Shown here piece by piece: positions 1 to 64,000 of a DNA stretch of 64,000 nucleotides. This stretch comes from a virus (Duplodnaviria > Heunggongvirae > Uroviricota > Caudoviricetes): IMG/VR virus record IMGVR_UViG_3300037067_027627; one strand, written 5' to 3'. The position numbers were made by a program, and so were the translations under genes. The notes under the pieces were generated by a model. The model was not told the DNA's origin, searched no databases, and saw nothing but the letters and a program-made list of their open reading frames with translations. The first letter of the stretch is position 1, and every line of letters starts with the position of its first letter.

Positions 1-451
1 GCGTTTGTTCCCACTTTGTTATTAATATATCTCTTTTAAACTTGCGATTTCTCTCGACATATGCTACTATAGCCCCGCCCAATGTCATCCCGCGCGGAAT
101 CACGAATATGCAACCGTGACTCGAATCCTCGATTTCCATGCGCGTCCACAAGTTCTGATCCTGCGATATGATACCGTCGATAATGGGTATTTTATACTCG
201 ATCCAAACCCCGCGCACGGTTCCAGATCCGAGTTCTTTGCTCTCCCTAGTGAACATCATAATATCGTCCACGATATGGTCGCATGTGGTGTACGCGCGTA
301 TGGATTTTAATTTCTTTGCGGTACCGATGTTGTCACCCGTGTGATAGACATCCATAAAGCAATCCAGATTTTTCGTCTGAAAAGGTTTTGTTATCGCGTT
401 GCCACAGACCGGGCAACTTACATCCAGAAAGATATAATCAAACATTCCCAT
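1..451 (-). CDS. Hypothetical protein, 5' part only; the ORF starts at the ATG at 451 and runs off the window start. It has a C-x2-C...C...H zinc-finger-like N-terminus.
   Basis: Hand translation of the minus strand from 451 gives MGMFDYIFLDVSCPVCGNAITKPF... with no stop before position 1. It is missing from the ORF track because it is truncated at the window edge. Confidence 0.5.
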   Translation of the reverse strand, partial: MGMFDYIFLDVSCPVCGNAITKPFQTKNLDCFMDVYHTGDNIGTAKKLKSIRAYTTCDHIVDDIMMFTRESKELGSGTVRGVWIEYKIPIIDGIISQDQNLWTRMEIEDSSHGCIFVIPRGMTLGGAIVAYVERNRKFKRDILITKWEQT

Positions 452-470
452 AATTGATCCTCTTTTAAAG

Positions 471-541
471 CGGGCGCGACGGGGGTTGAACCCGCGAAAA
501 CAGATTAAGAGTCTGTCGTGTTGCCACTACACTACGCACCC
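471..541 (-). tRNA. tRNA-Lys (anticodon CTT)
   Basis: Full cloverleaf by eye. Acceptor GGGTGCG/CGCGCCC, D-stem GTGT/ACAC, anticodon stem ACAGA/TCTGT with loop CTCTTAA, T-arm GCGGG-TTCAACC-CCCGT. Discriminator G and no encoded CCA. Confidence 0.8.
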
Positions 542-599
542 ATTGTAGTATAAAAGTTATCAGTGATAAGTATATATAGTTATCACAAATGGGTGATAC

Positions 600-1109
600 T
601 TATGGGGCATGCATGACGTACATGCGCAGCAAGAAATACCCAACCCCTAGAACCCCTGACGTTATTATGGTTGCAGATATTCCGATTGCCCATTTCTTTA
701 TGTTATAATAATCTGTTGCAAGATTTGTTAAGGTAGTTTGGTTTGTAGAAACTGTTTTTTCCATTAGTGCCGCGCGTGTATCATTTGCCAGCACATACGA
801 GTGAAACTCATCCATTGATTCTTTGACAATCACATGTCTGGACATATTGAGTTCGTCTATTTTTGCATAGAACTGGTCACGCGTGATATTCTGTTCGCTG
901 GATCGGATCGATGATTCTGTTAACGCCTTGATGCAATCACTCATTGTAACGGTTACTTGTTTCAAATCGGTAACATCCCGTGTTACGAGTGCGATATCTG
1001 TAACGAGTGATCCTGTTTTGTTAGACAAAATCTTGAATTCGTTTGTCATTTCCTTAAATGATTCATCGCGAATACACTCGTGTACTATAGTGTTTTTATC
1101 CACGGTCAT
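600..1109 (-). CDS. Hypothetical protein with a C-terminal hydrophobic segment
   Basis: 169-aa ORF. The C-terminus AIGISATIITSGVLGVGYFLL is TM-like. No homology recognised. Confidence 0.45.
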   Translation of the reverse strand: MTVDKNTIVHECIRDESFKEMTNEFKILSNKTGSLVTDIALVTRDVTDLKQVTVTMSDCIKALTESSIRSSEQNITRDQFYAKIDELNMSRHVIVKESMDEFHSYVLANDTRAALMEKTVSTNQTTLTNLATDYYNIKKWAIGISATIITSGVLGVGYFLLRMYVMHAP

Positions 1110-1218
1110 TTACAAAACCCCGCGCGCATGCAATTTTCATATGTTCACTGGGCAATGATATTATTTAAAGATGATCTTCGACGGAATATTAACTGTAAAA
1201 TAGTTCGGAAGAATGATA

Positions 1219-1291
1219 TACTCCCTCCGGGATTTGCACCCGGGTCGCCGGGCTGAGAACCCAGCATGATTGGCTGCTACAACAAGGGAGC
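1219..1291 (-). tRNA. tRNA-Glu (anticodon CTC), archaeal type
   Basis: Acceptor GCTCCCT/AGGGAGT and anticodon arm CTGGG-TTCTCAG-CCCGG. The variable region and T-arm ...GCGACCCGGGTGCAAATCCCGG match the archaeal tRNA-Glu pattern. Discriminator A. T-loop has G55 (TGCAAAT). Confidence 0.7.
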
Positions 1292-1299
1292 AATTACTA

Positions 1300-1373
1300 C
1301 GGGCGGGGAGGGATTTGAACCCTCGATCTTGGGTTCGAAGCCCAATGTGTTATCCGGACTATACCACTCGCCC
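1300..1373 (-). tRNA. tRNA-Arg (anticodon TCG)
   Basis: Anticodon arm TTGGG-CTTCGAA-CCCAA and T-arm GAGGG-TTCAAAT-CCCTC. Acceptor GGGCGAG/CCCGCCC has one A-C mismatch at 6:67. The D-arm is non-canonical. Confidence 0.55.
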
Positions 1374-1375
1374 AA

Positions 1376-1435
1376 TGTCCCGACCGGGAATCGAACCCGG
1401 AGCCTCCGCATTACCTGCCGCAAAGGTGTCAGGAC
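1376..1435 (-). ncRNA. tRNA-like minihelix or tRNA fragment: acceptor plus T-arm only, lacking D and anticodon arms
   Basis: GTCCTGA...CCGGG-TTCGATT-CCCGG-TCGGGAC-A. Acceptor strands pair with one G-U. Only 28 nt lie between the acceptor 5' strand and the T-stem. Confidence 0.3.
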
Positions 1436-1622
1436 ATCACCCTGTGTTTTAATCCTATTTTTTCATTCGCCGTGTGGTTGAGTTGCTAGCGTACCACGGA
1501 AGTTGCGGTTGCAGGTGCGGCGTGATCCCAATTTATCACCACCGGGACTCCTGTTACAATGATGCGGAGAGAAGTAATACACTGAGTTGTACAAGTTCAG
1601 GAGGTACTAGTATCCTCTCCTA

Positions 1623-1694
1623 CGGGTACACGGGGAGTCGCACCCCGATCTAGCGAGTGACAGTCGCTCATAATTACTGATATACTATGCACCC
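1623..1694 (-). tRNA. tRNA-Asp (anticodon GTC)
   Basis: Acceptor GGGTGCA/TGTACCC with one G-U. Anticodon arm AGCGA-CTGTCAC-TCGCT. T-arm CGGGG-TGCGACT-CCCCG with G55. Discriminator G, 72 nt. Confidence 0.6.
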
Positions 1695-1731
1695 AATTGC
1701 CTATAAACGTGGGAGTGGGTTAGTTATAAAT

Positions 1732-2154
1732 CTATTCACGTTTTTCCATTTCTCTGTCAAGAATATAGTTATCGCGTGCATGTTCGCGCACTGGTATCAA
1801 CGATTTCATAAAAGTATCTGCAAGTGCTTCGAGTTCATCATCTGATAATTCCATTTTGTCTGCAATTACCAGTTTTCTGAAATTGTTACGCACCTCTTCG
1901 ATTTGATCAAGACCGCGCGCGTACCAAACGTTTACCAGTGCGAACTCGCTCGGTGTCATGATGCCTTTAACAACACGGTGTCCGTGGATTCGTAATGCTT
2001 CGGTGTATTTTGATACGACACCTCTGCAATATTCTTCCACGTCTGTCATATCAGACTCTTTTATTCGCAGGAACCAAGCCTTATCGTGAATCATCCCAAG
2101 ATACGTGCTTGTCCAATGCCACCATTCGTCTGACGGGGTATCCCAATGCACCAT
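1732..2154 (-). CDS. Hypothetical protein
   Basis: The ORF-track entry 1732..2181 is trimmed to the second Met (MVHWDTPSDEWW...) so that it does not overlap tRNA-His. No homology recognised. Confidence 0.45.
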   Translation of the reverse strand: MVHWDTPSDEWWHWTSTYLGMIHDKAWFLRIKESDMTDVEEYCRGVVSKYTEALRIHGHRVVKGIMTPSEFALVNVWYARGLDQIEEVRNNFRKLVIADKMELSDDELEALADTFMKSLIPVREHARDNYILDREMEKRE

Positions 2155-2156
2155 AG

Positions 2157-2228
2157 GTGGATCGGTGGGAGTTGCACCCACCCCAAAACGGTCACAGCGT
2201 TGTATGCTACTGATACACTACGACCCAC
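2157..2228 (-). tRNA. tRNA-His (anticodon GTG) with G-1
   Basis: 5' G(-1)-TGGGTCG pairs with CGATCCA-C73. The anticodon loop CTGTGAC gives GUG. T-arm GTGGG-TGCAACT-CCCAC. G-1:C73 is the His identity element. The anticodon stem has only 4 bp. Confidence 0.6.
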
Positions 2229-2491
2229 ACTTGTTAGAACGGGTAAGGTAAGTCTTCCGCGCGCCGCCTCACCCATCCGGCCACGCAGTCATAGACTTGT
2301 GGTTTCGCGATACCACGTTAGATTGCTGCCTACTCGCATTCACTGTGCGTTGGCATGTCGAGGAAACTCACTCTCGCGGGTTACCCAATTCATCGTCCGT
2401 CCTTCTTTATGCAGTGATGCACGGAACACACTGGGTTTCAATCCTTATGAGATCGGCAACCACCCTCGGGACACTTGTGATTCGTGTCCGA

Positions 2492-2564
2492 TAGTCCCGG
2501 ACAGATTCGAACTGCCGTTCCTGCCTTCAGAGGGCAGAGTGATTGTCCACTACACTACGGGACT
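2492..2564 (-). tRNA. tRNA-Gln (anticodon CTG), archaeal type with A1:U72
   Basis: Acceptor AGTCCCG/CGGGACT. Anticodon arm CTGCC-CTCTGAA-GGCAG. T-arm GGCAG-TTCGAAT-CTGTC. Discriminator A. AGUCCCG...GGGACUA is the archaeal tRNA-Gln signature. Confidence 0.75.
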
Positions 2565-2691
2565 ATATACCGCGAAACGGAGTTGCGCCGTTGCTACAGC
2601 CTTATGAGGGCTGAGTGCTTCTGTTACACCATCGCGATATTACTATTTCTGTCAGCAAAGTTATATAAATGTTTGCGATTAAGTGTGATGT

Positions 2692-3204
2692 ATGGGGCAA
2701 CCGGGGTATTGTAAGGCGTGTAGGCGTCACGACGTAGAGATTCATAATCTGGATCGATTTCCGAATATCAGGGTGCTGATCCGTGGAAAATACGCGCGCC
2801 CGGGCGTAAAAGGTGATGAGTTCCGATGTTCTGGGATATGTACGGATTGCGAACAGCAGACCCGTGTTACCGCAGACGAATTGCTGCAAGTATCCAAATT
2901 GTGGGGGCAAAACGCCGTTCATGAAATGATTGCGATTAACGAGTATCTGAATTCCCTCGATCCCAATTCCAAATATAACGCCGAAGAACTTATATCAGGT
3001 GCTCCGGTTGCTATGCAGATAAACAAAGATCGTCGCGCGTCTATGGAGGGGCTTGTGATGGCAGCGGCACGTGTGCGCATAAGCGATGGAACTCCTCGTG
3101 ATATGAAAATGGCTGCGCGCAGTGTATTCATTCCGTTTTATGAGAACTGGGGGCAGCATGATATGATAAGAAAAGAGTTTACAGAGAAGTGGCGATACTT
3201 TTGA
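2692..3204 (+). CDS. Hypothetical protein
   Basis: 170-aa ORF that opens a run of plus-strand genes. No motif recognised. Confidence 0.45.
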   Translation: MGQPGYCKACRRHDVEIHNLDRFPNIRVLIRGKYARPGVKGDEFRCSGICTDCEQQTRVTADELLQVSKLWGQNAVHEMIAINEYLNSLDPNSKYNAEELISGAPVAMQINKDRRASMEGLVMAAARVRISDGTPRDMKMAARSVFIPFYENWGQHDMIRKEFTEKWRYF

Positions 3205-3268
3205 AGCGATCCTTTTTTAAATACTAGCGTGTCATCGATATATTGCAAAATGCAAATCAGGATAGAAG

Positions 3269-4102
3269 GTGACCAAAATATCAGATTGTGATGAAATCCC
3301 GGTTCTGAAACGGTATCTTCCGGATCTGGACAAAGTTTATGTTTACCCCCTGTGTGATTTACACTTCGGGGAAACGAAATCGTTTGATGAGAAGAAATTC
3401 AGGGGATATCTGAAAGTTATTGCAGATGTTCCGGAAGCATATTGTATTTTTAACGGAGACTTGATCAATTGTGGTCTCCCGGGTGGAACCGGAGGGGAAG
3501 ATTTTTGGACTCAAGATCCACTCACCCCGCAAGATCAGAACGACACTCTTGTAACACTCGTGCAGGAATACGGAATCGAGGATAAGATTCTCGCAATCGT
3601 TGGTGGATCAAATCACCCCGGGCGCGCAATGAAAGCGATTGGGCATAATTATGACAAGCAGTTTGCTCAGAATCTCGGGCTTCTTGATCGTTATGTAGAC
3701 CCCATCTGTTTACTGTTCCTCGGGGTTGGCAAGAGGAAGAAATCTACCGAAACGCATCATAAAGGAACATCGACGTGGTATTCAATTATCACTACGCATG
3801 GATGGGCCGGGGGACGTTTGGCCGGTTCAAGTATCAACTCGACGAGGGAACTCGGAGCTATTTACGCAGCGGATTGCGTGATTACATCGCACAGGCATCT
3901 TGATGCTGGGACGAAGGATGAGTTCTATCTTCCAGATTACCACAACAAGAGTGTAAACAAGATGAAGCGCATCTTTGTAAGTGCCGGAACATTCCTGAAA
4001 TACTCCCCATATGCAGTTCGTAAAGGTATGCGTCCGAACGGGACAGGCACTCCGCGTATCCGTTTCGACGGTACTAAAAAGGATGTGCATGTGAGCATCT
4101 GA
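3269..4102 (+). CDS. Calcineurin-like metallophosphoesterase
   Basis: Metallophosphoesterase motifs in order: CDLHFGE (D-x-H), FNGDLIN (GD), GGSNHP (GNH), ITSHRH. Confidence 0.7.
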   Translation: MTKISDCDEIPVLKRYLPDLDKVYVYPLCDLHFGETKSFDEKKFRGYLKVIADVPEAYCIFNGDLINCGLPGGTGGEDFWTQDPLTPQDQNDTLVTLVQEYGIEDKILAIVGGSNHPGRAMKAIGHNYDKQFAQNLGLLDRYVDPICLLFLGVGKRKKSTETHHKGTSTWYSIITTHGWAGGRLAGSSINSTRELGAIYAADCVITSHRHLDAGTKDEFYLPDYHNKSVNKMKRIFVSAGTFLKYSPYAVRKGMRPNGTGTPRIRFDGTKKDVHVSI

Positions 4103-4103
4103 T

Positions 4104-4514
4104 ATGGTGATCAAAGTAAAAAAGGATCTCCAAAAAAGAATAGAAACTTTTTTGCACACATGGCCTTCTACAGAAGAGTATGGAGGCTTCCTTTTTTCAA
4201 ATCGTATTGGGAACATATCAGAGTTTCTTGTTATCCCCAATGTGCACGATAGTCGTACAAATACGTACCAGATGCCACTTACTGCGAAAGCACTGGCAGA
4301 AAAGTTTGCAAGCGCACGTAAACTCAAGGTTGTTGCACATTGGCACAATCATCCAACGCCATGCGTTTGCAGCGAACAGGATTGCCGCGCGGCGTCTTAC
4401 TGGGAACCACTGTGGTCGGTAATGATATCGCCTACGGAAAGTGGAAGATACAAAAAAGAGTTCATCTGGTATTTCTACAAGGGTATCAAGCCCGAGAAAG
4501 TTACTTTTATATAG
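4104..4514 (+). CDS. JAB/MPN (JAMM) metalloprotease-like protein
   Basis: EYGGFLF...VVAHWHNHPTPCVCSEQD fits the JAMM pattern E-x(n)-H-x-H-x(7-10)-S-x2-D. Confidence 0.55.
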   Translation: MVIKVKKDLQKRIETFLHTWPSTEEYGGFLFSNRIGNISEFLVIPNVHDSRTNTYQMPLTAKALAEKFASARKLKVVAHWHNHPTPCVCSEQDCRAASYWEPLWSVMISPTESGRYKKEFIWYFYKGIKPEKVTFI

Positions 4515-4529
4515 TAGCACTCGTCTTTA

Positions 4530-4820
4530 TTGACTATGAAATTCAACAAGACGGAGTTCATGCTCGGGAATGTCAATCGGGAGGAATTGCTTTCCAATCC
4601 TCATCCTGCGACCGGATATACTATAGGCAACGGGTATGAAGAGTGTCGCCAGTGTGAATTCTGTGGACGGCAACTTCCGTATAAAAACACAGATACAATA
4701 TTCGAGTCGGAAGAATATCCGTGTTGGACTTGGAAGGCGTTGGTTGCTGGATATACTATATGTGATTATTTCCAAGAGAAATCTCAATATGTGATTGAAC
4801 GTATTACGCGACGAAGATAA
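4530..4820 (+). CDS. Small Cys-rich hypothetical protein
   Basis: 96 aa; C-x2-C...C pairs (CRQCEFCG). Confidence 0.4.
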   Translation: MTMKFNKTEFMLGNVNREELLSNPHPATGYTIGNGYEECRQCEFCGRQLPYKNTDTIFESEEYPCWTWKALVAGYTICDYFQEKSQYVIERITRRR

Positions 4821-4831
4821 CTATCAACTAT

Positions 4832-5470
4832 TTAAACCATCTTGGCATTTCGCCACTCTTCCATTTCGATGTGACGATTTTCCTTTGCGCATGCGCGCAG
4901 GTATGCAATGGCAGAGTCGGCATTCCGTTTATAGCTTATGAGATACATGGTAGATATCGCAATACTGTAGTCTTCGGATGGATTTCCGGTGATAGGGTTT
5001 TGTTTCATAATCCATTGCGAAATTTCATATGTCCCGTGCATCCATCCAACAAACGAATCAAATCCGATAATAAGTTCGCGACTTTTTATTGTAAGATCGG
5101 TTTGTGTCATTGCATCGTGAAGATTACGAACAAATGCCGTGTATTTTCTTATTACAGATCCGGAACAGTAATCTGGGTGAGGAAACCCGTGTTTATCTCT
5201 GCCCGGGTATCCTGCGCCCGGAGGGAGCTGCATATTCCTGCGATGATAATCCAAAAAATCACCGCTTTCAATACACTCAAGCAACTCCATCATGATGCCG
5301 GAGCACTTCGGTTCTATTATAGATACGTAATCCTCATGCGACAGTTCACCGTCTTTGAACTTCTTGTAAGTGCGATACAGGAGATCGTATGCTTCCGTTA
5401 TTCGCCATAGAATATGATCCTCGATCTGCATAATATTATATAATGAACAACCCATTATATAACTATGCAC
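4832..5470 (-). CDS. Hypothetical protein
   Basis: 212-aa ORF. No confident motif. Confidence 0.45.
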   Translation of the reverse strand: MHSYIMGCSLYNIMQIEDHILWRITEAYDLLYRTYKKFKDGELSHEDYVSIIEPKCSGIMMELLECIESGDFLDYHRRNMQLPPGAGYPGRDKHGFPHPDYCSGSVIRKYTAFVRNLHDAMTQTDLTIKSRELIIGFDSFVGWMHGTYEISQWIMKQNPITGNPSEDYSIAISTMYLISYKRNADSAIAYLRACAKENRHIEMEEWRNAKMV

Positions 5471-6235
5471 AAGAGAATGGATATTTCGTGCGATGATGCC
5501 ATCACTCGGTATTTATCTGGGTCTTCGATAAAACAAGTTGCAATATCATGCGGTTGTTCGTCAACAACAATAACTCGCAGATTATCCGATAAGGATATTA
5601 CGAAACGTCCAAGCGGGAGGGTCGGGGTTTATAAAGAAATGACCACGGATCTGGAGGGATTCATAATCGGGATGATGATGGGTGATTCTAGCTTTGCAAA
5701 TGCAAGGAAACGAAAACTGATATCGACCGAGCATTCGATAGCTCAAACTGGGTATTTAATGTGGAAATTTGATAAATTAAGTTATATTATAGGAGGTAAA
5801 ATATATTTTCGAGATCGGTTTGATACTCGAACAAACAGAACATATCACCCGATTGCGTACCATTCTGCAACACACCCCGCGATAGATAAAATGCATCGTG
5901 AGTTCTTTAAAACCGGAACAAAACAGATTACGTCAGAGTTACTAGAGAGGATAACACCGGAAGGGATTGCGGTGTGGTATTGCGACGATGGGTGCCTATA
6001 TAGAAATCCGATGCGGTATACGAATCAACCCACCATTGCTACAAATGCATTTGATGACGATTCTCGTAATCTAATGATGGGTATGTTCAAAGAAAAGTAC
6101 GGGTTGATATTCAAGGTAAACCGTTCCAATGGATCAATACGAATGTGTAATATCACGGGAATACAAAAATTCTTCGCATTGTTTGGTCGTTTTATTCCGG
6201 CTTGCATGGAATACAAAAAGGCGAGTGTATTATGA
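5465..6235 (+). CDS. LAGLIDADG homing endonuclease with an N-terminal HTH
   Basis: Two LAGLIDADG-type motifs, GFIIGMMMGDSSF and GIAVWYCDDGCL. The N-terminus ITRYLSGSSIKQVAISCGCSSTTITRRL is HTH-like. Confidence 0.65.
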   Translation: MHKRMDISCDDAITRYLSGSSIKQVAISCGCSSTTITRRLSDKDITKRPSGRVGVYKEMTTDLEGFIIGMMMGDSSFANARKRKLISTEHSIAQTGYLMWKFDKLSYIIGGKIYFRDRFDTRTNRTYHPIAYHSATHPAIDKMHREFFKTGTKQITSELLERITPEGIAVWYCDDGCLYRNPMRYTNQPTIATNAFDDDSRNLMMGMFKEKYGLIFKVNRSNGSIRMCNITGIQKFFALFGRFIPACMEYKKASVL

Positions 6236-7038
6236 AACCTCGCTGCCTATGTATAGGAGACATCCACGGGAGGGTAACCGCGCTCAATGAAGTGCTCGAC
6301 TCCGCAGATTTTCGGAATGATAAGGATCGGCTTATCACTCTCGGAGATGTGTGCGATGGTGGAGATGATACGCGCGGTGTTATCGATCGTCTTCTCCAGA
6401 TAGAAGATCGGACTGATATACTAGGTAATCATGATGTCTGGTTTAATCAATGGGTATCTTGGAACCGTGAGATATCATTGTGCCCGCAGGAGTATTACCA
6501 TTGGCAGTCGCAAGGTGGGATATGGACAGAACGATCATACGATTTCGATGTTAGAAATGTTCCAATAGAGCATCGTAACTTCCTGAACGGTCAGGTTCCG
6601 TATTATATCGATGATGATAACCGTATATTTGTTCATGGCGGGTTCAATCCAAACAAACCGATAGGGTGCCAAACGGTCGAGTATATAACGTGGGATCGCA
6701 CCTTGATAAAGAAAGCAAAATATCGCCCGATAAAGGGGTATAATCATGTGTTTGTTGGTCACTCGTCAACAATGATGTTCAAAGAGAAGATGACAACGAT
6801 TGCGGGTGGGCGGAAAACAGTATCCCACGTGACAATAACGCATCCAGTGACGTGGCATAATCTGACTATGTGCGACTGCGGGGGTGGATGGACTGGAAGG
6901 TTGGCTATGGTAGATGTCTCCAATCCAGACAATTACTACCTTAGCAGTTTCCAGACGGCAAACCCGGCTCCGTCAATTACCCTATTTGGTACTCTCTGTC
7001 CCACTTCTGACGTTCAGACGCAAGAGGATCGTAGGTAG
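6202..7038 (+). CDS. PPP-family serine/threonine phosphatase or ApaH-like metallophosphatase
   Basis: Motifs CIGDIHGR, TLGDVCDGGDD, ILGNHDVW and VHGG are the GDxHG / GDxxDRG / GNHE pattern. Confidence 0.7.
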   Translation: MHGIQKGECIMKPRCLCIGDIHGRVTALNEVLDSADFRNDKDRLITLGDVCDGGDDTRGVIDRLLQIEDRTDILGNHDVWFNQWVSWNREISLCPQEYYHWQSQGGIWTERSYDFDVRNVPIEHRNFLNGQVPYYIDDDNRIFVHGGFNPNKPIGCQTVEYITWDRTLIKKAKYRPIKGYNHVFVGHSSTMMFKEKMTTIAGGRKTVSHVTITHPVTWHNLTMCDCGGGWTGRLAMVDVSNPDNYYLSSFQTANPAPSITLFGTLCPTSDVQTQEDRR

Positions 7039-8188
7039 GATCAATTCCCAACCTGCGAAGATGATCGTCATACGTATCTTCTGCGCCTTTGGTTAAAGTT
7101 TTTGCAGTTGCATGTTTGGTTATCTTCTTCGGAGGGATCACTTTTCCATATGCGTAGAATTCTGCCCATTTTTCGACCAATTCTCTGGGAACTCCAAACG
7201 CAACAGCAGCTATGGCACGATATCCCTTCGCCTTTTCAAGTTCCCACGATACAGCATCCTTCGTCGGGATTACGTCGTGTTCCTCTACGAACTCTGGATC
7301 GGACGCATATAGTTCTTTCATAAGAGCTTTCTCGCATAATCCGTATCGGTGCACGTACTGTTCCCATGTTACGTCTCCGTTTTGTATCAGGCGTTTGACC
7401 GTGTTCATATGGAACTCTATGGATTTCTTCATCCCGCGCGGTTTGGGAAACATATTGGCATCCATTGCTGCATACACTGTGTTCAGGGAAGTACCAATAT
7501 ATTTGGAGATCCAACCTGCGGGTTTACACAATCTCAATTCCCTGCGAAGTTTCTCTATTCCCTGTACATCTATTACCGTCTTTCCGCCAGCAGGACGCCC
7601 GCGCCCGCGTGTTGTTTGTTTCTGTGGTTCTGCACGATACTTTGTCGTAGATACAGGAATTATATTTTCTTCTGCGCACGGCATATCGAGTAACCCGTAT
7701 TTAGCAACGATTTGACTGACAACAGTTGGTTCATATCCTGCGTAAGAAGAATCACATTTTCCACGTTCGCGTATTGCGTTCACATAATACATTTCAATTA
7801 ATCTTTGCAATTCGTAATTAGAAAGACTATTGAGTATTTGTTTCTCATCCGGGAACAATCCAAGCATTTCAAGAGCGCGATCGGGATCCTTTGCAAGAAG
7901 CCCACCGTTTCCAGAATGCAGGAAATCCATCCATTTCCGAATCGTGACTATTTCGTTCTGTGCAAGACTGCGATAAAAAATATCTTCCAGCTCTTTATCC
8001 GGCATCGGCCTGATAATACTCCCGCTTGTATAGAGATCTAATATTATACGTTCTTGAATTTCTGGAACTCTTACGAACGATGACGTATCCATAATATAGA
8101 CATTCTTACGTCCGGACAAACTAGTCCGGCTTGGTTTCTTGGGTCTGCCCCGTTTTCCCGGGTGACTTTTTACTAAATGCGCGGGCAT
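6977..8188 (-). CDS. Hypothetical protein with a basic AT-hook-like N-terminus (GKRGRPKKP)
   Basis: 403-aa ORF. Both GRPKKP and GRGRPAGG motifs suggest DNA binding. No further homology. Confidence 0.5.
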   Translation of the reverse strand: MPAHLVKSHPGKRGRPKKPSRTSLSGRKNVYIMDTSSFVRVPEIQERIILDLYTSGSIIRPMPDKELEDIFYRSLAQNEIVTIRKWMDFLHSGNGGLLAKDPDRALEMLGLFPDEKQILNSLSNYELQRLIEMYYVNAIRERGKCDSSYAGYEPTVVSQIVAKYGLLDMPCAEENIIPVSTTKYRAEPQKQTTRGRGRPAGGKTVIDVQGIEKLRRELRLCKPAGWISKYIGTSLNTVYAAMDANMFPKPRGMKKSIEFHMNTVKRLIQNGDVTWEQYVHRYGLCEKALMKELYASDPEFVEEHDVIPTKDAVSWELEKAKGYRAIAAVAFGVPRELVEKWAEFYAYGKVIPPKKITKHATAKTLTKGAEDTYDDHLRRLGIDPTYDPLASERQKWDREYQIG

Positions 8189-8281
8189 ACAATACAGAAT
8201 ACACGGAAAGATTAATAAAGGTTGCTGTGAATACGGGAATCAAACGATAAATCTTAATATGTAAACCAATGATGATGATAT

Positions 8282-8530
8282 ATGAAGAAGTCTTCCAAGA
8301 AGTCCAGTAAAAAGGACAGGAAACGCAAGCGCAAAGAGGAGGAAGACGAAGACGAAGACGAAGAGGAAGACGACGAGTGCACGTGGATGGAGAAACCGCA
8401 CACGTGTGAATTCCCGCTCGGTGAATCAGAGAACATGCCGTCGTCATGCAATCCAAGATGCCCGGCAAGACAACACATGAAGATGATTGTTGCTCAACGA
8501 GCAATAGATAACAGGAGGATGTATCAATGA
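8282..8530 (+). CDS. Small highly charged (K/E/D-rich) protein
   Basis: MKKSSKKSSKKDRKRKRKEEEDEDEDEEEDDE.... Chosen over the antisense ORF 8121..8558, which looks like a low-complexity artefact. Confidence 0.35.
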   Translation: MKKSSKKSSKKDRKRKRKEEEDEDEDEEEDDECTWMEKPHTCEFPLGESENMPSSCNPRCPARQHMKMIVAQRAIDNRRMYQ

Positions 8531-8587
8531 AACCAGACGAAGAAGAATTAAACCGCAAGCAGGTACAGAATTTCCAGATACCGTGTC

Positions 8588-8836
8588 ATGGGTATATGCC
8601 TTGCCCACGGGATGGTGCGGAGCCGATTCAAAATGGCAATTGATGAAATTTTTCTGGAAAATGATCCGTATCCCGGGAAACAGGAAATTATGGAACGGGT
8701 ATCGAAGGAACTGGATCGATCAACGAATTATACCATACACGTGAACGACAGTGTGAGATACGATCCTTATAAAAATGCATGGGTTCCGCTGCTTGAAATC
8801 CGAATATTCGCGGATACGGAAGTAAAAAATGACTGA
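8588..8836 (+). CDS. Hypothetical protein
   Basis: 82-aa ORF, co-directional with its neighbours. Confidence 0.4.
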   Translation: MGICLAHGMVRSRFKMAIDEIFLENDPYPGKQEIMERVSKELDRSTNYTIHVNDSVRYDPYKNAWVPLLEIRIFADTEVKND

Positions 8837-8851
8837 TGACACCGAAGAGAA

Positions 8852-9052
8852 TTAGTTTTTTCTCGCGTACACAAGATATAATCCTTTCCGCACAACAACC
8901 CGTATCTTTCGATATCCTTTTGTATCTTTAAGCCACTCTTTCAATTTATCTTTACATCGTATCGTGGTAGCAAATGCTTGAAAACTAAATCGCTCGTTCT
9001 CAAACCACCGTGTGCGATCCATCCAGTCTAGCGGATCCAGTGAGTATGCCAT
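8852..9052 (-). CDS. Hypothetical small protein
   Basis: 66-aa ORF. Confidence 0.3.
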   Translation of the reverse strand: MAYSLDPLDWMDRTRWFENERFSFQAFATTIRCKDKLKEWLKDTKGYRKIRVVVRKGLYLVYARKN

Positions 9053-9108
9053 AGATATTACATATCATCACGTGTATTTAAATATTATCACATTCAATTC
9101 TCATCAGT

Positions 9109-9978
9109 ATGTTGATCCAGCCACTCCCTCCAGTGGGTGTTCATTACAAAACTGCGTGGGGAGATTCCTATGATTATTACGGCAATCTCGTTGAACAGAA
9201 CTCCAAGCGATGTGTTGGCGGGAGTTATAACGAGTCGTTAGATGCCGTTTATAATGAGTGGACAGAACTTATTTACTACAGATTTTTCAGGAACCATAAG
9301 CACACGATGGCGTTTGGAGACAAACGTTTTAAAGAATCAGAGATCTCAAACGTGGAAGAGGTTGTCACCCGTTTGTATGGAGGGTTCGGGTTCGATTCTC
9401 TTATGCGAATGATAGGTTCCGATCCGAAATTACTTCACGATTCGCTCGATCATGAACGAAGATTGTGGGCGGATAAACTATATATCGAATTCTTTGACAA
9501 GTTTTGCGCAGAGAACTCCATACGCCCAGACCAGATTCCCTCAAACTCGATGGAGTCCATGCGTGATGTGTTCTACAGGCATGCTCTTGATGGCGATATT
9601 GTTACGCGTGACTGGTCAAGAAAATACATGAGTTACATAATCGGGGTAGAAACATCAAACGGGGAAATTTACGAGATGACTGGTGAACAGATGATGTTCG
9701 GGTGGATATGCGGGCACGCAACGCGAAACCTCGCTGGGTTGGTTGTAGGACTTCAACACGGAATAAATGCAATGAATATGGGAAGAAAACCCGGGTTCTT
9801 TGAGAAATTGTTCTTCAAACGAAGGATCGAACAACGAAAACGTGCGATGGGTTGGAATTTTTACGTATATCCATCATCTGCAAAAGGGGACAAACACGAC
9901 ATACGTGTGAATATATATGATGTCGTTCGGTTTTATCCACCTCCACCCGGGGAACCTGTGAGGAACCCGTTACTATGA
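9109..9978 (+). CDS. Hypothetical protein
   Basis: 289-aa ORF. Its stop overlaps the next ATG (ATGA at 9975). Confidence 0.5.
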   Translation: MLIQPLPPVGVHYKTAWGDSYDYYGNLVEQNSKRCVGGSYNESLDAVYNEWTELIYYRFFRNHKHTMAFGDKRFKESEISNVEEVVTRLYGGFGFDSLMRMIGSDPKLLHDSLDHERRLWADKLYIEFFDKFCAENSIRPDQIPSNSMESMRDVFYRHALDGDIVTRDWSRKYMSYIIGVETSNGEIYEMTGEQMMFGWICGHATRNLAGLVVGLQHGINAMNMGRKPGFFEKLFFKRRIEQRKRAMGWNFYVYPSSAKGDKHDIRVNIYDVVRFYPPPPGEPVRNPLL

Positions 9979-10259
9979 AACGCGGGACTGTTCTGTTTGA
10001 TATACGCGTGCGGATGTTAGATGTAGATCCGACACGCGGGGCTTTTGCGATCGTATTACAGGATTCCGAGGGTGGAATAGAGTGCCCGATTGAAGCATAC
10101 ATGAATACTGTGGATGCTCCGATGGATGATCTGCGTATTAAAATGGCATTCGGTGACATTCGTGATGCAGTTATAGAAGTCATGCGAAAACATTCAGAAG
10201 ACGGAAGCATTGTATACAGGAATAAAAATAAAACGTATGTATCTAGGAAACGCCAGTAG
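9975..10259 (+). CDS. Hypothetical protein
   Basis: 94-aa ORF translationally coupled to the upstream ORF. Its stop codon overlaps the 3' end of tRNA-Asn. Confidence 0.45.
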   Translation: MKRGTVLFDIRVRMLDVDPTRGAFAIVLQDSEGGIECPIEAYMNTVDAPMDDLRIKMAFGDIRDAVIEVMRKHSEDGSIVYRNKNKTYVSRKRQ

Positions 10260-10322
10260 CAGGGCTCGAACCTACGAAACAAGATTAACGGTCTTGCGTG
10301 TTACCAACTACACTATACTGGC
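10251..10322 (-). tRNA. tRNA-Asn (anticodon GTT)
   Basis: Perfect acceptor GCCAGTA/TACTGGC. D-stem GTGT/ACAC. Anticodon arm CAAGA-CCGTTAA-TCTTG (C33 is unusual). T-arm GTAGG-TTCGAGC-CCTGC. Discriminator G. Confidence 0.7.
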
Positions 10323-10325
10323 TCA

Positions 10326-10409
10326 TCGGTGATGCAGGATTTGAACCTGCGAAAGCCCTTCGACAACGGATCTTGAATCCGTCCCGTTTGACCACTCCGG
10401 CAATCACCG
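10326..10409 (-). tRNA. tRNA-Leu (anticodon CAA)
   Basis: Acceptor CGGTGAT/ATCACCG. Anticodon arm ACGGA-TTCAAGA-TCCGT. 15-nt variable arm TGTCGAAGGGCTTTC. T-arm GCAGG-TTCAAAT-CCTGC. Discriminator A. Confidence 0.75.
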
Positions 10410-10411
10410 TA

Positions 10412-10495
10412 TACGCCGGGCAAGATTCGAACTTGCGAAAGCCCTTCGACACCGGGTTCTAAGCCCGGCGGATTTGACCACTCTCCCACCGACGT
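10412..10495 (-). tRNA. tRNA-Leu (anticodon TAG)
   Basis: Acceptor ACGTCGG/CCGGCGT. Anticodon arm CCGGG-CTTAGAA-CCCGG. Same long variable arm as the neighbouring Leu. T-arm GCAAG-TTCGAAT-CTTGC. Discriminator A. Only 2 nt from the next tRNA. Confidence 0.75.
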
Positions 10496-10536
10496 TCTTG
10501 TTAGTTTTGTTATCTTTGTTAGTTCCCTCTCGGGAA

Positions 10537-10619
10537 TGCGTCCGACAGGACTTGAACCTGTATTGTTTCCTCGTGCTCGACTTTAAATCGAGTGCGTTCA
10601 ACCGTTTCGCCACGGACGC
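10537..10619 (-). tRNA. tRNA-Leu (anticodon TAA)
   Basis: Acceptor GCGTCCG/CGGACGC. Anticodon arm CTCGA-TTTAAAG-TCGAG. Long variable region. T-arm ACAGG-TTCAAGT-CCTGT. Discriminator A. Confidence 0.65.
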
Positions 10620-10622
10620 GCA

Positions 10623-10704
10623 TAAGTGGAGCCGGATTCGCACCGGCGACGTTTCCTCGTCCAGAATCTCGATCTGGTGGAGTCGGCTTCTGTCCCATCC
10701 ACTT
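10623..10704 (-). tRNA. tRNA-Leu (anticodon GAG)
   Basis: Acceptor AAGTGGA/TCCACTT. Anticodon arm CCAGA-TCGAGAT-TCTGG. Variable hairpin ACGAGGAAACGTC. T-arm GCCGG-TGCGAAT-CCGGC with G55. Discriminator A. Confidence 0.65.
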
Positions 10705-10738
10705 TCTTTCAACTATCTGGAATTTCCAGACAGTTGAA

Positions 10739-10823
10739 CGATACCGGTAGGAATTGAACCTACAAAGTCTTTCGACCCGGCTGCTTTCAAGGCAGTTTAG
10801 CGCACCACACTACCCACGGTACC
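10739..10823 (-). tRNA. tRNA-Ser (anticodon TGA)
   Basis: Acceptor GGTACCG/CGGTATC. Anticodon loop CTTGAAA. Long variable arm. T-arm GTAGG-TTCAATT-CCTAC. Discriminator G. Confidence 0.55.
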
Positions 10824-10891
10824 ATTTGTTCTGCGAGGCGGTACAGGGGTGTTACCCCGCGACCTTTAGGAGAATCGCCCTACCCCGCATA
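10824..10891. ncRNA. Unresolved 68-nt structured spacer between tRNA-Ser and tRNA-Cys; possibly a non-canonical or degenerate tRNA
   Basis: Contains the GGGGTGTTACCCC hairpin and GGCG...CGCC pairing, but no canonical T-loop could be placed. Confidence 0.2.
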
Positions 10892-10974
10892 AGGACATAA
10901 CAGGATTCGAACCTGTGAAGGGAAATCCCTGTGGATCTGCAATCCACCGCAATTGACCGCTCTGCCATATGCCC
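10892..10974 (-). tRNA. tRNA-Cys (anticodon GCA) with an unusually long (14-nt) variable region
   Basis: Acceptor GGGCATA/TATGTCC. Anticodon arm GTGGA-TTGCAGA-TCCAC. T-arm ACAGG-TTCGAAT-CCTGT. Discriminator U, the universal Cys identity. Extra hairpin AGGGATTTCCCT in the variable position. Confidence 0.55.
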
Positions 10975-11011
10975 ATTTCTTTTCAGGTATTAAGTAATTC
11001 TTAACACCTCA

Positions 11012-11096
11012 CGCCCCGTGCTGGAATCGAACCAACGCCACCCAACGGGTGCACAACGATTAGCAGTCGTGGGGATTACCGCTCTCCCAACGGGGC
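11012..11096 (-). tRNA. tRNA-Ser (anticodon GCT)
   Basis: Acceptor GCCCCGT/ACGGGGC. Anticodon loop CTGCTAA. Long variable arm GTGCACCCGTTGGGTGGC. T-arm GTTGG-TTCGATT-CCAGC. Discriminator G. Confidence 0.65.
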
Positions 11097-11241
11097 AAAA
11101 AACCTATACTAGCCGCTTATAGACTAAGCAAGCGACACGAGGACAGACTATTCAGTAAAGAGACAACCTTAGAAACGTTTCCATCTCTTTCACCGTATCT
11201 GAACATAATAATATGTTGGGCGGGGATCTATATAAAGTTAG

Positions 11242-12366
11242 TTATCGCCGCTCGATTTGTTGTTTTTCTGCATGCATCCGCGTGCTTGAAATTCTTTGCC
11301 CTGTCGCGTCAGTAACCAGTGGTATGAGACAGATGGCAACAGGAGGAAGTGAATACATTTTCCGAAGATCGTTAACGTACTCAGCATTCTCTTTTGTTTC
11401 TTCACTTGCTACGAGAATGTCGTAGAATGGGTTCATTCCGACATCTCCCCACGCATCCACCAGTGGTTTAAACATGTAATCCGCATGATACTTCTTTGAT
11501 TTTATATAGTCTTTTATCTGGTTTATACGAACTTTGTACGGCTGAACCGGATGAGTTTTCTTGCTTGCCATGTGATCGCTTGTAATCCCGATATGTACAG
11601 CTCCCCCGTTCCCAGCAAGAGAGAATGCCGCATCTAATAACGCTCTATGCCCTGCGTGTAAGAGATCGAATGTCCCTCCAACCACAATCTCGGGGCGATT
11701 CATACGAATCATCCCTAGAATATTCTCAACCATTTTATTTCCCAAGAGTTTCTGGATAACCGGGGTATAGAATATCGGATCGCGTCTCATGAGTTTGATA
11801 AGAATATCTTTGCGCGCGCGATAGTATACTGTGGCCGGAACAAAAGCGTATTCTTCCCGTATCCAGTTTTCGATTTCCTCATAATGATGTGACGCCGTGT
11901 AAGCCAAATCAATATCCATAACCAAGGCTTCGTCAGGGTTTCGCGGAGGTTCCACATGTTCTGTCGCCAGAATATACGACTTTATTCGTTCGATAACAAC
12001 GAGATCTGGGGTCTTACCCGATCGGTTGTATAGTTCTGACATTACAGATTCACATCCATCCGCACTTATCCTTACATTTTCATGATCTGTGGAATGGGTG
12101 TCATAAACAATATCGTGGAAGAATAACGCCAGAATTGCTTCGTCCGGGTAATTAAACTCGTGACGGAACCACGCAGCGTTTGATATGCATTCAGTGAGAT
12201 GGTTTATGCTGTGGTATTTACGTGATTTATGCGTATACGGTTTCACTACAGTAATGAAGAAGTAATCGAGACTGTCGTGGAGTCCCAGATTTTCGCATGC
12301 ATCTCGCCACATGTCATATAAATACTGCTGGGATTCCGTTGGTATAGCAATTCTTGAATTTGCCAT
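11242..12366 (-). CDS. HD-domain phosphohydrolase fused to NMN/NaMN adenylyltransferase (NadM/NadD-like cytidylyltransferase fold)
   Basis: The C-terminal half carries the nucleotidyltransferase (H/T)xGH motif, GGTFDLLHAGH. The N-terminal half has HD-like His/Asp residues (HSINHL...FFHDIVYD). Start trimmed to MANSRIAIP at 12366 to remove overlap with the divergent gene. Confidence 0.6.
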   Translation of the reverse strand: MANSRIAIPTESQQYLYDMWRDACENLGLHDSLDYFFITVVKPYTHKSRKYHSINHLTECISNAAWFRHEFNYPDEAILALFFHDIVYDTHSTDHENVRISADGCESVMSELYNRSGKTPDLVVIERIKSYILATEHVEPPRNPDEALVMDIDLAYTASHHYEEIENWIREEYAFVPATVYYRARKDILIKLMRRDPIFYTPVIQKLLGNKMVENILGMIRMNRPEIVVGGTFDLLHAGHRALLDAAFSLAGNGGAVHIGITSDHMASKKTHPVQPYKVRINQIKDYIKSKKYHADYMFKPLVDAWGDVGMNPFYDILVASEETKENAEYVNDLRKMYSLPPVAICLIPLVTDATGQRISSTRMHAEKQQIERR

Positions 12367-12419
12367 AATAACTCTTGATACAGGAAGAATATAAATATAG
12401 CTACTACCATTTTTAATAC

Positions 12420-13580
12420 ATGGATGACATCGCGTGGATGAATGAGCCTGAGGCTGCAAAAGCACTTGTATATAATATGCTCAATGTAACGCGTATTTTG
12501 TCTCCGACAGGAATGGAACGCGAGATGACCGCGTTCTGCAACGAAGAATTAATAAAATGCGGATTTGAAACGCACATCGATACACATGGAAATATAATGG
12601 CAATACGTGGGCGGGATTCCCAAGATAAATTCATTCTTCTTAATTCTCATATGGATACTGTCCCGATAAACAGGCCGCGATCTCGCCTTTCACTTAGAGA
12701 AGAATATGTGAAAAAACGGAACGATATTCTCACTCGCAGGTTTGGTGTAAAATGCAGATATGTATCAGAAGGGAAAGCACTGATAAGAGCGAGAGATCAC
12801 TATGATACATCAGGATCGTTGTCATTTGAAAGTAGGGAAATGCACGAGTTATATGACCAAGAGCACAAGCAATTCCAAGCCGAACTCGAAGATTTAGAAC
12901 GATTTGTGAAAGACAACGAGAAAAACACTGACGTGTGGGTAGAAGAAGTATCAAACCCTTGGGAACCGCAAAGAATAGTATATAATCCAAGTGCTACTGC
13001 CATCGAGATCACCGAAGGACGGGGAGAGATGTATATGGGCGGGGATGATAAAGCCGGGGTTGCGATGATTCTTACTATTGCTCAACTCACGGATTACCCG
13101 TTGAAAATATTATTTACGGTATCAGAGGAAGAATTCGATATACGCGTTCCCGACCCAGACGATTCTGACCGTACTATCCGTGTATCCGGGGTTCACACGA
13201 TTCCCCCCGACTTCTATGACGATGTTGCGTTTGATTTGACACTGGATAAAGGAGAGGGCAATCTGCTTGTTCCAAAAATAAGCGGGAAGTTGTTATGTGG
13301 TGAAGATCTCGTGACTTTCATATTGCATGTATCAGAAATTGCAGATTACCCGCTTAAAGTAGTGGAAGGATTACGATGTGATGCACTTTACATACGTGAC
13401 CATGTTCCAGCCGTGAATATGTCCACGGGATATCACAACCCGCACCGTCCTAACGATTATGTTAATATTATAGAATCGCATAATATGATGGCTCTTGTAC
13501 GCAAAATTATAACAGAATATAATGCAACCAAGCCTGTGTTTGATCGTATTAAGAAAAAGAAACCTAAAACATCCGATTAG
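12420..13580 (+). CDS. M20-family metallopeptidase (ArgE/DapE/peptidase T-like)
   Basis: LNSHMDTV (H-x-D), GGDDKAGVAMILTIAQ (metal-binding Asp) and FTVSEEEFD (EE) form the M20 dinuclear-zinc signature. Confidence 0.65.
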   Translation: MDDIAWMNEPEAAKALVYNMLNVTRILSPTGMEREMTAFCNEELIKCGFETHIDTHGNIMAIRGRDSQDKFILLNSHMDTVPINRPRSRLSLREEYVKKRNDILTRRFGVKCRYVSEGKALIRARDHYDTSGSLSFESREMHELYDQEHKQFQAELEDLERFVKDNEKNTDVWVEEVSNPWEPQRIVYNPSATAIEITEGRGEMYMGGDDKAGVAMILTIAQLTDYPLKILFTVSEEEFDIRVPDPDDSDRTIRVSGVHTIPPDFYDDVAFDLTLDKGEGNLLVPKISGKLLCGEDLVTFILHVSEIADYPLKVVEGLRCDALYIRDHVPAVNMSTGYHNPHRPNDYVNIIESHNMMALVRKIITEYNATKPVFDRIKKKKPKTSD

Positions 13581-13629
13581 TTAATATTATATATGTAAAC
13601 GCGCTATTATCACATGGTGAAAACACACT

Positions 13630-14001
13630 ATGGACATACTAGAATTCTTAGTTGAGAACGAAAGCGCGATCCTGCTCGTTATCTCCGTACTGCTTGCAAT
13701 TGTCGCAAGGTACTTCCAGAACCAGTCGAAGATCCTGTACGACGCTGGGCAAGCAATTGTTGATCTTGAGCAGTTATTCCTCGCAGATATCAAGGATGGA
13801 GTTATCTCGAAGGAAGAGATCGATCTTCTTGTACCGAAGGTAGAAGCAGCAAAGGCAGCAATCCTCGCAGTTGTGGAAGTGTTCACTCAGCCCGTTACAT
13901 TCTCCCAGAGACTCGACATTCTTCTCGGATCTACAGGAGCACGGAATAAGATTGCACAGATCCAGATTAAAACGCAGACAATGCAGATGAAGCGTAGATA
14001 A
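13630..14001 (+). CDS. Hypothetical protein
   Basis: 123-aa ORF; hydrophobic N-terminus. Confidence 0.4.
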   Translation: MDILEFLVENESAILLVISVLLAIVARYFQNQSKILYDAGQAIVDLEQLFLADIKDGVISKEEIDLLVPKVEAAKAAILAVVEVFTQPVTFSQRLDILLGSTGARNKIAQIQIKTQTMQMKRR

Positions 14002-14060
14002 ACGCTTAATTTTTTGGTACCGTGGAAACGCGGTACCACCGAAACAGGTGAAAAAGGAAG

Positions 14061-14342
14061 GTGATTACGATTCCTCTTAGATGTGGCAAGACACAAATTG
14101 GCAACAACATCCGCAAATTGCGAAGAGAAGGGTACCCGCAACGTCAAGCAGTGGCTATTGCAATGAGTCATTCACGGCGATGTAAAACGGGCAAGGTTTC
14201 ATGGAAGACCGGGCGTTCTAAAAAACGCATAGGGTGGGGGTTCAAGAAATGTGCATTATCTGTGATACGAACTTCTCCGATTAATACACCAAAACAGTTC
14301 ACAAGAACAATGTCCAGAGTGCGTAAAATCTGCCGCAAATAA
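14061..14342 (+). CDS. Small basic protein, paralog 1 of a tandem trio
   Basis: 93 aa, K/R-rich. Shares the C-terminal motif KKCALSVIRTSPINTPKQF with the next two ORFs. Confidence 0.5.
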   Translation: MITIPLRCGKTQIGNNIRKLRREGYPQRQAVAIAMSHSRRCKTGKVSWKTGRSKKRIGWGFKKCALSVIRTSPINTPKQFTRTMSRVRKICRK

Positions 14343-14412
14343 TGCAAAATCAAACTTTTTTTGAAACACCTTTAAATACCTTTCTGCGCAATACAGATAT
14401 CGGTGCAACTAC

Positions 14413-14781
14413 ATGAGTAAATGTGTTCGAATCAACGGGCAACTCTGTTGTTCGTGTATGCCGTGTAGTAAACCGAAACGACGGAGAAATATTATGGTTA
14501 AGCGCAGAACTCACAGACGTGTTGGAACGCGGAAGGGATACAACAAGAAATGTGTCATCTCGATCATCCGACGCGCAAAGATCGGAACTGCAAAGCAGTT
14601 CAGTATGGCAATCAAGAAAGCACGGAAGGCTTGCCGGGCTACTAAGGTCAAGGCATCTACCGGTGGACGCCGCAAGGTCGGAACCAGACGCCGGAAGCTG
14701 GGCACACGCAAGTGCAAGTACGGCCACCGCAAGGGTAGCAAGAGATGCCGTAAGACTCCACGCAAAGCATCACGCCGGTAA
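14413..14781 (+). CDS. Small extremely basic protein, paralog 2 (about 40% K+R)
   Basis: Carries the motif KKCVISIIRRAKIGTAKQFSMAIKKARKACRA. Codon usage is consistent with a real gene; it sits in a local high-GC block. Confidence 0.55.
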   Translation: MSKCVRINGQLCCSCMPCSKPKRRRNIMVKRRTHRRVGTRKGYNKKCVISIIRRAKIGTAKQFSMAIKKARKACRATKVKASTGGRRKVGTRRRKLGTRKCKYGHRKGSKRCRKTPRKASRR

Positions 14782-14801
14782 TTCAGTAGGAGTGGATTGA
14801 C

Positions 14802-15182
14802 ATGGTAAGAAAGAGTGGAAGACGAAGAACAACCCGCAGAACAGTCACGAAAGTGGTTGCCGGTAAGAGATGCGTATGCAAATCTGTCCGTGGAAAAGCT
14901 GCGAAGGGCGCATTCAAGAAGTGCCTGATCTCGGCAATCCGTGGAACCAAGGTTACCACACCGAAGTCAGCACGTCGCGCATTCAACGCCGCTGCAAAGC
15001 GGTGCAGTGCACGGGTTCTTGGAAAGCCGGTTGCAACCCGCCGACGCCGCAAGGGTGTTCGCAGGGCTGCACCACGCCGCAGACGATCGGCATCTCCGCG
15101 CATGAGCGCCGGATCGTGGAGTGGAAACATACCACGCCGCGCAGAACGGTTAAGCCACAGCAAATACTGGCTCAACCAGTAA
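14802..15182 (+). CDS. Small extremely basic protein, paralog 3
   Basis: Carries the motif KKCLISAIRGTKVTTPKSARRAFNAAAKRCSA, homologous to paralog 2. Confidence 0.55.
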   Translation: MVRKSGRRRTTRRTVTKVVAGKRCVCKSVRGKAAKGAFKKCLISAIRGTKVTTPKSARRAFNAAAKRCSARVLGKPVATRRRRKGVRRAAPRRRRSASPRMSAGSWSGNIPRRAERLSHSKYWLNQ

Positions 15183-15231
15183 CTTTTTTTAAACGTGAAC
15201 AGGGTTTGACCCCACGGTCACGCGATTGATA

Positions 15232-15837
15232 TCACACGAATTCTGTAGTGGTTTCTGATCCGTGCCCAGACCATGTTGTAAATGTTTTCTGGTAACACTC
15301 CAAGAAGTCTTGTATATCTTCGAGATTATCGAAGAGGGTCATCGAACTATACTCGCTGCATGTGTTCCACGGTTTGCGCAGACCAACCCCGATTTTATTC
15401 TTTGCGAGTGCCGCATTTATCGTGTCTGCGCGGTCGTCTACCACAACAGCAACGCGTGGATTGTCGAACATCGATGTTTTGTCGGAAGATACAACAACCT
15501 CGTCATATACAAGATCGTGTATTTTCAGCCATTCTACGAGTTCCGCACGGTATTCGTCCTTGCGATGAGATGCGATAATCACATGGAACTTCGATTTCAT
15601 GAATTTCAGGAACTGTTCGGCATACGGGTATGGATTATAACTGCACTGGTGAGAATGGACGCGATTAAAAACTTCAATCACCTGATCCTGACCAGAGTAT
15701 TTATATATCGCTTCCCATCCGGTACATTCCCGTCGTTTGGGAATGCGAACCCCCATTTCAGATCCCGTTGCAAAAACAGCATCGTGAAAAGCCCATAGTG
15801 TTTCATCCACATCAACGATTGCGATTGGCTTCGACAT
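15232..15837 (-). CDS. HAD-superfamily hydrolase, 5'(3')-deoxyribonucleotidase-like
   Basis: The N-terminus MSKPIAIVDVDETLW carries the HAD motif I, DxDx(T/V). Confidence 0.55.
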   Translation of the reverse strand: MSKPIAIVDVDETLWAFHDAVFATGSEMGVRIPKRRECTGWEAIYKYSGQDQVIEVFNRVHSHQCSYNPYPYAEQFLKFMKSKFHVIIASHRKDEYRAELVEWLKIHDLVYDEVVVSSDKTSMFDNPRVAVVVDDRADTINAALAKNKIGVGLRKPWNTCSEYSSMTLFDNLEDIQDFLECYQKTFTTWSGHGSETTTEFV

Positions 15838-15840
15838 TTT

Positions 15841-16251
15841 TCACCTGTTGTTCTTTATCTTTGATTCGAGTTCGCGACATTGTGATTTCAATCTGAGCAG
15901 TTCTGCCTGTATGTGGTTGGATTGTTCGTGAAGACCGTTGATCACAGGCTCGTATTTCTTCTCTGACATGTGAATCCCGCTATACGTTCCAATATCTGTC
16001 CCAGCTAAGAACAGCAGTGCAGGTTCATCAACAAACTCTGCATACACCCGATTGAGAAAATCTCCGGTGTTTGCATTGCCATCAACAGGCGCGACATCCG
16101 TAAAGCACTTTTGAATCCTGTTCCTGTACGTTTCATATTCGGTATCGGTCATACCGGCAATGGTTTGCGTGGTGCAATCCACAACCATGCCTACGTCACG
16201 AACCGTCTCAAACTTTGGGAATACTTTTCCCTTTACAAACTTTGTTCTCAT
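15841..16251 (-). CDS. Hypothetical protein
   Basis: 136-aa ORF in a tight co-directional array. Confidence 0.45.
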   Translation of the reverse strand: MRTKFVKGKVFPKFETVRDVGMVVDCTTQTIAGMTDTEYETYRNRIQKCFTDVAPVDGNANTGDFLNRVYAEFVDEPALLFLAGTDIGTYSGIHMSEKKYEPVINGLHEQSNHIQAELLRLKSQCRELESKIKNNR

Positions 16252-16560
16252 TTAATGTCCTCCTCCTTGTTCCATTGCCCACTCCATCTCCAAACGTTTA
16301 TCGGCAACGTTGTTCTTTTCGTCTGATTCCCGTAGTTTCTCGCGGATCTCTGGAACAGTCAACATCTTGTAATCTTTCTGTTCAAGAGATCTTTCATATT
16401 CATTCATAAGAATGAATATAATACGAGAATCCACATTCATCCGTGTGGTGTGCGCCAGAAGTTGTTCATGGTAGAACCGGGCTTTTCGCCGTGCTCGCAC
16501 AACATCCATCACCTCGCAGAATAACTGGGTTACACGCGATTCGTATTCTTTGTTATCCAT
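16252..16560 (-). CDS. Hypothetical protein
   Basis: 102-aa ORF abutting the previous gene. Confidence 0.45.
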   Translation of the reverse strand: MDNKEYESRVTQLFCEVMDVVRARRKARFYHEQLLAHTTRMNVDSRIIFILMNEYERSLEQKDYKMLTVPEIREKLRESDEKNNVADKRLEMEWAMEQGGGH

Positions 16561-16563
16561 ATG

Positions 16564-16974
16564 TTATTCCTTCTGTTTCCATTCTTCGCAATGTATCACA
16601 TGACTGCCTCTGCCCGGGTAAGGGCACTCTGGTCGTCTATACTTCTCACAACTTAGGCAGTATACGAATCCACTGTAATGAATCATCGACGCATCCGTCA
16701 CAATCGGGTGCACTTCTATGAATGGGCGATCTCCGCAGCTACTACCATCCTCATCAATGTTCCCGGGTTTCATCTTGTTCAATTGTTCAGCCATTAATAC
16801 CCAAGATGATGAGTCATATCCTTCTCGAATGTCGTGATCAATCATATCCTTGCATTCTTCGATACATCCTTTGCGAAGAATCTCGAATAGTTCAATAGAC
16901 GTTTCCACCGACATCGTTACAAACTTGACACTATGTGTGTCGTAACCTTTAATCCCCACCAGATATGCTTTCAT
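16564..16974 (-). CDS. Hypothetical protein
   Basis: 136-aa ORF. Confidence 0.45.
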   Translation of the reverse strand: MKAYLVGIKGYDTHSVKFVTMSVETSIELFEILRKGCIEECKDMIDHDIREGYDSSSWVLMAEQLNKMKPGNIDEDGSSCGDRPFIEVHPIVTDASMIHYSGFVYCLSCEKYRRPECPYPGRGSHVIHCEEWKQKE

Positions 16975-16978
16975 GTGT

Positions 16979-17257
16979 TCACCCGCATGGTAATTTTACG
17001 CAGTTATCACCATCATACTCATGTGCAACGAACTTGAACGTGTCCAGACTTATCAGAGACGAGCAGTGAATCCCGCCGATATTGCAAGGGCAACCTTTCA
17101 CATTACACCCGGCGACGTATAACTTCTTCTCAGTTACGTAATACAAAACAGGTATAAGAGAAAGCCCATCTGTGGATTTCCCTTCTTTAGCAATCTCCAT
17201 ACGGCAGTTGCCGCAAAAGAGGTTACCTACCTCTTTTCCACACCGATCGCATTTCAT
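16979..17257 (-). CDS. Zinc-ribbon protein
   Basis: MKCDRCGKEVGNLFCGNCRME plus a later CxxC. Confidence 0.45.
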   Translation of the reverse strand: MKCDRCGKEVGNLFCGNCRMEIAKEGKSTDGLSLIPVLYYVTEKKLYVAGCNVKGCPCNIGGIHCSSLISLDTFKFVAHEYDGDNCVKLPCG

Positions 17258-17577
17258 TTCTTGATCTCTGTTGTCTTTGATCGAGCTTGTTCGATTGATT
17301 TGCGAATCACAGGAGCTGCTTTCTCATACATATCAATCCGTGCGATAATAAACGCAGCGTAATTAATAATGTCGATAAGCTCGTCCCGCTTCTTCTTGTT
17401 GTCGGAAGAGTAAAAAGCCCGCGTGGCTTTATACATCAGGACGCCTTCCAACGCTTCAACCGGGGCAACATCTTTCGGTTCCTGCGTATACAGTGTACCA
17501 CGTTCGATCTTTGTGCTTACGACTTCGCGCATAACCGCAAGATAACTCTCGTCTTTCTTACTGCCATCTTCTGTCAT
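17254..17577 (-). CDS. Hypothetical protein
   Basis: 107 aa; 4-nt overlaps at both ends. Confidence 0.45.
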   Translation of the reverse strand: MTEDGSKKDESYLAVMREVVSTKIERGTLYTQEPKDVAPVEALEGVLMYKATRAFYSSDNKKKRDELIDIINYAAFIIARIDMYEKAAPVIRKSIEQARSKTTEIKK

Positions 17578-18044
17578 GTTTTTCCTAACCTTTTATGTAA
17601 TACTGATTTCACAATTGATATAAAACCATCATACTGTTTCTTTTCCGGGATCGATACAAGATCTCTCCTGTAGTTTTTCCAGTGTTCTTCATATAGTTCT
17701 CGTGTCCGTGTAATTTGAAACTCTTGTATGTGATACGCAAACCCGGCGCGCCCGTTCCCGAGATCCCCGGCTTCACGATATACTACAGAATAGTCTTCAA
17801 GCGCACAGAGTGAGTGCCAAACTTCCGATTTCGTCATTACCCACGCAAGAGAGGATACCATTGTGGAAACCGATATGGGTTTATTTAATATGAAGTTGTA
17901 ATGGTAAATCTCACAAGCAAGCTTCAAATCTTCGGACAGTCGGCAATACATGTTGTCTTCTGCCATCCATCCGTCGATGCATCTTCGCAAATGCCACAAA
18001 CCGTCGTTCCATATGCGTTCACAATTCTCGTTTTCGAATTCCAT
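17574..18044 (-). CDS. Hypothetical protein
   Basis: 156-aa ORF. Confidence 0.45.
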   Translation of the reverse strand: MEFENENCERIWNDGLWHLRRCIDGWMAEDNMYCRLSEDLKLACEIYHYNFILNKPISVSTMVSSLAWVMTKSEVWHSLCALEDYSVVYREAGDLGNGRAGFAYHIQEFQITRTRELYEEHWKNYRRDLVSIPEKKQYDGFISIVKSVLHKRLGKT

Positions 18045-18180
18045 TATACACTTCCGATCATTGACGTGTATGACAAAGCTGCATAGTATATAGATATGAA
18101 TACCAGTATTGTCATAAGAATGATAATCATAAACATATATTCTATGGGAGTTACAAAAATTGTCATCATAATCACCGTTA

Positions 18181-18543
18181 CTATGCGTATTTCAATGATA
18201 ACGTGTATGAAACCCACGTCATGTATTCCGGGTTTGCCGCCTGTATTGCATATACTCCAAACAGAAGACACCCAATGGCCCCAATGATTGCGAATATAAC
18301 GACACCAATCGCGAATCCAATACAGAACTCGGTAAACATCCTATATGTATCCTGTGTTGTTAAGAGACTGACAAATCCGAATACAAATCCCCCGAGTATA
18401 ACCAGAACAAGCCACGCAACAACCATATTCGACCATATAGTTGCTTCAGACATTTGTGCGCTCGTATAAACCGAGAATACGTATTCCTTTGTTACTCCGA
18501 AATAATCCGCGATCTGCGGGATATATCTAATTCCGTCTGTCAT
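18181..18543 (-). CDS. Membrane protein (2-3 TM segments)
   Basis: Hydrophobic segments VVAWLVLVILGGFVFGFVSLL and FCIGFAIGVVIFAIIGAIGCLLFGVY. Confidence 0.45.
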   Translation of the reverse strand: MTDGIRYIPQIADYFGVTKEYVFSVYTSAQMSEATIWSNMVVAWLVLVILGGFVFGFVSLLTTQDTYRMFTEFCIGFAIGVVIFAIIGAIGCLLFGVYAIQAANPEYMTWVSYTLSLKYA

Positions 18544-19151
18544 GGTGCGTCATCACTCCCATAAAAATCATCCACTTCGTCAGATTTCATCTGTGCGAAT
18601 GGATCACCGGCGTTGAATTCTTCAGCCTTGAAAATACTAATATCCGAAACTCGTTTCTTTATTGGATGGAACATCTCGTGCACAGATTCCGGCAACCTGT
18701 CCACATTAGTTACAGACAAGTCACGGATTCCATCTATCTGGTCATTTTGTCTAGATACTTGTCTAGATACCCGTTCGGGTGATTGCCCGGAAGGTTTCTG
18801 GTTGATACGTTTCCACGTGTCACTTTCCTTCACGTCGTGCACTTGAAGATCCGCACGTTCCGTGGAATCCGTATGTTCGGTGGTTGCCTCAAATGTTTTA
18901 CATCCAAGGATTCTCAGCATACGCACTGTACTGGTATAGATGAAGAACGGGGATCGTTCGGATGCGCATGCACATCGTATGAACGCATCTTTCGGAATTG
19001 GTGTGAATGCATACGATTTCGGTTCAAGTTTGTGGATCTCCAATTCGATCTTCCGGAACCATCCCCGGTTGTAAATGCACCCGTTCTCACAGTGATCCTG
19101 TTGCTCTACAAATGACATTGTGTTCTCTCCTTGCTTTCTTTGACTGTTCAT
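18540..19151 (-). CDS. Hypothetical protein
   Basis: 203-aa ORF overlapping its neighbours by 4 nt. Confidence 0.45.
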   Translation of the reverse strand: MNSQRKQGENTMSFVEQQDHCENGCIYNRGWFRKIELEIHKLEPKSYAFTPIPKDAFIRCACASERSPFFIYTSTVRMLRILGCKTFEATTEHTDSTERADLQVHDVKESDTWKRINQKPSGQSPERVSRQVSRQNDQIDGIRDLSVTNVDRLPESVHEMFHPIKKRVSDISIFKAEEFNAGDPFAQMKSDEVDDFYGSDDAP

Positions 19152-19546
19152 TCATGCTGATCCTGACCTGATGTGGTGCTCTTCCGTAGTCGTTCTCTTT
19201 CAATCTTCATAATCAATTCATTATACGCGGAATCAGAGAACATACTGGTGTGCCTCTTGATCCACCTTTCCATAATATCCAGCGTTGCGATCGTGGCGGT
19301 GCGGGCTGATTCCTTTGCTGCAATACCCATCATGTATTTACATTCGTCCTTCGTAATTGGTTTCGGTGCCGGGGTGTGCAGATGGAAACTTAAATTAGGA
19401 CACCCCAGTTCTATTTTCATACATTCAGTACATGATTTATATTTATGGCAAGTCCCTATTCCTTTCATTGTGGTTTCACCGGCTTCCTGCAACACTGGCA
19501 TTTGCTCGAACCGAATCAAGAGTTCGAACCACCCCGAGATACTCAC
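19148..19546 (-). CDS. Hypothetical Cys-rich protein
   Basis: 132-aa ORF. Confidence 0.4.
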   Translation of the reverse strand: MSISGWFELLIRFEQMPVLQEAGETTMKGIGTCHKYKSCTECMKIELGCPNLSFHLHTPAPKPITKDECKYMMGIAAKESARTATIATLDIMERWIKRHTSMFSDSAYNELIMKIERERLRKSTTSGQDQHE

Positions 19547-20171
19547 GGAATATCAACGCGTTTGTTGATTTTGGAAGCTTCGTTCTCGTGTAAGCGGCAT
19601 CGATCATGTCTAATAAAGCATCGATCTCATCTCGGTTCGTTGTTGGTGGTGCGGGTTCGAATGCAACACCTTTCCCGTCCAGAAGATTAATACCAAACTG
19701 GAGAGTGCGGAACGCAGATCGCAATGCTTTCTCTTCTGATACAGATCCTTTCCGTTTTGTGATATCAGCTAGTTGACTTATCGCCATCCCACGGACTGAC
19801 CAGTACGTAGATGCAGCCAGATTCTTCGAAACGATATCACGAAGTTTATCATACTCTACGGATCTTGTGATTACATGCGGGCTCATTACTGCCCAAATCG
19901 CATTACAGTTCCCTTTTATAAGTAAATCTACAAGGTGCCCGATCTCCATGAACTGGAACTCCCATTCCCCAAGATCGTTTTCGTGTTTGCGGAATGGCAT
20001 AGTTTCCGGAATTCGCCACCCTTCCAATATTCTTAACGTAGGATATTGATACACTATCATGATGTCGTGGTCACTATCAGGGGTGTCCATCCCCCACATA
20101 TGCGATCCAATTACAGTTCTGAAAAGTTCTTTCCCGGGTAAATTTTGACCGGGAAAAGTTTTAGTTTCCAT
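19476..20171 (-). CDS. Pol-beta-superfamily nucleotidyltransferase (minimal nucleotidyltransferase fold)
   Basis: GSHMWGMDTPDSDHDIMIVY fits the G[SG]-x9-13-D-x-[DE] signature. Confidence 0.55.
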   Translation of the reverse strand: METKTFPGQNLPGKELFRTVIGSHMWGMDTPDSDHDIMIVYQYPTLRILEGWRIPETMPFRKHENDLGEWEFQFMEIGHLVDLLIKGNCNAIWAVMSPHVITRSVEYDKLRDIVSKNLAASTYWSVRGMAISQLADITKRKGSVSEEKALRSAFRTLQFGINLLDGKGVAFEPAPPTTNRDEIDALLDMIDAAYTRTKLPKSTNALIFREYLGVVRTLDSVRANASVAGSR

Positions 20172-21253
20172 TATCGCGCCTCGTTCCTAATCATTTTCTC
20201 TTGTGACCAGTGTTTACTCGTTGTCACGTGACCCGTACGAACATACTTCGCAACGTTCTGGTCGAATTCATTGAATGGGTACGAATACATACTTCTGACC
20301 ACAATTCCTTCGTGCCCGTGTCTAACAACAAGATCACCCCATGATTTCACTTCGCGTTCTAGGTCTCTTGCAGATGATATCCGCATCGGAACCAGTGGGT
20401 ATCCTTGGTGATGTTCATTATACATCTCGTATAACGTCGGTGTCGTAGAGACGTTCAGTATCTGCGCCCAGTCCTTAACCGATGCCCAGCTCGCCCACTC
20501 TGCATGATTGTGATCATAAACTGCGAAAAGTTGCAGGTATCCCCTGTTGAGGGCAAGATCTCCTATATAATGAATGGAGTGTTTCGCATATAACCACTCC
20601 CCAAATATCTGTACACCGTCCGGAATCAGATCCCGCATCACCGCATGCATAGATTTCACCATCGCAAACGATGGGTGTGGGGCATCGTGCGCATTCCGCG
20701 CAGCAACACCACGATTATCGAACGTGACATTACTCCCATCCATCTTCAAAGTGAATACGATATCCTTGTTGCACAGGGATTCCCACGGCATTATCCCATT
20801 TTCACGTTTCTCTTCAACGTGACCCCCGGGACTATTGCGGAAGAATGGAGTATGCGGGTACTTTATGCGTAGTCCTTTTGCGGAGGACAGATTTGGGATC
20901 GTGTGGGGAACGCCCCACTTGTTAAACTCCGTAAATGGTGACTTCACAACGATCAGTTTCTTCGGGTAGATCGCAGGAGAAATCCCGCACCATTTCCTGA
21001 GTTGATTCGGGGTGATTGCGCCTTTCTCTGCATCCATATGATGATTCTCACACAATGGCGCACCGTTCCCGTACACATACCCGCCATTTTCGGTATGTGC
21101 GTCCCACAATGCCCGTTCGAGTATGTGATGAGCGTCAACCGCCGCGTTCTTACACCACGGTACACAACACTTTCCATTATGTATCGCGAATGTTTCTTCC
21201 CGGAACTTCGCCCTTACCGGGTTCTGTTCCTTTCTGTTTGACATTGTTATCAC
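20171..21253 (-). CDS. HNH endonuclease domain fused to an ATP-dependent RNA ligase (Rnl-like nucleotidyltransferase)
   Basis: N-terminal HNH: CCVPWC...DAHHI...LCENHH. Ligase motif I KxDG in VFTLKMDGSNVTF. Motif IV-like EGIVVRS and motif V-like LYAKHSIHY. The first ~70 nt overlap the upstream ORF, so the true start may be downstream. Confidence 0.6.
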   Translation of the reverse strand: MITMSNRKEQNPVRAKFREETFAIHNGKCCVPWCKNAAVDAHHILERALWDAHTENGGYVYGNGAPLCENHHMDAEKGAITPNQLRKWCGISPAIYPKKLIVVKSPFTEFNKWGVPHTIPNLSSAKGLRIKYPHTPFFRNSPGGHVEEKRENGIMPWESLCNKDIVFTLKMDGSNVTFDNRGVAARNAHDAPHPSFAMVKSMHAVMRDLIPDGVQIFGEWLYAKHSIHYIGDLALNRGYLQLFAVYDHNHAEWASWASVKDWAQILNVSTTPTLYEMYNEHHQGYPLVPMRISSARDLEREVKSWGDLVVRHGHEGIVVRSMYSYPFNEFDQNVAKYVRTGHVTTSKHWSQEKMIRNEAR

Positions 21254-21515
21254 CTTTTTGTAGTTCTTTCTTGCGCGATTCTGCCATACCTATGTAGATC
21301 GATGTATAATCAGTGTTGCAATTAACTATTTCAATCAGATCATCTATCGCAGATAAAGGAATCAATGGCAGAACGCGTTTCATTTTCTCTAACGCCTTCG
21401 CATACTCTTCCGATCCCTCCCAGCACTTCTCACTGCAATACTCGTATTCCCACGAATAGTTCATATCACAGTTCGAACAAGCGTGGAAAACCTTGCCACA
21501 CGTACATCTGGGCAT
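21177..21515 (-). CDS. Cys-rich zinc-finger protein
   Basis: CTCGKVFHACSNCD...CSEKC. Confidence 0.4.
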   Translation of the reverse strand: MPRCTCGKVFHACSNCDMNYSWEYEYCSEKCWEGSEEYAKALEKMKRVLPLIPLSAIDDLIEIVNCNTDYTSIYIGMAESRKKELQKGDNNVKQKGTEPGKGEVPGRNIRDT

Positions 21516-21820
21516 TATGATACACCATCCCCAATGTTCTTAACTCGTTCTTTCCACCGTTTAAGAATATCTGCGCGCACCGCGCAACCGTGCGCATATT
21601 CCTCTTCGTATTCTTTCAGGAATGGTTCTCCTAGAGCGAAACACTTCGGACAATACCATATTATGCCATATTCCCCGTCCGGAGAAACCCCGCACGATGT
21701 GCATACCTCGATGTTGCAAATCTGGCAAGTGTGAATACTGCATTTCAAAACATGGGAGTTGCACACGTCACATACTTTGCGCTCTTTCTTTATCACGACT
21801 TCCTCGATTATAGTACTCAT
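21515..21820 (-). CDS. Cys-rich zinc-binding protein
   Basis: Multiple CxxC pairs: CDVCNS...CQICN...CTSCG...CPKC. Confidence 0.45.
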   Translation of the reverse strand: MSTIIEEVVIKKERKVCDVCNSHVLKCSIHTCQICNIEVCTSCGVSPDGEYGIIWYCPKCFALGEPFLKEYEEEYAHGCAVRADILKRWKERVKNIGDGVS

Positions 21821-21823
21821 AAC

Positions 21824-22294
21824 TCACCGGAAATCAGAATCTTGGTCGTCGTCGTGTTTCGGAATCTGCATATCTATAGAAAACTTCTTAAACCTGTATC
21901 GTTTAACGCAGTGTACCGTTTTCAAATACTCATCGTGAAACTTGGTGAACTCCGCGTCTAATTTCGGACAGATTTCTTCAAGTTTCTTGACAGCACTGTC
22001 GCACCGATCAAAAAATGTCCTCTTGAAGAGTTTGTCCCAAAATGAATCTTCACGATTAACATATATTGCACCAGCATTGTACCTGTAGCTACCAACACCG
22101 TAGTAACCCGGGACACTTGCATATCCATATCGCGGGCTGTTGTCGATATCATTTCTCAGGTTCTCATATGTGATATAAAACACAATCCCACTAGAATCTG
22201 CAACCGGAATCACGAAATGCTTAAATAGTTCTGGATGTTCGTGAAGTTTCAGAAACCGATCCCCATCTGCCTTGTTATACTCGATATCATGCAT
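21824..22294 (-). CDS. Hypothetical protein
   Basis: Start reassigned to MHDIEYNK at 22294, preceded by the SD in GAAGGTGAAAAAAGA-ATG. The ORF-track N-terminal extension is a read-through of repeat copy 1. Confidence 0.5.
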   Translation of the reverse strand: MHDIEYNKADGDRFLKLHEHPELFKHFVIPVADSSGIVFYITYENLRNDIDNSPRYGYASVPGYYGVGSYRYNAGAIYVNREDSFWDKLFKRTFFDRCDSAVKKLEEICPKLDAEFTKFHDEYLKTVHCVKRYRFKKFSIDMQIPKHDDDQDSDFR

Positions 22295-22330
22295 TCTTTT
22301 TTCACCTTCAACATCGCCCCAAAGGGCAGA

Positions 22331-22370
22331 CCGTGAACGGGGCTCGCACCCGTTTGCCTTCTGGTCACGG
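22331..22370 (-). repeat. Intergenic tRNA-like minihelix repeat, copy 1
   Basis: Plus strand CCGTGAACGGGGCTCGCACCCGTTTGCCTTCTGGTCACGG. It lies 9 nt after the stop codon of the 22380..23117 gene. Confidence 0.85.
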
Positions 22371-22379
22371 TTGTTCTGA

Positions 22380-23117
22380 TTACGGTGCTTGTTTTTTCTT
22401 TTGCGGAGACACATGCACGTTGTGGTCTACAGTCAGGTTCTGACCGGTAGGATCTGCCGCAGCTGCATACACTGCTGCGTCGGCAACGGTTCCTGTGGAA
22501 CGGTATGCTGTTGCAGCCATACCATATGCCCTTCCAACAGACTGTCCTCCTGCACGATGATGCCCGAAACAGATTGTATTCGCACTTCCAAGCCCAATAC
22601 TGATCCCATCGGCAAATGCTGTCGGAGAAGCAGACAGATATAGGAATGCCCACTTGAAATCTTTGGTGCACTTCTCAATCGTGTTCAGGATCTGTGTGCG
22701 GGTGTATTCTTTACTGTCGTTCTCGTTACCATCGGTAAGAATAACAACCATAACCCGCGCAGGATCTGCCCCGGGTTTCTCGTAACGTTCACGCACGGTT
22801 GCAATTGCACGACCTATCGCGTCATACAGAGCTGTCCTTCCTCTCGGAACGTATGTGGATCGATCCAATGGTTTCACATCTGCGATCGGAGTCCCGTCAT
22901 GCGCTACAATATACTCGTGGTCAAACAGAACCATCGTGAGGAATGCTGCGCCTTGCAACCCCTGTTGTTCACTCAGGAACGTATTGAATCCTCCGATTGC
23001 ATCGTCCCTGATGTTACTCATTGACCCAGACCTGTCAAGAATACATACGAATTCCGTAGGTACATCTGTTGATGTCTGGATCTGTTTTCCCTTTTTAGAC
23101 TGCTGTTTTTTTGACAT
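22380..23117 (-). CDS. von Willebrand factor A (vWA) domain protein
   Basis: MIDAS motif VCILDRSGSMSN (DxSxS), plus downstream T and D residues. Confidence 0.6.
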   Translation of the reverse strand: MSKKQQSKKGKQIQTSTDVPTEFVCILDRSGSMSNIRDDAIGGFNTFLSEQQGLQGAAFLTMVLFDHEYIVAHDGTPIADVKPLDRSTYVPRGRTALYDAIGRAIATVRERYEKPGADPARVMVVILTDGNENDSKEYTRTQILNTIEKCTKDFKWAFLYLSASPTAFADGISIGLGSANTICFGHHRAGGQSVGRAYGMAATAYRSTGTVADAAVYAAAADPTGQNLTVDHNVHVSPQKKKQAP

Positions 23118-23138
23118 ACAAACCCCTGTAAAAATAGA

Positions 23139-23543
23139 TTAGATTTTGAAGATAACGTTCTTCACCGGGGTATCATGCGATGTCGCATCCTCGCGCCGCT
23201 TGCGCAGGGTATCTGCAACCTGCGATTTAAGTCGCTTCCCAGCTTCCTCAACCTGCTTCGCACGGTACGCTTCCTGATTGATCCTGTGCAATCTGTTCCC
23301 GGCGATTTTAATCGTGTTCATGATCTTGAAGATCACTGCCGATTTATACTCCCCGTTAACGCACAGGGTTGTCCCATCAAATAATCTGATGGTTTTGTGA
23401 GAGTCCGTTAGCCAGAACGAAGGATTCGACTCCACATACTGTGGATTCATCTTATCCTTTGTAAGTACTCCGCGAATACTCAACACACGATACATCCGGA
23501 CACCGTTCCTGAGGAACTCTTGTGTCTTGATCCGAACTGTCAT
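23139..23543 (-). CDS. Hypothetical protein
   Basis: 134-aa ORF with SD GGAGGAAAC upstream. Confidence 0.45.
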   Translation of the reverse strand: MTVRIKTQEFLRNGVRMYRVLSIRGVLTKDKMNPQYVESNPSFWLTDSHKTIRLFDGTTLCVNGEYKSAVIFKIMNTIKIAGNRLHRINQEAYRAKQVEEAGKRLKSQVADTLRKRREDATSHDTPVKNVIFKI

Positions 23544-23788
23544 GTTTTTGTTTCCTCCATTTTACTTTACTTAATCCCCTCTTCGGGGAAACGTGAGTAG
23601 CGGGGGATCGAACCCCGCGCAAGTGCTGCCACACTTTTCCTGATGGTGATTCATCCAGACGTACAGAAATCCGGAAGCGGATGCCCTGTTCGGGAAACAT
23701 CCCATTATCCTTCCCACTCACACAATCACGACCCGGACGGCAAGCTCCGGTTCACGCCTCGGGGTTGTACGATCCTCAATCGTGAAAT

Positions 23789-23828
23789 GTCGTGAACGGG
23801 GCTCGCACCCGTTTGCCGCTCGACACGA
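23789..23828 (-). repeat. Intergenic tRNA-like minihelix repeat, copy 2; outer stem variant TCGTG/CACGA
   Basis: GTCGTGAACGGGGCTCGCACCCGTTTGCCGCTCGACACGAC. Compensatory change in the outer stem. Lies directly after the stop of 23838..24044. Confidence 0.8.
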
Positions 23829-23837
23829 CGGATAATC

Positions 23838-24044
23838 TCATCTAAGTATTATCACCGCTAACACAACAACTACTACAAATAATACGAATAGTGCTGGCAA
23901 CCAAACCAACCACCACGGCATGATAATGTTAAATCCATAAAACAATACAAGAAGCGCAATCTGCGCAACAAACAGCAATCCTACTGTAAAGTTAGACATG
24001 TTAGTTTCACTTCTGTTCGCAACATCCGCAAGCACCGTGTGCAT
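23838..24044 (-). CDS. Small membrane protein
   Basis: 68 aa, almost entirely hydrophobic. Confidence 0.4.
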   Translation of the reverse strand: MHTVLADVANRSETNMSNFTVGLLFVAQIALLVLFYGFNIIMPWWLVWLPALFVLFVVVVVLAVIILR

Positions 24045-24237
24045 GCGTGTTCATATACGCAATGTGATCTGCAAGATCATCGGCAATTGTTTGTGTGTAC
24101 CACGGTTTGATCAATGCAAGAATAGATTCGATCTGCTCTTCGGTGAGATCGTTGATCTCGATGTTGTACCAAACCGTATCTCTTCCGATACCATCTGGGT
24201 TGTGACATTCCGTTCTGTTATAATTCATTTGTACCAC
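24007..24237 (-). CDS. Hypothetical protein
   Basis: 76-aa ORF. Confidence 0.35.
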   Translation of the reverse strand: MVQMNYNRTECHNPDGIGRDTVWYNIEINDLTEEQIESILALIKPWYTQTIADDLADHIAYMNTHAHGACGCCEQK

Positions 24238-24417
24238 TTTAAAGTTATATGTGCGTGATATTAATCTTTTCCCATATCTTCCAACAAATCATCCAAGGGT
24301 TTTCGGTCGCCATATCTTTTCCCAGCGTTGCAGACAAAGCGATCGGTGAATAGATGCGATTCATACCATAGCAATGTCTGTATAATAGCAACAACTGGGC
24401 ATGTCATACGCCAACAC

Positions 24418-24789
24418 CTACTGATCTTCTTTTCTACGTAACTGGTCGCACGTTCTGAATCGTTTTACTGACAAAACCTGCCCCCGCCCGTCTCGTTTGG
24501 CTCCATTTGCACCTTTGGTATCTGGTGAAATAAAATCCGGTCGCGCCATTATCTGCGTCACCTGACTCGGGACTATGTACCACGTGTCTTTTGATGGCGA
24601 TGGAATGATATCATCTGCGGGCTCATAATATACCCGCTGGATAATTGGATTATCATCTATGGTTTTAATAACATCGTCCATCATTTCCAGCCGTAAAACT
24701 CGCCCATCCGGAGGATATTCATAAACACTTCCATCGGATCGTTCAACGATAATCGGATGCGAATTCAAGTTTATAATACGCGTGCTCAT
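24418..24789 (-). CDS. Hypothetical protein
   Basis: 123-aa ORF. Confidence 0.45.
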   Translation of the reverse strand: MSTRIINLNSHPIIVERSDGSVYEYPPDGRVLRLEMMDDVIKTIDDNPIIQRVYYEPADDIIPSPSKDTWYIVPSQVTQIMARPDFISPDTKGANGAKRDGRGQVLSVKRFRTCDQLRRKEDQ

Positions 24790-24815
24790 CGAATAACACC
24801 ATCAAACAGCGAGGA

Positions 24816-25139
24816 TTAATCCTCGCTGCCATCATCTTCGTCTTCGTCGTCTTCGTCGTCATCCTCATCGTCGTCTTCGTCCTCGCATTCGTCCTCGTCT
24901 TCGTCGTCACAAGGGCAATCGTCTTCGGGCTGTGTGAAATCAAGAATCTTGTCTTTCACGACCTCAACGTTGAAAATGTCTGATAATGCAACAGAGTCAT
25001 CCTCAATCAAATCGGTCATTGCTTCGTCGGCGATATCAATTGCTTCGCGCGGGTTCTTTGCTTCGACAATGGTAAATGCCGAATATTTTACTACGAACCT
25101 CTTTAGTACTGGTGCTTTACGTTTTCCCATAAGTATCAC
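24816..25139 (-). CDS. Hypothetical protein with a poly-acidic (D/E) C-terminal tail
   Basis: C-terminus PCDDEDEDECEDEDDDEDDDEDDEDEDDGSED. Confidence 0.45.
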   Translation of the reverse strand: MILMGKRKAPVLKRFVVKYSAFTIVEAKNPREAIDIADEAMTDLIEDDSVALSDIFNVEVVKDKILDFTQPEDDCPCDDEDEDECEDEDDDEDDDEDDEDEDDGSED

Positions 25140-25504
25140 TTCGTATTGGATTGTGTTTTTTCCACTGTGTCAAATATTCGCATCACATCATTTATATCTG
25201 TTTCGGTGAGCTTACAATCGCGAATCAGGAGATCTCCAAGTGAAGATAAGATCCGCTGACCATTCGTAAGAACAGCGCTCGTTGTTTTCGGGTCTACCTG
25301 CCCCTCGGATATCCCACGTAATGCCCCGGTAAGAGCAAAGATGTCAACAAGAAGTGCCTTTGCAGTGTTGTGATCGGCGCAGAAAATCGTAGGAACAGGG
25401 TTAAGAGTCTGCGCAACAGGATCCGGGTCTGATTGCACGTCTGTTTTTGATTTCTCAAGTACAATCTCGAAGTCGTTTTGTTTGTCCTTGTTTGTATCTG
25501 CCAT
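25136..25504 (-). CDS. Hypothetical protein
   Basis: 122-aa ORF. Confidence 0.45.
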   Translation of the reverse strand: MADTNKDKQNDFEIVLEKSKTDVQSDPDPVAQTLNPVPTIFCADHNTAKALLVDIFALTGALRGISEGQVDPKTTSAVLTNGQRILSSLGDLLIRDCKLTETDINDVMRIFDTVEKTQSNTK

Positions 25505-25505
25505 G

Positions 25506-25703
25506 TTATATTACCTCTAGTTTCTTCTGTGTCTTTGTTATTATACGTTTGTTTTCCCCGATACGCGTAAACGATCCTTCGACCAGTTCACTGATGCGAT
25601 GGCAATCCGGGCATTCTACCGTTTCGTGAATATCACTCATTGATTTCTTGGTAAATACCCCATGTTCACGGCATTTGTATATGCATGTAAATCGCAGTTT
25701 CAA
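25506..25703 (-). CDS. Zinc-ribbon protein
   Basis: CIYKCREHG...CPDCHR. Confidence 0.4.
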   Translation of the reverse strand: MKLRFTCIYKCREHGVFTKKSMSDIHETVECPDCHRISELVEGSFTRIGENKRIITKTQKKLEVI

Positions 25704-25728
25704 ATGGCAACACCACCAATAAAATTAG

Positions 25729-26169
25729 TTATGAGTATTCGTCCCCATACACTTCCTTAATATAAGGATCCGGATCCTCGATGCACATTACTTTTTTCTT
25801 CTCGGGTATCGTCATGTTCTGGTCTTCCATAATACTCTTACGTAAAGACTCCCGTGAAGATTTTAATTGCGTAAGTATAGACATCCGCGCAACTATTTTC
25901 TTTGCACCATTGTTAATTTCACCCTGCGATATCTCCCCGCTAAGAGAGAATACCGAAGATAATGAATCGTAATTCGCAATTGCTGCTGTGATTGCTGCTA
26001 GTTCACTACTTGTAAACCGATCATTACCAGTAACAATTGACTCCAACCCTCGCGCAGCCAGTTCAATTTCCGACAACATATCAACTAAATCACTTCGTAA
26101 CATCCCGAAAGTTACAACTAGATCACCATCGATATCGTCATCATCGTTTGAAAACCGTCCGGATACCAT
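25729..26169 (-). CDS. Hypothetical protein
   Basis: 146-aa ORF. Confidence 0.45.
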   Translation of the reverse strand: MVSGRFSNDDDDIDGDLVVTFGMLRSDLVDMLSEIELAARGLESIVTGNDRFTSSELAAITAAIANYDSLSSVFSLSGEISQGEINNGAKKIVARMSILTQLKSSRESLRKSIMEDQNMTIPEKKKVMCIEDPDPYIKEVYGDEYS

Positions 26170-26238
26170 GATCTGCCAAATACCTATTCCATTATCAATT
26201 CATATATAGGTTTCGGAACGACGGTGTGAGGGATAAAT

Positions 26239-26412
26239 TTACCTGAATCTGTGCTTATCGACAGGACGCTTTTTTTCTTCAAACGCCATAAATCGTTCAT
26301 GCTTCGCACATTTTTCCGAGAACGGGTTAAATGCAGATGGGCAGGTTAGTTCCCCGTTCTCATTTGTTGTATCCGCACATCCTTCGCAAAACTTATACTT
26401 TGAGCATACCAT
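26239..26412 (-). CDS. Small Cys-rich protein (57 aa), below the ORF-track length cut-off
   Basis: Hand translation gives MVCSKYKFCEGCADTTNENGELTCPSAFNPFSEKCAKHERF.... SD GAGGTAAAA lies upstream. Confidence 0.35.
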   Translation of the reverse strand: MVCSKYKFCEGCADTTNENGELTCPSAFNPFSEKCAKHERFMAFEEKKRPVDKHRFR

Positions 26413-26435
26413 GATTTTACCTCACATCCGGTTTC

Positions 26436-26750
26436 TTACTCTGCATCTTCGTCTTCGTCTGGGAGACCAAGGAAGATACGTGTGCCTTCAATCACGTGTT
26501 CGTAATCGATTTTGTTCTCGTTAAGTTTTCGCATCACGTCGTTCACAGTGAACGTTGCATTCGATTTCACCTGCAAATCCCTCACAGACTTGACTGCGAC
26601 CCCGAATTTAGAAACAGGTATCAAAAAGAAATCCTCAGTAACGTCTGCATTCAATCTGTTCTCGTTCGTAATACGCACTACAAGAAGTGCCTTGTCAGTA
26701 TCTTTCTCTGTCATGTTATACCTCTTTTTTCTTGAATCCCATGCACCCAA
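26436..26750 (-). CDS. Hypothetical protein
   Basis: 104-aa ORF. Confidence 0.45.
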   Translation of the reverse strand: MGAWDSRKKRYNMTEKDTDKALLVVRITNENRLNADVTEDFFLIPVSKFGVAVKSVRDLQVKSNATFTVNDVMRKLNENKIDYEHVIEGTRIFLGLPDEDEDAE

Positions 26751-26895
26751 TCTCTGGTTTAAGTCCCGGGATTATATCATCATACATGGGTATGTCCTTT
26801 GTTGTATTTATAACTCTTCCGAGAACGCGGCACCAGTTCGGAGAACGTTCCCCGTATCCCCCAGTGCTGCAATCTCTGCAAGGTAATTCTGGCAT
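26716..26895 (-). CDS. Small Cys-rich protein
   Basis: ORF-track entry 26716..26964 trimmed to MPELPCRDCSTGG so that it abuts the upstream gene. Confidence 0.35.
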   Translation of the reverse strand: MPELPCRDCSTGGYGERSPNWCRVLGRVINTTKDIPMYDDIIPGLKPEIGCMGFKKKEV

Positions 26896-26896
26896 G

Positions 26897-27247
26897 TTAT
26901 GATTCCTTCTTTGGATCACGTTCTTCGATAATCGCCGATAGTAAGATGAGGTAATTTCGGGCATCCGAAACTCGTTGTGAGAACCCTTCTGTAGCTCCAG
27001 TCCCGCCCCACCCCAGCCGTGTTCCGGGTCTCATCGCAGCCTTGGCAATAGCTTGGATATGCTTCATCATAAAAACAAGGCATACTTCTTCCGGGGTGAT
27101 CCCAAGTTGATTCGCGGTTGTCTTGAAGTTAACCAATACATCAGTATCGGCAGCATATTCAGATCGCTTTGTTATGAGGAGACTACGTTCAGCCCCCTCG
27201 AACATATTGTAGAGATTTTCAAAAGATTGTTTATCCATGATCTTCAC
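26897..27247 (-). CDS. Hypothetical protein
   Basis: 116-aa ORF. Confidence 0.45.
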   Translation of the reverse strand: MKIMDKQSFENLYNMFEGAERSLLITKRSEYAADTDVLVNFKTTANQLGITPEEVCLVFMMKHIQAIAKAAMRPGTRLGWGGTGATEGFSQRVSDARNYLILLSAIIEERDPKKES

Positions 27248-28674
27248 ACCTGCGCGTTTCTCCGTACCTGATCAAACGTCCAGTCACGGATAATACTCCC
27301 GTTCAGGAACACCGTGTTCAGGACATTATATCCCGGGACACATACTTCGTTTACAGTTGCATAGTGACCATCCTCACACGTGAGGATAAGCCGCCCGCGT
27401 TTGGAGGCTTTTCGCGCGTCTGATACCGGGCGTTTGTAAACGTCGTGCCATACCCCGTCAATATCGATCGCACTGCACTTGAATGCAAAACTCTGGGTAT
27501 CACGATTGACTTTCTGGAGAAGAGCACCGCCCATCCCGAACACGATATTGGACGGGGCGAACCGATACTTTCCGACAACCTCGTATAAAATCTGACTGAT
27601 CATATCGAGGCTGATGTAATCGCCATAGATAACACTGACGTGTGGATCGAGAACACGATACCCGCGTTCATTAACAGTCCCACCGTAGTGCTTCCACAAA
27701 AGTTCGAGAACCTGCAACGACATCCAAACCGGGTCGCCACTGTCTGGGCGGAGGACAACTTTGCCTTTACGCGCGATGATTTGGTCTTTCAGTAACTCAC
27801 CGAAATATTTGTCTGCTGCACGAATTGCATCGTATGAATCAATAACAACAGATGCAATCGCATCGTCCGGAGCACGACCGATGATCTCACGGTACGCTTC
27901 CTCCTCGTTCCCTTCCCCGTAACTGGTCACAGTTGAATGTTCTGCCGCATAAACGGAAAGGAGAATCGGATCGCGACTCATCTTGGCACTGTAATACTTG
28001 TTTGCATACCGTTTCGCAAGTAGATTGTCGCTCCCGGCGAAGTTCACTAAGTGTGCCATCCCGCCAATACCTGCGGTTTCTACAGATGATGCGCCACGGA
28101 ACCCAAAATCGTTCAGGTGCACAATCGATGCATGTTCACCGGCTTTTACTGCCCACCCTTCGATCACTTTACGAACTTCGCGACTCATTGTGGCTACGGT
28201 AATAGGATACCATACCAATTCAAGAAGTCCCTCGTAGAAGTTTGGAAGCCAGAAAGAATCGGGATCCGTGTTCTCAACGGTCATTAACACATTTTTGACC
28301 GGAACGACCATACCCTCTGGTACAGTCTTGATTTGCAGCGGAAGTTTCCCATCAAGATCGTTCGCAATGTGGCGAAAACCCTTCTCGTTGAAAAACTTAA
28401 ACCCGAATATCTCTTCGCTATCTGCAATAGCCTCGTCAATGGTTTCGTTTGTGATAACCTTCCCGGCGAGATATTTCTTCAAGTAATATTGAGTGCCGAA
28501 GCATACCGTTTCCGGGAACATACCCCCGCGACTCTCTAAATACGAGAACACAGTTCTGGTATTCTTTGGATACTGCATCCAGTGAGTTAATTTATATGCG
28601 TCAGTCGCTTCTTCCATGATGCAATCTGCCAAGATTGCCGCAGTGATAGGATTTTCTTTATTTACTTTGTCCAC
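27244..28674 (-). CDS. Nicotinamide phosphoribosyltransferase (NAMPT / NadV-like)
   Basis: 476 aa. The motifs GIGGMAHLVNFAGSDN and NIVFGMGGALLQ match NAMPT-family signatures; the overall length also fits. Confidence 0.7.
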   Translation of the reverse strand: MDKVNKENPITAAILADCIMEEATDAYKLTHWMQYPKNTRTVFSYLESRGGMFPETVCFGTQYYLKKYLAGKVITNETIDEAIADSEEIFGFKFFNEKGFRHIANDLDGKLPLQIKTVPEGMVVPVKNVLMTVENTDPDSFWLPNFYEGLLELVWYPITVATMSREVRKVIEGWAVKAGEHASIVHLNDFGFRGASSVETAGIGGMAHLVNFAGSDNLLAKRYANKYYSAKMSRDPILLSVYAAEHSTVTSYGEGNEEEAYREIIGRAPDDAIASVVIDSYDAIRAADKYFGELLKDQIIARKGKVVLRPDSGDPVWMSLQVLELLWKHYGGTVNERGYRVLDPHVSVIYGDYISLDMISQILYEVVGKYRFAPSNIVFGMGGALLQKVNRDTQSFAFKCSAIDIDGVWHDVYKRPVSDARKASKRGRLILTCEDGHYATVNEVCVPGYNVLNTVFLNGSIIRDWTFDQVRRNAQV

Positions 28675-28678
28675 TGTT

Positions 28679-28930
28679 TCACCTCTTTATTATAAGTTTC
28701 CTTCCCAAGTCAATACCCAGTGCGTCCTGCATCTCGCAATCGTTGTTCTTCGAGCAGGAGTCGCAATTCCCTGTTTCTTCACCGCACAACGTAGTTGCTG
28801 GCAAAACGATATTAACCGCATTCCCACTAGTATCAGTGCAGCGAAGTTCCATGAAACGCCGTCCGTCCGGACACGACATCCCGACAATCATCTGGATCAG
28901 TAAAACTTCCTCTGTCATTTCCTTTTTCAC
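28679..28930 (-). CDS. Small Cys-rich protein
   Basis: CPDGRRFMELRCTD...CGEETGNCDSCSKNNDC. The listed first codon is GTG. The true ATG is probably MTEEV, preceded by GGTGGGTGAAAAAGGAA. Confidence 0.4.
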   Translation of the reverse strand: MKKEMTEEVLLIQMIVGMSCPDGRRFMELRCTDTSGNAVNIVLPATTLCGEETGNCDSCSKNNDCEMQDALGIDLGRKLIIKR

Positions 28931-29135
28931 CCACCTGCAATGCAGGTAATATGAACGGCAGGGAATCGACCCCCGCGCATTTACTCGCTTGTGGTGTTCG
29001 CGAATGCAAACGCGACTTTCCGTGCTTTCACCTTTCGTTCATACCCAACGTTCCCGGATACAAACTCCCCACGGTCTAGGAGTGTCTGAACAGTTTTTGC
29101 AGCAACGTGTACACTTCTTTCTGAAACGTTGGATG

Positions 29136-29176
29136 CCGTGAACGGGGCTTGCACCCGTTCAGCCGCTAGTTCACGG
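29136..29176 (-). repeat. Intergenic tRNA-like minihelix repeat, copy 3; T-loop variant GCTTGCA
   Basis: CCGTGAACGGGGCTTGCACCCGTTCAGCCGCTAGTTCACGG. It abuts the stop of 29177..29632 with a 0-nt gap. Confidence 0.8.
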
Positions 29177-29632
29177 TTACTTGGAGTTCATCATATCTTC
29201 CCATGCGCCATCCGGAATCGTTTCGAGTTTTTTAATAAACCCCAACTCATTCTGTGTTACGTCGCATGGCTGCGGGACTTGATCTATTCCCGGCAATCTC
29301 TCCATCATTTCGCAATCCTTTTCAAACGTAATCGTGTGCCCGTTTAGTTCAACAAGAATAACCCTGTTGAATACCTGTTGCGCAATGAACCAGTTAAACG
29401 TGCGAAAAACGGTTTCACACATCCCTTCTCCAAGGATCCCACCAGCGAAAACAGTGTGTGTTCCGGAATGGAGTATTCTTGTTGTTGCACTGAGGACTGC
29501 AAGAACCGCATTCCTGTCATGGCGATCTATCGTCATCATCCCTTCCACGGTTATTCCGTTACTGCGTGCCGTTATCATTCGTCCCACATTCCCGTTCCAC
29601 TTTGAATTTCGCATCGAGATACATTGTCGCAA
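29177..29632 (-). CDS. Hypothetical protein
   Basis: 151-aa ORF. Confidence 0.45.
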   Translation of the reverse strand: MRQCISMRNSKWNGNVGRMITARSNGITVEGMMTIDRHDRNAVLAVLSATTRILHSGTHTVFAGGILGEGMCETVFRTFNWFIAQQVFNRVILVELNGHTITFEKDCEMMERLPGIDQVPQPCDVTQNELGFIKKLETIPDGAWEDMMNSK

Positions 29633-30092
29633 CTGGATTGAGTTCTATGCGACCCTGATTTTTAAGATAAAACTCTCTGGCACCTTCCAATGGATTCGGG
29701 TGTCCTTGTGCAGCACTCGCGCCAACCATGTCACAATACATCTCTGTCATTGCATCCCATGTCGGGCGTATTGCTCTTACGGGTCTGTAGAAATGTGATC
29801 CGTGCGTTTCCATCACCCAGAATTGCCAGTGATGATCATTCATGTGTTGGTGATGACACCATGCACGGTTAAACGCTTCGTTTTGACGGCTCAACGGGGG
29901 TTCTGTATCGAGATCCCGCCGTTTCCCATTCGGATGGAAGAAATAATTCGCGTATGCAGAGAATTCCGTAAGAGAGAATTTACTCATATCATGGAAAACG
30001 CCACGCCAGAATATCCCTTCGTGCATGCACAACCAGAACACATACCATTTGTGTATCATTGTATACTTGAAGTGCTCCCAGTATTGCCACAT
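29559..30092 (-). CDS. Hypothetical His-rich protein
   Basis: 177-aa ORF (WCHHQHMNDHHWQFW). Confidence 0.45.
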   Translation of the reverse strand: MWQYWEHFKYTMIHKWYVFWLCMHEGIFWRGVFHDMSKFSLTEFSAYANYFFHPNGKRRDLDTEPPLSRQNEAFNRAWCHHQHMNDHHWQFWVMETHGSHFYRPVRAIRPTWDAMTEMYCDMVGASAAQGHPNPLEGAREFYLKNQGRIELNPVATMYLDAKFKVERECGTNDNGTQ

Positions 30093-30650
30093 TTATCTCA
30101 CTGCCTTTTTCCCGAGTTTTAACGGTTTCGGCTTCCGCACGACTTCATACGTGGTTTTCACTGGGAGTACACCAGTATATTCGGTCACAACTGCCTTTCC
30201 GAGTATATCATCGGCGATGCCAAGCGGTATTTCTGAATCTTTCACCATCTTGAGTGATTTGTTATAATCATCGTTCAAATTTTCAAGTTGCTTCAGCCGT
30301 ATCTTCGTATAAGCATCCGGGAACTTCGCCTTGAATGTCGGGATATCTGTAATATGATTACGCATTTGTTTCCCGTATTTTTCCGCAATCATTGCATCAT
30401 CGTCAGATGTTATTTTCTCATTTATAGCTCGTTTTAACAACGTCTCGCGCTGTTTGCTAAGACTCGTCAGATATGGCATAATTTCGTCGTTTATGCGGTT
30501 CATCTCGTCGTCGATCAGTAGAATGCGGGTCAAAACCAACGATGAAGGGCACCCGGTAACATAATCAACATTGGATACTGATTTAATATCAGACGATTGA
30601 ACGGGCAACGGGTTCTCTTTCAGATCTTCTCTTTCATCTTGTGTACTCAT
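30093..30650 (-). CDS. Hypothetical protein
   Basis: 185-aa ORF. Confidence 0.45.
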   Translation of the reverse strand: MSTQDEREDLKENPLPVQSSDIKSVSNVDYVTGCPSSLVLTRILLIDDEMNRINDEIMPYLTSLSKQRETLLKRAINEKITSDDDAMIAEKYGKQMRNHITDIPTFKAKFPDAYTKIRLKQLENLNDDYNKSLKMVKDSEIPLGIADDILGKAVVTEYTGVLPVKTTYEVVRKPKPLKLGKKAVR

Positions 30651-30654
30651 ACTA

Positions 30655-30891
30655 TCATCTTATCCTAAGGCAATTGCAGCATCGCGCGCAAACAATATCG
30701 ACAAGTCCACACCTTGGACATATTCGTAGCGAATAGTCATTACAGTTTTCACCTGCGGGACACTCAAGCCCTGTAGAAATAACCCATAGATGACCCCGTT
30801 TTTTGCATACATTTTCGCGGTTCCATAACTGGATTGACTTCCGCACATGGGCCTTAGTTTTGCGTATCAAATTACGTGTCTGTTCAAACAT
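30655..30891 (-). CDS. Cys-rich zinc-binding protein
   Basis: CPAGENCNDYSLRICPRCGLVDIVCARCCNC. Confidence 0.4.
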   Translation of the reverse strand: MFEQTRNLIRKTKAHVRKSIQLWNRENVCKKRGHLWVISTGLECPAGENCNDYSLRICPRCGLVDIVCARCCNCLRIR

Positions 30892-30912
30892 TCTTTATCC
30901 CTCCGGGATCGA

Positions 30913-31230
30913 TTATAGGAATATTGAATCGGTGTAATCGATGTTATGAACAATCGACTTTCTTATAACACGATATCCCCATTCCTTGAGAGCATTATAT
31001 ACAATCTGTTCCTGCTCTACATAACGTTGTGAAATATCCTTGTATTTCGTTCGTTCATGAGTTTCTAACATCACTTTTAAACGCATGGTATGATGCGATG
31101 ATACGTTTCCTTCTACGAGAATGCAAGTCCAATCGAATATTTTGTTATCAGAGAGCAGCTTGCCATCATAAATAACCAATGCAGTAACAATTAGATCACT
31201 TACACTTTTTTCATCCGTCAATGCCACCAT
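30913..31230 (-). CDS. Hypothetical protein
   Basis: ORF-track entry 30913..31326 trimmed to MVALTDEK. The upstream extension overlaps a tRNA-like T-arm element. Confidence 0.4.
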   Translation of the reverse strand: MVALTDEKSVSDLIVTALVIYDGKLLSDNKIFDWTCILVEGNVSSHHTMRLKVMLETHERTKYKDISQRYVEQEQIVYNALKEWGYRVIRKSIVHNIDYTDSIFL

Positions 31231-31428
31231 ATATCCCACCCGGGAATGTGAATGCCGGGAATCGAACCCGGTAAATTCGTGACGTGAATCACGCCCGCGT
31301 GTTACCATTACACTCTGCTTCCACACCCACAGTGCCCGTTATTCCCCATCCATCTCCGTTCGGTCTTGGAGTACGGTTAATAGGGTATTGATCTGTTGAA
31401 CATCGATAAGTCAGACCCACTGTGGATT

Positions 31429-31468
31429 CCGTGAACGGGGCTCGCACCCATTCGATTTCTGGTCACGG
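31429..31468 (-). repeat. Intergenic tRNA-like minihelix repeat, copy 4
   Basis: CCGTGAACGGGGCTCGCACCCATTCGATTTCTGGTCACGG. The G-to-A change gives a U-G wobble only in the minus-strand RNA. Lies 10 nt after the stop of 31479..32504. Confidence 0.8.
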
Positions 31469-31478
31469 ATATGAAAAA

Positions 31479-32504
31479 TTATGAAGATTGTTTTACCGGC
31501 AGCATGATTGGCATCTGCATTCCAGATCCTGTGGTAGTCCCAGTGGATCCGGTGCCCATCTCTGATGGTGCTACGATAATGAGGTTGCCTTTTGCCCCGA
31601 TACTCTCCAGTGCCTCGATGTATTTCCACTCAATGAGCTGCTGAGAAATACCTTCGGATACTGTATTCTGGAAGTCACGGATACCGTTTGCTTCCGCACG
31701 TTTACGATCTGCTTCTGCTTCTGCCACAGACACTTCAAACCGCTTCTTCTGGATATCCTGTTCCATGTTGAGCTTGGAAGTGATCGAGTCTTTGAGAGAC
31801 TGCGGCGGGTCGATATTGCGGATGTATACCTGTTCAATAACGATCGCGTCTTTAACGCCAACGTTGCTTACACTGTTTCTGATTCCAGTGTCAATCTCTT
31901 TCTCGATTGCCACGCGATCCGAACTGTCCGTTGTTTCTTCGTCAGAGTAGAGTTTCTTTACCTCATACTTGGCAATAACATCACGCGGGACTGCATGCAT
32001 TGGGTTTGTGATGATTGTGTTCTGGTAATCAACACCGACGTGCTTGTATACCTCAACCGCTTTAAGTGGATCGAGATGATAGTTTGCCGCTATGCCTACG
32101 GTAACCGGGAGACCCTCATTCGAGAGTGCCTGAATTGTTGCAGTATCTGACGTCCCGTAATCCATATACCGCTGCGTCTGTACATTCATAGAAATGACAG
32201 ATACCCACGGTGCTTTAAGATGAAGCCCGGGTTGAAGAACGTTGTCGTCAACATTTCCAAACGAATCCTGAATACCCACGTTCCCTGCTGGAACCTGCGC
32301 AATCATTGTCAATGCCAGCACAAGAAGTGCTACAACTGATACACCGATTACTTTTAACATGATAGACCATTTCCCACTAGATTTCACAACTGCGGCTGCA
32401 AGTTCCCAGAGATTGATATCTCCATTGGAGATACATCGAAGTGTTGGTGGTAATAACAAGAACACCCCGACTGCAACTAGCAGAATAGTGCTTACAAATA
32501 CCAT
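31479..32504 (-). CDS. SPFH/band-7 (stomatin/prohibitin/HflK/C-like) membrane protein
   Basis: N-terminal TM helix, then a region typical of the SPFH fold (...AEAEADRKRAEANGIRDFQ...LIEWKYIEALESI). Confidence 0.6.
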   Translation of the reverse strand: MVFVSTILLVAVGVFLLLPPTLRCISNGDINLWELAAAVVKSSGKWSIMLKVIGVSVVALLVLALTMIAQVPAGNVGIQDSFGNVDDNVLQPGLHLKAPWVSVISMNVQTQRYMDYGTSDTATIQALSNEGLPVTVGIAANYHLDPLKAVEVYKHVGVDYQNTIITNPMHAVPRDVIAKYEVKKLYSDEETTDSSDRVAIEKEIDTGIRNSVSNVGVKDAIVIEQVYIRNIDPPQSLKDSITSKLNMEQDIQKKRFEVSVAEAEADRKRAEANGIRDFQNTVSEGISQQLIEWKYIEALESIGAKGNLIIVAPSEMGTGSTGTTTGSGMQMPIMLPVKQSS

Positions 32505-32527
32505 AGAATTTCCACCGCGTTACCCGA

Positions 32528-33004
32528 TTACTTCTGAGAAGTCGTCGTGACACTCATCTTCGACCTGAACAATTCAAGCGTGTCCTTCTGCACCTTGAGA
32601 GAATCGTTCATGATGCTGATGATAATCGCATTCTGGTCAATTACATGCGTGAGAAGTGTCTCGACATCCGGCATCGACTTGGTAGTTGCGTGCTCAATAC
32701 GAACACCTCGCAGGAGAGGATGATTTGAATTCGGCACTTTGATCTTGCTGATGTAGAACGAACGGCTTGCCCAGATTGAAGTCATGCGCTGTAAATCAAC
32801 ACTGTCTTCGTGAAGTTTCCTGTATCTGTCAATGAACTCGTTTGCAGAAAACGAAGTAACTGCCATCAGTTTCTCTTCGTCCGTGACCGAGTACTTGGAC
32901 ACGTAATTCGACTGCTCAAACTCAATGTCCGAAAGTTTAACTCCTTTCGGAATCTGTTTTAGGTGGTTTTTCCCAACCACGCTTGTTCCGGCAAGTTTGC
33001 CCAT
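32528..33004 (-). CDS. Hypothetical protein
   Basis: Start reassigned to MGKLAGTS at 33004, preceded by the SD AGGTGA. The ORF-track N-terminal extension reads through repeat copy 5. Confidence 0.45.
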   Translation of the reverse strand: MGKLAGTSVVGKNHLKQIPKGVKLSDIEFEQSNYVSKYSVTDEEKLMAVTSFSANEFIDRYRKLHEDSVDLQRMTSIWASRSFYISKIKVPNSNHPLLRGVRIEHATTKSMPDVETLLTHVIDQNAIIISIMNDSLKVQKDTLELFRSKMSVTTTSQK

Positions 33005-33042
33005 GCATTTCACCTGTTTTGCCCGCCAACACAGACGGGAAA

Positions 33043-33082
33043 CCGTTAACGGGGCTCGCACCCGTTTGCCTTCTGGTAACGG
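33043..33082 (-). repeat. Intergenic tRNA-like minihelix repeat, copy 5; compensatory outer-stem variant CCGTTA/TAACGG
   Basis: CCGTTAACGGGGCTCGCACCCGTTTGCCTTCTGGTAACGG. The paired double substitution preserves the stem. The variant also creates the stop codon of 33046..33333. Confidence 0.85.
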
Positions 33083-33333
33083 TTGGGTAACCAATTCTTG
33101 TTCACCCATCGCTTACAATTTATGCTCCCGGCTCTTACAAACCCTTCTCTCTTAAGCCACGCTGTAATAGTTTCGTTGAACAATCCTCCGGTTTCCAATT
33201 GTAGTTCGTCACGGTAGACTGCACCGAATTTGTCAATCAACTTTGATGTTGCAGACGTTAGAACCTCGTGGTGAATATTAACCTTCAACTGTGATTCCGG
33301 AATTCTCTTGTAAACCATAGATTCACTCCTCAT
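33046..33333 (-). CDS. Hypothetical protein whose last ~13 codons lie in repeat copy 5
   Basis: 95 aa. The C-terminus ...RYQKANGCEPR is the translated repeat. Confidence 0.45.
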   Translation of the reverse strand: MRSESMVYKRIPESQLKVNIHHEVLTSATSKLIDKFGAVYRDELQLETGGLFNETITAWLKREGFVRAGSINCKRWVNKNWLPNRYQKANGCEPR

Positions 33334-33691
33334 ACTTATTGTTCATTACTCGTAAAACACCTAGTAATGTTACTTGCGCCTGTTCAATTCTTTCAAGAGT
33401 TACCGTGTCTTTCCAATCCGGGCACTGCTTATCCTGAACCAATGTCACGCAGTGATCAATATCTATCGGTATATCCTCACTTTTCAAGTTCTTTCTGAGT
33501 TCCTGAACCGTATGAACAGGGCATCTAGGAAATTCTCGCGTTGGTGGATACCCGTGTAACTGAACCTTTGCATCAAATAAGAAACTAGATGTCTCGAACA
33601 ACTCGAACATGATATCTGTGCGAGTCTGCTTAAGTTGCCGATGAAACTCATGTCTCCACGAATACATAATGATACACCTATTATCATGCAA
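33323..33691 (-). CDS. Hypothetical protein
   Basis: 122-aa ORF. Confidence 0.45.
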   Translation of the reverse strand: MHDNRCIIMYSWRHEFHRQLKQTRTDIMFELFETSSFLFDAKVQLHGYPPTREFPRCPVHTVQELRKNLKSEDIPIDIDHCVTLVQDKQCPDWKDTVTLERIEQAQVTLLGVLRVMNNKYEE

Positions 33692-33708
33692 TCAATGCCG
33701 CGATCGCG

Positions 33709-33921
33709 TCATAGAGATGTTCCTAATACGAAGAATACCGAAAACGCAATAGCCAATGGGTATTTCATAATATGATCTTCTGGGAGTTTCGCAAACCCCA
33801 CTGTGAAAAAGCAAGACACCCCAAAGCAAATCGTTGCAACCGTAGAAGTCATGGCATAATCACCAGTTTCGGCAGATACGGAATCAATCCGAATACGGCA
33901 ACCAATATTCCAAAAACGCAA
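33709..33921 (-). CDS. Small membrane protein
   Basis: 70 aa, hydrophobic. Confidence 0.35.
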   Translation of the reverse strand: MRFWNIGCRIRIDSVSAETGDYAMTSTVATICFGVSCFFTVGFAKLPEDHIMKYPLAIAFSVFFVLGTSL

Positions 33922-34064
33922 ACCGCGAATGATGCAAGAGCATCGGCATCATAATAATGTATAACGAACACCGACTCCAGCACCGTCGAATAGAAGTATA
34001 ATGCAAAGATGACCGCGATCACGAAACCTATCGGTATGAAAACCCATTGCGAAATTACAACCAT
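33849..34064 (-). CDS. Small membrane protein
   Basis: 71 aa with two hydrophobic helices. Overlaps the previous ORF, so only one of the two may be real. Confidence 0.35.
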   Translation of the reverse strand: MVVISQWVFIPIGFVIAVIFALYFYSTVLESVFVIHYYDADALASFAVCVFGILVAVFGLIPYLPKLVIMP

Positions 34065-34091
34065 GTAATCACCAGAAAAATAGTGCGGTGA

Positions 34092-35589
34092 TTATCTCAC
34101 CGCGTTGATGTCAATCCTCTCGACTTCATCGACAAGTGTAGTTCCATTCATCTCGTAAAGATTCAGGAACCGCAGAGAGTTGTCTGCCCACCCGCCAACT
34201 GTGCAGTGCTTCCGCTCGCCCTCTGGGAACTGCGTGGTTCCGTAGTGCGCCAGATCGAACGTGTACACGAACGGGTTGTTTCCGGTCTTGATACGGAACG
34301 ACCTGAAAGCATCGTAGCAACTTGGTCGCCCGTATCCCTGCTCGTCCGTGAAGAAGATAATCCGGTCTACATCAGGCATATCCTTTGCGACTGCGCTAAT
34401 ACACAGTCCGGTGTGGGTTGATCCGCCGGTTCTATCTCCAGCATCACGTATCTTGTCTACGTTTGTGAGGATACTGTCCCGTGGGTTTGCCCGAACAATC
34501 GACACGCTTGTACCGAATGCGTATACCTTGCAATCATCAGCGCGCGATGCAACCATAGCTCCGAAGACGTTTCCGATATCCTTGTGAGTTACCATAGACT
34601 TCTCGTGGATACTACTGTTCATCGATCCGCTGTTATCACAGAATACCGCAGTTTTCCCCGGGATGCAAGTCATATTCTCTGCGCTAACCGCCATTGCGTC
34701 TGACAGTGCCGCCTTGATCTTCTCTACCCCGTTGTAGTTAAGGCTCTCGATCTGTCTGTATGCAGTGTAGTACTGCACCGGGATCATTCGTGATCTACGC
34801 ACACGATCTTCATCTGCAACTTCTGCACAAACATCACTGATGTTGACACCGCGCTTCATAAGGTTGCGAAGGTTTCGGATGATACCAAGGTATCCCATTG
34901 CATCAAGGATGTGTGTCCAGTTCTTCTTTGTGGAACCGTTGACCATGATATAGTTCTCCCATGTCTCCGGAAGAGGCAGAGTGCCACCGATAATGTTCTG
35001 GAACATTGTCTCCTGCCCATCGCGTGGCTTTGGGTGTGTCAGGAACATAACGTCCCGTGGCTTGATCATCATGTCATCCTTCGTATACTTGGCAAACTGG
35101 TAACTGTCGAAGCTCACGAACGCCTTCGCAAGACCGCGCTTGATCGCCATTGGCAGGTAAGTTCTCTCCATCTTGTACTGCTTGTTCAGCATCATACAAT
35201 ATGCAAGAAGCTCTGTCATGTCGTCCACACGCTTGATCGACTTCGCAACGTAGTTCGAACCATTCGGGATGTCCTTTGCCCCTGCGTAGATCGCCTCAGC
35301 GAGAATCACCGTTGTGGGTGTTCTCATGTTGAACCGGTTACGCGTGTACCAAGCACCTTTGAGTGCGAGTTCCGGGTCATCCGATCTCGAAATGTTCCGG
35401 ATAAGATCGACAAATCTCTTGTTCGATGCCTCTCCCGACTCGTAAAACGTATTCATCTTCGCAACGGTTGTTGCCGCGCGCAGGATGAACTCCAGCTTCT
35501 CGGATGGCTTGAATGCCTCTCCACCCTCGTAGTTCACGGTGACCTTTGCAGCCACCTTTCTCTTTCCAACTGTCTTGTTAAACTGCATG
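34092..35589 (-). CDS. rsr: Ro60-like TROVE-domain protein with a C-terminal vWA domain (Rsr ortholog)
   Basis: ~500 aa, alpha-helical repeat N-terminal region plus C-terminal MIDAS FCDNSGSM; this architecture and length match Ro60/Rsr. Start placed at MQFNK, which has SD GAGGTGA 6 nt upstream. Confidence 0.65.
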
Positions 35590-35633
35590 TTTCTCACCTC
35601 ATGAGATTGTATTCGCATCACGATACGGTGAAA

Positions 35634-35686
35634 GCGGAATGGCGGGGTTGCACCGCAGCGCGCAAGGCTTCAAGCCCTTATTCCGC
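35634..35686 (-). ncRNA. tRNA-like mini-RNA: acceptor-like stem GCGGAAU/AUUCCGC enclosing a T-arm-like hairpin (UGCAACC loop) and a second hairpin
   Basis: Perfect 7-bp inverted repeat closes two internal hairpins. Same strand as rsr and 45 nt upstream of it. Confidence 0.35.
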
Positions 35687-35877
35687 ATTGATCGAAAGTG
35701 GGGTTATCATGTGGATCTGGTTTAATATTTGTTTCAGATCGTTTGTGACACTTCGGGAAACGACCAAACCCGGACGGAGTTGAACCGCCTAATTTTAGTT
35801 CCGTAGACTAATGTGTAACCGAAGTAACCATTTCCAATCGCATCCCCACCAAATTTACATGAGACCTGAATGGAACG

Positions 35878-35980
35878 TGGAGAGATTGTGCGGGTCAGGC
35901 TTTGCCCTTTCGGGCGAGTTACGGATTCATGTGTAGTGAAATATAACGATGAAACCTTCCCCTGTCGCAACTCCACTGTG
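35878..35980 (-). ncRNA. Y-RNA-like structured RNA, unit A
   Basis: Minus-strand RNA. Terminal helices GUGGAG..CUCCAC and UGCG..CGCA around an internal loop. Internal hairpin UCGCCC-GAAA-GGGCAA (GNRA loop). Conserved block GCGACAGGGGAAGGUUUCAUCGUU shared with unit B. Confidence 0.45.
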
Positions 35981-35996
35981 TAAACATAATAGCAAT

Positions 35997-36090
35997 GGTG
36001 CGTTATTATGCGGGTCTCGCAGCCCTCCCCGAAGGGAGGAATTGTTAACCTAGATGTAAACGATGAAACGATTCCCTGTCGCATCGCACC
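35997..36090 (-). ncRNA. Y-RNA-like structured RNA, unit B (tandem paralog of A)
   Basis: Terminal helices GGUGCG..CGCACC and AUGCG..CGCAU. Hairpin CUCCC-UUCG-GGGAG (UNCG loop). T-arm-like GGGC-UGCGAGA-CCCG. Tetraloops are canonical only in the minus sense. Confidence 0.45.
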
Positions 36091-36154
36091 TATTGCATTG
36101 TGTTCTTGTTATTACTTATGTATGTTCGATTCTGTATATATAACTTGTCACAAA

Positions 36155-36418
36155 TCACCCATCATCAGGATCTTTGCGTTCACATTCTGCACATTTTGTG
36201 TAGATTTTGCTGCGTATGTCCAGTATTACATTTGCAACCGCGCATGCTTGCGTAAACGTCAACGGAATTTCCGTGGTGTTTACTGGGTCTTCTATGACCA
36301 TCACGTAGTCACGGAACCACCCACGCTTCAGCAGAAGACCAGACAACTTACTGTTAAGCTTCGTCAATGAAACCGTTGTGTTGTTCGTAGTGCATTCTAT
36401 AATCACTCTCTGCAACAT
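36155..36418 (-). CDS. Hypothetical protein
   Basis: Start at MLQRVIIE, preceded by GAGGTGAAAAGA-ATG. The ORF-track start is a GTG inside the leader. Confidence 0.45.
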   Translation of the reverse strand: MLQRVIIECTTNNTTVSLTKLNSKLSGLLLKRGWFRDYVMVIEDPVNTTEIPLTFTQACAVANVILDIRSKIYTKCAECERKDPDDG

Positions 36419-36671
36419 TCTTTTCACCTCGTAAAATTCAATGTGCCTAACACGGGGGTATGAGCCCCGCGTGTTGTAATGGCGATTCGAATCCTGTTTG
36501 GACTCAGGACTCCGACTTACGTGTATGATGTCCCCGCGTTTAACGCAGGGAAATTCCGGATACGACGTTTGACCATCGTATCCGGTACCTGATATGAAGT
36601 AAATCCGATCCTAACGTGTCGGGCGCGGGTCAATAGTGTCAACCACCACCCCAAGTCAATACTTGGGAAGA

Positions 36672-36712
36672 CCGTGAACGGGGCTCGCACCCGTCATGCC
36701 GCTAGTCCACGG
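36672..36712 (-). repeat. Intergenic tRNA-like minihelix repeat, copy 6
   Basis: CCGTGAACGGGGCTCGCACCCGTCATGCCGCTAGTCCACGG. Lies 5 nt after the stop of 36718..36987. Confidence 0.8.
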
Positions 36713-36717
36713 TTGCC

Positions 36718-36987
36718 TCATCTTTCTATCGTATACACGCCCTCTGCCAGTTTTTCAACTGCACGAATTACATCGCTTCTTTTTGGGAACATAAACCCCT
36801 TGGGATGCCGTAGAAATGCTTTTACAAACCCGGGCAATTCCCACCCTTCCATGACATTCGCGTCTACTGCAAGCAGATAATCTGCCAATTCGTCAAAGCA
36901 CTCGTCGCAGATATACCCAAACTTCGGATTATATCTATGGCACAACACGTGATGACACCCTTCGCGATTGCAATCCTTTACACTCAT
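36718..36987 (-). CDS. Cys/His-rich small protein
   Basis: CNREGCHHVLCHRYNPKFGYICDECFDE. Confidence 0.45.
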   Translation of the reverse strand: MSVKDCNREGCHHVLCHRYNPKFGYICDECFDELADYLLAVDANVMEGWELPGFVKAFLRHPKGFMFPKRSDVIRAVEKLAEGVYTIER

Positions 36988-37001
36988 TTCTCACCTCTCT
37001 G

Positions 37002-37499
37002 TCATTGTTCTGATCTGGTTTGCAACCATGATATGACACTGATCTCGTATGAAACCGTATCGATATTTTTTCTACGATCTCTGATAGCTGTATCGAAGTC
37101 TCCGCCGGGTTTCAAATTTAATTTCTCGATCCATGTCTTCGCGACTTCGTAATCGATTATTAGGAACATATGCCCGGGATCACGCATTGGGGGGAATTTC
37201 GATATTTCAAGTCCCTTTGCAATCTTGAATGGCTGGAAATCATCAACCGGGATAAGATTCATAAGTTTCCATTCATCGCCCCGTTTTACAGGTGTAACGA
37301 ACTGGAGTTTTCCGGGATATCCACACTCATCTGCGAGAACCCACTCGTAATCAGAAAGGAGATTGTGATCCATTACAGCCGACCGCAAATCCTCGCGAAG
37401 AATCCTGTTAAGCGACTTCAATTGCTTTTCTTTATCCCGAATTTGACGTACCACTTCATTTCTCTCATCAAATGCTTCCTGACTATTCATTGAAATCAC
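37002..37499 (-). CDS. Hypothetical protein
   Basis: 165-aa ORF. Confidence 0.45.
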   Translation of the reverse strand: MISMNSQEAFDERNEVVRQIRDKEKQLKSLNRILREDLRSAVMDHNLLSDYEWVLADECGYPGKLQFVTPVKRGDEWKLMNLIPVDDFQPFKIAKGLEISKFPPMRDPGHMFLIIDYEVAKTWIEKLNLKPGGDFDTAIRDRRKNIDTVSYEISVISWLQTRSEQ

Positions 37500-38080
37500 C
37501 TCTTATACTTGCATTTCCAGAACATGGGTTGGATCGATTCGACAACGCCGCCATATCCATCATGAGTATGACACATCAGTCGTAACATCGTTTCAACATC
37601 ATCACATCCGAGTGGGTTATGACGCGGTTTTCTGGGGAAGTTGCAAAAGAACAACCCTCCATCTTTCAGCAAACCCTGTATATCTAACAGAATCTCTGTA
37701 ATTGAACCCCCGTCCGGTTGAACGTTCAGAACATTGCTTGCGAACACCACATCGTAATCATGATCGATCGCGTGATAATCGTGAAGACCAACGACAAAGT
37801 TATTCCCGATCTCCCACGCGGTGCAATCAAATCCTGCGTCTCGTAGAAGTTTCGTTCCCAAAGCATCCTTCCCGGCACCAAAATCTAAAATTTTATCAGT
37901 TTTGTTGACGTGTTCCATCACGATCTTTGGTAACGCCTGTCGTATCGAGAACGATTTGGAATACGTCGCATTCACAAATTTAGTATAATTCGGGTTGTCA
38001 ATCATCATCCACCCATTGTCGTATGGTTGTGCGTGCAAATACTTTATCCCCCTTTGTATAAAACGATCCTTGCGATCCAA
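37496..38080 (-). CDS. Class I SAM-dependent methyltransferase
   Basis: Motif I ILDFGAGKDALG, followed by acidic and aromatic post-I/II residues (AGFDC, VVFASNVL). Confidence 0.6.
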   Translation of the reverse strand: MDRKDRFIQRGIKYLHAQPYDNGWMMIDNPNYTKFVNATYSKSFSIRQALPKIVMEHVNKTDKILDFGAGKDALGTKLLRDAGFDCTAWEIGNNFVVGLHDYHAIDHDYDVVFASNVLNVQPDGGSITEILLDIQGLLKDGGLFFCNFPRKPRHNPLGCDDVETMLRLMCHTHDGYGGVVESIQPMFWKCKYKR

Positions 38081-38399
38081 ATCCTAAGTCTGGAACCCAC
38101 CCCTCCGGGCAAATGGATTTGACTTTCTCCCTTGCTTCCTCTTCATCTCGGTACTTCTTTACCTCGAATGAAAACGATTTCATCACCATTTTCTTTCCGA
38201 CAAGATCCAGATATCGCACTGTCATCTTTTTTACGTTCGAGCTTGCAAGACGATTCATCGTAGCGTTCACGAATTGTTCGCGCGTGAGCTCGATATCGAC
38301 AAACGTAACTCCAGATGTTTTATCTTCTATGGTGATGCGTATTGAATCGTCATAAGACGACAATATACTTATTCGCCCATCAATATCTTTAATAGTCAC
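37998..38399 (-). CDS. Hypothetical protein
   Basis: 133-aa ORF. Overlaps the upstream gene by ~80 nt, so the true start may be later. Confidence 0.4.
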   Translation of the reverse strand: MTIKDIDGRISILSSYDDSIRITIEDKTSGVTFVDIELTREQFVNATMNRLASSNVKKMTVRYLDLVGKKMVMKSFSFEVKKYRDEEEAREKVKSICPEGWVPDLGFGSQGSFYTKGDKVFARTTIRQWVDDD

Positions 38400-38943
38400 A
38401 CTCTATCCCCGCCTTGTTGCATACATCACGCCAGAATCCCTTAAACCCAATTTTGGATTTAAAGTGTGGATCTGCTGCAATCATTCTTTTGATGATCTCG
38501 TTGCTTTCCCAGAGTTCGGATCTGATCTTTGATGCTGCAAAATCGAAATCCGCCATATCCGGCATAACCATCATCCACTTGTGATGATATACTGGGGAGG
38601 AATCCCCGGAATATTCACGAATGGATACCTCGCTTGTTTTTGGTTTGTAGTTTAAAGACGCATACAGAACCGGCTCGCGGTATTTGCGCCACCCTTCTAC
38701 ATAAAGGAATGAAATCGCATCGATAACCCCACCATGCACGGTAAGTTTTACCAGTTGGTAGTCATATGGATCCGGAATCTTATGCGTTTTTACCCGGGCA
38801 AGAATTCTTGTGAGTCTTACGAACTCATCGAAGAACGGCTTTGGTTCCAGATAAATGGTCGATTCCTTGTGGATATACCAGTTGTCAACAACCACCTTCC
38901 CACGGAACGACTTCATCCTTTCAATTGACTTGATTTGTACCAT
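38389..38943 (-). CDS. Hypothetical protein
   Basis: 184-aa ORF. Confidence 0.45.
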   Translation of the reverse strand: MVQIKSIERMKSFRGKVVVDNWYIHKESTIYLEPKPFFDEFVRLTRILARVKTHKIPDPYDYQLVKLTVHGGVIDAISFLYVEGWRKYREPVLYASLNYKPKTSEVSIREYSGDSSPVYHHKWMMVMPDMADFDFAASKIRSELWESNEIIKRMIAADPHFKSKIGFKGFWRDVCNKAGIECDY

Positions 38944-39080
38944 ACCTTCTTACCCCCGATTTCAATACAGAACTCTTTACTCGAACCATACCCGCGAACA
39001 TCTTCTATGGTCACGTATCCCTGTGTTGGGGAAAATAACCTGTCGCCTTTCTTGAATGTGACAATTTCATGCTTAGTCAT
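38913..39080 (-). CDS. Small hypothetical protein (~55 aa)
   Basis: Start placed at MTKHEIV after the SD GGAGGA. The longer ORF-track version reads through repeat copy 7. Confidence 0.35.
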   Translation of the reverse strand: MTKHEIVTFKKGDRLFSPTQGYVTIEDVRGYGSSKEFCIEIGGKKVWYKSSQLKG

Positions 39081-39117
39081 TTGTCCTCCATTCTTCAACA
39101 TTGCCCAAACGGGCAGA

Positions 39118-39156
39118 CCGTGAACGGGGCTCGCACCCGTTTGCCGCTCGACACGG
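39118..39156 (-). repeat. Intergenic tRNA-like minihelix repeat, copy 7
   Basis: CCGTGAACGGGGCTCGCACCCGTTTGCCGCTCGACACGG. Its extended upstream flank TTCAACATTGCCCAAACGGGCAGA is shared with copy 8. Confidence 0.8.
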
Positions 39157-39177
39157 AATCCTAGATGACGTGCGTTA

Positions 39178-39381
39178 TTATTTACCTTCTGCATTTTTAA
39201 CCAGTGCACTAAGAGCAGACCCCACCACAATCATGGACAATGCCATTACCCACAATACCCACATGAACGTTGTTGCATTGATCGTATGCATTATCAAAAA
39301 TGAATTACAGTAAGATGATGTAATCCCGACAAACAACAAAATCGTTCCGATAACTTTGACTCCGGTGCCGTTCATTATCAT
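39178..39381 (-). CDS. Small membrane protein
   Basis: 67 aa with two hydrophobic helices. Confidence 0.4.
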   Translation of the reverse strand: MIMNGTGVKVIGTILLFVGITSSYCNSFLIMHTINATTFMWVLWVMALSMIVVGSALSALVKNAEGK

Positions 39382-39722
39382 TATGTTGGCCTCCCTTTGA
39401 TCCGGGTTGAATCTTCTTCATCCATTTGCTTGATCTTATCCGCACGTTCCTGAGCCTCACGTGCCGACATCATGATCGACTCTTCGATCTCGTGAAGACC
39501 ATCCGCGCAATAATCAAGCGTTACGTTACACCGCTTTGCACGTTTGTCCCACAAAGTCATCGTTCCTTCAAACGTTGCCTTCACTTCTGAACAAGTTAAT
39601 GGTTTGCGGCAATGTGCGCAAACAGTGATCGGGGTTTCAGGAATAGGCATATCGTTTGCAATTGATACAATGTCACCCGGAAAATCCGGGTGCCATACGC
39701 CTTCTTTGTCGATAATTCCCAT
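39381..39722 (-). CDS. Hypothetical Cys-containing protein
   Basis: 113-aa ORF. Confidence 0.45.
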   Translation of the reverse strand: MGIIDKEGVWHPDFPGDIVSIANDMPIPETPITVCAHCRKPLTCSEVKATFEGTMTLWDKRAKRCNVTLDYCADGLHEIEESIMMSAREAQERADKIKQMDEEDSTRIKGRPT

Positions 39723-39725
39723 ACT

Positions 39726-40721
39726 CTACACCCGTATTTCCATGAGGAGAGCCTGCGATCTCTGAACAACATCATGCCCGTCAACAACCCGCAGAAACCG
39801 GTTTGCTTGCCAGTTCTGGGTCTTGCGGAATGGGTCAACATGGTTAACGACATCCACGACGCTGTTATAGAGTGCCCACGCGGTTCCTTTGAATCTTGCT
39901 AAGTCTGCCGATTTCTCAAACCGGTTCAGCACAATATCCTTCAGATACTGACGATTCGCCATGCGCCGCGCAGTGTCCCCAACTTCAGGAGCCGGGAAGA
40001 GATCATCCAAGAACTTCGTAACTTCATCAGCGTAAAGATTGATCGCGAGAAGTTTCTCGGCTGCTTCCGGGAATCCAGCGACATAATCATCCACCAGACC
40101 AAGAACCTGCTGAGCTTCCTTGACTTTGCTCTGAATATCCCCGGTGTGTTCAATGAAACACACGCGCTTCGCCCCACCGAGTGCCATCGTCAATGTATTT
40201 TGACAAACAACACGCGTTGTTACCATTGCGGCAATCATAGAAGATTTGCCATCAAACGAGTTTACGAAGCACACATACGGGGCGATCTTATCTCCGAATA
40301 TATCGAAGTCCTTGTTTGACTTTGCAAGAATCCACGTTTTACATGCTCCGTTGTATGGGGATATGAGAACACCGCCGGTCTCATACCGCACATCTCCGCC
40401 CCCGAGCAGTTCATCTGTGAATGCGAACGCCTCGCTATTCTGAACAATGCGGTAATCATCGGAGACAATCCCAAGAATACGGAGATCTGTATCCCTGACG
40501 ACTGCGAACTGATGCGGGATCTTTTTCCTTACATCTACCCCAAGAGTTGCTGCACTGAAATCTGCTGGGATACACGCCTCGAACGGGACAAACTTTGCCT
40601 TAAAGTTCATACCGCCCATCTCCATCGCGACCGTACTATTCGGGGCTTCGGAAAGAACATTCCCAAGACCATGCCATGCCGGTTTTTGATACAAGAAACA
40701 CTGTTCAATATCGTGTGACAT
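39726..40721 (-). CDS. Hypothetical 331-aa protein, possibly an abundant structural protein
   Basis: Start at MSHDIEQ after AAGGTGGAAAAAGA-ATG. The ORF-track N-terminus is a TTG-initiated read-through of the conserved leader. No fold recognised; the structural guess rests only on the strong conserved leader. Confidence 0.45.
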   Translation of the reverse strand: MSHDIEQCFLYQKPAWHGLGNVLSEAPNSTVAMEMGGMNFKAKFVPFEACIPADFSAATLGVDVRKKIPHQFAVVRDTDLRILGIVSDDYRIVQNSEAFAFTDELLGGGDVRYETGGVLISPYNGACKTWILAKSNKDFDIFGDKIAPYVCFVNSFDGKSSMIAAMVTTRVVCQNTLTMALGGAKRVCFIEHTGDIQSKVKEAQQVLGLVDDYVAGFPEAAEKLLAINLYADEVTKFLDDLFPAPEVGDTARRMANRQYLKDIVLNRFEKSADLARFKGTAWALYNSVVDVVNHVDPFRKTQNWQANRFLRVVDGHDVVQRSQALLMEIRV

Positions 40722-40757
40722 TCTTTTTCCACCTTCAACATTGCCCAAACGGGCAGA

Positions 40758-40797
40758 CCGTGAACGGGGCTCGCACCCGTTCGCTTGCTAGTCACGG
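40758..40797 (-). repeat. Intergenic tRNA-like minihelix repeat, copy 8
   Basis: CCGTGAACGGGGCTCGCACCCGTTCGCTTGCTAGTCACGG. Abuts the stop codon of 40798..41226. Confidence 0.8.
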
Positions 40798-41226
40798 TTA
40801 TGGATTGTTTGATCCCCAAAGTTCATCGGTCACGGATACAAGAATCTTCCGTACAACTTCCCGATCCACGTGTTCGTATAAAATCATGCGGTGTTCTCCA
40901 CATAGTTGCGCGTCAGCTTCGTATTGGTCGCATGCAGGTTTCTGATAACCAAAGGCAAACCGCACGACTGCAACCCAGTATTGATTCTGATCCGGTTCGT
41001 GTGATAACGGTTTAAACCCCTGATGAATAAATCCACCCAGATATTCACTCTTGTGAAAAAACGCTTCGTCGCCATCCTGCGCCAGTAACCGGTATCTTCC
41101 GTCTGGGAGTCTTCGCAGTAACGTTGCAGTACCCGGTACTTCTCCGGTGTTGGTTGTAATTAATATCCCATTATCAGACTTTTCGTTTTCCGTCATATCC
41201 GGGTTCCCCCATTTTTGTATGATCAC
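40798..41226 (-). CDS. Hypothetical protein
   Basis: 142-aa ORF. Confidence 0.45.
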   Translation of the reverse strand: MIIQKWGNPDMTENEKSDNGILITTNTGEVPGTATLLRRLPDGRYRLLAQDGDEAFFHKSEYLGGFIHQGFKPLSHEPDQNQYWVAVVRFAFGYQKPACDQYEADAQLCGEHRMILYEHVDREVVRKILVSVTDELWGSNNP

Positions 41227-41440
41227 GCCCGATGTGCCAAGATCGGCAGTTGCTACAAAAGTATGCGTTGAAATCGTAACCGGTCTTAACTTTCATTGCA
41301 GATGCTGCTTCTTTCGCCATTACCTCATCCACATGCCGGACTTTGTTGCCGCACGATCGTGCTCTCTTCAAAGCTTCCCAAAAAACGCGCCCGCCATATG
41401 TAATTTTCTGAGGCTTGTTTTTAGTCTTCATGAAAATCAC
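41174..41440 (-). CDS. Hypothetical Cys-containing protein
   Basis: 88 aa. Overlaps the previous ORF, so the true start is possibly later. Confidence 0.35.
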   Translation of the reverse strand: MIFMKTKNKPQKITYGGRVFWEALKRARSCGNKVRHVDEVMAKEAASAMKVKTGYDFNAYFCSNCRSWHIGRDHTKMGEPGYDGKRKV

Positions 41441-41446
41441 AACGGG

Positions 41447-41749
41447 TTAATCGTTTACAGTTACCAGTCCGTGCCGCTTCAGCACGTCTTGAAGTTCATT
41501 TGTGAACTGAACATCCGGAATACGATCTTTCTTGTTTCCGCCATCAATCGCGTTGATGTGTTTCCCTGTTGTAGTGCCCCACACGTTCACAGATACTCTG
41601 GGCAGTTTCCCGGGTTCACAGAATGCAACAACCGTATTGTATGAGAACCAAAGCGACAGTTCCCCAATATCAACACGTTGCGCATGCACTCCATAATTAT
41701 CATTTGCGTAATTCGCATACCCGCGAATCTTAATGTTTCCAACTTGCAT
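41447..41749 (-). CDS. Hypothetical protein
   Basis: 100 aa, preceded by the conserved leader GAAGGTGAAAAAAGA-ATG. Confidence 0.45.
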   Translation of the reverse strand: MQVGNIKIRGYANYANDNYGVHAQRVDIGELSLWFSYNTVVAFCEPGKLPRVSVNVWGTTTGKHINAIDGGNKKDRIPDVQFTNELQDVLKRHGLVTVND

Positions 41750-41794
41750 TCTTTTTTCACCTTCGTTTAGTTCAAATTACCGGATTCCCGGAAC

Positions 41795-41830
41795 ACCGAT
41801 CCCCGACTCGCACGGGTTGTATGCGTTATT
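41795..41830 (-). repeat. Degenerate ninth copy of the repeat: T-arm-like hairpin CCCG-UGCGAGU-CGGG plus the conserved leader
   Basis: Minus strand ACCCGTGCGAGTCGGGG followed by ...CGAAGGTGAAAAAAGAATG. The outer stem is not conserved. Confidence 0.4.
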
Positions 41831-42530
41831 ACTATTTGGAATTCGTTTCGGCCTAATTTAATGTGGTGAATTCGACATTTAACGGCAGTCGATGCCAGTA
41901 TAACCAAATACATTCTACATACTCTAAATATAACACTCTGTTCAAAACAATTCCAAATACGCGGGGTTACACCGCAGGTATATTACATAATCGGTGGTTC
42001 TCTGTGTTGGGCGCACACATCATCGTATCATGCGGATACATGAGGGGATTCGTAACAAAGAAACAAAATGAGTAAGTTAAAGCCTACAACGGGCACGATC
42101 GCAGATAACGCGCGCCAATAACTGTGCACACGCCCGGAGATCTTCCCCCGTGTAGTATTCAAACTTCCATCCGCACCAGTGACTCTTCAAGCGCGGGTTC
42201 ACTATTCCCCCGCTCCAGTTTTACGGTGTCAACATGTTCATCGTGGCACATTGTGCTTAATAGTTCTGTCCTGTTGCTCGATGGCGTTGGACTGTCGGTG
42301 TGGTAGACTGAACACGTTTACGTTACCGCGTATAGTATTGCGGATGTGCATCGGATAACGGCATAACGGGGCTTCTCCACCGAGAACGGGGTTTTAGGGA
42401 CGCCGTAGCGAACCTCTTTCCCGTCGTTCTGGGTTTCGGGTGTCCGTTTTGCCATGATCAATCTAGGATGGGGTTCTATTTAAACCTTCTCCACTTAATG
42501 GGAATTAAGTGTTAATCCGTCCGAATGTTG

Positions 42531-42590
42531 ACCTAGTGAAATACTACGTAGTATACTACGTAGTATTCTATAACTAGGGAACCATCGGGA
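42531..42590. promoter_or_regulatory. Nested palindrome cluster: two overlapping ATACTACGTAGTAT palindromes flanked by CCTAGT/ACTAGG
   Basis: Direct reading of the sequence at 42531-42590. Further palindromes nearby at 42622 (GCGCGC-A-GCGCGC), 42685 (CCCGGG-TGAT-CCCGGG) and 42721 (GACCGTT-TAT-AACGGTC). Confidence 0.5.
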
Positions 42591-42872
42591 TTCCGGGGTT
42601 CTGCAAAGGATTACAGGGATGGCGCGCAGCGCGCGATATTGGGGTTCTGGGCGGGTTTTTGACCTTTTACGGAGAAACACACACCCGGGTGATCCCGGGC
42701 AACGGAAGCCCTATATTAAAGACCGTTTATAACGGTCTGCCTATAGGATGTTGCTCCAGTGTCTTACCCAACTCATCATAGTAGCACCATTCACATACCG
42801 GTTTGCCGTTAATGCAATGGGGTTCATCATCGGAACACTGTAACTTGATCTCTTCCCCGCACAATGTACACT

Positions 42873-43205
42873 TCATAAGAACTTCTCGTGATTTGGTGAC
42901 AGCCGATAATACGTTGTGCCAAACAATCTTTCACGCTCGTTCTTTGGTGCTGGTTTCGGAAGCGCGATCAGAAATCCATCATCTTTCATTTTCCACACAG
43001 CGCGCCTAAACCCGGCATAACTACACACCCTGCGATATTTCAATACGAACTGTTTATACACATTCCAGTTTTTAAACATAAAGTATGGTGTTACCTTATC
43101 ATTACGGTCTAATAACCACTTTATGAAAGCGCGTTGTGACATCGCATCTGATTTCCGAGGCGATAACAACATCACCTCTTCATCAATACCACCTTGCATT
43201 GCCAT
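42873..43205 (-). CDS. Winged-helix DNA-binding protein (putative transcriptional regulator)
   Basis: 110 aa. The start codon overlaps the near-palindrome ATACTAATACGTAGTAT, related to the 42541 palindromes. A TTTAAATA TATA-like box sits ~35 nt upstream on the minus strand. Confidence 0.4.
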   Translation of the reverse strand: MAMQGGIDEEVMLLSPRKSDAMSQRAFIKWLLDRNDKVTPYFMFKNWNVYKQFVLKYRRVCSYAGFRRAVWKMKDDGFLIALPKPAPKNERERLFGTTYYRLSPNHEKFL

Positions 43206-43278
43206 ACTAATACGTAGTATTCAAAAAAGATAAAGATGTCGGATCCCCGTTCTAGGTTTTCTCATCATAAAATCGAAT

Positions 43279-43656
43279 CTATTTAAAATAAAAGTTTGGT
43301 TTGGAACGTACACGCACTGATTCGAGCCTTTCTTCCGCGCGTGCAATATCTATATCGACAATACTATCCCGGCCATCTAGGACATTTGCGATCTCCAATA
43401 AGTCATTCGCCATAGTACGCAGATCGTTTGCGATTGGGTGGAACCGTTCTTTCGACTTCTTGAGATCGAATATCGCATATGTTAACCAGTTGGAAGAGAT
43501 ATCACCGCTTGTCATCAGTTCACGGCACTCTGGATATTTATTCCCCATCACGTATACCTCCGGCTCCCCATTCTTAATCTGATTGAGAAGTTCGCGCACT
43601 TCCTGTTCTACGATCATGAGTTGCGCTTCAACCGGTAACTTCCTGCGTGATGCCAT
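43279..43656 (-). CDS. Hypothetical protein
   Basis: 125-aa ORF. Confidence 0.45.
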   Translation of the reverse strand: MASRRKLPVEAQLMIVEQEVRELLNQIKNGEPEVYVMGNKYPECRELMTSGDISSNWLTYAIFDLKKSKERFHPIANDLRTMANDLLEIANVLDGRDSIVDIDIARAEERLESVRVRSKPNFYFK

Positions 43657-43881
43657 ACTATATTGGAAGTTTCACTACTATTTAAATCAAACCCGGGTAA
43701 TGCAGATGTTTATAAAGATCCCCGTTCAACAATTTTATATGAAACCCGCATTAGTCCACAACAGGGGTGTCAAAAAATTTCGTAGAACAACCGCAACTGT
43801 ACAGTTTGGATGGTTGATCAAATCCGGTTTGGTGCTAATCGTACTTCTCGCTACTATCGTTGCCGTATCTGGTGTAATATC

Positions 43882-44505
43882 ATGAATGATAAAAAATACC
43901 GCGTCTTAGTATCAGATCCTCCGTGGGCATACTCGGATCACAACACAGGTGGATCATTCAAGTCTGGAAGTGGGCAGCATTACACAACTATGAAACCAGA
44001 GACTGTTGCAAAAATACGTGTTCAAGAGATTATGCAAGACGACTCTATTTGTTTACTGTGGATCACAACCCCGCTTCTCGATAAAGGATTCGATGTTCTG
44101 CGCGCGTGGGGTTACGATTACAAGACAACCATCACTTGGTATAAGGTTGATCGTCAAACTATGCGCGGAAGACTCGGACTTGGAAGATATTTCCGTGGAA
44201 TGACTGAGCACGTTCTTGTTGGAATACGTGGAAAAATCAAACCATTTGCTTGCCAGAGCCAGAACGTTATCATAGAAAAGCCCCGTGGTCATTCGCAGAA
44301 ACCCGAAGACTTCTGGAGACTTGTGGATCACGCGATGGGTGACATTAATCCACACCGGGATTTGCAATTCGTAGATCACACACTCGTTGATATCAACCCA
44401 GAACCCAGCATCGAACTATTCTGTCGTGGGGAACCCCGTCCTTACTGGGATGGTTGGGGAAACGAATGCGCCGGGAAACGAAAAGTAGAACTGGATATTT
44501 TATAA
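43882..44505 (+). CDS. MT-A70-family N6-adenine DNA methyltransferase
   Basis: DPPW catalytic motif in YRVLVSDPPWAYSD. Start placed at the MNDKKYR Met. Confidence 0.6.
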   Translation: MNDKKYRVLVSDPPWAYSDHNTGGSFKSGSGQHYTTMKPETVAKIRVQEIMQDDSICLLWITTPLLDKGFDVLRAWGYDYKTTITWYKVDRQTMRGRLGLGRYFRGMTEHVLVGIRGKIKPFACQSQNVIIEKPRGHSQKPEDFWRLVDHAMGDINPHRDLQFVDHTLVDINPEPSIELFCRGEPRPYWDGWGNECAGKRKVELDIL

Positions 44506-44507
44506 TT

Positions 44508-45356
44508 TTATATTGGTTGTGTACAACTCCGACACAACGGGATTATATCTTTGCATCCATTCGCATGTGCAAACCTGTATTTCTTTGCAAGATTACTGTT
44601 TACTGCTTCAAGCATAGACGTTTTGGTGACATCCCCCACATACAACTCACATTCCACATCAAAGCAGCAAATCCCAACTTTCCCATCACAATAAACTACG
44701 GCATTCGTGAACGGAACAGGGCACGGTTCCCTGTTCTCGCCCGTTCTCGTATGAACCCCATGCTGATTATTAAATGAGATTGGATGGAATGAAACGATAT
44801 CCCCACCAAATCTACGTATGAGTTCGTCACAATCTGGTTGTGTCACAAACCGCCCATCGTCTGTAGCCCCAATACATAGAATAACATTGGGCTTTCGCTT
44901 CCGGAACTGGTCTACCGCATACGCAACTTTATCAAGATTCTCGTATTTGAGCCCCATGACAGATTCGTATGTCTCCTTTGTCCCTGCGTATAGACTAAAG
45001 TTCAGGAAGTATAAGGTCTTAATGTTCAGTAATTTCTCCGTGTTCTCCGGTGTAAGGAGAGAACAATTCGTGGAAATCGATATCTTAGCATTCGGAGCGT
45101 GTTCAGAGATGTAATCACAAACCTCAAACAGACGGGGGTTCATCAAAGGTTCCCCATAGTAATATGGCATGATTTCATTGTACTCTCCAGCGGATCCAAC
45201 CTCGTCAATTATCTTCTTCCAGATAGATTCCGGCATTGGATGTACCGATCTCTTCCTGTGGTGGTAACTACAGAATTTGCATTTAGCATTACAATACGGG
45301 TATAAATCAAGCAGAATATTCGGGTAACGACTCTCCATCTGACACCTCTGTTTCAA
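44508..45356 (-). CDS. Radical SAM enzyme
   Basis: CxxxCxxC in YPYCNAKCKFCSY. A C-terminal Cys cluster (CDGKVGICCFDVEC) suggests an auxiliary Fe-S (SPASM/twitch-like) domain. Confidence 0.6.
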   Translation of the reverse strand: MKQRCQMESRYPNILLDLYPYCNAKCKFCSYHHRKRSVHPMPESIWKKIIDEVGSAGEYNEIMPYYYGEPLMNPRLFEVCDYISEHAPNAKISISTNCSLLTPENTEKLLNIKTLYFLNFSLYAGTKETYESVMGLKYENLDKVAYAVDQFRKRKPNVILCIGATDDGRFVTQPDCDELIRRFGGDIVSFHPISFNNQHGVHTRTGENREPCPVPFTNAVVYCDGKVGICCFDVECELYVGDVTKTSMLEAVNSNLAKKYRFAHANGCKDIIPLCRSCTQPI

Positions 45357-45708
45357 GTTTCACATATTTCGTAAGATACGCCATAGCAAGCGCATTTTGA
45401 CCCTGATATCTATATGCAATCGCAGCATCGTGCCATTTGGCTGACACATCTGCCATTTGTTTTATAGTATAGCACCCGCTATCTTCCATAGCAAAAAGTA
45501 GATACGCATACCCATAGGGGTTGTCAGGATCAAGTTGAATAACTCTTTCAAATAATTTGACCGGATCTTGCCCATTCAGTTTTGCCACCTCTCTGTCGCA
45601 CTTATCTTCAATCAATGATTTACCCTTTAAGAAGTCTATCACCGCAGAGTAATGATGAAACCCATATCGGCGCATCATTAATTCGGTGTAGGATCTTGTA
45701 TCATTCAT
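45307..45708 (-). CDS. Hypothetical protein
   Basis: 133-aa ORF. Confidence 0.4.
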   Translation of the reverse strand: MNDTRSYTELMMRRYGFHHYSAVIDFLKGKSLIEDKCDREVAKLNGQDPVKLFERVIQLDPDNPYGYAYLLFAMEDSGCYTIKQMADVSAKWHDAAIAYRYQGQNALAMAYLTKYVKLETEVSDGESLPEYSA

Positions 45709-45714
45709 TTAACA

Positions 45715-45942
45715 CTACCACTCTTTAAACATCCACCTGTTCAGGGAATGCCCCGATGGTATCTGAGCGCATACAAATATAAACACAATTGCCCCCAGAT
45801 ACCCATAAACTAACCAAATCAGTGCAACGATCGGATCCGGCTTTATATAAAACGATACTCCGATCAACCCAAATACCAAAACAATTATAGATTGGATCAC
45901 TTGGTATCTATATACAGTGCATTTAAATTTTGTCATGGTCAA
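45715..45942 (-). CDS. Small membrane protein
   Basis: 75 aa with two TM helices. Confidence 0.4.
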   Translation of the reverse strand: MTMTKFKCTVYRYQVIQSIIVLVFGLIGVSFYIKPDPIVALIWLVYGYLGAIVFIFVCAQIPSGHSLNRWMFKEW

Positions 45943-46288
45943 CCACGTTGTTTATACTCGATTCTATAGATTTGATCATACGCTGCGCAAACATCTGTTC
46001 GTTGTAATTCTCTGCAATACACGCATCGGATTCCCATTTGCGCAAATACGACTTCACATCTTCTAGGTTTCTTCCATTCTTTATCATAGATGGAATCAGG
46101 TATCGATATATCGGAATTGTGTTGTGACACATGTTGTCTGATAGAAGTGTCATAAATTCGCGTTCGGCGCGTGATGTGTCCCCGGATTCAAAACACATTA
46201 ATCCGACGTAGAACATCTCGAATGCCGGGTCGTTCTTATCGAACTTATACACCATCCGAACTTGTTCTTTATCATCAAACAGTCCCAT
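45923..46288 (-). CDS. Hypothetical protein
   Basis: 121-aa ORF. Confidence 0.4.
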   Translation of the reverse strand: MGLFDDKEQVRMVYKFDKNDPAFEMFYVGLMCFESGDTSRAEREFMTLLSDNMCHNTIPIYRYLIPSMIKNGRNLEDVKSYLRKWESDACIAENYNEQMFAQRMIKSIESSINNVVDHDKI

Positions 46289-46324
46289 TAATAAGTGTAC
46301 AGTGTATAATTTTAAATACCTTCG

Positions 46325-47089
46325 CTACCTAGTTAAAAATATCAGTAACAGAACCCCGGCTGCAATATATAAATTCTTATTATTTCCGTTACCGGCGTCT
46401 TCATATAAAACATACAACGGATTCTGCGGGGTAACAACAACCTCTGGAGTGACAACTTCTGGAGTAACGACTTCCGGGGTAACAACCTCTGGAATAACAA
46501 CCTCTGGAGTAACATTGCATCCTATTCCATAGCAATCACACCCCAGATAAGTGTTTACAAGATACGCATAATACTCTACAAGTATCGCGGTGTGATTCGA
46601 TCCACTACTATACCCGGATGCATCATTTGCGAACCCGGGGTAATGCGCAGAACCCGATGTACGCAAGTATTCGGTAAATCCGGCACGTTCGTTGCTCAGC
46701 ATATCATCAGCAGGGATATAGGAGCCAGTTGGAGTCCGATAGCAATGTATAATTTCATGCCACATGCGTGCGCCAGCTTCCCCGGGAGTATCATAACTCC
46801 AATGCCCAATCGAAGCCTGATACAACTCTCTTACTGCAATCCCTCCGATGTTCCATATAAATCGAGAATCCGATTGCGAAGAGATGATAATTGTATTGGG
46901 TGATACCGGAAACGGAACGGTGGAATTATTCGATGTCTTGTACACCCACATATTATCAAACGGCGTTTGAAAAACGAAATGTATACATGATGGAATGCCA
47001 GCGGATCCTATCCATCCACGTATTGTAGATTCCGTTATCGATGGATCAAGATTTATAACCGTCCACAAATTTTGAAACGCCATGTGCAA
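46325..47089 (-). CDS. Membrane-anchored putative zinc metalloprotease (HExxH) with a PEVV(T) tandem-repeat stalk and a C-terminal TM anchor
   Basis: HEIIH motif. (TPEVV)x5 is encoded by a 15-nt tandem repeat at ~46425-46500. Terminal hydrophobic segment LYIAAGVLLLIFL. Confidence 0.5.
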   Translation of the reverse strand: MHMAFQNLWTVINLDPSITESTIRGWIGSAGIPSCIHFVFQTPFDNMWVYKTSNNSTVPFPVSPNTIIISSQSDSRFIWNIGGIAVRELYQASIGHWSYDTPGEAGARMWHEIIHCYRTPTGSYIPADDMLSNERAGFTEYLRTSGSAHYPGFANDASGYSSGSNHTAILVEYYAYLVNTYLGCDCYGIGCNVTPEVVIPEVVTPEVVTPEVVTPEVVVTPQNPLYVLYEDAGNGNNKNLYIAAGVLLLIFLTR

Positions 47090-47145
47090 CGTTTCAGTAT
47101 AGCGCGTGGGTTATATTTAAATATATCCGGCGCACTCCTTATAGT

Positions 47146-47829
47146 ATGGCAACCCTTGCATGGAATATAAAGTTACTCGGTAACCTTACGGAGAGGGATT
47201 TTGCAGCATGGGCGAAAGCTGCTAATATCCCAACAATTTATAACTTCAATGTTACCACCGAGGATACTAAACGGGATACGTCTTACTGGGAGGATGAGCA
47301 TCAACCAAATACCATACTAGTTCCGGAAGACAACAATACGATCATCGTAGGAAGCAAAGAAAGCGCAGTGAGTTTCGAACCATATTGTTATGCTGGCAAC
47401 CGATGTATCATGATGGCCCAGCGCGATGATTTCACCACTGGGACAGAACTACTCGCGCTGATTCTTATATGCGATGGTCTTCTTAGCAAAGACGTTCTTA
47501 ACAAGCTAATGGATAACGTCGATCTCGGTACATGGATCCAGAAAAATCAACCTGACGCTCTCAACGCATATAACCATCGCGACACACTCGTTGCTTCCGA
47601 TGGGTATATAGACGAAAGCAATACAGAAGGAGAAAAGTTAAAGAACGCAACATGCCAATATGTTGTGAAGGTGCTAGGATTAGGGAAACCTGCGACAACG
47701 ACAACAACGACGACAACTACAACAACCACTCCGACAACGAAAACTTCGACGATGATGTATGTGCTTGGGGGTGGGGCACTTGTGGCTGCTCTCTTGGCGT
47801 ATTATGCTCACAAGAAATCCAGTCAGTAA
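47146..47829 (+). CDS. Membrane-anchored protein with a poly-Thr stalk and C-terminal TM anchor; distant paralog of 46325..47089
   Basis: TTTTTTTTTTTPTTKTS stalk, then MMYVLGGGALVAALLAYYAHKK. The N-terminal regions of the two align loosely (NIPTIYNF vs GIPSCIHF; NTIIVGSK vs NTIIISSQ). Confidence 0.5.
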   Translation: MATLAWNIKLLGNLTERDFAAWAKAANIPTIYNFNVTTEDTKRDTSYWEDEHQPNTILVPEDNNTIIVGSKESAVSFEPYCYAGNRCIMMAQRDDFTTGTELLALILICDGLLSKDVLNKLMDNVDLGTWIQKNQPDALNAYNHRDTLVASDGYIDESNTEGEKLKNATCQYVVKVLGLGKPATTTTTTTTTTTTPTTKTSTMMYVLGGGALVAALLAYYAHKKSSQ

Positions 47830-48008
47830 TATCCAACGGTATATACAATAATTCTCTTTTATCATTGATATACGTAAATCATATAACAGCGTACCAAGAA
47901 AGTCGCGCTGCTCTTACCAAATCAGAGATTTCAAAAACAAGAATGTGGGAAGATATGTACCGCAGACTGTCCCACCCAACAGAATGCGGAATGATAACAA
48001 TGGATTAG

Positions 48009-48452
48009 TTATTTTGTTCCAACGTTCTTTCCGCTTCTCCACAGATCCCAAGTATTCCACACTGCCCTCTGTTCTGCGATATTTAGAAACACCTGATAAA
48101 AGAACGGCTCGTCTTCTCCGAGATCAACGGTCGTCATATGATCTCCACGCATATTAACAAACTGCGACAAGAAAACTGAAAGAAGGCGATTATATTCTGT
48201 ATATAGGCACTCGGTATAACAATCTTTGACACGCGGGATAAGAGTCATCACATAATCCGGTTCGAAATTGTTCGACTCTATCATCTTCTGCAAATCACAT
48301 GTACACCCTTTCCCGAACATATCGCTCTTAATAATTTTAAACGCATTCAGCTCGGAGTGAACGAATTGCTTCCACTGGTCTAATAAGTCGTCGATATCGG
48401 TGAACCCGTTCGCGATCGTAGGATCATCTTCCATATCTGTGTACAATACCAT
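48009..48452 (-). CDS. Hypothetical protein
   Basis: 147-aa ORF. Confidence 0.45.
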   Translation of the reverse strand: MVLYTDMEDDPTIANGFTDIDDLLDQWKQFVHSELNAFKIIKSDMFGKGCTCDLQKMIESNNFEPDYVMTLIPRVKDCYTECLYTEYNRLLSVFLSQFVNMRGDHMTTVDLGEDEPFFYQVFLNIAEQRAVWNTWDLWRSGKNVGTK

Positions 48453-48515
48453 ACAAACATCCCTAGATAATTATGATGGATCGTCTTCGTTTAAAAATGT
48501 ATCTACGGGGGTATC

Positions 48516-49040
48516 TCATATCCCCATACTGAAATCGGCGCATATCTTAACCGTTCCTGATTTTGTTCCCTGTACACGAGCTGTTATAGGGTCGGTAGAC
48601 TGCGTTCCTCCAGCAATAATGGGTGGCGTTGTCACGTCAGCTATCCATTTCCCGGTCTCGTCTGTAATTCGCAATGTAGCCGCGCCAGCCCCGTTCCCTG
48701 TATTTTTAACAGTAACCACGATGGATGCCCAATCTGTCAAGCTGATTGTTGGAGGGGTTATCGTAATCCCAGTAATAACAAACGATGGTGATGTCACCGG
48801 CGCTTGCACATATACCGTCATATATAACGTCTCTGTAGAACGCCAAAGCATCACTGTGTAATTACCAGTGCTCGAATAAATATGACTGACACTCGCTGCA
48901 TCTTTCTGTGTTAATCCATCTCCAAAATCCCACCTGCGGTATGAGGTGTCCTGACTAGTATCAGTAAACGATACCACAGATTGTGCCGGTATGCCAACTA
49001 GTGGGTTTGTTGCTTGTGCAGGATTAACAATCAATGTCAT
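48516..49040 (-). CDS. PKD-domain protein
   Basis: WDFGDG motif in YRRWDFGDGLTQKDAASVSHIYSSTGNYTV. Confidence 0.55.
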   Translation of the reverse strand: MTLIVNPAQATNPLVGIPAQSVVSFTDTSQDTSYRRWDFGDGLTQKDAASVSHIYSSTGNYTVMLWRSTETLYMTVYVQAPVTSPSFVITGITITPPTISLTDWASIVVTVKNTGNGAGAATLRITDETGKWIADVTTPPIIAGGTQSTDPITARVQGTKSGTVKICADFSMGI

Positions 49041-49117
49041 GTTATCTTGTCACCTTAATTGAAATCGGCGGGATTGCGCCCGCCGAAACCGTTCGATTTT
49101 CACCGAAAATAATAAAT

Positions 49118-49552
49118 TTATTGGTTGATGTTGGTATCAGCCGTGTACTTGGGATCTTTTACCCAAACGGAGCAAGCCTTCTGGTTGTTGTGGTTCAATG
49201 TCTTGATCGCACCAACCTTCGTCTTGATAGTTACATCTGGATAGAATGTGTGCCCGTAGTACTTGGTGCTGCCCTGCGCATACTTGTAGGTATGTGAGAC
49301 AACCTCGTGCGCCTCTCCACCAACAAACGTGTCGAATGTTCCCTTGATCACATTCCCGTCGTCAGTCTTGAGTGCATATTCGGTCACAACCTGATCCCCG
49401 GATCCGGGGGTTGCCACGATTGTGAATGTTACTGTCAGCGGGGATAATCCACCAACATACGTCGGAAGAATATATACACCCGGTTCTACTGCCCCTGCGG
49501 GGACGATGTTTGTGCCTTCTGGCATGTAGTCAACCATTTGTCGATTCACCAA
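49118..49552 (-). CDS. Hypothetical protein
   Basis: 144-aa ORF. Confidence 0.45.
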   Translation of the reverse strand: MVNRQMVDYMPEGTNIVPAGAVEPGVYILPTYVGGLSPLTVTFTIVATPGSGDQVVTEYALKTDDGNVIKGTFDTFVGGEAHEVVSHTYKYAQGSTKYYGHTFYPDVTIKTKVGAIKTLNHNNQKACSVWVKDPKYTADTNINQ

Positions 49553-49609
49553 TCAGGTATATAGCATTCTTACATATTTAAAGATACCGTGCGGCAGGTA
49601 TATGAATTT

Positions 49610-49798
49610 TTATTCTGAATCCCCGGGATATGCGGTAATTCCAATAATTGCGAAAAGCGATAATATTATTATAAGCTTTCTGATGTTTTCTGAAAAATGC
49701 ATCGTTGAATAATGCACAGCAATAGCTATTGAGAATGCAGCAATGATAACAAAAATTGTATACCAATACAACCCGTACATGCAATGTTGCATTGACAC
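49610..49798 (-). CDS. Small membrane protein
   Basis: 62 aa with two hydrophobic helices. Confidence 0.35.
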   Translation of the reverse strand: MSMQHCMYGLYWYTIFVIIAAFSIAIAVHYSTMHFSENIRKLIIILSLFAIIGITAYPGDSE

Positions 49799-49804
49799 AT
49801 CTTC

Positions 49805-50677
49805 CTATATAATGTTTTCCTGTATCATGTAATGCTTGTTTACCATCACATCCCGTATACGTGCATCAAACTGCTCAAAATCGGTATACACATCACCGAT
49901 CTTTGAACTTCTCGATGAGTGTCCCAGAATCATATCAATTATCATGTCGTCGATTCCGCGAAGCCTGAATTGCGTCTGCAAGGTTTTTCTTCCTGTTTTT
50001 GCTGTAACCTTCATCCCGTCAACGGAGTAATGACCAAGACGGCGGGTTATCCATTTCCCATTCTCGGATACAGGAAGAGCAGAATACCATTTGTTCAAGT
50101 GCGGGGTTATCTTTTCATGCCATGCCAGAAACCGTTCCCGGTGCGTCTTGCACGTCATAATTACCATAGACCGCTTCTCCCAGTTTATATTGGCAGATCG
50201 CAACCACACTGCAAGCTCAGATGGACGAGCTCCAAAATAAAACTGCACAACCGCCCCGGAATATACCAGATCATTCTTTTCATTCTTTTCAATTGTTTGC
50301 AGCAGCGATCGTAATTCGTCTGGGGTGAGTGATACCTTTTCTCGTTTTGGCTTGACCTGCTTTGCACGCAGAATATTGATCTGATTAAATCGTTGTGTTT
50401 CACGCATCACATTCCCGCTATCTACCGGGAGGGAAGCGCACCTGAACTTCATATACCCTTTCAACGCGGCCAGAAATGCATTGTATGTGTTTTCATTTGC
50501 AATCGTATGCAAATACGATTCGGCATCAACCGTAGTAAACGTTGAAAAGTCACGTTTGGAATGCTTCAACCAGAACGAAAACTTCCCAAGCATTGATGCG
50601 TATAACTTCCCTGCGGAAATTCTATCAGTCCCAGCAAGATGAGCCGTATAATTCAGAATTTCAATTCTATCGTCCAT
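49805..50677 (-). CDS. Tyrosine recombinase / integrase
   Basis: C-terminal catalytic region ...MILGHSSRSSKIGDVYTD (H-x-x-R ... Y) with an upstream R. The size of 290 aa fits. Confidence 0.55.
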   Translation of the reverse strand: MDDRIEILNYTAHLAGTDRISAGKLYASMLGKFSFWLKHSKRDFSTFTTVDAESYLHTIANENTYNAFLAALKGYMKFRCASLPVDSGNVMRETQRFNQINILRAKQVKPKREKVSLTPDELRSLLQTIEKNEKNDLVYSGAVVQFYFGARPSELAVWLRSANINWEKRSMVIMTCKTHRERFLAWHEKITPHLNKWYSALPVSENGKWITRRLGHYSVDGMKVTAKTGRKTLQTQFRLRGIDDMIIDMILGHSSRSSKIGDVYTDFEQFDARIRDVMVNKHYMIQENII

Positions 50678-50725
50678 TTAATAGATGTAGACAAGATACA
50701 TTTAAAAAAGGGTAGTATGTGAGTA

Positions 50726-53032
50726 TTATGCCCCTTCCCATTCGTCGCGGGGGTACTTTGGATTATCGTCGTAATTGTGTTTGTAATTATCACGAATCAC
50801 GAATCTCCCGGAGAGTGTCCCGTGCGAATCATAGTAATTACGCTCGTTAATACCAGCACGATATACAGACTTTGATATGACACGATTCGTATACAGATCT
50901 GTCCACATATTCAGCGTTGTCAATCCGAGGGCAAGATCCACTATTGCCCTCTTATCTTTGATAGACAAGGTTTCGATTTTATCATCACACCGCTTGCAAG
51001 ATTGTGCCGGTTTTGTGTCTGGAATTAACCCTTCTCCATAGTTATTCAGCATCTTTCCGTATTCTTTGAAATATGCACGTACTTGTAACCCGAGAGTATA
51101 TGTGAAGTTGTCAATCACACCTTCGTCAAATAAATATCTCCAGTTCTCCGGTGTTGTATTTCCCATCGCGTACTTCACGACCATCAACTTCTCTTTTGAC
51201 GGGGTTGTATTGATAACATACTGAGTATCTACGCCATTGATAAACCCGGCGCTGATGCGTTTATTAGCAGTATATTCAGATTCCTCCTGCTTTTCCTCCT
51301 CATATACTTCGCGCATGTGCTGCATACGAAGATCTGCTTCATATTCTATACGCGATTCTTTCGCGTTGTCGTAAAACCACTCGCTTATCAAACCTTGTTC
51401 CAGATAAGACGTGAGATCTGATACCGATATTGCGCCGGTTATAAAATCTACAAATATCGAGTGTTCTACTGTTCCCACCATATATCCGGATTTAACACCG
51501 AGATCTTCGATATCTTCGATTGCATCTCTGTCAATGTAATCATCGCGCGCGTCGCGAATGATCTCGCGCCCTTCTGCATCAAACGAAGGTACTTCTTCAC
51601 CTTCTCCTTGTTCATACCCTTCGAATAGTGATGTTTCCCGATGTGACTGTTTTAATGTAGACAGTGCCTCGCGCATTCTAGCATGCTTCTCTTCGACTGT
51701 CAACTCACCAGTGATGGCATGACGGTATTTGGCACGACCGTTGATGCCAATACGATGAACGAATGGTTGTATCCGCCCATCCATAAGCATATCATCCCAA
51801 TCACCATCCGATATCTTAAAGTCGTTATACTGTGCAAGCAACCTGCCTTCATCGTATGACATAATCGACGATGTAAGATGCCCTTCAATGTCTGTTTGCA
51901 CAGTCGGGGATCCACTCTTGCCGGATACGAAATCGTCTCTGCCAAGATTCTTATATTTCACTCGGCATTTCTGCCCGGTGATTTTCGGAATTTTCTGGTG
52001 GTGCTTCGGTTTTTTAACTCCTTGCACGCTTGGGGTTCCCAAATATTCGTATTCCCAATCAGTGCCGAACCCACCCCCGAACGTGTATGTTGTTGGGTAT
52101 ATATACTTACCACGGTGGTAATTTGGGTTACCTGCAAACTTATCGTGTCTCCAATCCATCGGGGCCGATGCAATTGCCAATTCGAGTTCACTTGCGTTTT
52201 CTATCGCAGCCTTAACTGCGATCATCACCGTGTATAATTCATTTACATCTACGAAATCTGTGCTCGTATGCGCGTTGTAATACCCAGCCGATAAGTTAAC
52301 GCACGGGGTATACTGTGAGATCACGTAGGTGTCTGCATATGATCCGCCAACATCGACAAACTTCAAGTTAGCAGACCTCTGCGAAATTACGTTAAACGCG
52401 TCAACAAATTCTTTTGGAGCACACGTTCTTCCACAATACTCTGATATGAGATCATTTCCACCACGTCGATCTATAGTGAAACAGCAAAGGATATTGTTAA
52501 AATCTCCAGATGTTAACGCTTCTGCACCCTTTCCTCCGATTTCCTCGCTCGCGGTGAAAATTATTTTCATCGGCAAGTTGGTATGCACTGCAAGTGTAAG
52601 TGCTACTGCAATCCCACACTTGTCGTCTCCACCAAGCATCTTACCATTTCCGGTAAATACATCGTCAAGCCATCGGTATTGGACATATTTTGCGATATCC
52701 GCGTCTTCTTTTCCCTGAACTGTATCTGTATGCGCATTTATACAAACAAGTTTATGCCCGTCAACCCCGCGTGCTGCATATACGTTTTTCACAGCGTCTG
52801 TATGCACCAGAAACCCGGCCTTCTTCAACGTGGATATACAGTATTCTACAACCTCGTCTTCACTCCCTGTTGGAGAGTACATCTTAAACAAGTCTTCCAG
52901 TATAAGTATGAGTTCTTGCTTGAGTGGTTTGCTGTACACGGTGCGTTGAAGCACGCTCTGCATCCATGTTGAAACACGATCCTTGAAATCGGACTTCTCC
53001 GGGGCAATAATATTTTTACGCTTACTGGGCAT
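50726..53032 (-). CDS. 768-aa protein: N-terminal M20-family metallopeptidase domain fused to a ~480-aa C-terminal region of unknown function
   Basis: CINAHTDTV, GGDDKCGIAVALTLA and FTASEEIGGKG form the M20 signature, paralogous to 12420..13580. Confidence 0.6.
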   Translation of the reverse strand: MPSKRKNIIAPEKSDFKDRVSTWMQSVLQRTVYSKPLKQELILILEDLFKMYSPTGSEDEVVEYCISTLKKAGFLVHTDAVKNVYAARGVDGHKLVCINAHTDTVQGKEDADIAKYVQYRWLDDVFTGNGKMLGGDDKCGIAVALTLAVHTNLPMKIIFTASEEIGGKGAEALTSGDFNNILCCFTIDRRGGNDLISEYCGRTCAPKEFVDAFNVISQRSANLKFVDVGGSYADTYVISQYTPCVNLSAGYYNAHTSTDFVDVNELYTVMIAVKAAIENASELELAIASAPMDWRHDKFAGNPNYHRGKYIYPTTYTFGGGFGTDWEYEYLGTPSVQGVKKPKHHQKIPKITGQKCRVKYKNLGRDDFVSGKSGSPTVQTDIEGHLTSSIMSYDEGRLLAQYNDFKISDGDWDDMLMDGRIQPFVHRIGINGRAKYRHAITGELTVEEKHARMREALSTLKQSHRETSLFEGYEQGEGEEVPSFDAEGREIIRDARDDYIDRDAIEDIEDLGVKSGYMVGTVEHSIFVDFITGAISVSDLTSYLEQGLISEWFYDNAKESRIEYEADLRMQHMREVYEEEKQEESEYTANKRISAGFINGVDTQYVINTTPSKEKLMVVKYAMGNTTPENWRYLFDEGVIDNFTYTLGLQVRAYFKEYGKMLNNYGEGLIPDTKPAQSCKRCDDKIETLSIKDKRAIVDLALGLTTLNMWTDLYTNRVISKSVYRAGINERNYYDSHGTLSGRFVIRDNYKHNYDDNPKYPRDEWEGA

Positions 53033-56000
53033 TCAGAACATCTCCTCGTCCTCTGATTGTTGAGAGGTCTTTCACCTTTATCACAGACATCAGATCCTGC
53101 ATACGATGGAGTGTCTGTCCGTCTATTTCGTCCAATTTGTGGTTTACAGTACCTCCGTCGTAGGATATCCAGTTGTCTGAAAACCGGATATTATACGCCA
53201 GATCTTTTGTAATAAGACCGCTTCCAAACAATCCCATTGCCATGTGTGGAGACATCTCCTGATAGAATCCACCCGGGCGCGCATCTTCGGATGTTAGATA
53301 CGATTTACAATCGCCTTCGTTACGCATCGAGTACGAATCCTCCGGATTACGCGGATCTTCTATCACGAGTATCGATTCCCCAGCTGAAGTACGTTCTATG
53401 CAGTTTTTGATTGCCATCTGACGAGCTTCATGCGAAAGTTCGCTAAGTCGTATTCCACCAAATCCCCCATCATCGTTCGGGGACAACCCACCACGCCGCG
53501 TTGCCTTCATCGCTGGAGTGAGGTCACTGCGCATGTATAGTTTGTTATCATTAAATACGTAATTTCCCGGGCTTCTACCGGCATGGGCGTCTGGATTGTA
53601 TGACCCGACACCATTGTATCCGTGTTCCCGAAGTATTACTCCGAGCGCAGAATTAATAGCACCCTCGTATTGCGGAAGTCCATATAACTGATCTACGATA
53701 AACGCAGAGTCTCTTTCGCCGGGTTTCTCCATCGCAGGGGTCATGAGCATACGTCCCATCCACGACGGGGATAGTTCGTCTGATGCAACGTATGCTACAT
53801 ATCCACCCATGTTCATTTTTGTAAGAAGACTGCGGTTCAATCCACTCTTACCGGGATAAGAACGGAATCCCATACAGGATGTCCACTGTTGGCACGTAGA
53901 CGACCTTAGGAAATCCGCAGGGCGGTTGCTAATTACCATTGTGAGTTTTCCACCGGCTTTCTTGACAGTTTTCATTGTAGCAATCTTCTTAATTGCGTTT
54001 TCTATATGCTTGTACTTTACAGCTTTGCCACGGACATCTTCAGCTCCAAGAAGCCGCCCCTTCGTGAATATCTCTGATACTGGTATTGACTCCGACCAGT
54101 CTACTTCGGAATTACTTCCGTCGTATCCGTGTAAATACGCCGTTACAGCCCAGTCATTATCGACATCTGTGTTCAGGATCACATCTTTGATTACAACGTT
54201 ATTCAGGTTCTTGAACTTCTTGAATTTAGTTCCAATTGTTCTTCTTATCGCCGGGAAGATATCCTCCTCAACCACTTTCGCGTAATCGAACCGTTCTACG
54301 TTATTAACAACCCCGAGTCGTGCGGGATCGAACGTTATGTCGTATACTCCGGATAACCCAAACAGATCGTCTTCCCCACGGTATTTGAAATGGCTCATCG
54401 AAAACTCAGGATCCTTCGCATACGCTGTTGCCCAGTTGTCAACCAGTATATTATATCCACCATACGACTCGCCTTTCTCATTTGTAAGGCTGTGCTCCAG
54501 TTCCGTGTCTGCAATAAATCCTTTAAAGCAATCAGAGTCCACGCATACCCGCTTGTCGAGAGGATCTTTAACCTTGTCACACCCCGAACATGTCGAGTGT
54601 AGAGCCAATGCTAAATGATCGTATCTGGGTCTGCGATCACCAACGTTGTGGTGAGACCCTTTCGAAGTCATGAGATAATGCGATAGATGAAACAAATCAA
54701 CGCGGGAACATACCAGACTGCGTAACGTCTCTTCTTTCCCATCTGCGGTTTTTATAACCGAATCTGCATATTTGGGGAATTCTTTATTGGACATCATCGC
54801 AACATACATTCCCATGTTGTTTTTAAGCTGTCTGGGAACAACGGTATTGTAATGCGTCATTGCATACTCAAGACACGATATCTTATTATTATCTCCGAGA
54901 TCACACATCTTGGGCTTGTACATGTCTCTCAATGAGAACAATCGCTGGAATTCATCAGATTTCTGACTTTCTCCGGACTCTGCACGGTATATGTACATTG
55001 CAGGAACCATATCCACGATCTTCTGAACACATGATATTGTCTTCCCTTCGCCATTCTTACACTCGAATGTGTTTAAAGATACAGATTCCATACGATCCGG
55101 AGATATTATGTCTGGAATTCCTATGGCAATGTAATCAGCAAATGTATTTATATACTGCTGATTAATGTCGTATAATTTGAGTAATCGTGGCGCAATCAGG
55201 TATTCACGACGCGCTTCCCCATCGATGGACTTGATCAATTCACGAACGTATGTATTGTGTTCCCTGTCGAATGAAATATCCGGAAGCATAGGAAGATATT
55301 TTGAATACACTTCAAGATCATCTACGAGAACCTGCCGGAACAACGGTGTGGAATATGACACAGAATGCGATTTCATACTTCCTATGTCGTAATCTTCTGA
55401 TACCGATTGGAAACCACTGTACCCGGTTATATTCATTTCTTTGGAAGCTACCGACAGATTCGCCATCATCTTGCTAACGTTATCAATCTCCGCAGCAAGT
55501 GATTCGCGTTCTCTAGAATCCCGCGATGCTTGCAGTTTACGGGTCAATCCATCTACAACTTTACGAAGGAACCGTGCTTGGAACTTTGCATAAACCCACA
55601 CTTCGTGCCGCTGCATCATCTTGTCAACGCATGTAATAGCATTCCCACTAGAATCTGTACAATCGGGAAGGTTTAGCAATACACCCCGCTTTCGCAGTGC
55701 TATGATCGGAGTTGCATTTGCAGATTCCCCAACGAGTTTGTCGAGACAATTTGTAGTTAAACCGGAGAATCTCTCGTCGGTACATGTGAGATCTGATAAT
55801 GGGACATCTTTCACGATCGAGTCTAATATACGTCCCGCCCCGGTGACCTCACCAGATAATGAGTCTATAAGAACATCCATACATGTAATGGGGGTTTGTG
55901 ATTTTCCACGAAGTAGAGAGCAATCCCCATTGAGTAAACCATGTTGCATCGTATCAATATATGATGGCTGTTGCTCAGAAAGATTGTTCAGGTATTGGAA

Positions 56001-57407
56001 GAAGTCCGTAGACGATATAGACGATCCTTCCACATCTGGGCCACGAGTTGCCCATCGCATCCGTGTATTGTCTATCAACCTTGCGAAACACGACTGCGTT
56101 TCCTCGTATCCGGCGTACCTGCACAATGGCTGATCTACAATCATTTCACGTCCCATTACAGATTCTGACAAGTAAGATAACAAAATCCCGGTTCTTACCA
56201 TGTAGTCAATCCCATTGATGGTACTATATCCATCAGATGGGCGAATTGATCGTTCAAACGCGGATACGTTTCTAAAATTGTAATCTCGCGTAAGTATATC
56301 AAAAAATCCAGATCTGAGATCTCCCGGCGCAGTTTTAAGAAGATACTGCCCAATTCTCGCTGCGCGAGTCCCATATCCCCCATCTCCAACAGTCTTAGCA
56401 CTGCAACGATTCAGGAACTCTTGAATCATTGGCAATCCTATATCTGTTTTGACAGACCAGTCGTATTCATCCATACGCGTGATAAATGGATATGAACTGT
56501 CCGGACTGTACACCCCACCCATGTTTTCAACAGATGATGTTGCCATTGCTATAAGCTTCTGCAAGCAAGGCATTGTTTTAAACTTGCCGTTACCACGTGG
56601 CTTGTGATGCGCACACACCATGCCGTTGTTGATTTTATTTATGATTTCAGGAACTGTTTCCAAGTATACGGTTGAACCCGTGGCAGAGTCGTATATTCCC
56701 TCGTCATTTGCAATTATATCAAGTACATCTGATATACACGAATACGAATCACCAGTTGCACCATCAATACCAGATACCTTACAGTATCCCTGTTCCGGAG
56801 ATGCTTTGTCATTCAGCACGAAGAACTTCAATATTGCTTCTTCGAATGACATTGCATATCCGTAAGTGTTTAGTATATCGTAGTAGGTGTACCCATGATA
56901 TAGCAAGTTATCGAGTGTCTGGTTTTTTGGCAATGCATATTTACGACTCTCATCAAACACCGGGTTTGTGAGAAGTTCCCGTATTGCATCATTATTCCCA
57001 GAATACATATCGGGTTTCACAATCACCCGTATAGATTTCCCATGATTCTTCCTATATGCAACTTCTTTGAGAATGATATCCAAACAAGTGCGGTCTTCTT
57101 CTCCCCCCGCCATTGTCGCCATACTCCCGGTTGTCTCTATATATTCAAGGCATCGCATTAAAATACGACCGAGCCGTTCTGGACGATCGTAGGTACCACT
57201 ATCTGGAACTTTAAACTCCTCTTGTTTTCTCCTTCGCGGGTGCTCAGAGGCAGGTTTCTTTGGAACCCTATATGTTTTAAAAATATCTACAGGGGGACGA
57301 CGCGGAGTGTAACCCCATGAACGATTCGCTTCATCGCCATCGCTGTACTCGGTTTCCTCCTCAATAACGTAATCTTCGTAATCTTCGTAATCCTCATCAT
57401 CAGGCAC
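53022..57407 (-). CDS. 1461-aa protein of unknown function with an acidic DYEDYEDY N-terminus
   Basis: One uninterrupted ORF with no polymerase, helicase or capsid motifs recognised by eye. Its 11-nt overlap with the downstream M20 fusion gene suggests co-translation. Confidence 0.55.
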   Translation of the reverse strand: MPDDEDYEDYEDYVIEEETEYSDGDEANRSWGYTPRRPPVDIFKTYRVPKKPASEHPRRRKQEEFKVPDSGTYDRPERLGRILMRCLEYIETTGSMATMAGGEEDRTCLDIILKEVAYRKNHGKSIRVIVKPDMYSGNNDAIRELLTNPVFDESRKYALPKNQTLDNLLYHGYTYYDILNTYGYAMSFEEAILKFFVLNDKASPEQGYCKVSGIDGATGDSYSCISDVLDIIANDEGIYDSATGSTVYLETVPEIINKINNGMVCAHHKPRGNGKFKTMPCLQKLIAMATSSVENMGGVYSPDSSYPFITRMDEYDWSVKTDIGLPMIQEFLNRCSAKTVGDGGYGTRAARIGQYLLKTAPGDLRSGFFDILTRDYNFRNVSAFERSIRPSDGYSTINGIDYMVRTGILLSYLSESVMGREMIVDQPLCRYAGYEETQSCFARLIDNTRMRWATRGPDVEGSSISSTDFFQYLNNLSEQQPSYIDTMQHGLLNGDCSLLRGKSQTPITCMDVLIDSLSGEVTGAGRILDSIVKDVPLSDLTCTDERFSGLTTNCLDKLVGESANATPIIALRKRGVLLNLPDCTDSSGNAITCVDKMMQRHEVWVYAKFQARFLRKVVDGLTRKLQASRDSRERESLAAEIDNVSKMMANLSVASKEMNITGYSGFQSVSEDYDIGSMKSHSVSYSTPLFRQVLVDDLEVYSKYLPMLPDISFDREHNTYVRELIKSIDGEARREYLIAPRLLKLYDINQQYINTFADYIAIGIPDIISPDRMESVSLNTFECKNGEGKTISCVQKIVDMVPAMYIYRAESGESQKSDEFQRLFSLRDMYKPKMCDLGDNNKISCLEYAMTHYNTVVPRQLKNNMGMYVAMMSNKEFPKYADSVIKTADGKEETLRSLVCSRVDLFHLSHYLMTSKGSHHNVGDRRPRYDHLALALHSTCSGCDKVKDPLDKRVCVDSDCFKGFIADTELEHSLTNEKGESYGGYNILVDNWATAYAKDPEFSMSHFKYRGEDDLFGLSGVYDITFDPARLGVVNNVERFDYAKVVEEDIFPAIRRTIGTKFKKFKNLNNVVIKDVILNTDVDNDWAVTAYLHGYDGSNSEVDWSESIPVSEIFTKGRLLGAEDVRGKAVKYKHIENAIKKIATMKTVKKAGGKLTMVISNRPADFLRSSTCQQWTSCMGFRSYPGKSGLNRSLLTKMNMGGYVAYVASDELSPSWMGRMLMTPAMEKPGERDSAFIVDQLYGLPQYEGAINSALGVILREHGYNGVGSYNPDAHAGRSPGNYVFNDNKLYMRSDLTPAMKATRRGGLSPNDDGGFGGIRLSELSHEARQMAIKNCIERTSAGESILVIEDPRNPEDSYSMRNEGDCKSYLTSEDARPGGFYQEMSPHMAMGLFGSGLITKDLAYNIRFSDNWISYDGGTVNHKLDEIDGQTLHRMQDLMSVIKVKDLSTIRGRGDVLNAQ

Positions 57408-57413
57408 TGTAAT

Positions 57414-57605
57414 TCACCGTCTTCGCGTTTTTCCACGAAGTTCCTCGTCAACAGTAGGAACATGTGGTTCTATTATCGTATCGCTCGTTATAAGAACGTC
57501 TTTAAAAGCGTTCACTATCTCGTCGGTTTCAGTTTTCCCACGCGGGCGTGTTAACGGGTACAAACATGATGCCGTAGATTTTGAAGAAGAACGCCGTTTA
57601 ACCAT
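57414..57605 (-). CDS. Small hypothetical protein
   Basis: 63-aa ORF. Confidence 0.3.
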   Translation of the reverse strand: MVKRRSSSKSTASCLYPLTRPRGKTETDEIVNAFKDVLITSDTIIEPHVPTVDEELRGKTRRR

Positions 57606-59079
57606 GATATATCCTTATCGCATCTGGTATAAAAACATACCTACCATAAGGTATATTAACCACAGTGGACATGTAATATTTATGTCTAGTGTTATAAAAC
57701 AAGTACTCAAATACTTAAAGGAAAACGGTGGATCCACACTTGAAGAGATCTCGAACGGCACCGGGGTTCCGCAAACGGATCTGCTAGTTGCAGTTGGGCA
57801 TATCATCGAGGATGGGTATGTTGTATTCAACGAAACCAACAAAACATATAAAATAAAGTTTGTGCTTAACCCAGTAATATCAGCAGAACGTCTTTCAGAA
57901 AAAACAGCGTGGGACTACAATAAAATACAAGAAAAACTTGCGACCGTCACCCCGCAAACAACCAGAACAATTCCAGAGAAATGGCGAAATCCATACCTGA
58001 GTTACCTTCCAGATAGAATTGATCAGGGTGATCGAGGAACATGTGTTGGATTCTCTTCTGCCATCGGAGCAACTTTATTATATTACCAAATTACCAAAGA
58101 CCTGCCTACCCCGGAGGAAGTTGCCGCAGAAAAGCGAAATGTGGAGTACAAACTGTGTTCCAGCAGCAAACCACTCATTTGCGACCAGTTTAACAAGAGA
58201 TGGAAAAGTCCACAGTTTATATACATGATGAGCCGCCTTGTTGGGAATGTCACTTCTCCGGAAGGATCGTATGTGAGTGCCGCAGTGAAAGCATTGAATA
58301 AGTATGGATCTGTTTTCGAAACTGAATGCACAACATCAAAAACACCATACTGTGTGGCGGAATGGTATCCCACGTTAAACGGAGAATCCACAGAAGATGC
58401 AAAATGCAGAATCATGCTCAGTGGTCTCAGTCATCTCACAGAAGGATATGCGCAGGTAGGCACATTCGACGCTATTTGCGACGCCGTATATACGCATGGA
58501 TTCGCTCTCATCGCGATAAATATCTACGAGAACTATACCCGTGACAACTGTGAAGGAAACTATCCGGATCCAAACGGATCGGTTGTTGGATCACACGCAC
58601 AGTGTGTTGTTGGATACGATAAGATCGCCCGCACTCTCGAATTCCGTCAATCGTGGGGAAATTCGTGGACAAACGAAGGCGGAATATCAGAGCGATACTT
58701 CGAGGAAGCTGCATCCGAAGCATTTATTATTCTGGATGAGAACGAAACCAAAGTCGGGCAAACCATATACACGAAAGTTGCAGTAACGTCGAATGTGAAC
58801 TGCACGTATAAAGTTGACAATGATAATGCCACTGTATCAAACGGGGTTGTCGCACTTGAACGTGGTGTACGTCATACTATTACTGCTACAGCTGTTGATG
58901 CATCCACCGTAACCGAACCTACAATGTCCGTAACGTTCACCCCATTGAATGAAACACACGAAGTTGATTTCACATTTACTAAAGTTGATATCCCATCTCC
59001 TGTAGTAAAAAAAAGCCTGATCAGAGCAATCTATGATCTTATTATAGCATTTTTATCTGCGTTTAAACGATCTGCGTGA
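57604..59079 (+). CDS. Papain-like (C1-family) cysteine protease with an N-terminal winged-helix-like segment
   Basis: DQGDRGTCVGFSSAIG (Q...C), VVGSHAQCVVGYD (H) and RQSWGNSWTNEGG (N-S-W-G) form the papain-like catalytic set. The start may instead be MSSVIKQV at ~57682. Confidence 0.55.
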   Translation: MIYPYRIWYKNIPTIRYINHSGHVIFMSSVIKQVLKYLKENGGSTLEEISNGTGVPQTDLLVAVGHIIEDGYVVFNETNKTYKIKFVLNPVISAERLSEKTAWDYNKIQEKLATVTPQTTRTIPEKWRNPYLSYLPDRIDQGDRGTCVGFSSAIGATLLYYQITKDLPTPEEVAAEKRNVEYKLCSSSKPLICDQFNKRWKSPQFIYMMSRLVGNVTSPEGSYVSAAVKALNKYGSVFETECTTSKTPYCVAEWYPTLNGESTEDAKCRIMLSGLSHLTEGYAQVGTFDAICDAVYTHGFALIAINIYENYTRDNCEGNYPDPNGSVVGSHAQCVVGYDKIARTLEFRQSWGNSWTNEGGISERYFEEAASEAFIILDENETKVGQTIYTKVAVTSNVNCTYKVDNDNATVSNGVVALERGVRHTITATAVDASTVTEPTMSVTFTPLNETHEVDFTFTKVDIPSPVVKKSLIRAIYDLIIAFLSAFKRSA

Positions 59080-59126
59080 TTCGGGTAATCCCATCACCTA
59101 CTATTTTTGTAAATCAAAAAAAATAA

Positions 59127-60584
59127 TTAGATATTATCACTATATCCGCCCGGATATGCGTTCACATCCCACATTGTAACTACAATGTGATCCGTAGGTT
59201 CTGATGATACCCCACCAATATTATAAACGTCACCCGATGCAGCGGTAGTGATAATCGAACCAGAGTTCCAATTCACTGTATAATTCCACGCGTCCTGCTG
59301 GAACCCGTCACCTACCATCAAAATACTTCCGTCTCGAAGCCCGCATACTTTCGAGTTATATCGATCTCCCCATGTAGCATTTGATGTTACACAACTCCAT
59401 GTCGCTCCCATATCTACAGATTTCCATATTTCTGCGCTTCCGGGTTGCCCCCCAACCATAAAGACGATGTTGCCAGATCCCTCTACTCCCGCACACCCTG
59501 CTCTTCCTTCCCACTCTGTAGTTGACGTTTGGCATAACCAAGTTGCTCCGTCATCTGTGGATCTCCAGACATCTCTCATGTATGAATAATCGACAAGGTT
59601 CTGACCTCCAAACAAAAGAATGCTATTATCTGACAATGGTACCATAGTCGGGGAATATCTTCCTTCTGTTCCCATCCATACCGCACTGGATGTCTGACAT
59701 GTCCATGTTACCCCATCGTTTGTAGATTTCCAAATGGCATTTGACAAACCAGCACATATAATATTCCCACTTGTTGTTATCAAAGCCGCATCCGGGGATT
59801 TCATAACGAGATTAGAAGTCTGCGCTGTCCACGTAATCCCATCTGTGGATTTCCAAACGTCTTTAGGATAATTCCAATCATTACGCCCTCCTATAAGAAC
59901 CACGATATCGTTTGCACCATCAAATCTCGATACAAGCCCTGCGTACCTACGCCCGCTACTCCACGATGCTGATGAAGTAAGGCAAGTCCAGTTAGCCCCC
60001 TTGTTAACAGATTTCCAAACAATAGGCGGATACTTAGTTCCAGTATATCCGCCTGCTGTTATTATAGAACCGTCATGCAAAACCGTATACTGATGATCAA
60101 ACAGAAGACCATATTCGGCTTGAGAAGTCAAACAGGTTGGGCCAATGCCCCCACCACTTTGCCCGCCCACGACTACGATTTTCGCAGTGTTCCCTACTAT
60201 AATTCCGGTTTTCCCATCGTCTACCCCATTCATCATGGTAAATATTCGTCCAGATAAAATATCCGGAGTGAACGATTTTACAGAATCCGTGATATAGGAT
60301 AACTCCCCAATCATGGATACTCCATCGGTGAGAGATCCGCTGATCACGACAGACCCGTCGTATCGTGTTGCGAATTTTGGGATTGAGATCGTAGAGTTCT
60401 TATATCCGTCTGCGTTCACAGACAAGAGATCCAGAATTACATTTGCTGAGGTATAGAAATATCCACTCTCGTTAGTAACAACACTCCACCCAGATCCTTG
60501 CGTAAGAACAGCACCGGATATGTATACATCTTGTGATTCGGTACTCTTTTTTGCGTCGCGAACGTTTCCTCTTAGAACAACCAT
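59127..60584 (-). CDS. Beta-propeller-like repeat protein
   Basis: At least five repeats of W-[TLS]-C-x-T-S-x-A-x-W spaced ~45-50 aa apart (WTCLTSSASW, WTAQTS, WTCQTSSAVW, WLCQTSTTEW, WSCVTSNATW). Confidence 0.5.
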   Translation of the reverse strand: MVVLRGNVRDAKKSTESQDVYISGAVLTQGSGWSVVTNESGYFYTSANVILDLLSVNADGYKNSTISIPKFATRYDGSVVISGSLTDGVSMIGELSYITDSVKSFTPDILSGRIFTMMNGVDDGKTGIIVGNTAKIVVVGGQSGGGIGPTCLTSQAEYGLLFDHQYTVLHDGSIITAGGYTGTKYPPIVWKSVNKGANWTCLTSSASWSSGRRYAGLVSRFDGANDIVVLIGGRNDWNYPKDVWKSTDGITWTAQTSNLVMKSPDAALITTSGNIICAGLSNAIWKSTNDGVTWTCQTSSAVWMGTEGRYSPTMVPLSDNSILLFGGQNLVDYSYMRDVWRSTDDGATWLCQTSTTEWEGRAGCAGVEGSGNIVFMVGGQPGSAEIWKSVDMGATWSCVTSNATWGDRYNSKVCGLRDGSILMVGDGFQQDAWNYTVNWNSGSIITTAASGDVYNIGGVSSEPTDHIVVTMWDVNAYPGGYSDNI

Positions 60585-60586
60585 AA

Positions 60587-61126
60587 TTACTCTCCAAACG
60601 CAGATTTTATAAACTGTGAAACTATGTCATCGGGATTTGATATAAAACTATGTTCTCTTAACGCGCCTATCATGAATTCGGCGAACATCTCTTCTGTATG
60701 GAAACGATGCAATATCATGTTCAAAAGAACACCATCCCGTTTCACAGCCCACTCGTAAATCACATGCCCGTATTCATGAAGCAGCGAATCCTCAATAAGA
60801 TCCGTAACTGTGTTCTCTGCAAGTGCACCATGCACTTTCGCAATTGATATAAACTTTGGATTTATCCAGAATATTATATTTCCAGTAAATTGTGACATAC
60901 TCCTGTATATAGCCACATCTTTTTTATGTTGTGGCGTGAACGCATGTATTTTTACCTGAAACGTATCCGATATCCCGGCCTGTTGCAGTAACTGCGCAAC
61001 ACTGGAACTTGCTTCACGAACGCCCCGTTCTAGCATTGGATCGTACTTCACAGTTTTACGACCGTCTGGTTTTTTCACGTAACACCTCTGATATATACCC
61101 TTCAAGTTCAAGATCAAAATCGACAA
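60587..61126 (-). CDS. Zincin-like metalloprotease (HExxH)
   Basis: LLHEYGHVIYEW. Confidence 0.5.
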   Translation of the reverse strand: MSILILNLKGIYQRCYVKKPDGRKTVKYDPMLERGVREASSSVAQLLQQAGISDTFQVKIHAFTPQHKKDVAIYRSMSQFTGNIIFWINPKFISIAKVHGALAENTVTDLIEDSLLHEYGHVIYEWAVKRDGVLLNMILHRFHTEEMFAEFMIGALREHSFISNPDDIVSQFIKSAFGE

Positions 61127-61427
61127 GTTCTTGGTTATACTCGATATACGGATCGTTTACCATACTCGTCCCAACTAACGATTCGAACCAATGTGCCGTT
61201 TTCCGGGCAGACCCCCATCTCGTATCTGCAAGCCCGGAATCATTAAATATTTTGTTGTGCAGCCGCGCACGCTCGTCCTCATAACCTTGGTATCCATACC
61301 TTCTCACAAGTATCCGGGATCCGCGCAAAAAATTAGCATAATCGGTTATAGAATCTTTCGGAACCACGCGCCCCGCGATACGAACATATTCCATGCATAT
61401 CACCGGCAGTGATGGCACTTGGAGCAT
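61056..61427 (-). CDS. Hypothetical protein
   Basis: 123 aa. Its 3' end overlaps the previous gene by 70 nt in another frame. Confidence 0.35.
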   Translation of the reverse strand: MLQVPSLPVICMEYVRIAGRVVPKDSITDYANFLRGSRILVRRYGYQGYEDERARLHNKIFNDSGLADTRWGSARKTAHWFESLVGTSMVNDPYIEYNQELVDFDLELEGYISEVLREKTRRS

Positions 61428-61591
61428 GTAATCGTGTATTTCCCATTGTTAAGTATTTCAAGCTGCTTAAGAGCATAATCCGGATCCCGCATCTCCGGAG
61501 TTATCATAGACGGATCTACGAACATCGGGACGCTCGACTTAGATACGTCTGGTAGTGTGGTTGCCATGAATATGAATCAATGAACAAGTAT

Positions 61592-61960
61592 TTAAACTTG
61601 TTCTGGCATTACGAGCTTGATCAACGCATAAAGGCACTCGATGACAATATCTTCTTTGGTTTGACCATCGCATACGATTATACTTTCATCAGAGAACCCG
61701 GTGATGATATCAGATAGTTTTTCTGCGCACAATGCGTGAAGCCCATCGTCTATAAAAATAGGTTGCGGGAAGTAGTTATACCCATCTTTTATAACAAGCC
61801 CGCATGATACAAGTTGCGGAAGATGATATGAAACACGCTGCTGATCCATTTTTACACGTTTAGATATATCTGATAACGTCAGCATCTTCTTGCTAAGTAC
61901 GATTGCCTTGAATATCTCGTACCGCGCGTCCATACCTTTCTGTGCCATATCACTCGTCAA
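61592..61960 (-). CDS. Winged-helix transcriptional regulator (ArsR/TrmB-like)
   Basis: LTLSDISKRVKMDQQRVSYHLPQLVSCGLV is a recognition-helix region. Confidence 0.5.
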   Translation of the reverse strand: MTSDMAQKGMDARYEIFKAIVLSKKMLTLSDISKRVKMDQQRVSYHLPQLVSCGLVIKDGYNYFPQPIFIDDGLHALCAEKLSDIITGFSDESIIVCDGQTKEDIVIECLYALIKLVMPEQV

Positions 61961-62291
61961 CTATAAATTTCACCCCACTCGGGTGTCCGGGCTTTAATTC
62001 TACTACGAATACCGGAACTTCTGTAAGCCCAAGTTCGGTGATGATTTCAAACCCTTTGTCTTCGCCAACATCGATCGGTTTTATCTTGCCAGACTTGAAT
62101 TCCTTTTTGAAATCACGTTTGGCTTCAGCACATGTTGGGCACCCTTCGGTCGTAACCAACCACCGCTGGAGAATGTCGCTCTCTTTGAACGATATTATGG
62201 TGGTGTTCTTACTTTCGTTTCCTGCTTTTCGGTTTGCCTTTTTGGGGCTTTCTCGCGGCGACTTTTTTGCGCCCTGTGGTTTGTATGCCAT
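61950..62291 (-). CDS. Hypothetical protein with a basic N-terminus
   Basis: 113-aa ORF. Confidence 0.4.
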   Translation of the reverse strand: MAYKPQGAKKSPRESPKKANRKAGNESKNTTIISFKESDILQRWLVTTEGCPTCAEAKRDFKKEFKSGKIKPIDVGEDKGFEIITELGLTEVPVFVVELKPGHPSGVKFIVDE

Positions 62292-62925
62292 GCGTTGTTT
62301 CCTCCTCGTTGATTTCTGGTGATCCCTGTTTCAGCGGATGGTATTGCTCAACAACCTCAGATACAAGTTCCTTCTGGTTTTTGTCAAGATCATCCCACTT
62401 CGCATCCGGGGGTAACTCCCCGACATCTTTTAGTTTTTGCATTGCAAGCACTTTTTCACTTGCATCAAGAATTTCACTGGTTGCTTCCCCGACAAAATCA
62501 ATTGTCTCGTTGAGTGTTCCTTTGCACACTCCGCATTTTGACAGATCCCGCGCTTTTTTCAGTTCATCAAGTGCAGTGCGTATGTGATCATTCGAATCAC
62601 GAACGTCTTTCTCGATCTTTTCGCGCGGAGATATTGTCATCGCGACTCGCGGTGGTGTGACTGGAGTTTTTTGTACAATTGCAAGTAGTCGATCATGATG
62701 TTCATTCATCTCTTTGCGCTTGTCTTCGGATGTCTCTCCGAACAATGCGTTTAAAAGACCATTCACCATCATGTCTACGCCTTTGGTTACCTGAAAACCA
62801 ACCGCATTGCCAGCACTTGTAGTTGCAGATTCGGCTATCGTAGCACGTATATCATCTATTTGCATTTTGAACACCGTCCAACACGTCATACACCTGCTTC
62901 TTAAGCCATGCCGTTCCTGCACCAT
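62209..62925 (-). CDS. Hypothetical protein
   Basis: 238 aa with a basic C-terminal tail. Confidence 0.45.
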   Translation of the reverse strand: MVQERHGLRSRCMTCWTVFKMQIDDIRATIAESATTSAGNAVGFQVTKGVDMMVNGLLNALFGETSEDKRKEMNEHHDRLLAIVQKTPVTPPRVAMTISPREKIEKDVRDSNDHIRTALDELKKARDLSKCGVCKGTLNETIDFVGEATSEILDASEKVLAMQKLKDVGELPPDAKWDDLDKNQKELVSEVVEQYHPLKQGSPEINEEETTHGIQTTGRKKVAARKPQKGKPKSRKRK

Positions 62926-63250
62926 CTGGAATATTCACAACGATATTGTAATACACTGGATGATCTTCTTTCAACCAGTTCAGTACCAGAATATCAAATC
63001 CGCCATATTGCGTCTCTACAATCTTTCTCGCATCTTCGATACCAACGGCAATTGGGTGGGGAAGGGTTTTGGCATAAGCCATGATATCCCCTTCCGCATT
63101 TCCCCACAACGACGTATTATCGTGTATCGCAGCAACGAGTTGTTTTGGCGTTGTCTCTTTTAGAGCACGATTTAACATTCCACGTATGACATCTTTCACC
63201 ATCGTGGTCATAAACCCGCCCGCCAACGCATCCTTATCAAACAACCCCAT
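62852..63250 (-). CDS. Hypothetical protein
   Basis: 132-aa ORF. Confidence 0.4.
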   Translation of the reverse strand: MGLFDKDALAGGFMTTMVKDVIRGMLNRALKETTPKQLVAAIHDNTSLWGNAEGDIMAYAKTLPHPIAVGIEDARKIVETQYGGFDILVLNWLKEDHPVYYNIVVNIPDGAGTAWLKKQVYDVLDGVQNANR

Positions 63251-63275
63251 GATATCTCCTATTACTGCGATGCCA

Positions 63276-64000
63276 TTAAATATCTTTCGGCTTGTTCTCC
63301 GTGTTTTCGGAGGATTCTACAGATCCAGATCCCCAGTCATCGCGAGTTTCGCCGGGGGTTTGCTCATTATCTCCAGACTCATTTCCTTCGGAGGGGCTTT
63401 CGTAGACTGGAAAGTCGTACTTTGGTTTTTTACTATCTCCTGATGGTTTTTGATCTGTGACACCTGATTTCGATTCTACCGGTTTTTCAGTAGAGTCGTC
63501 ATCCACATGCGTTATCTTAGGGGTAATCGCATTATACGAAGTCCCACAGGTTCCACACTTCACATGTGTATCGCCGATCTTTGAGAACATGTCGGATCCG
63601 CAAGTGGGACATGCCATCTTCACAGTTCCGTCATCCGCTTTAATACCACGCACTTTGTGCATGTCCGATTGATCCGCAGATACCGGTGCTGCTGGAGTTG
63701 TTTGAACGTCCGGAGATTGCAATATCTGTGGAGATGCTGCCGCAGATGCTGCCATTGCTGCCTGACGTGCTGCAATATCTTTTGCTGCTTCTGCTTGTAT
63801 CCGCTGAGTCTCTATGTATGCCGCAGCAACAGATTCTCCGATTTTACTTAATGCCTGTCCTGCGAGATCTCGTGTGAAAGCGCGACCCTCCTGCTTGTCC
63901 TTAAACTCAGCTTGCGAAATTTCCAGATCGTTAGCTAGTCTTTGGAGCTGGATCCTCTGTGATAATTCCTCTGAGGTATTCGCTAGTGGGGGTGCGCTGG
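63276..64000 (-). CDS. Zinc-ribbon-containing protein, N-terminus beyond the window end
   Basis: The ORF-track entry 63276..63755 starts at an internal Met. The minus-strand frame stays open from 63755 to position 64000. CPTCGSDMF...CGTCGTSY is a zinc ribbon. Confidence 0.45.
   Translation of the reverse strand, partial: SAPPLANTSEELSQRIQLQRLANDLEISQAEFKDKQEGRAFTRDLAGQALSKIGESVAAAYIETQRIQAEAAKDIAARQAAMAASAAASPQILQSPDVQTTPAAPVSADQSDMHKVRGIKADDGTVKMACPTCGSDMFSKIGDTHVKCGTCGTSYNAITPKITHVDDDSTEKPVESKSGVTDQKPSGDSKKPKYDFPVYESPSEGNESGDNEQTPGETRDDWGSGSVESSENTENKPKDI

Follow-up and report, generated by a model that had tools for sequence, protein, structure and literature searches.

A stretch of about 1 kb in the analyzed DNA (64,000 nucleotides in total, in the following called the window) is best explained as the locus of a large structured non-coding RNA that is accompanied by an upstream palindrome and a half-site, both of which would be recognized by one sequence-specific protein, most likely a winged-helix protein. 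We hold this combined explanation with about even confidence. For the RNA as such, the best reading is a previously undescribed structured RNA, about 400-620 nt long, which is conserved among large uncultivated phages of one small clade. The RNA gene would be read from the minus strand of the window, as are the flanking genes, and the order along this strand would be the terminator-like hairpins of the upstream operon, a palindrome of 26/28 nt and then the RNA. The first-pass annotation had interpreted the region as a palindrome-rich regulatory hub or origin and had missed the predicted conserved minus-strand RNA gene, which makes up most of this hub.

The RNA spans about 42477 to 42084 and probably extends as far as 41948 or so; it is present as one copy per genome in all eight lineages. 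Its core, with a length of at least about 390 nt (42477-42084), contains several helices kept by compensatory changes. In these lineages the non-coding block is conserved as well as the neighboring genes, the winged-helix proteins encoded there being only 42-72% identical, and the invariant islands of the block pair with one another, again with compensatory changes. No ORF of more than 70 aa, and no conserved one, was found within 41750-42726. The conserved blocks fall in different frames among lineages, with indels that are not multiples of three (alignment A2, judged by eye), and the block shows no protein similarity. A small ORF (MAK...) starting at a conserved ATG of the 5' domain was rejected because its frame differs between lineages in the same alignment, also judged by eye. 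The ORF-free stretch, which had been annotated as reaching to 42870, ends at 42726 because 42727-42876 on the minus strand is a real ORF. Both generic features of a structured non-coding RNA were found, namely compensatory pairing beyond shuffled and slid controls and the lack of protein-coding character, and the locus is predicted to encode such an RNA.

At its upstream end the RNA is marked by a conserved TTTA(A/T)(A/T)TA box (42477-42484, minus strand), which is evident from the alignment columns and lies 8-10 nt ahead of a conserved ACCCC/AACC; it is possibly a -10-like element or a single-stranded RNA segment. The 5' domain (42353-42476, minus strand), defined by conserved blocks, holds the invariant AUUGAUCAUGGCAAA (42448-42462) and a GCCCCGUUC motif. 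For close lineages the helices GGCA/UGCC and ACAGGAAC/GUUCCUGU are predicted in this domain, and no consensus fold was obtained across all eight lineages from the MAFFT alignment. The core domain (42162-42352, minus strand) is organized by a long-range helix CAUCYGC/GYGGAUG around a multi-helix junction, and the covariance model of this core (R1) detects exactly one copy in each of the eight lineages. The covariation statistics rest on these eight lineages and on an alignment (A8) that was fitted to the model, which inflates the pairing: 91% of the cells are paired compared with 73% in shuffles and 31-47% in slid controls, and pairs changed on both sides number 23 versus 12.4 expected (0/500 shuffles). 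GU/UG combinations (23) exceed AC/CA combinations (4), which points to the minus strand as the RNA strand. The MFE z-score is -2.3.

The 3' tail domain (42084-42155, minus strand) is closed by CUACACGGG/CCCGUUGUAG, a helix that covaries in six lineages (CG/AU, UA/GU, AU/GC, CG/UA/AU/GC), and the internal-loop strands GAAGA and UCGA(A/G)C are conserved. A K-turn or C/D-box in GAUGA/CUGA and a T-loop in the GGUCGAACC of the tail were set aside as by-eye impressions. A U-rich linker and two further hairpins (41998-42083, minus strand) follow; they are kept in L003 and L009 with compensatory changes seen by eye, and the evidence for them is weaker. Ahead of the box, the hairpin P2 (CACUUAAU-UCCC-AUUAAGUG, 42492-42511, minus strand) has 6/6 pairs changed on both sides among the eight lineages, as scored in a structure-naive MAFFT alignment.

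The probable end of the locus is a tRNA-like minihelix (41948-41997, minus strand) consisting of a T-arm-like hairpin GCGG-UGUAACC-CCGC (41961-41975) and a surrounding acceptor-like stem. A T-arm-like hairpin with a 7-nt U(G/U)(C/U)AA(G/U/C)(U/C) loop occurs at the same place in every lineage for which the 3' region is available, the loop of L126 (UUCAUUG) departing from this pattern, and L129 and L130 have a perfect GGGG-UUCRAUU-CCCC arm together with a D-arm and an acceptor stem. By eye, a D-arm-like hairpin is clear in L129, L130, L003, L005 and L009 and reduced in the window copy. Taking an ARAGORN cloverleaf or more than 29 bits with the Rfam tRNA model as the mark of a tRNA, ARAGORN detected none in seven loci and none at 41948-41997 of the window, and Rfam yielded in the relatives a sub-threshold tRNA match of 22.3 bits (L130 only) and a mascRNA match of 25.5 bits (L129). 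The MAFFT alignment of the element is poor and gave no consensus fold. From the by-eye comparison and these sub-threshold matches we would call the element tRNA-like only: it has a T-arm and an acceptor stem, a D-arm that varies and an anticodon arm that is minimal or absent.

The RNA does not appear to belong to any family of Rfam 15, including GOLLD, ROOL, OLE, HEARO, group I/II introns, RNase P, tmRNA, 6S, Y RNA and others. At the gathering threshold the whole window gave only tRNAs, positions 41600-43400 gave four chance-level matches of 11-18 bits at E<=10, and the loci of L009, L126, L129 and L130 gave only sub-threshold tRNA, mascRNA and snoRNA matches at E<=5. GOLLD and ROOL are large ornate RNAs that are often found in phages or prophages near tRNA genes. 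The present RNA resembles them as a phage-encoded, multi-domain non-coding RNA of more than 400 nt with an unassigned role, in a tRNA-rich genome and with a tRNA-like element on its 3' side; unlike them, it comes together with a winged-helix gene and an invariant palindrome, lacks similarity to their Rfam models at E<=10 and is so far represented by eight lineages of one phage clade. The combination of a long non-coding RNA with a tRNA-like structure of reduced anticodon arm on its 3' side also recalls MALAT1/mascRNA. Y RNAs of the YrlA type are 80-130 nt long and encoded on the same strand as Ro60 within 4 kb (Chen et al., 2014, PMC4201824). As in YrlA/Ro60-Rsr systems, the phage carries a gene for a Ro60/TROVE protein (34092-35621) on the same strand as the RNA; the T-arm-like, D-arm-like and acceptor-like stems at the end of the locus may be a further resemblance. 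In contrast to a Y RNA, the locus lies about 6.3 kb from the Ro60/TROVE gene, the conserved RNA has at least 390 nt, and its tRNA-like topology, in which the acceptor stem is open, departs from the YrlA arrangement; no Y RNA family was among the Rfam matches, and no recognizable Y RNA was found beside the Ro60 gene.

Further database searches were negative. The INPHARED phages contained no match to the region (megablast, blastn) or to the 1461-aa neighbor (tblastn), the exact palindrome was absent from the IMG/VR and GTDB genome scans, and a profile search with the winged-helix protein revealed no related loci in IMG/VR. A first strict motif scan had no match. Scans with the core motif GTCACTGGNNNGGATRGAAG produced 29 matches in IMG/VR and 81 in GTDB, all of which were discarded as chance, seed-only matches by nhmmer, and none of the nine matches of a gapped motif scan was confirmed by model R1. 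The DNA comparisons do not extend to one further relative, the P0015 contig.

Upstream of the RNA lies the palindrome A-ATACTACGTAGTATACTACGTAGTAT-T (42540-42567, core 42541-42566), which can be read as 11-nt arms around GTATAC. The annotation had described it as two overlapping 14-bp palindromes, and ATACTACGTAGTAT is indeed present twice at 42541-42566, but the union is one perfect 26-nt palindrome, and a single inverted repeat of 26/28 nt seems the better reading because the 12-14-mers are non-palindromic in two lineages in which the whole repeat is still palindromic. The palindrome is unique in the 64-kb window, where the 14-mer ATACTACGTAGTAT and also TACGTAGTA have no other copy; what recurs of the palindrome is one arm, at the winged-helix gene. 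All 26 positions are identical in the window, L003, L005, L009 and L012 (5/8 lineages) while the flanks diverge. L126 has only the center altered, by two symmetric base changes (GTATAC to GAATTC), and the more diverged palindromes of L129 and L130 are still inverted repeats. Altogether, 8/12 palindrome pairs never vary; neighboring helices vary freely. The CCTAGT/ACTAGG flanks in which the repeat had been described as nested do exist (42532-42537 and 42573-42578), but they are asymmetric and not conserved among relatives. PadR operators have the half-site spacing ATGT-N8-ACAT, with which the distance of 12 bp between the two TACGTA cores of the palindrome agrees. The 11-12 contiguous conserved bases per arm would equally suit a tyrosine recombinase arm or base-pairing, and the outermost pair of the corresponding hairpin is G-U in three lineages, a hint of an RNA hairpin. 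A sigma-70-like promoter on the plus strand (TTGACC-18-TATACT, 10/12) with its -10 element in the center of the palindrome was rejected because the -35 element is not conserved in the relatives.

The gene of the winged-helix protein (110 aa, 42873-43205, minus strand) begins directly behind a copy of one palindrome arm. The annotated near-copy ...TACTACGTATTAGTAT is placed immediately 5' of the ATG; this half-site (43206-43221) comprises AATACTACGTA (43211-43221 on the minus strand), which equals one 11-nt arm, and TTAGT. It reads AATACTACGTA in the group-A lineages, with one mismatch in L003. L129 and L130 have TACTATGCGTAT, which is exactly reverse-complementary to the right arm of the diverged palindrome that they carry themselves; here, palindrome and half-site have changed together. 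The recognition-helix region of the protein also differs between the two site groups (SYAGFRRAVWKMK versus SSAGFRRAIWKLH). About 10 nt upstream of the half-site, a T-rich TTTAT box (CTTTAT on the minus strand, 43230-43235) is a candidate promoter element of the winged-helix gene; by eye, TTTAT(A/C) precedes the half-site at similar spacing in the window, L003, L005, L009, L124, L125, L126 and L129. Every lineage with a half-site has it behind such a box, including L124, where it is located 130 nt upstream of the ATG. An archaeal type of promoter, for which the annotation had placed a TATA-like box TTTAAATA 30-35 nt upstream of the start, could not be upheld: the box is actually found at 43281-43290, about 75 nt from the ATG, and is coding sequence, made up of the final codons and the TAG stop codon of the gene upstream (43279-43656, ...FYFK*). 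The next gene is equipped with a Shine-Dalgarno sequence of the bacterial type.

A PadR/MarR-like winged-helix fold is predicted for the protein with high confidence, and the protein had no Pfam match at E<=0.1, no PHROG match and only noise in a PDB profile search. Since palindrome and half-site are both conserved and co-vary across lineages, an autoregulator/operator reading is reasonable, and the palindrome and the start-codon site are probably functionally linked. To this extent the earlier reading is supported, but the region appears to be mostly an RNA gene and not a loose set of protein sites. Both sites are candidate binding sites of one sequence-specific protein, and the winged-helix protein, tied to them by adjacency alone, is the most likely candidate; it may act as an autoregulator and also control, or mark, the gene of the RNA. 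It differs from PadR/MarR autoregulators with palindromic operators in having no Pfam or NCBI-type family match, only one arm as the site at its gene and, 650 nt downstream and ahead of the RNA gene, another site that is much stronger. A gene-side site of only one arm is unusual for a dimeric winged-helix protein.

The upstream operon continues with a zinc-ribbon ORF (CxxC...CxxC, 42727-42876, minus strand) overlapping the winged-helix stop. This ORF, annotated with 45 aa, has 49 aa and is real and conserved; in L130 the winged-helix homologue P0013 carries a homologous sequence as a C-terminal fusion, and the ORF is missing from several other lineages. A terminator-like GC hairpin with T-rich tail (CCCGGG-ATCA-CCCGGG, 42682-42701, minus strand) is likely the end of the winged-helix/zinc-ribbon operon. 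The three perfect palindromes of the annotation were all recovered, with CCCGGG-TGAT-CCCGGG at 42684-42699 in this hairpin and GACCGTT-TAT-AACGGTC at 42721-42737 and GCGCGC-A-GCGCGC at 42622-42634 as its companions. Every relative likewise carries a GC-rich hairpin of its own (GCGCGC-type), which precedes the palindrome by about 45-100 nt. The repeated GGGGTTCT also exceeds chance, with three copies inside 180 nt and six in the whole window versus 1.3 expected. Beyond the RNA, the AT-rich DNA at 41750-41947 (minus strand) is lineage-specific and contains an inverted repeat (41833-41848/41944-41959), a CCGG hairpin and the Shine-Dalgarno sequence (AAGGTGA) of the next gene (ATG at 41749); the relatives have an intrinsic terminator and a GP88-like gene at this position instead. 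The idea of a Bacteroidota-type promoter or host was dropped because the downstream genes have strong Shine-Dalgarno sequences.

An alternative that we consider unlikely makes the palindrome the target of the Xer-like tyrosine recombinase of the phage, i.e., a dif/loxP-like site for circularization, multimer resolution or integration, with the half-site as a single recombinase arm and the winged-helix protein as an Xis-like accessory factor; small winged-helix proteins can be excisionases. The recombinase gene (49805-50677, minus strand) shares 55-58% identity (tblastn) with 292-aa neighbor genes of the relatives, matches Pfam PF00589 with 33 bits (cut-off 27.1) and has XerA (4a8e) as top PDB match. 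In relatives it is the divergent neighbor of the winged-helix gene, and in L003, L005, L008 and L126 the common intergenic region holds the half-site; in the window it lies 6.6 kb away, and the half-site stays with the winged-helix gene. The 11-6-11 parsing, the change in L126 restricted to the central 6 bp and a half-site of exactly one 11-nt arm recall P1 Cre/loxP and Xer/dif with their recombinases of about 290 aa, 11-13-bp arms and short center. In contrast to these systems, the recombinase is not adjacent in the window, no second partner site was seen in the phage and the 6-8-bp asymmetric center typical of Xer/dif or Cre/lox sites is lacking: natural recombination sites have asymmetric spacers giving directionality, but here the center is perfectly symmetric (GTATAC, GAATTC in L126), and the symmetric double change in L126 indicates selection on dyad symmetry. 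The bacterial contig L013, which carries the identical 26-mer and shares nothing else with the phages, would be the attB of this alternative; its site, however, is a 48-nt palindrome of four 12-nt units, unlike a simple attB, and no attL/attR junction was found. Homologues of the winged-helix protein, the zinc-ribbon protein and the recombinase are not encoded in L013.

It is similarly improbable that the palindrome acts as RNA, either as a 5' stem-loop of the large RNA or its precursor whose right arm pairs as antisense with the 11-12 nt at the winged-helix translation start, or as an RNA hairpin bound by the winged-helix protein. The structure-only hairpin P2 is located just downstream of the palindrome, and this suggests that transcription begins upstream of P2. 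In addition to the G-U pairs, the outermost hairpin pair has switched from A-U to U-A in L129; in L129 and L130 the gene site complements the right arm perfectly and the left arm carries a C-A mismatch, plus a G-U in L129, and in most lineages the site abuts the ATG and takes the place of the Shine-Dalgarno sequence. However, a seed buried in a hairpin of 13 perfect base pairs is ill suited to antisense pairing, and the invariant 8/12 pairs are more than a hairpin needs. The central bases altered in L126 would belong to the loop, and pairing offers no reason for a symmetric change there. Furthermore, the distant site of L124, with a separate Shine-Dalgarno sequence for the gene and the place after the TTTAT box kept, argues for action at the level of the promoter and not of translation.

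A bolder proposal, which we regard as very unlikely, unites these elements in an RNA of about 620 nt with the invariant palindromic hairpin at its 5' end, the ornate core and the 3' tRNA-like module as the RNA subunit of a new phage ribonucleoprotein. One arm of the hairpin would base-pair with the 11-12-nt copy and thereby guide or gate the Xer-like tyrosine recombinase and the winged-helix protein, or the expression of the winged-helix operon; alternatively, the RNA would be an outsized Y-RNA-like partner of the phage Ro60. If true, either version would mean that these protein families take part in a kind of RNA-directed mechanism not known from them.

Still less probable is that the block, instead of being an independent RNA gene, is what is left of a decayed protein gene or belongs to a flanking gene as its 3' UTR or as a long structured leader: in relatives a GP88-like gene directly follows the block, overextended gene calls run into it and the short MAK... 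ORF begins at its conserved ATG, but the RNA stays constant and the downstream gene varies by lineage (DUF8033-type in the window, GP88-like in others), terminator-like hairpins separate the block from the upstream operon, and the shifting frames and missing protein similarity described above speak against it. The replication origin favored by the first-pass annotation, with the winged-helix protein as initiator on the repeats and the structured transcript perhaps as primer RNA, is equally improbable: a long intergenic region with three GGGGTTCT repeats, palindromes, an AT-rich part and a predicted DNA-binding protein encoded alongside would fit, and structured or R-loop transcripts can prime replication in ColE1 and T4, but there is no skew change at 42 kb (in these 64 kb of the genome GC skew is negative and cumulative skew monotonic from 15 to 64 kb, with a sole inflection at about 15 kb, the point at which the genes switch orientation), the AT-rich part is confined to this lineage and a gene takes its place in relatives, the repeats are only partly conserved, neither an initiator domain in the neighboring proteins nor origin-type iterons were found, and the extensive covariation is explained by an RNA and superfluous for an origin.

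Bacteria and phages rarely encode large non-coding RNAs whose folds are complex and conserved, and the known ones are ribozymes, ribonucleoprotein scaffolds or mysterious assemblies such as GOLLD, ROOL and OLE. The clade described here is small and uncultivated, which limits the reach of the finding. Nevertheless, it adds a new, well-supported RNA candidate with a clear genetic context, namely the winged-helix gene, the co-varying palindromic site and the Xer-like recombinase, to which the Ro60 and RNA-repair-type genes of the same phage also belong. This context offers direct handles for experiments, and the co-variation of palindrome and half-site represents a clean natural specificity swap for asking who recognizes the site.

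In every lineage compared, the winged-helix gene (42873-43205, minus strand) is followed by none to two small variable ORFs and then by a gap without convincing ORFs, which spans about 1 kb in most lineages and about 0.6 kb in L003 and in the contig encoding the homologue P0015. The first-pass annotation had placed this ORF-free stretch at 41750-42870, which holds as far as 42726 but not beyond, because a genuine zinc-ribbon gene of 49 aa occupies 42727-42876 on the minus strand; the motifs listed in that annotation were all found, none displaced by more than 1 nt. Between the window and its close relatives the gap DNA is conserved at 68-71% compared with 71-77% for genes, and a profile of it recovered one copy per lineage in 8/8 lineages. 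The alignments show invariant islands (AUUGAUCAUGGCAAA, GAUGCACAUC, ACGCGGUAACG, CACACCGACAG and GUCACUGGUGCGGAUGGAAG) separated by segments that vary in sequence and length. By eye (alignment A2), the reading frame across the conserved blocks differs between lineages and a short ORF from a conserved ATG is not conserved, and tblastn found no coding remnant in the gap.

The window belongs to a large uncultivated phage genome with PHROG matches among its proteins, 14 tRNA genes in two minus-strand arrays (470-2565 and 10251-11097; Lys, Glu, Arg, Asp, His and Gln, then Asn, four Leu, two Ser and Cys) and genes for NAMPT, RNA ligase, a Ro60/TROVE protein, MT-A70, radical SAM and DUF932 proteins. 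Almost every gene between about 15 kb and 64 kb lies on the minus strand, with a GC skew that is negative throughout, and for this reason we read the locus on that strand. An MT-A70 DNA methyltransferase gene (43810-44505, plus strand) and a radical SAM/SPASM enzyme gene (44508-45356, minus strand) are conserved neighbours in all longer relatives. No relative of the window was present among 50,697 deposited phage records, even with the 1461-aa protein as query, and a search of 5.8 billion proteins yielded just 15 homologues of the 110-aa winged-helix protein, every one of them from a metagenomic phage contig. IMG/VR and 185,579 GTDB species genomes contained no relative of this protein, the palindrome or the RNA, and motif matches there were judged to be chance matches. 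Two contigs, L001 and L002, come from the window's own phage, and DNA was compared with seven further lineages (L003/L004, L005-7, L008-11, L126-128, L129, L130 and L012, the last from a palindrome scan). Contig L002 breaks off (at 1240) within the palindrome, and the end of L004 falls in the RNA locus some 200 nt further on; this clade's assemblies may be prone to break around the locus.

We consider an RNA gene in the non-coding block to be well supported and very likely. RNAalifold on naive alignments paired the invariant islands with one another, and in the CAUCYGC/GYGGAUG helix the few substitutions that occur are themselves compensatory (C-G to U-A, G-C to C-G). Several more hairpins have wholly different sequences between lineages. 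A covariance model of the 191-nt core (R1; 42162-42352, minus strand) matched exactly once per lineage, with 24 bits for the most distant. Its alignment has standard pairs in 91% of cells compared with 73% in shuffles and 31-47% with slid partners, the pairing being inflated by the fit to the model, although the same helices covary already in MAFFT alignments; both sides changed in 23/41 pairs against 12.4 expected (0/500). G-U/U-G cells exceed A-C/C-A cells by 23 to 4, which assigns the RNA to the minus strand. All six pairs of hairpin P2 (42492-42511) are compensated in a structure-naive alignment, the closing helix of a 72-nt tail domain (42084-42155) covaries, and additional hairpins with lineage-compensated pairs follow 3' of it. 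Folded as a single sequence, 42084-42477 shows a modest excess of stability over shuffles (z = -2.3). In this minimum free energy structure GGAUGG of the conserved GCGGAUGGAAG is taken up by the 5' CCAUCC, whereas its covariation-supported partner is CAUCCGC; the former pairing may be an alternative conformer.

The 3' side carries a T-arm-like hairpin with a 7-nt U(G/U)(C/U)AA(G/U/C)(U/C) loop and an acceptor-like stem on its flanks, which in L129 and L130 becomes a textbook GGGG-UUCRAUU-CCCC arm with a D-arm and a 6-7-bp acceptor stem, without a proper anticodon arm. At this element Rfam gave sub-threshold tRNA and mascRNA matches only and ARAGORN called no tRNA. In relatives a canonical terminator comes after the RNA locus, and then the next gene with its Shine-Dalgarno sequence, which encodes a GP88-like product of about 210 aa (PF17338, 30 bits; L003 ~11214-11846, L005 ~11450-12079, L009 2838-3470), whose ORF is overextended into the non-coding block in the L003 and L005 gene calls. 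The window lacks this gene and has AT-rich, lineage-specific sequence of about 200 nt (41750-41947) in its place, together with a 16-nt inverted repeat (41833-41848/41944-41959). C-rich motifs occur on the RNA strand as three copies of AGAACCCC (plus-strand coordinates 42470-42477, 42595-42602 and 42641-42648) and two of A(A/G)(A/G)CCCCGUU (42366-42374 and 42386-42394), conserved in relatives only in part, as AAACCC(C/G); these motifs may pair with conserved GGGG runs in the core and tail domains, or they may be bound by a protein.

The winged-helix operon probably ends at a terminator-like hairpin about 100 nt before the palindrome, and a conserved TTTAWWTA box lies about 60 nt after the palindrome. 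What had been described as two overlapping 14-mers is indeed present, but together they form one perfect 26-nt palindrome (42541-42566; 28 nt with the flanking A and T); the CCTAGT/ACTAGG flanks exist, but are asymmetric and not conserved. The proposed search for further copies returned the near-copy at 43207-43220 and no other copy of the palindrome or its 9-mer core in 64 kb, whereas GGGGTTCT is locally enriched (three copies within 180 nt; six in the window against 1.3 expected). The palindrome is 26/26 identical in five lineages though the flanks diverged; in L126 the centre alone is altered, symmetrically, from GTATAC to GAATTC. Eight of its 12 pairs lack any variation, whereas the adjacent P2 varies at every pair, which points to selection on sequence and thus implies a sequence-specific partner. 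Judged from these patterns, the palindrome is different in kind from the RNA helices.

All group-A lineages carry the half-site AATACTACGTA directly before the start codon of the winged-helix gene, exactly one 11-nt arm of the palindrome (one mismatch in L003), with a TTTAT box about 10 nt ahead. In L124 the box and arm lie 130 nt upstream of the ATG, which has its own Shine-Dalgarno sequence, and therefore the arm goes with the presumed promoter and not with the start codon. The TTTAAATA box initially taken for a TATA-like element belongs to the 3' end of the upstream gene (...FYFK-TAG), some 75 nt 5' of the ATG; with it falls the archaeal promoter geometry, and nothing archaeal was seen at the locus. 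In L129 and L130 (group B) the palindrome has diverged to TACTACG(Y)GTAT|ATACGCATAGTA and the half-site reads TACTATGCGTAT, which in reverse complement exactly matches the right arm of the palindrome in the same lineage. This joint change of two elements 650-900 nt apart is the strongest evidence for a putative shared ligand. In L130 the zinc-ribbon and winged-helix homologues are fused (P0013, 183 aa, 4853-5404), and the half-site at 4884-4895 suggests that translation really begins at the ATG near 4899 and not at 4853.

We favour the palindrome as a DNA operator, on the basis of the fold of the winged-helix protein, a half-site whose position is linked to the promoter, TACGTA cores that lie 12 bp apart, and the selected dyad symmetry. 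The protein would bind the palindrome and thereby autoregulate its own gene and control the RNA gene. A Xer-like recombination site is a live alternative in view of the 11-6-11 layout and an adjacent recombinase gene: the divergent neighbour of the winged-helix gene in four relatives (291-294 aa; L003 9053-9931, L005 9033-9917, L008 3282-4160, L126 8489-9364, the last with an inserted HNH_3 endonuclease gene in between) has a window homologue that Pfam assigns to the tyrosine recombinases and whose nearest solved structure is XerA. That homologue (49805-50677, minus strand) has moved 6.6 kb away while the half-site stays at the winged-helix gene, which together with the symmetric centre speaks against recombination. 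The identical 26-mer on a bacterial contig (L013, JGI Ga0102851_10006673; with genes for a pectate lyase, a beta-helix protein, a caspase/Fib_succ_major protein and an Lgt-like protein) is a further point in favour of recombination. There it lies in a 48-nt perfect palindrome (5927-5974) of four 12-nt units (AACTACGTATTA TACTACGTAGTA TACTACGTAGTA TAATACGTAGTT), the outer ones resembling the window half-site variant TACGTATTA, in a 137-nt spacer that separates two co-directional genes. Beyond the 26-mer, L013 and the phage have nothing in common, and candidate roles for its site are those of a host operator, an attB or a hairpin terminator. Action at the RNA level is also live: G-U occurs at the outer pairs and the group-B half-site is perfectly complementary to the right arm, but the L124 arrangement and the over-conserved stem argue against it. 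The replication origin suggested by the first-pass annotation has no positive evidence, as the GC skew is unchanged here, the AT-rich part is lineage-specific and there is no initiator gene.

The RNA belongs to no described family; Rfam 15 gave no match to this region, at E<=10 for the window and at E<=5 for four relatives. Since the phage encodes Ro60 (Ro60/TROVE + vWA protein, 34092-35621, minus strand; also in L129 at 9714-11175), its features invite comparison with YrlA-type Y RNAs (PMC4201824), but it falls outside them in size and distance and matches no Rfam Y RNA family; its tRNA-like end lies 6.3 kb upstream of the Ro60 gene on the same strand, and Rfam detected no Y RNA or YrlA around that gene (33000-37100). 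The likeness to GOLLD and ROOL is limited to being large, ornate, phage-borne and tRNA-associated. Large structured phage RNAs with no function assigned, such as these two, are an already known kind, to which this RNA is assigned; its coupling with a co-varying palindromic site for control or recognition is unusual.
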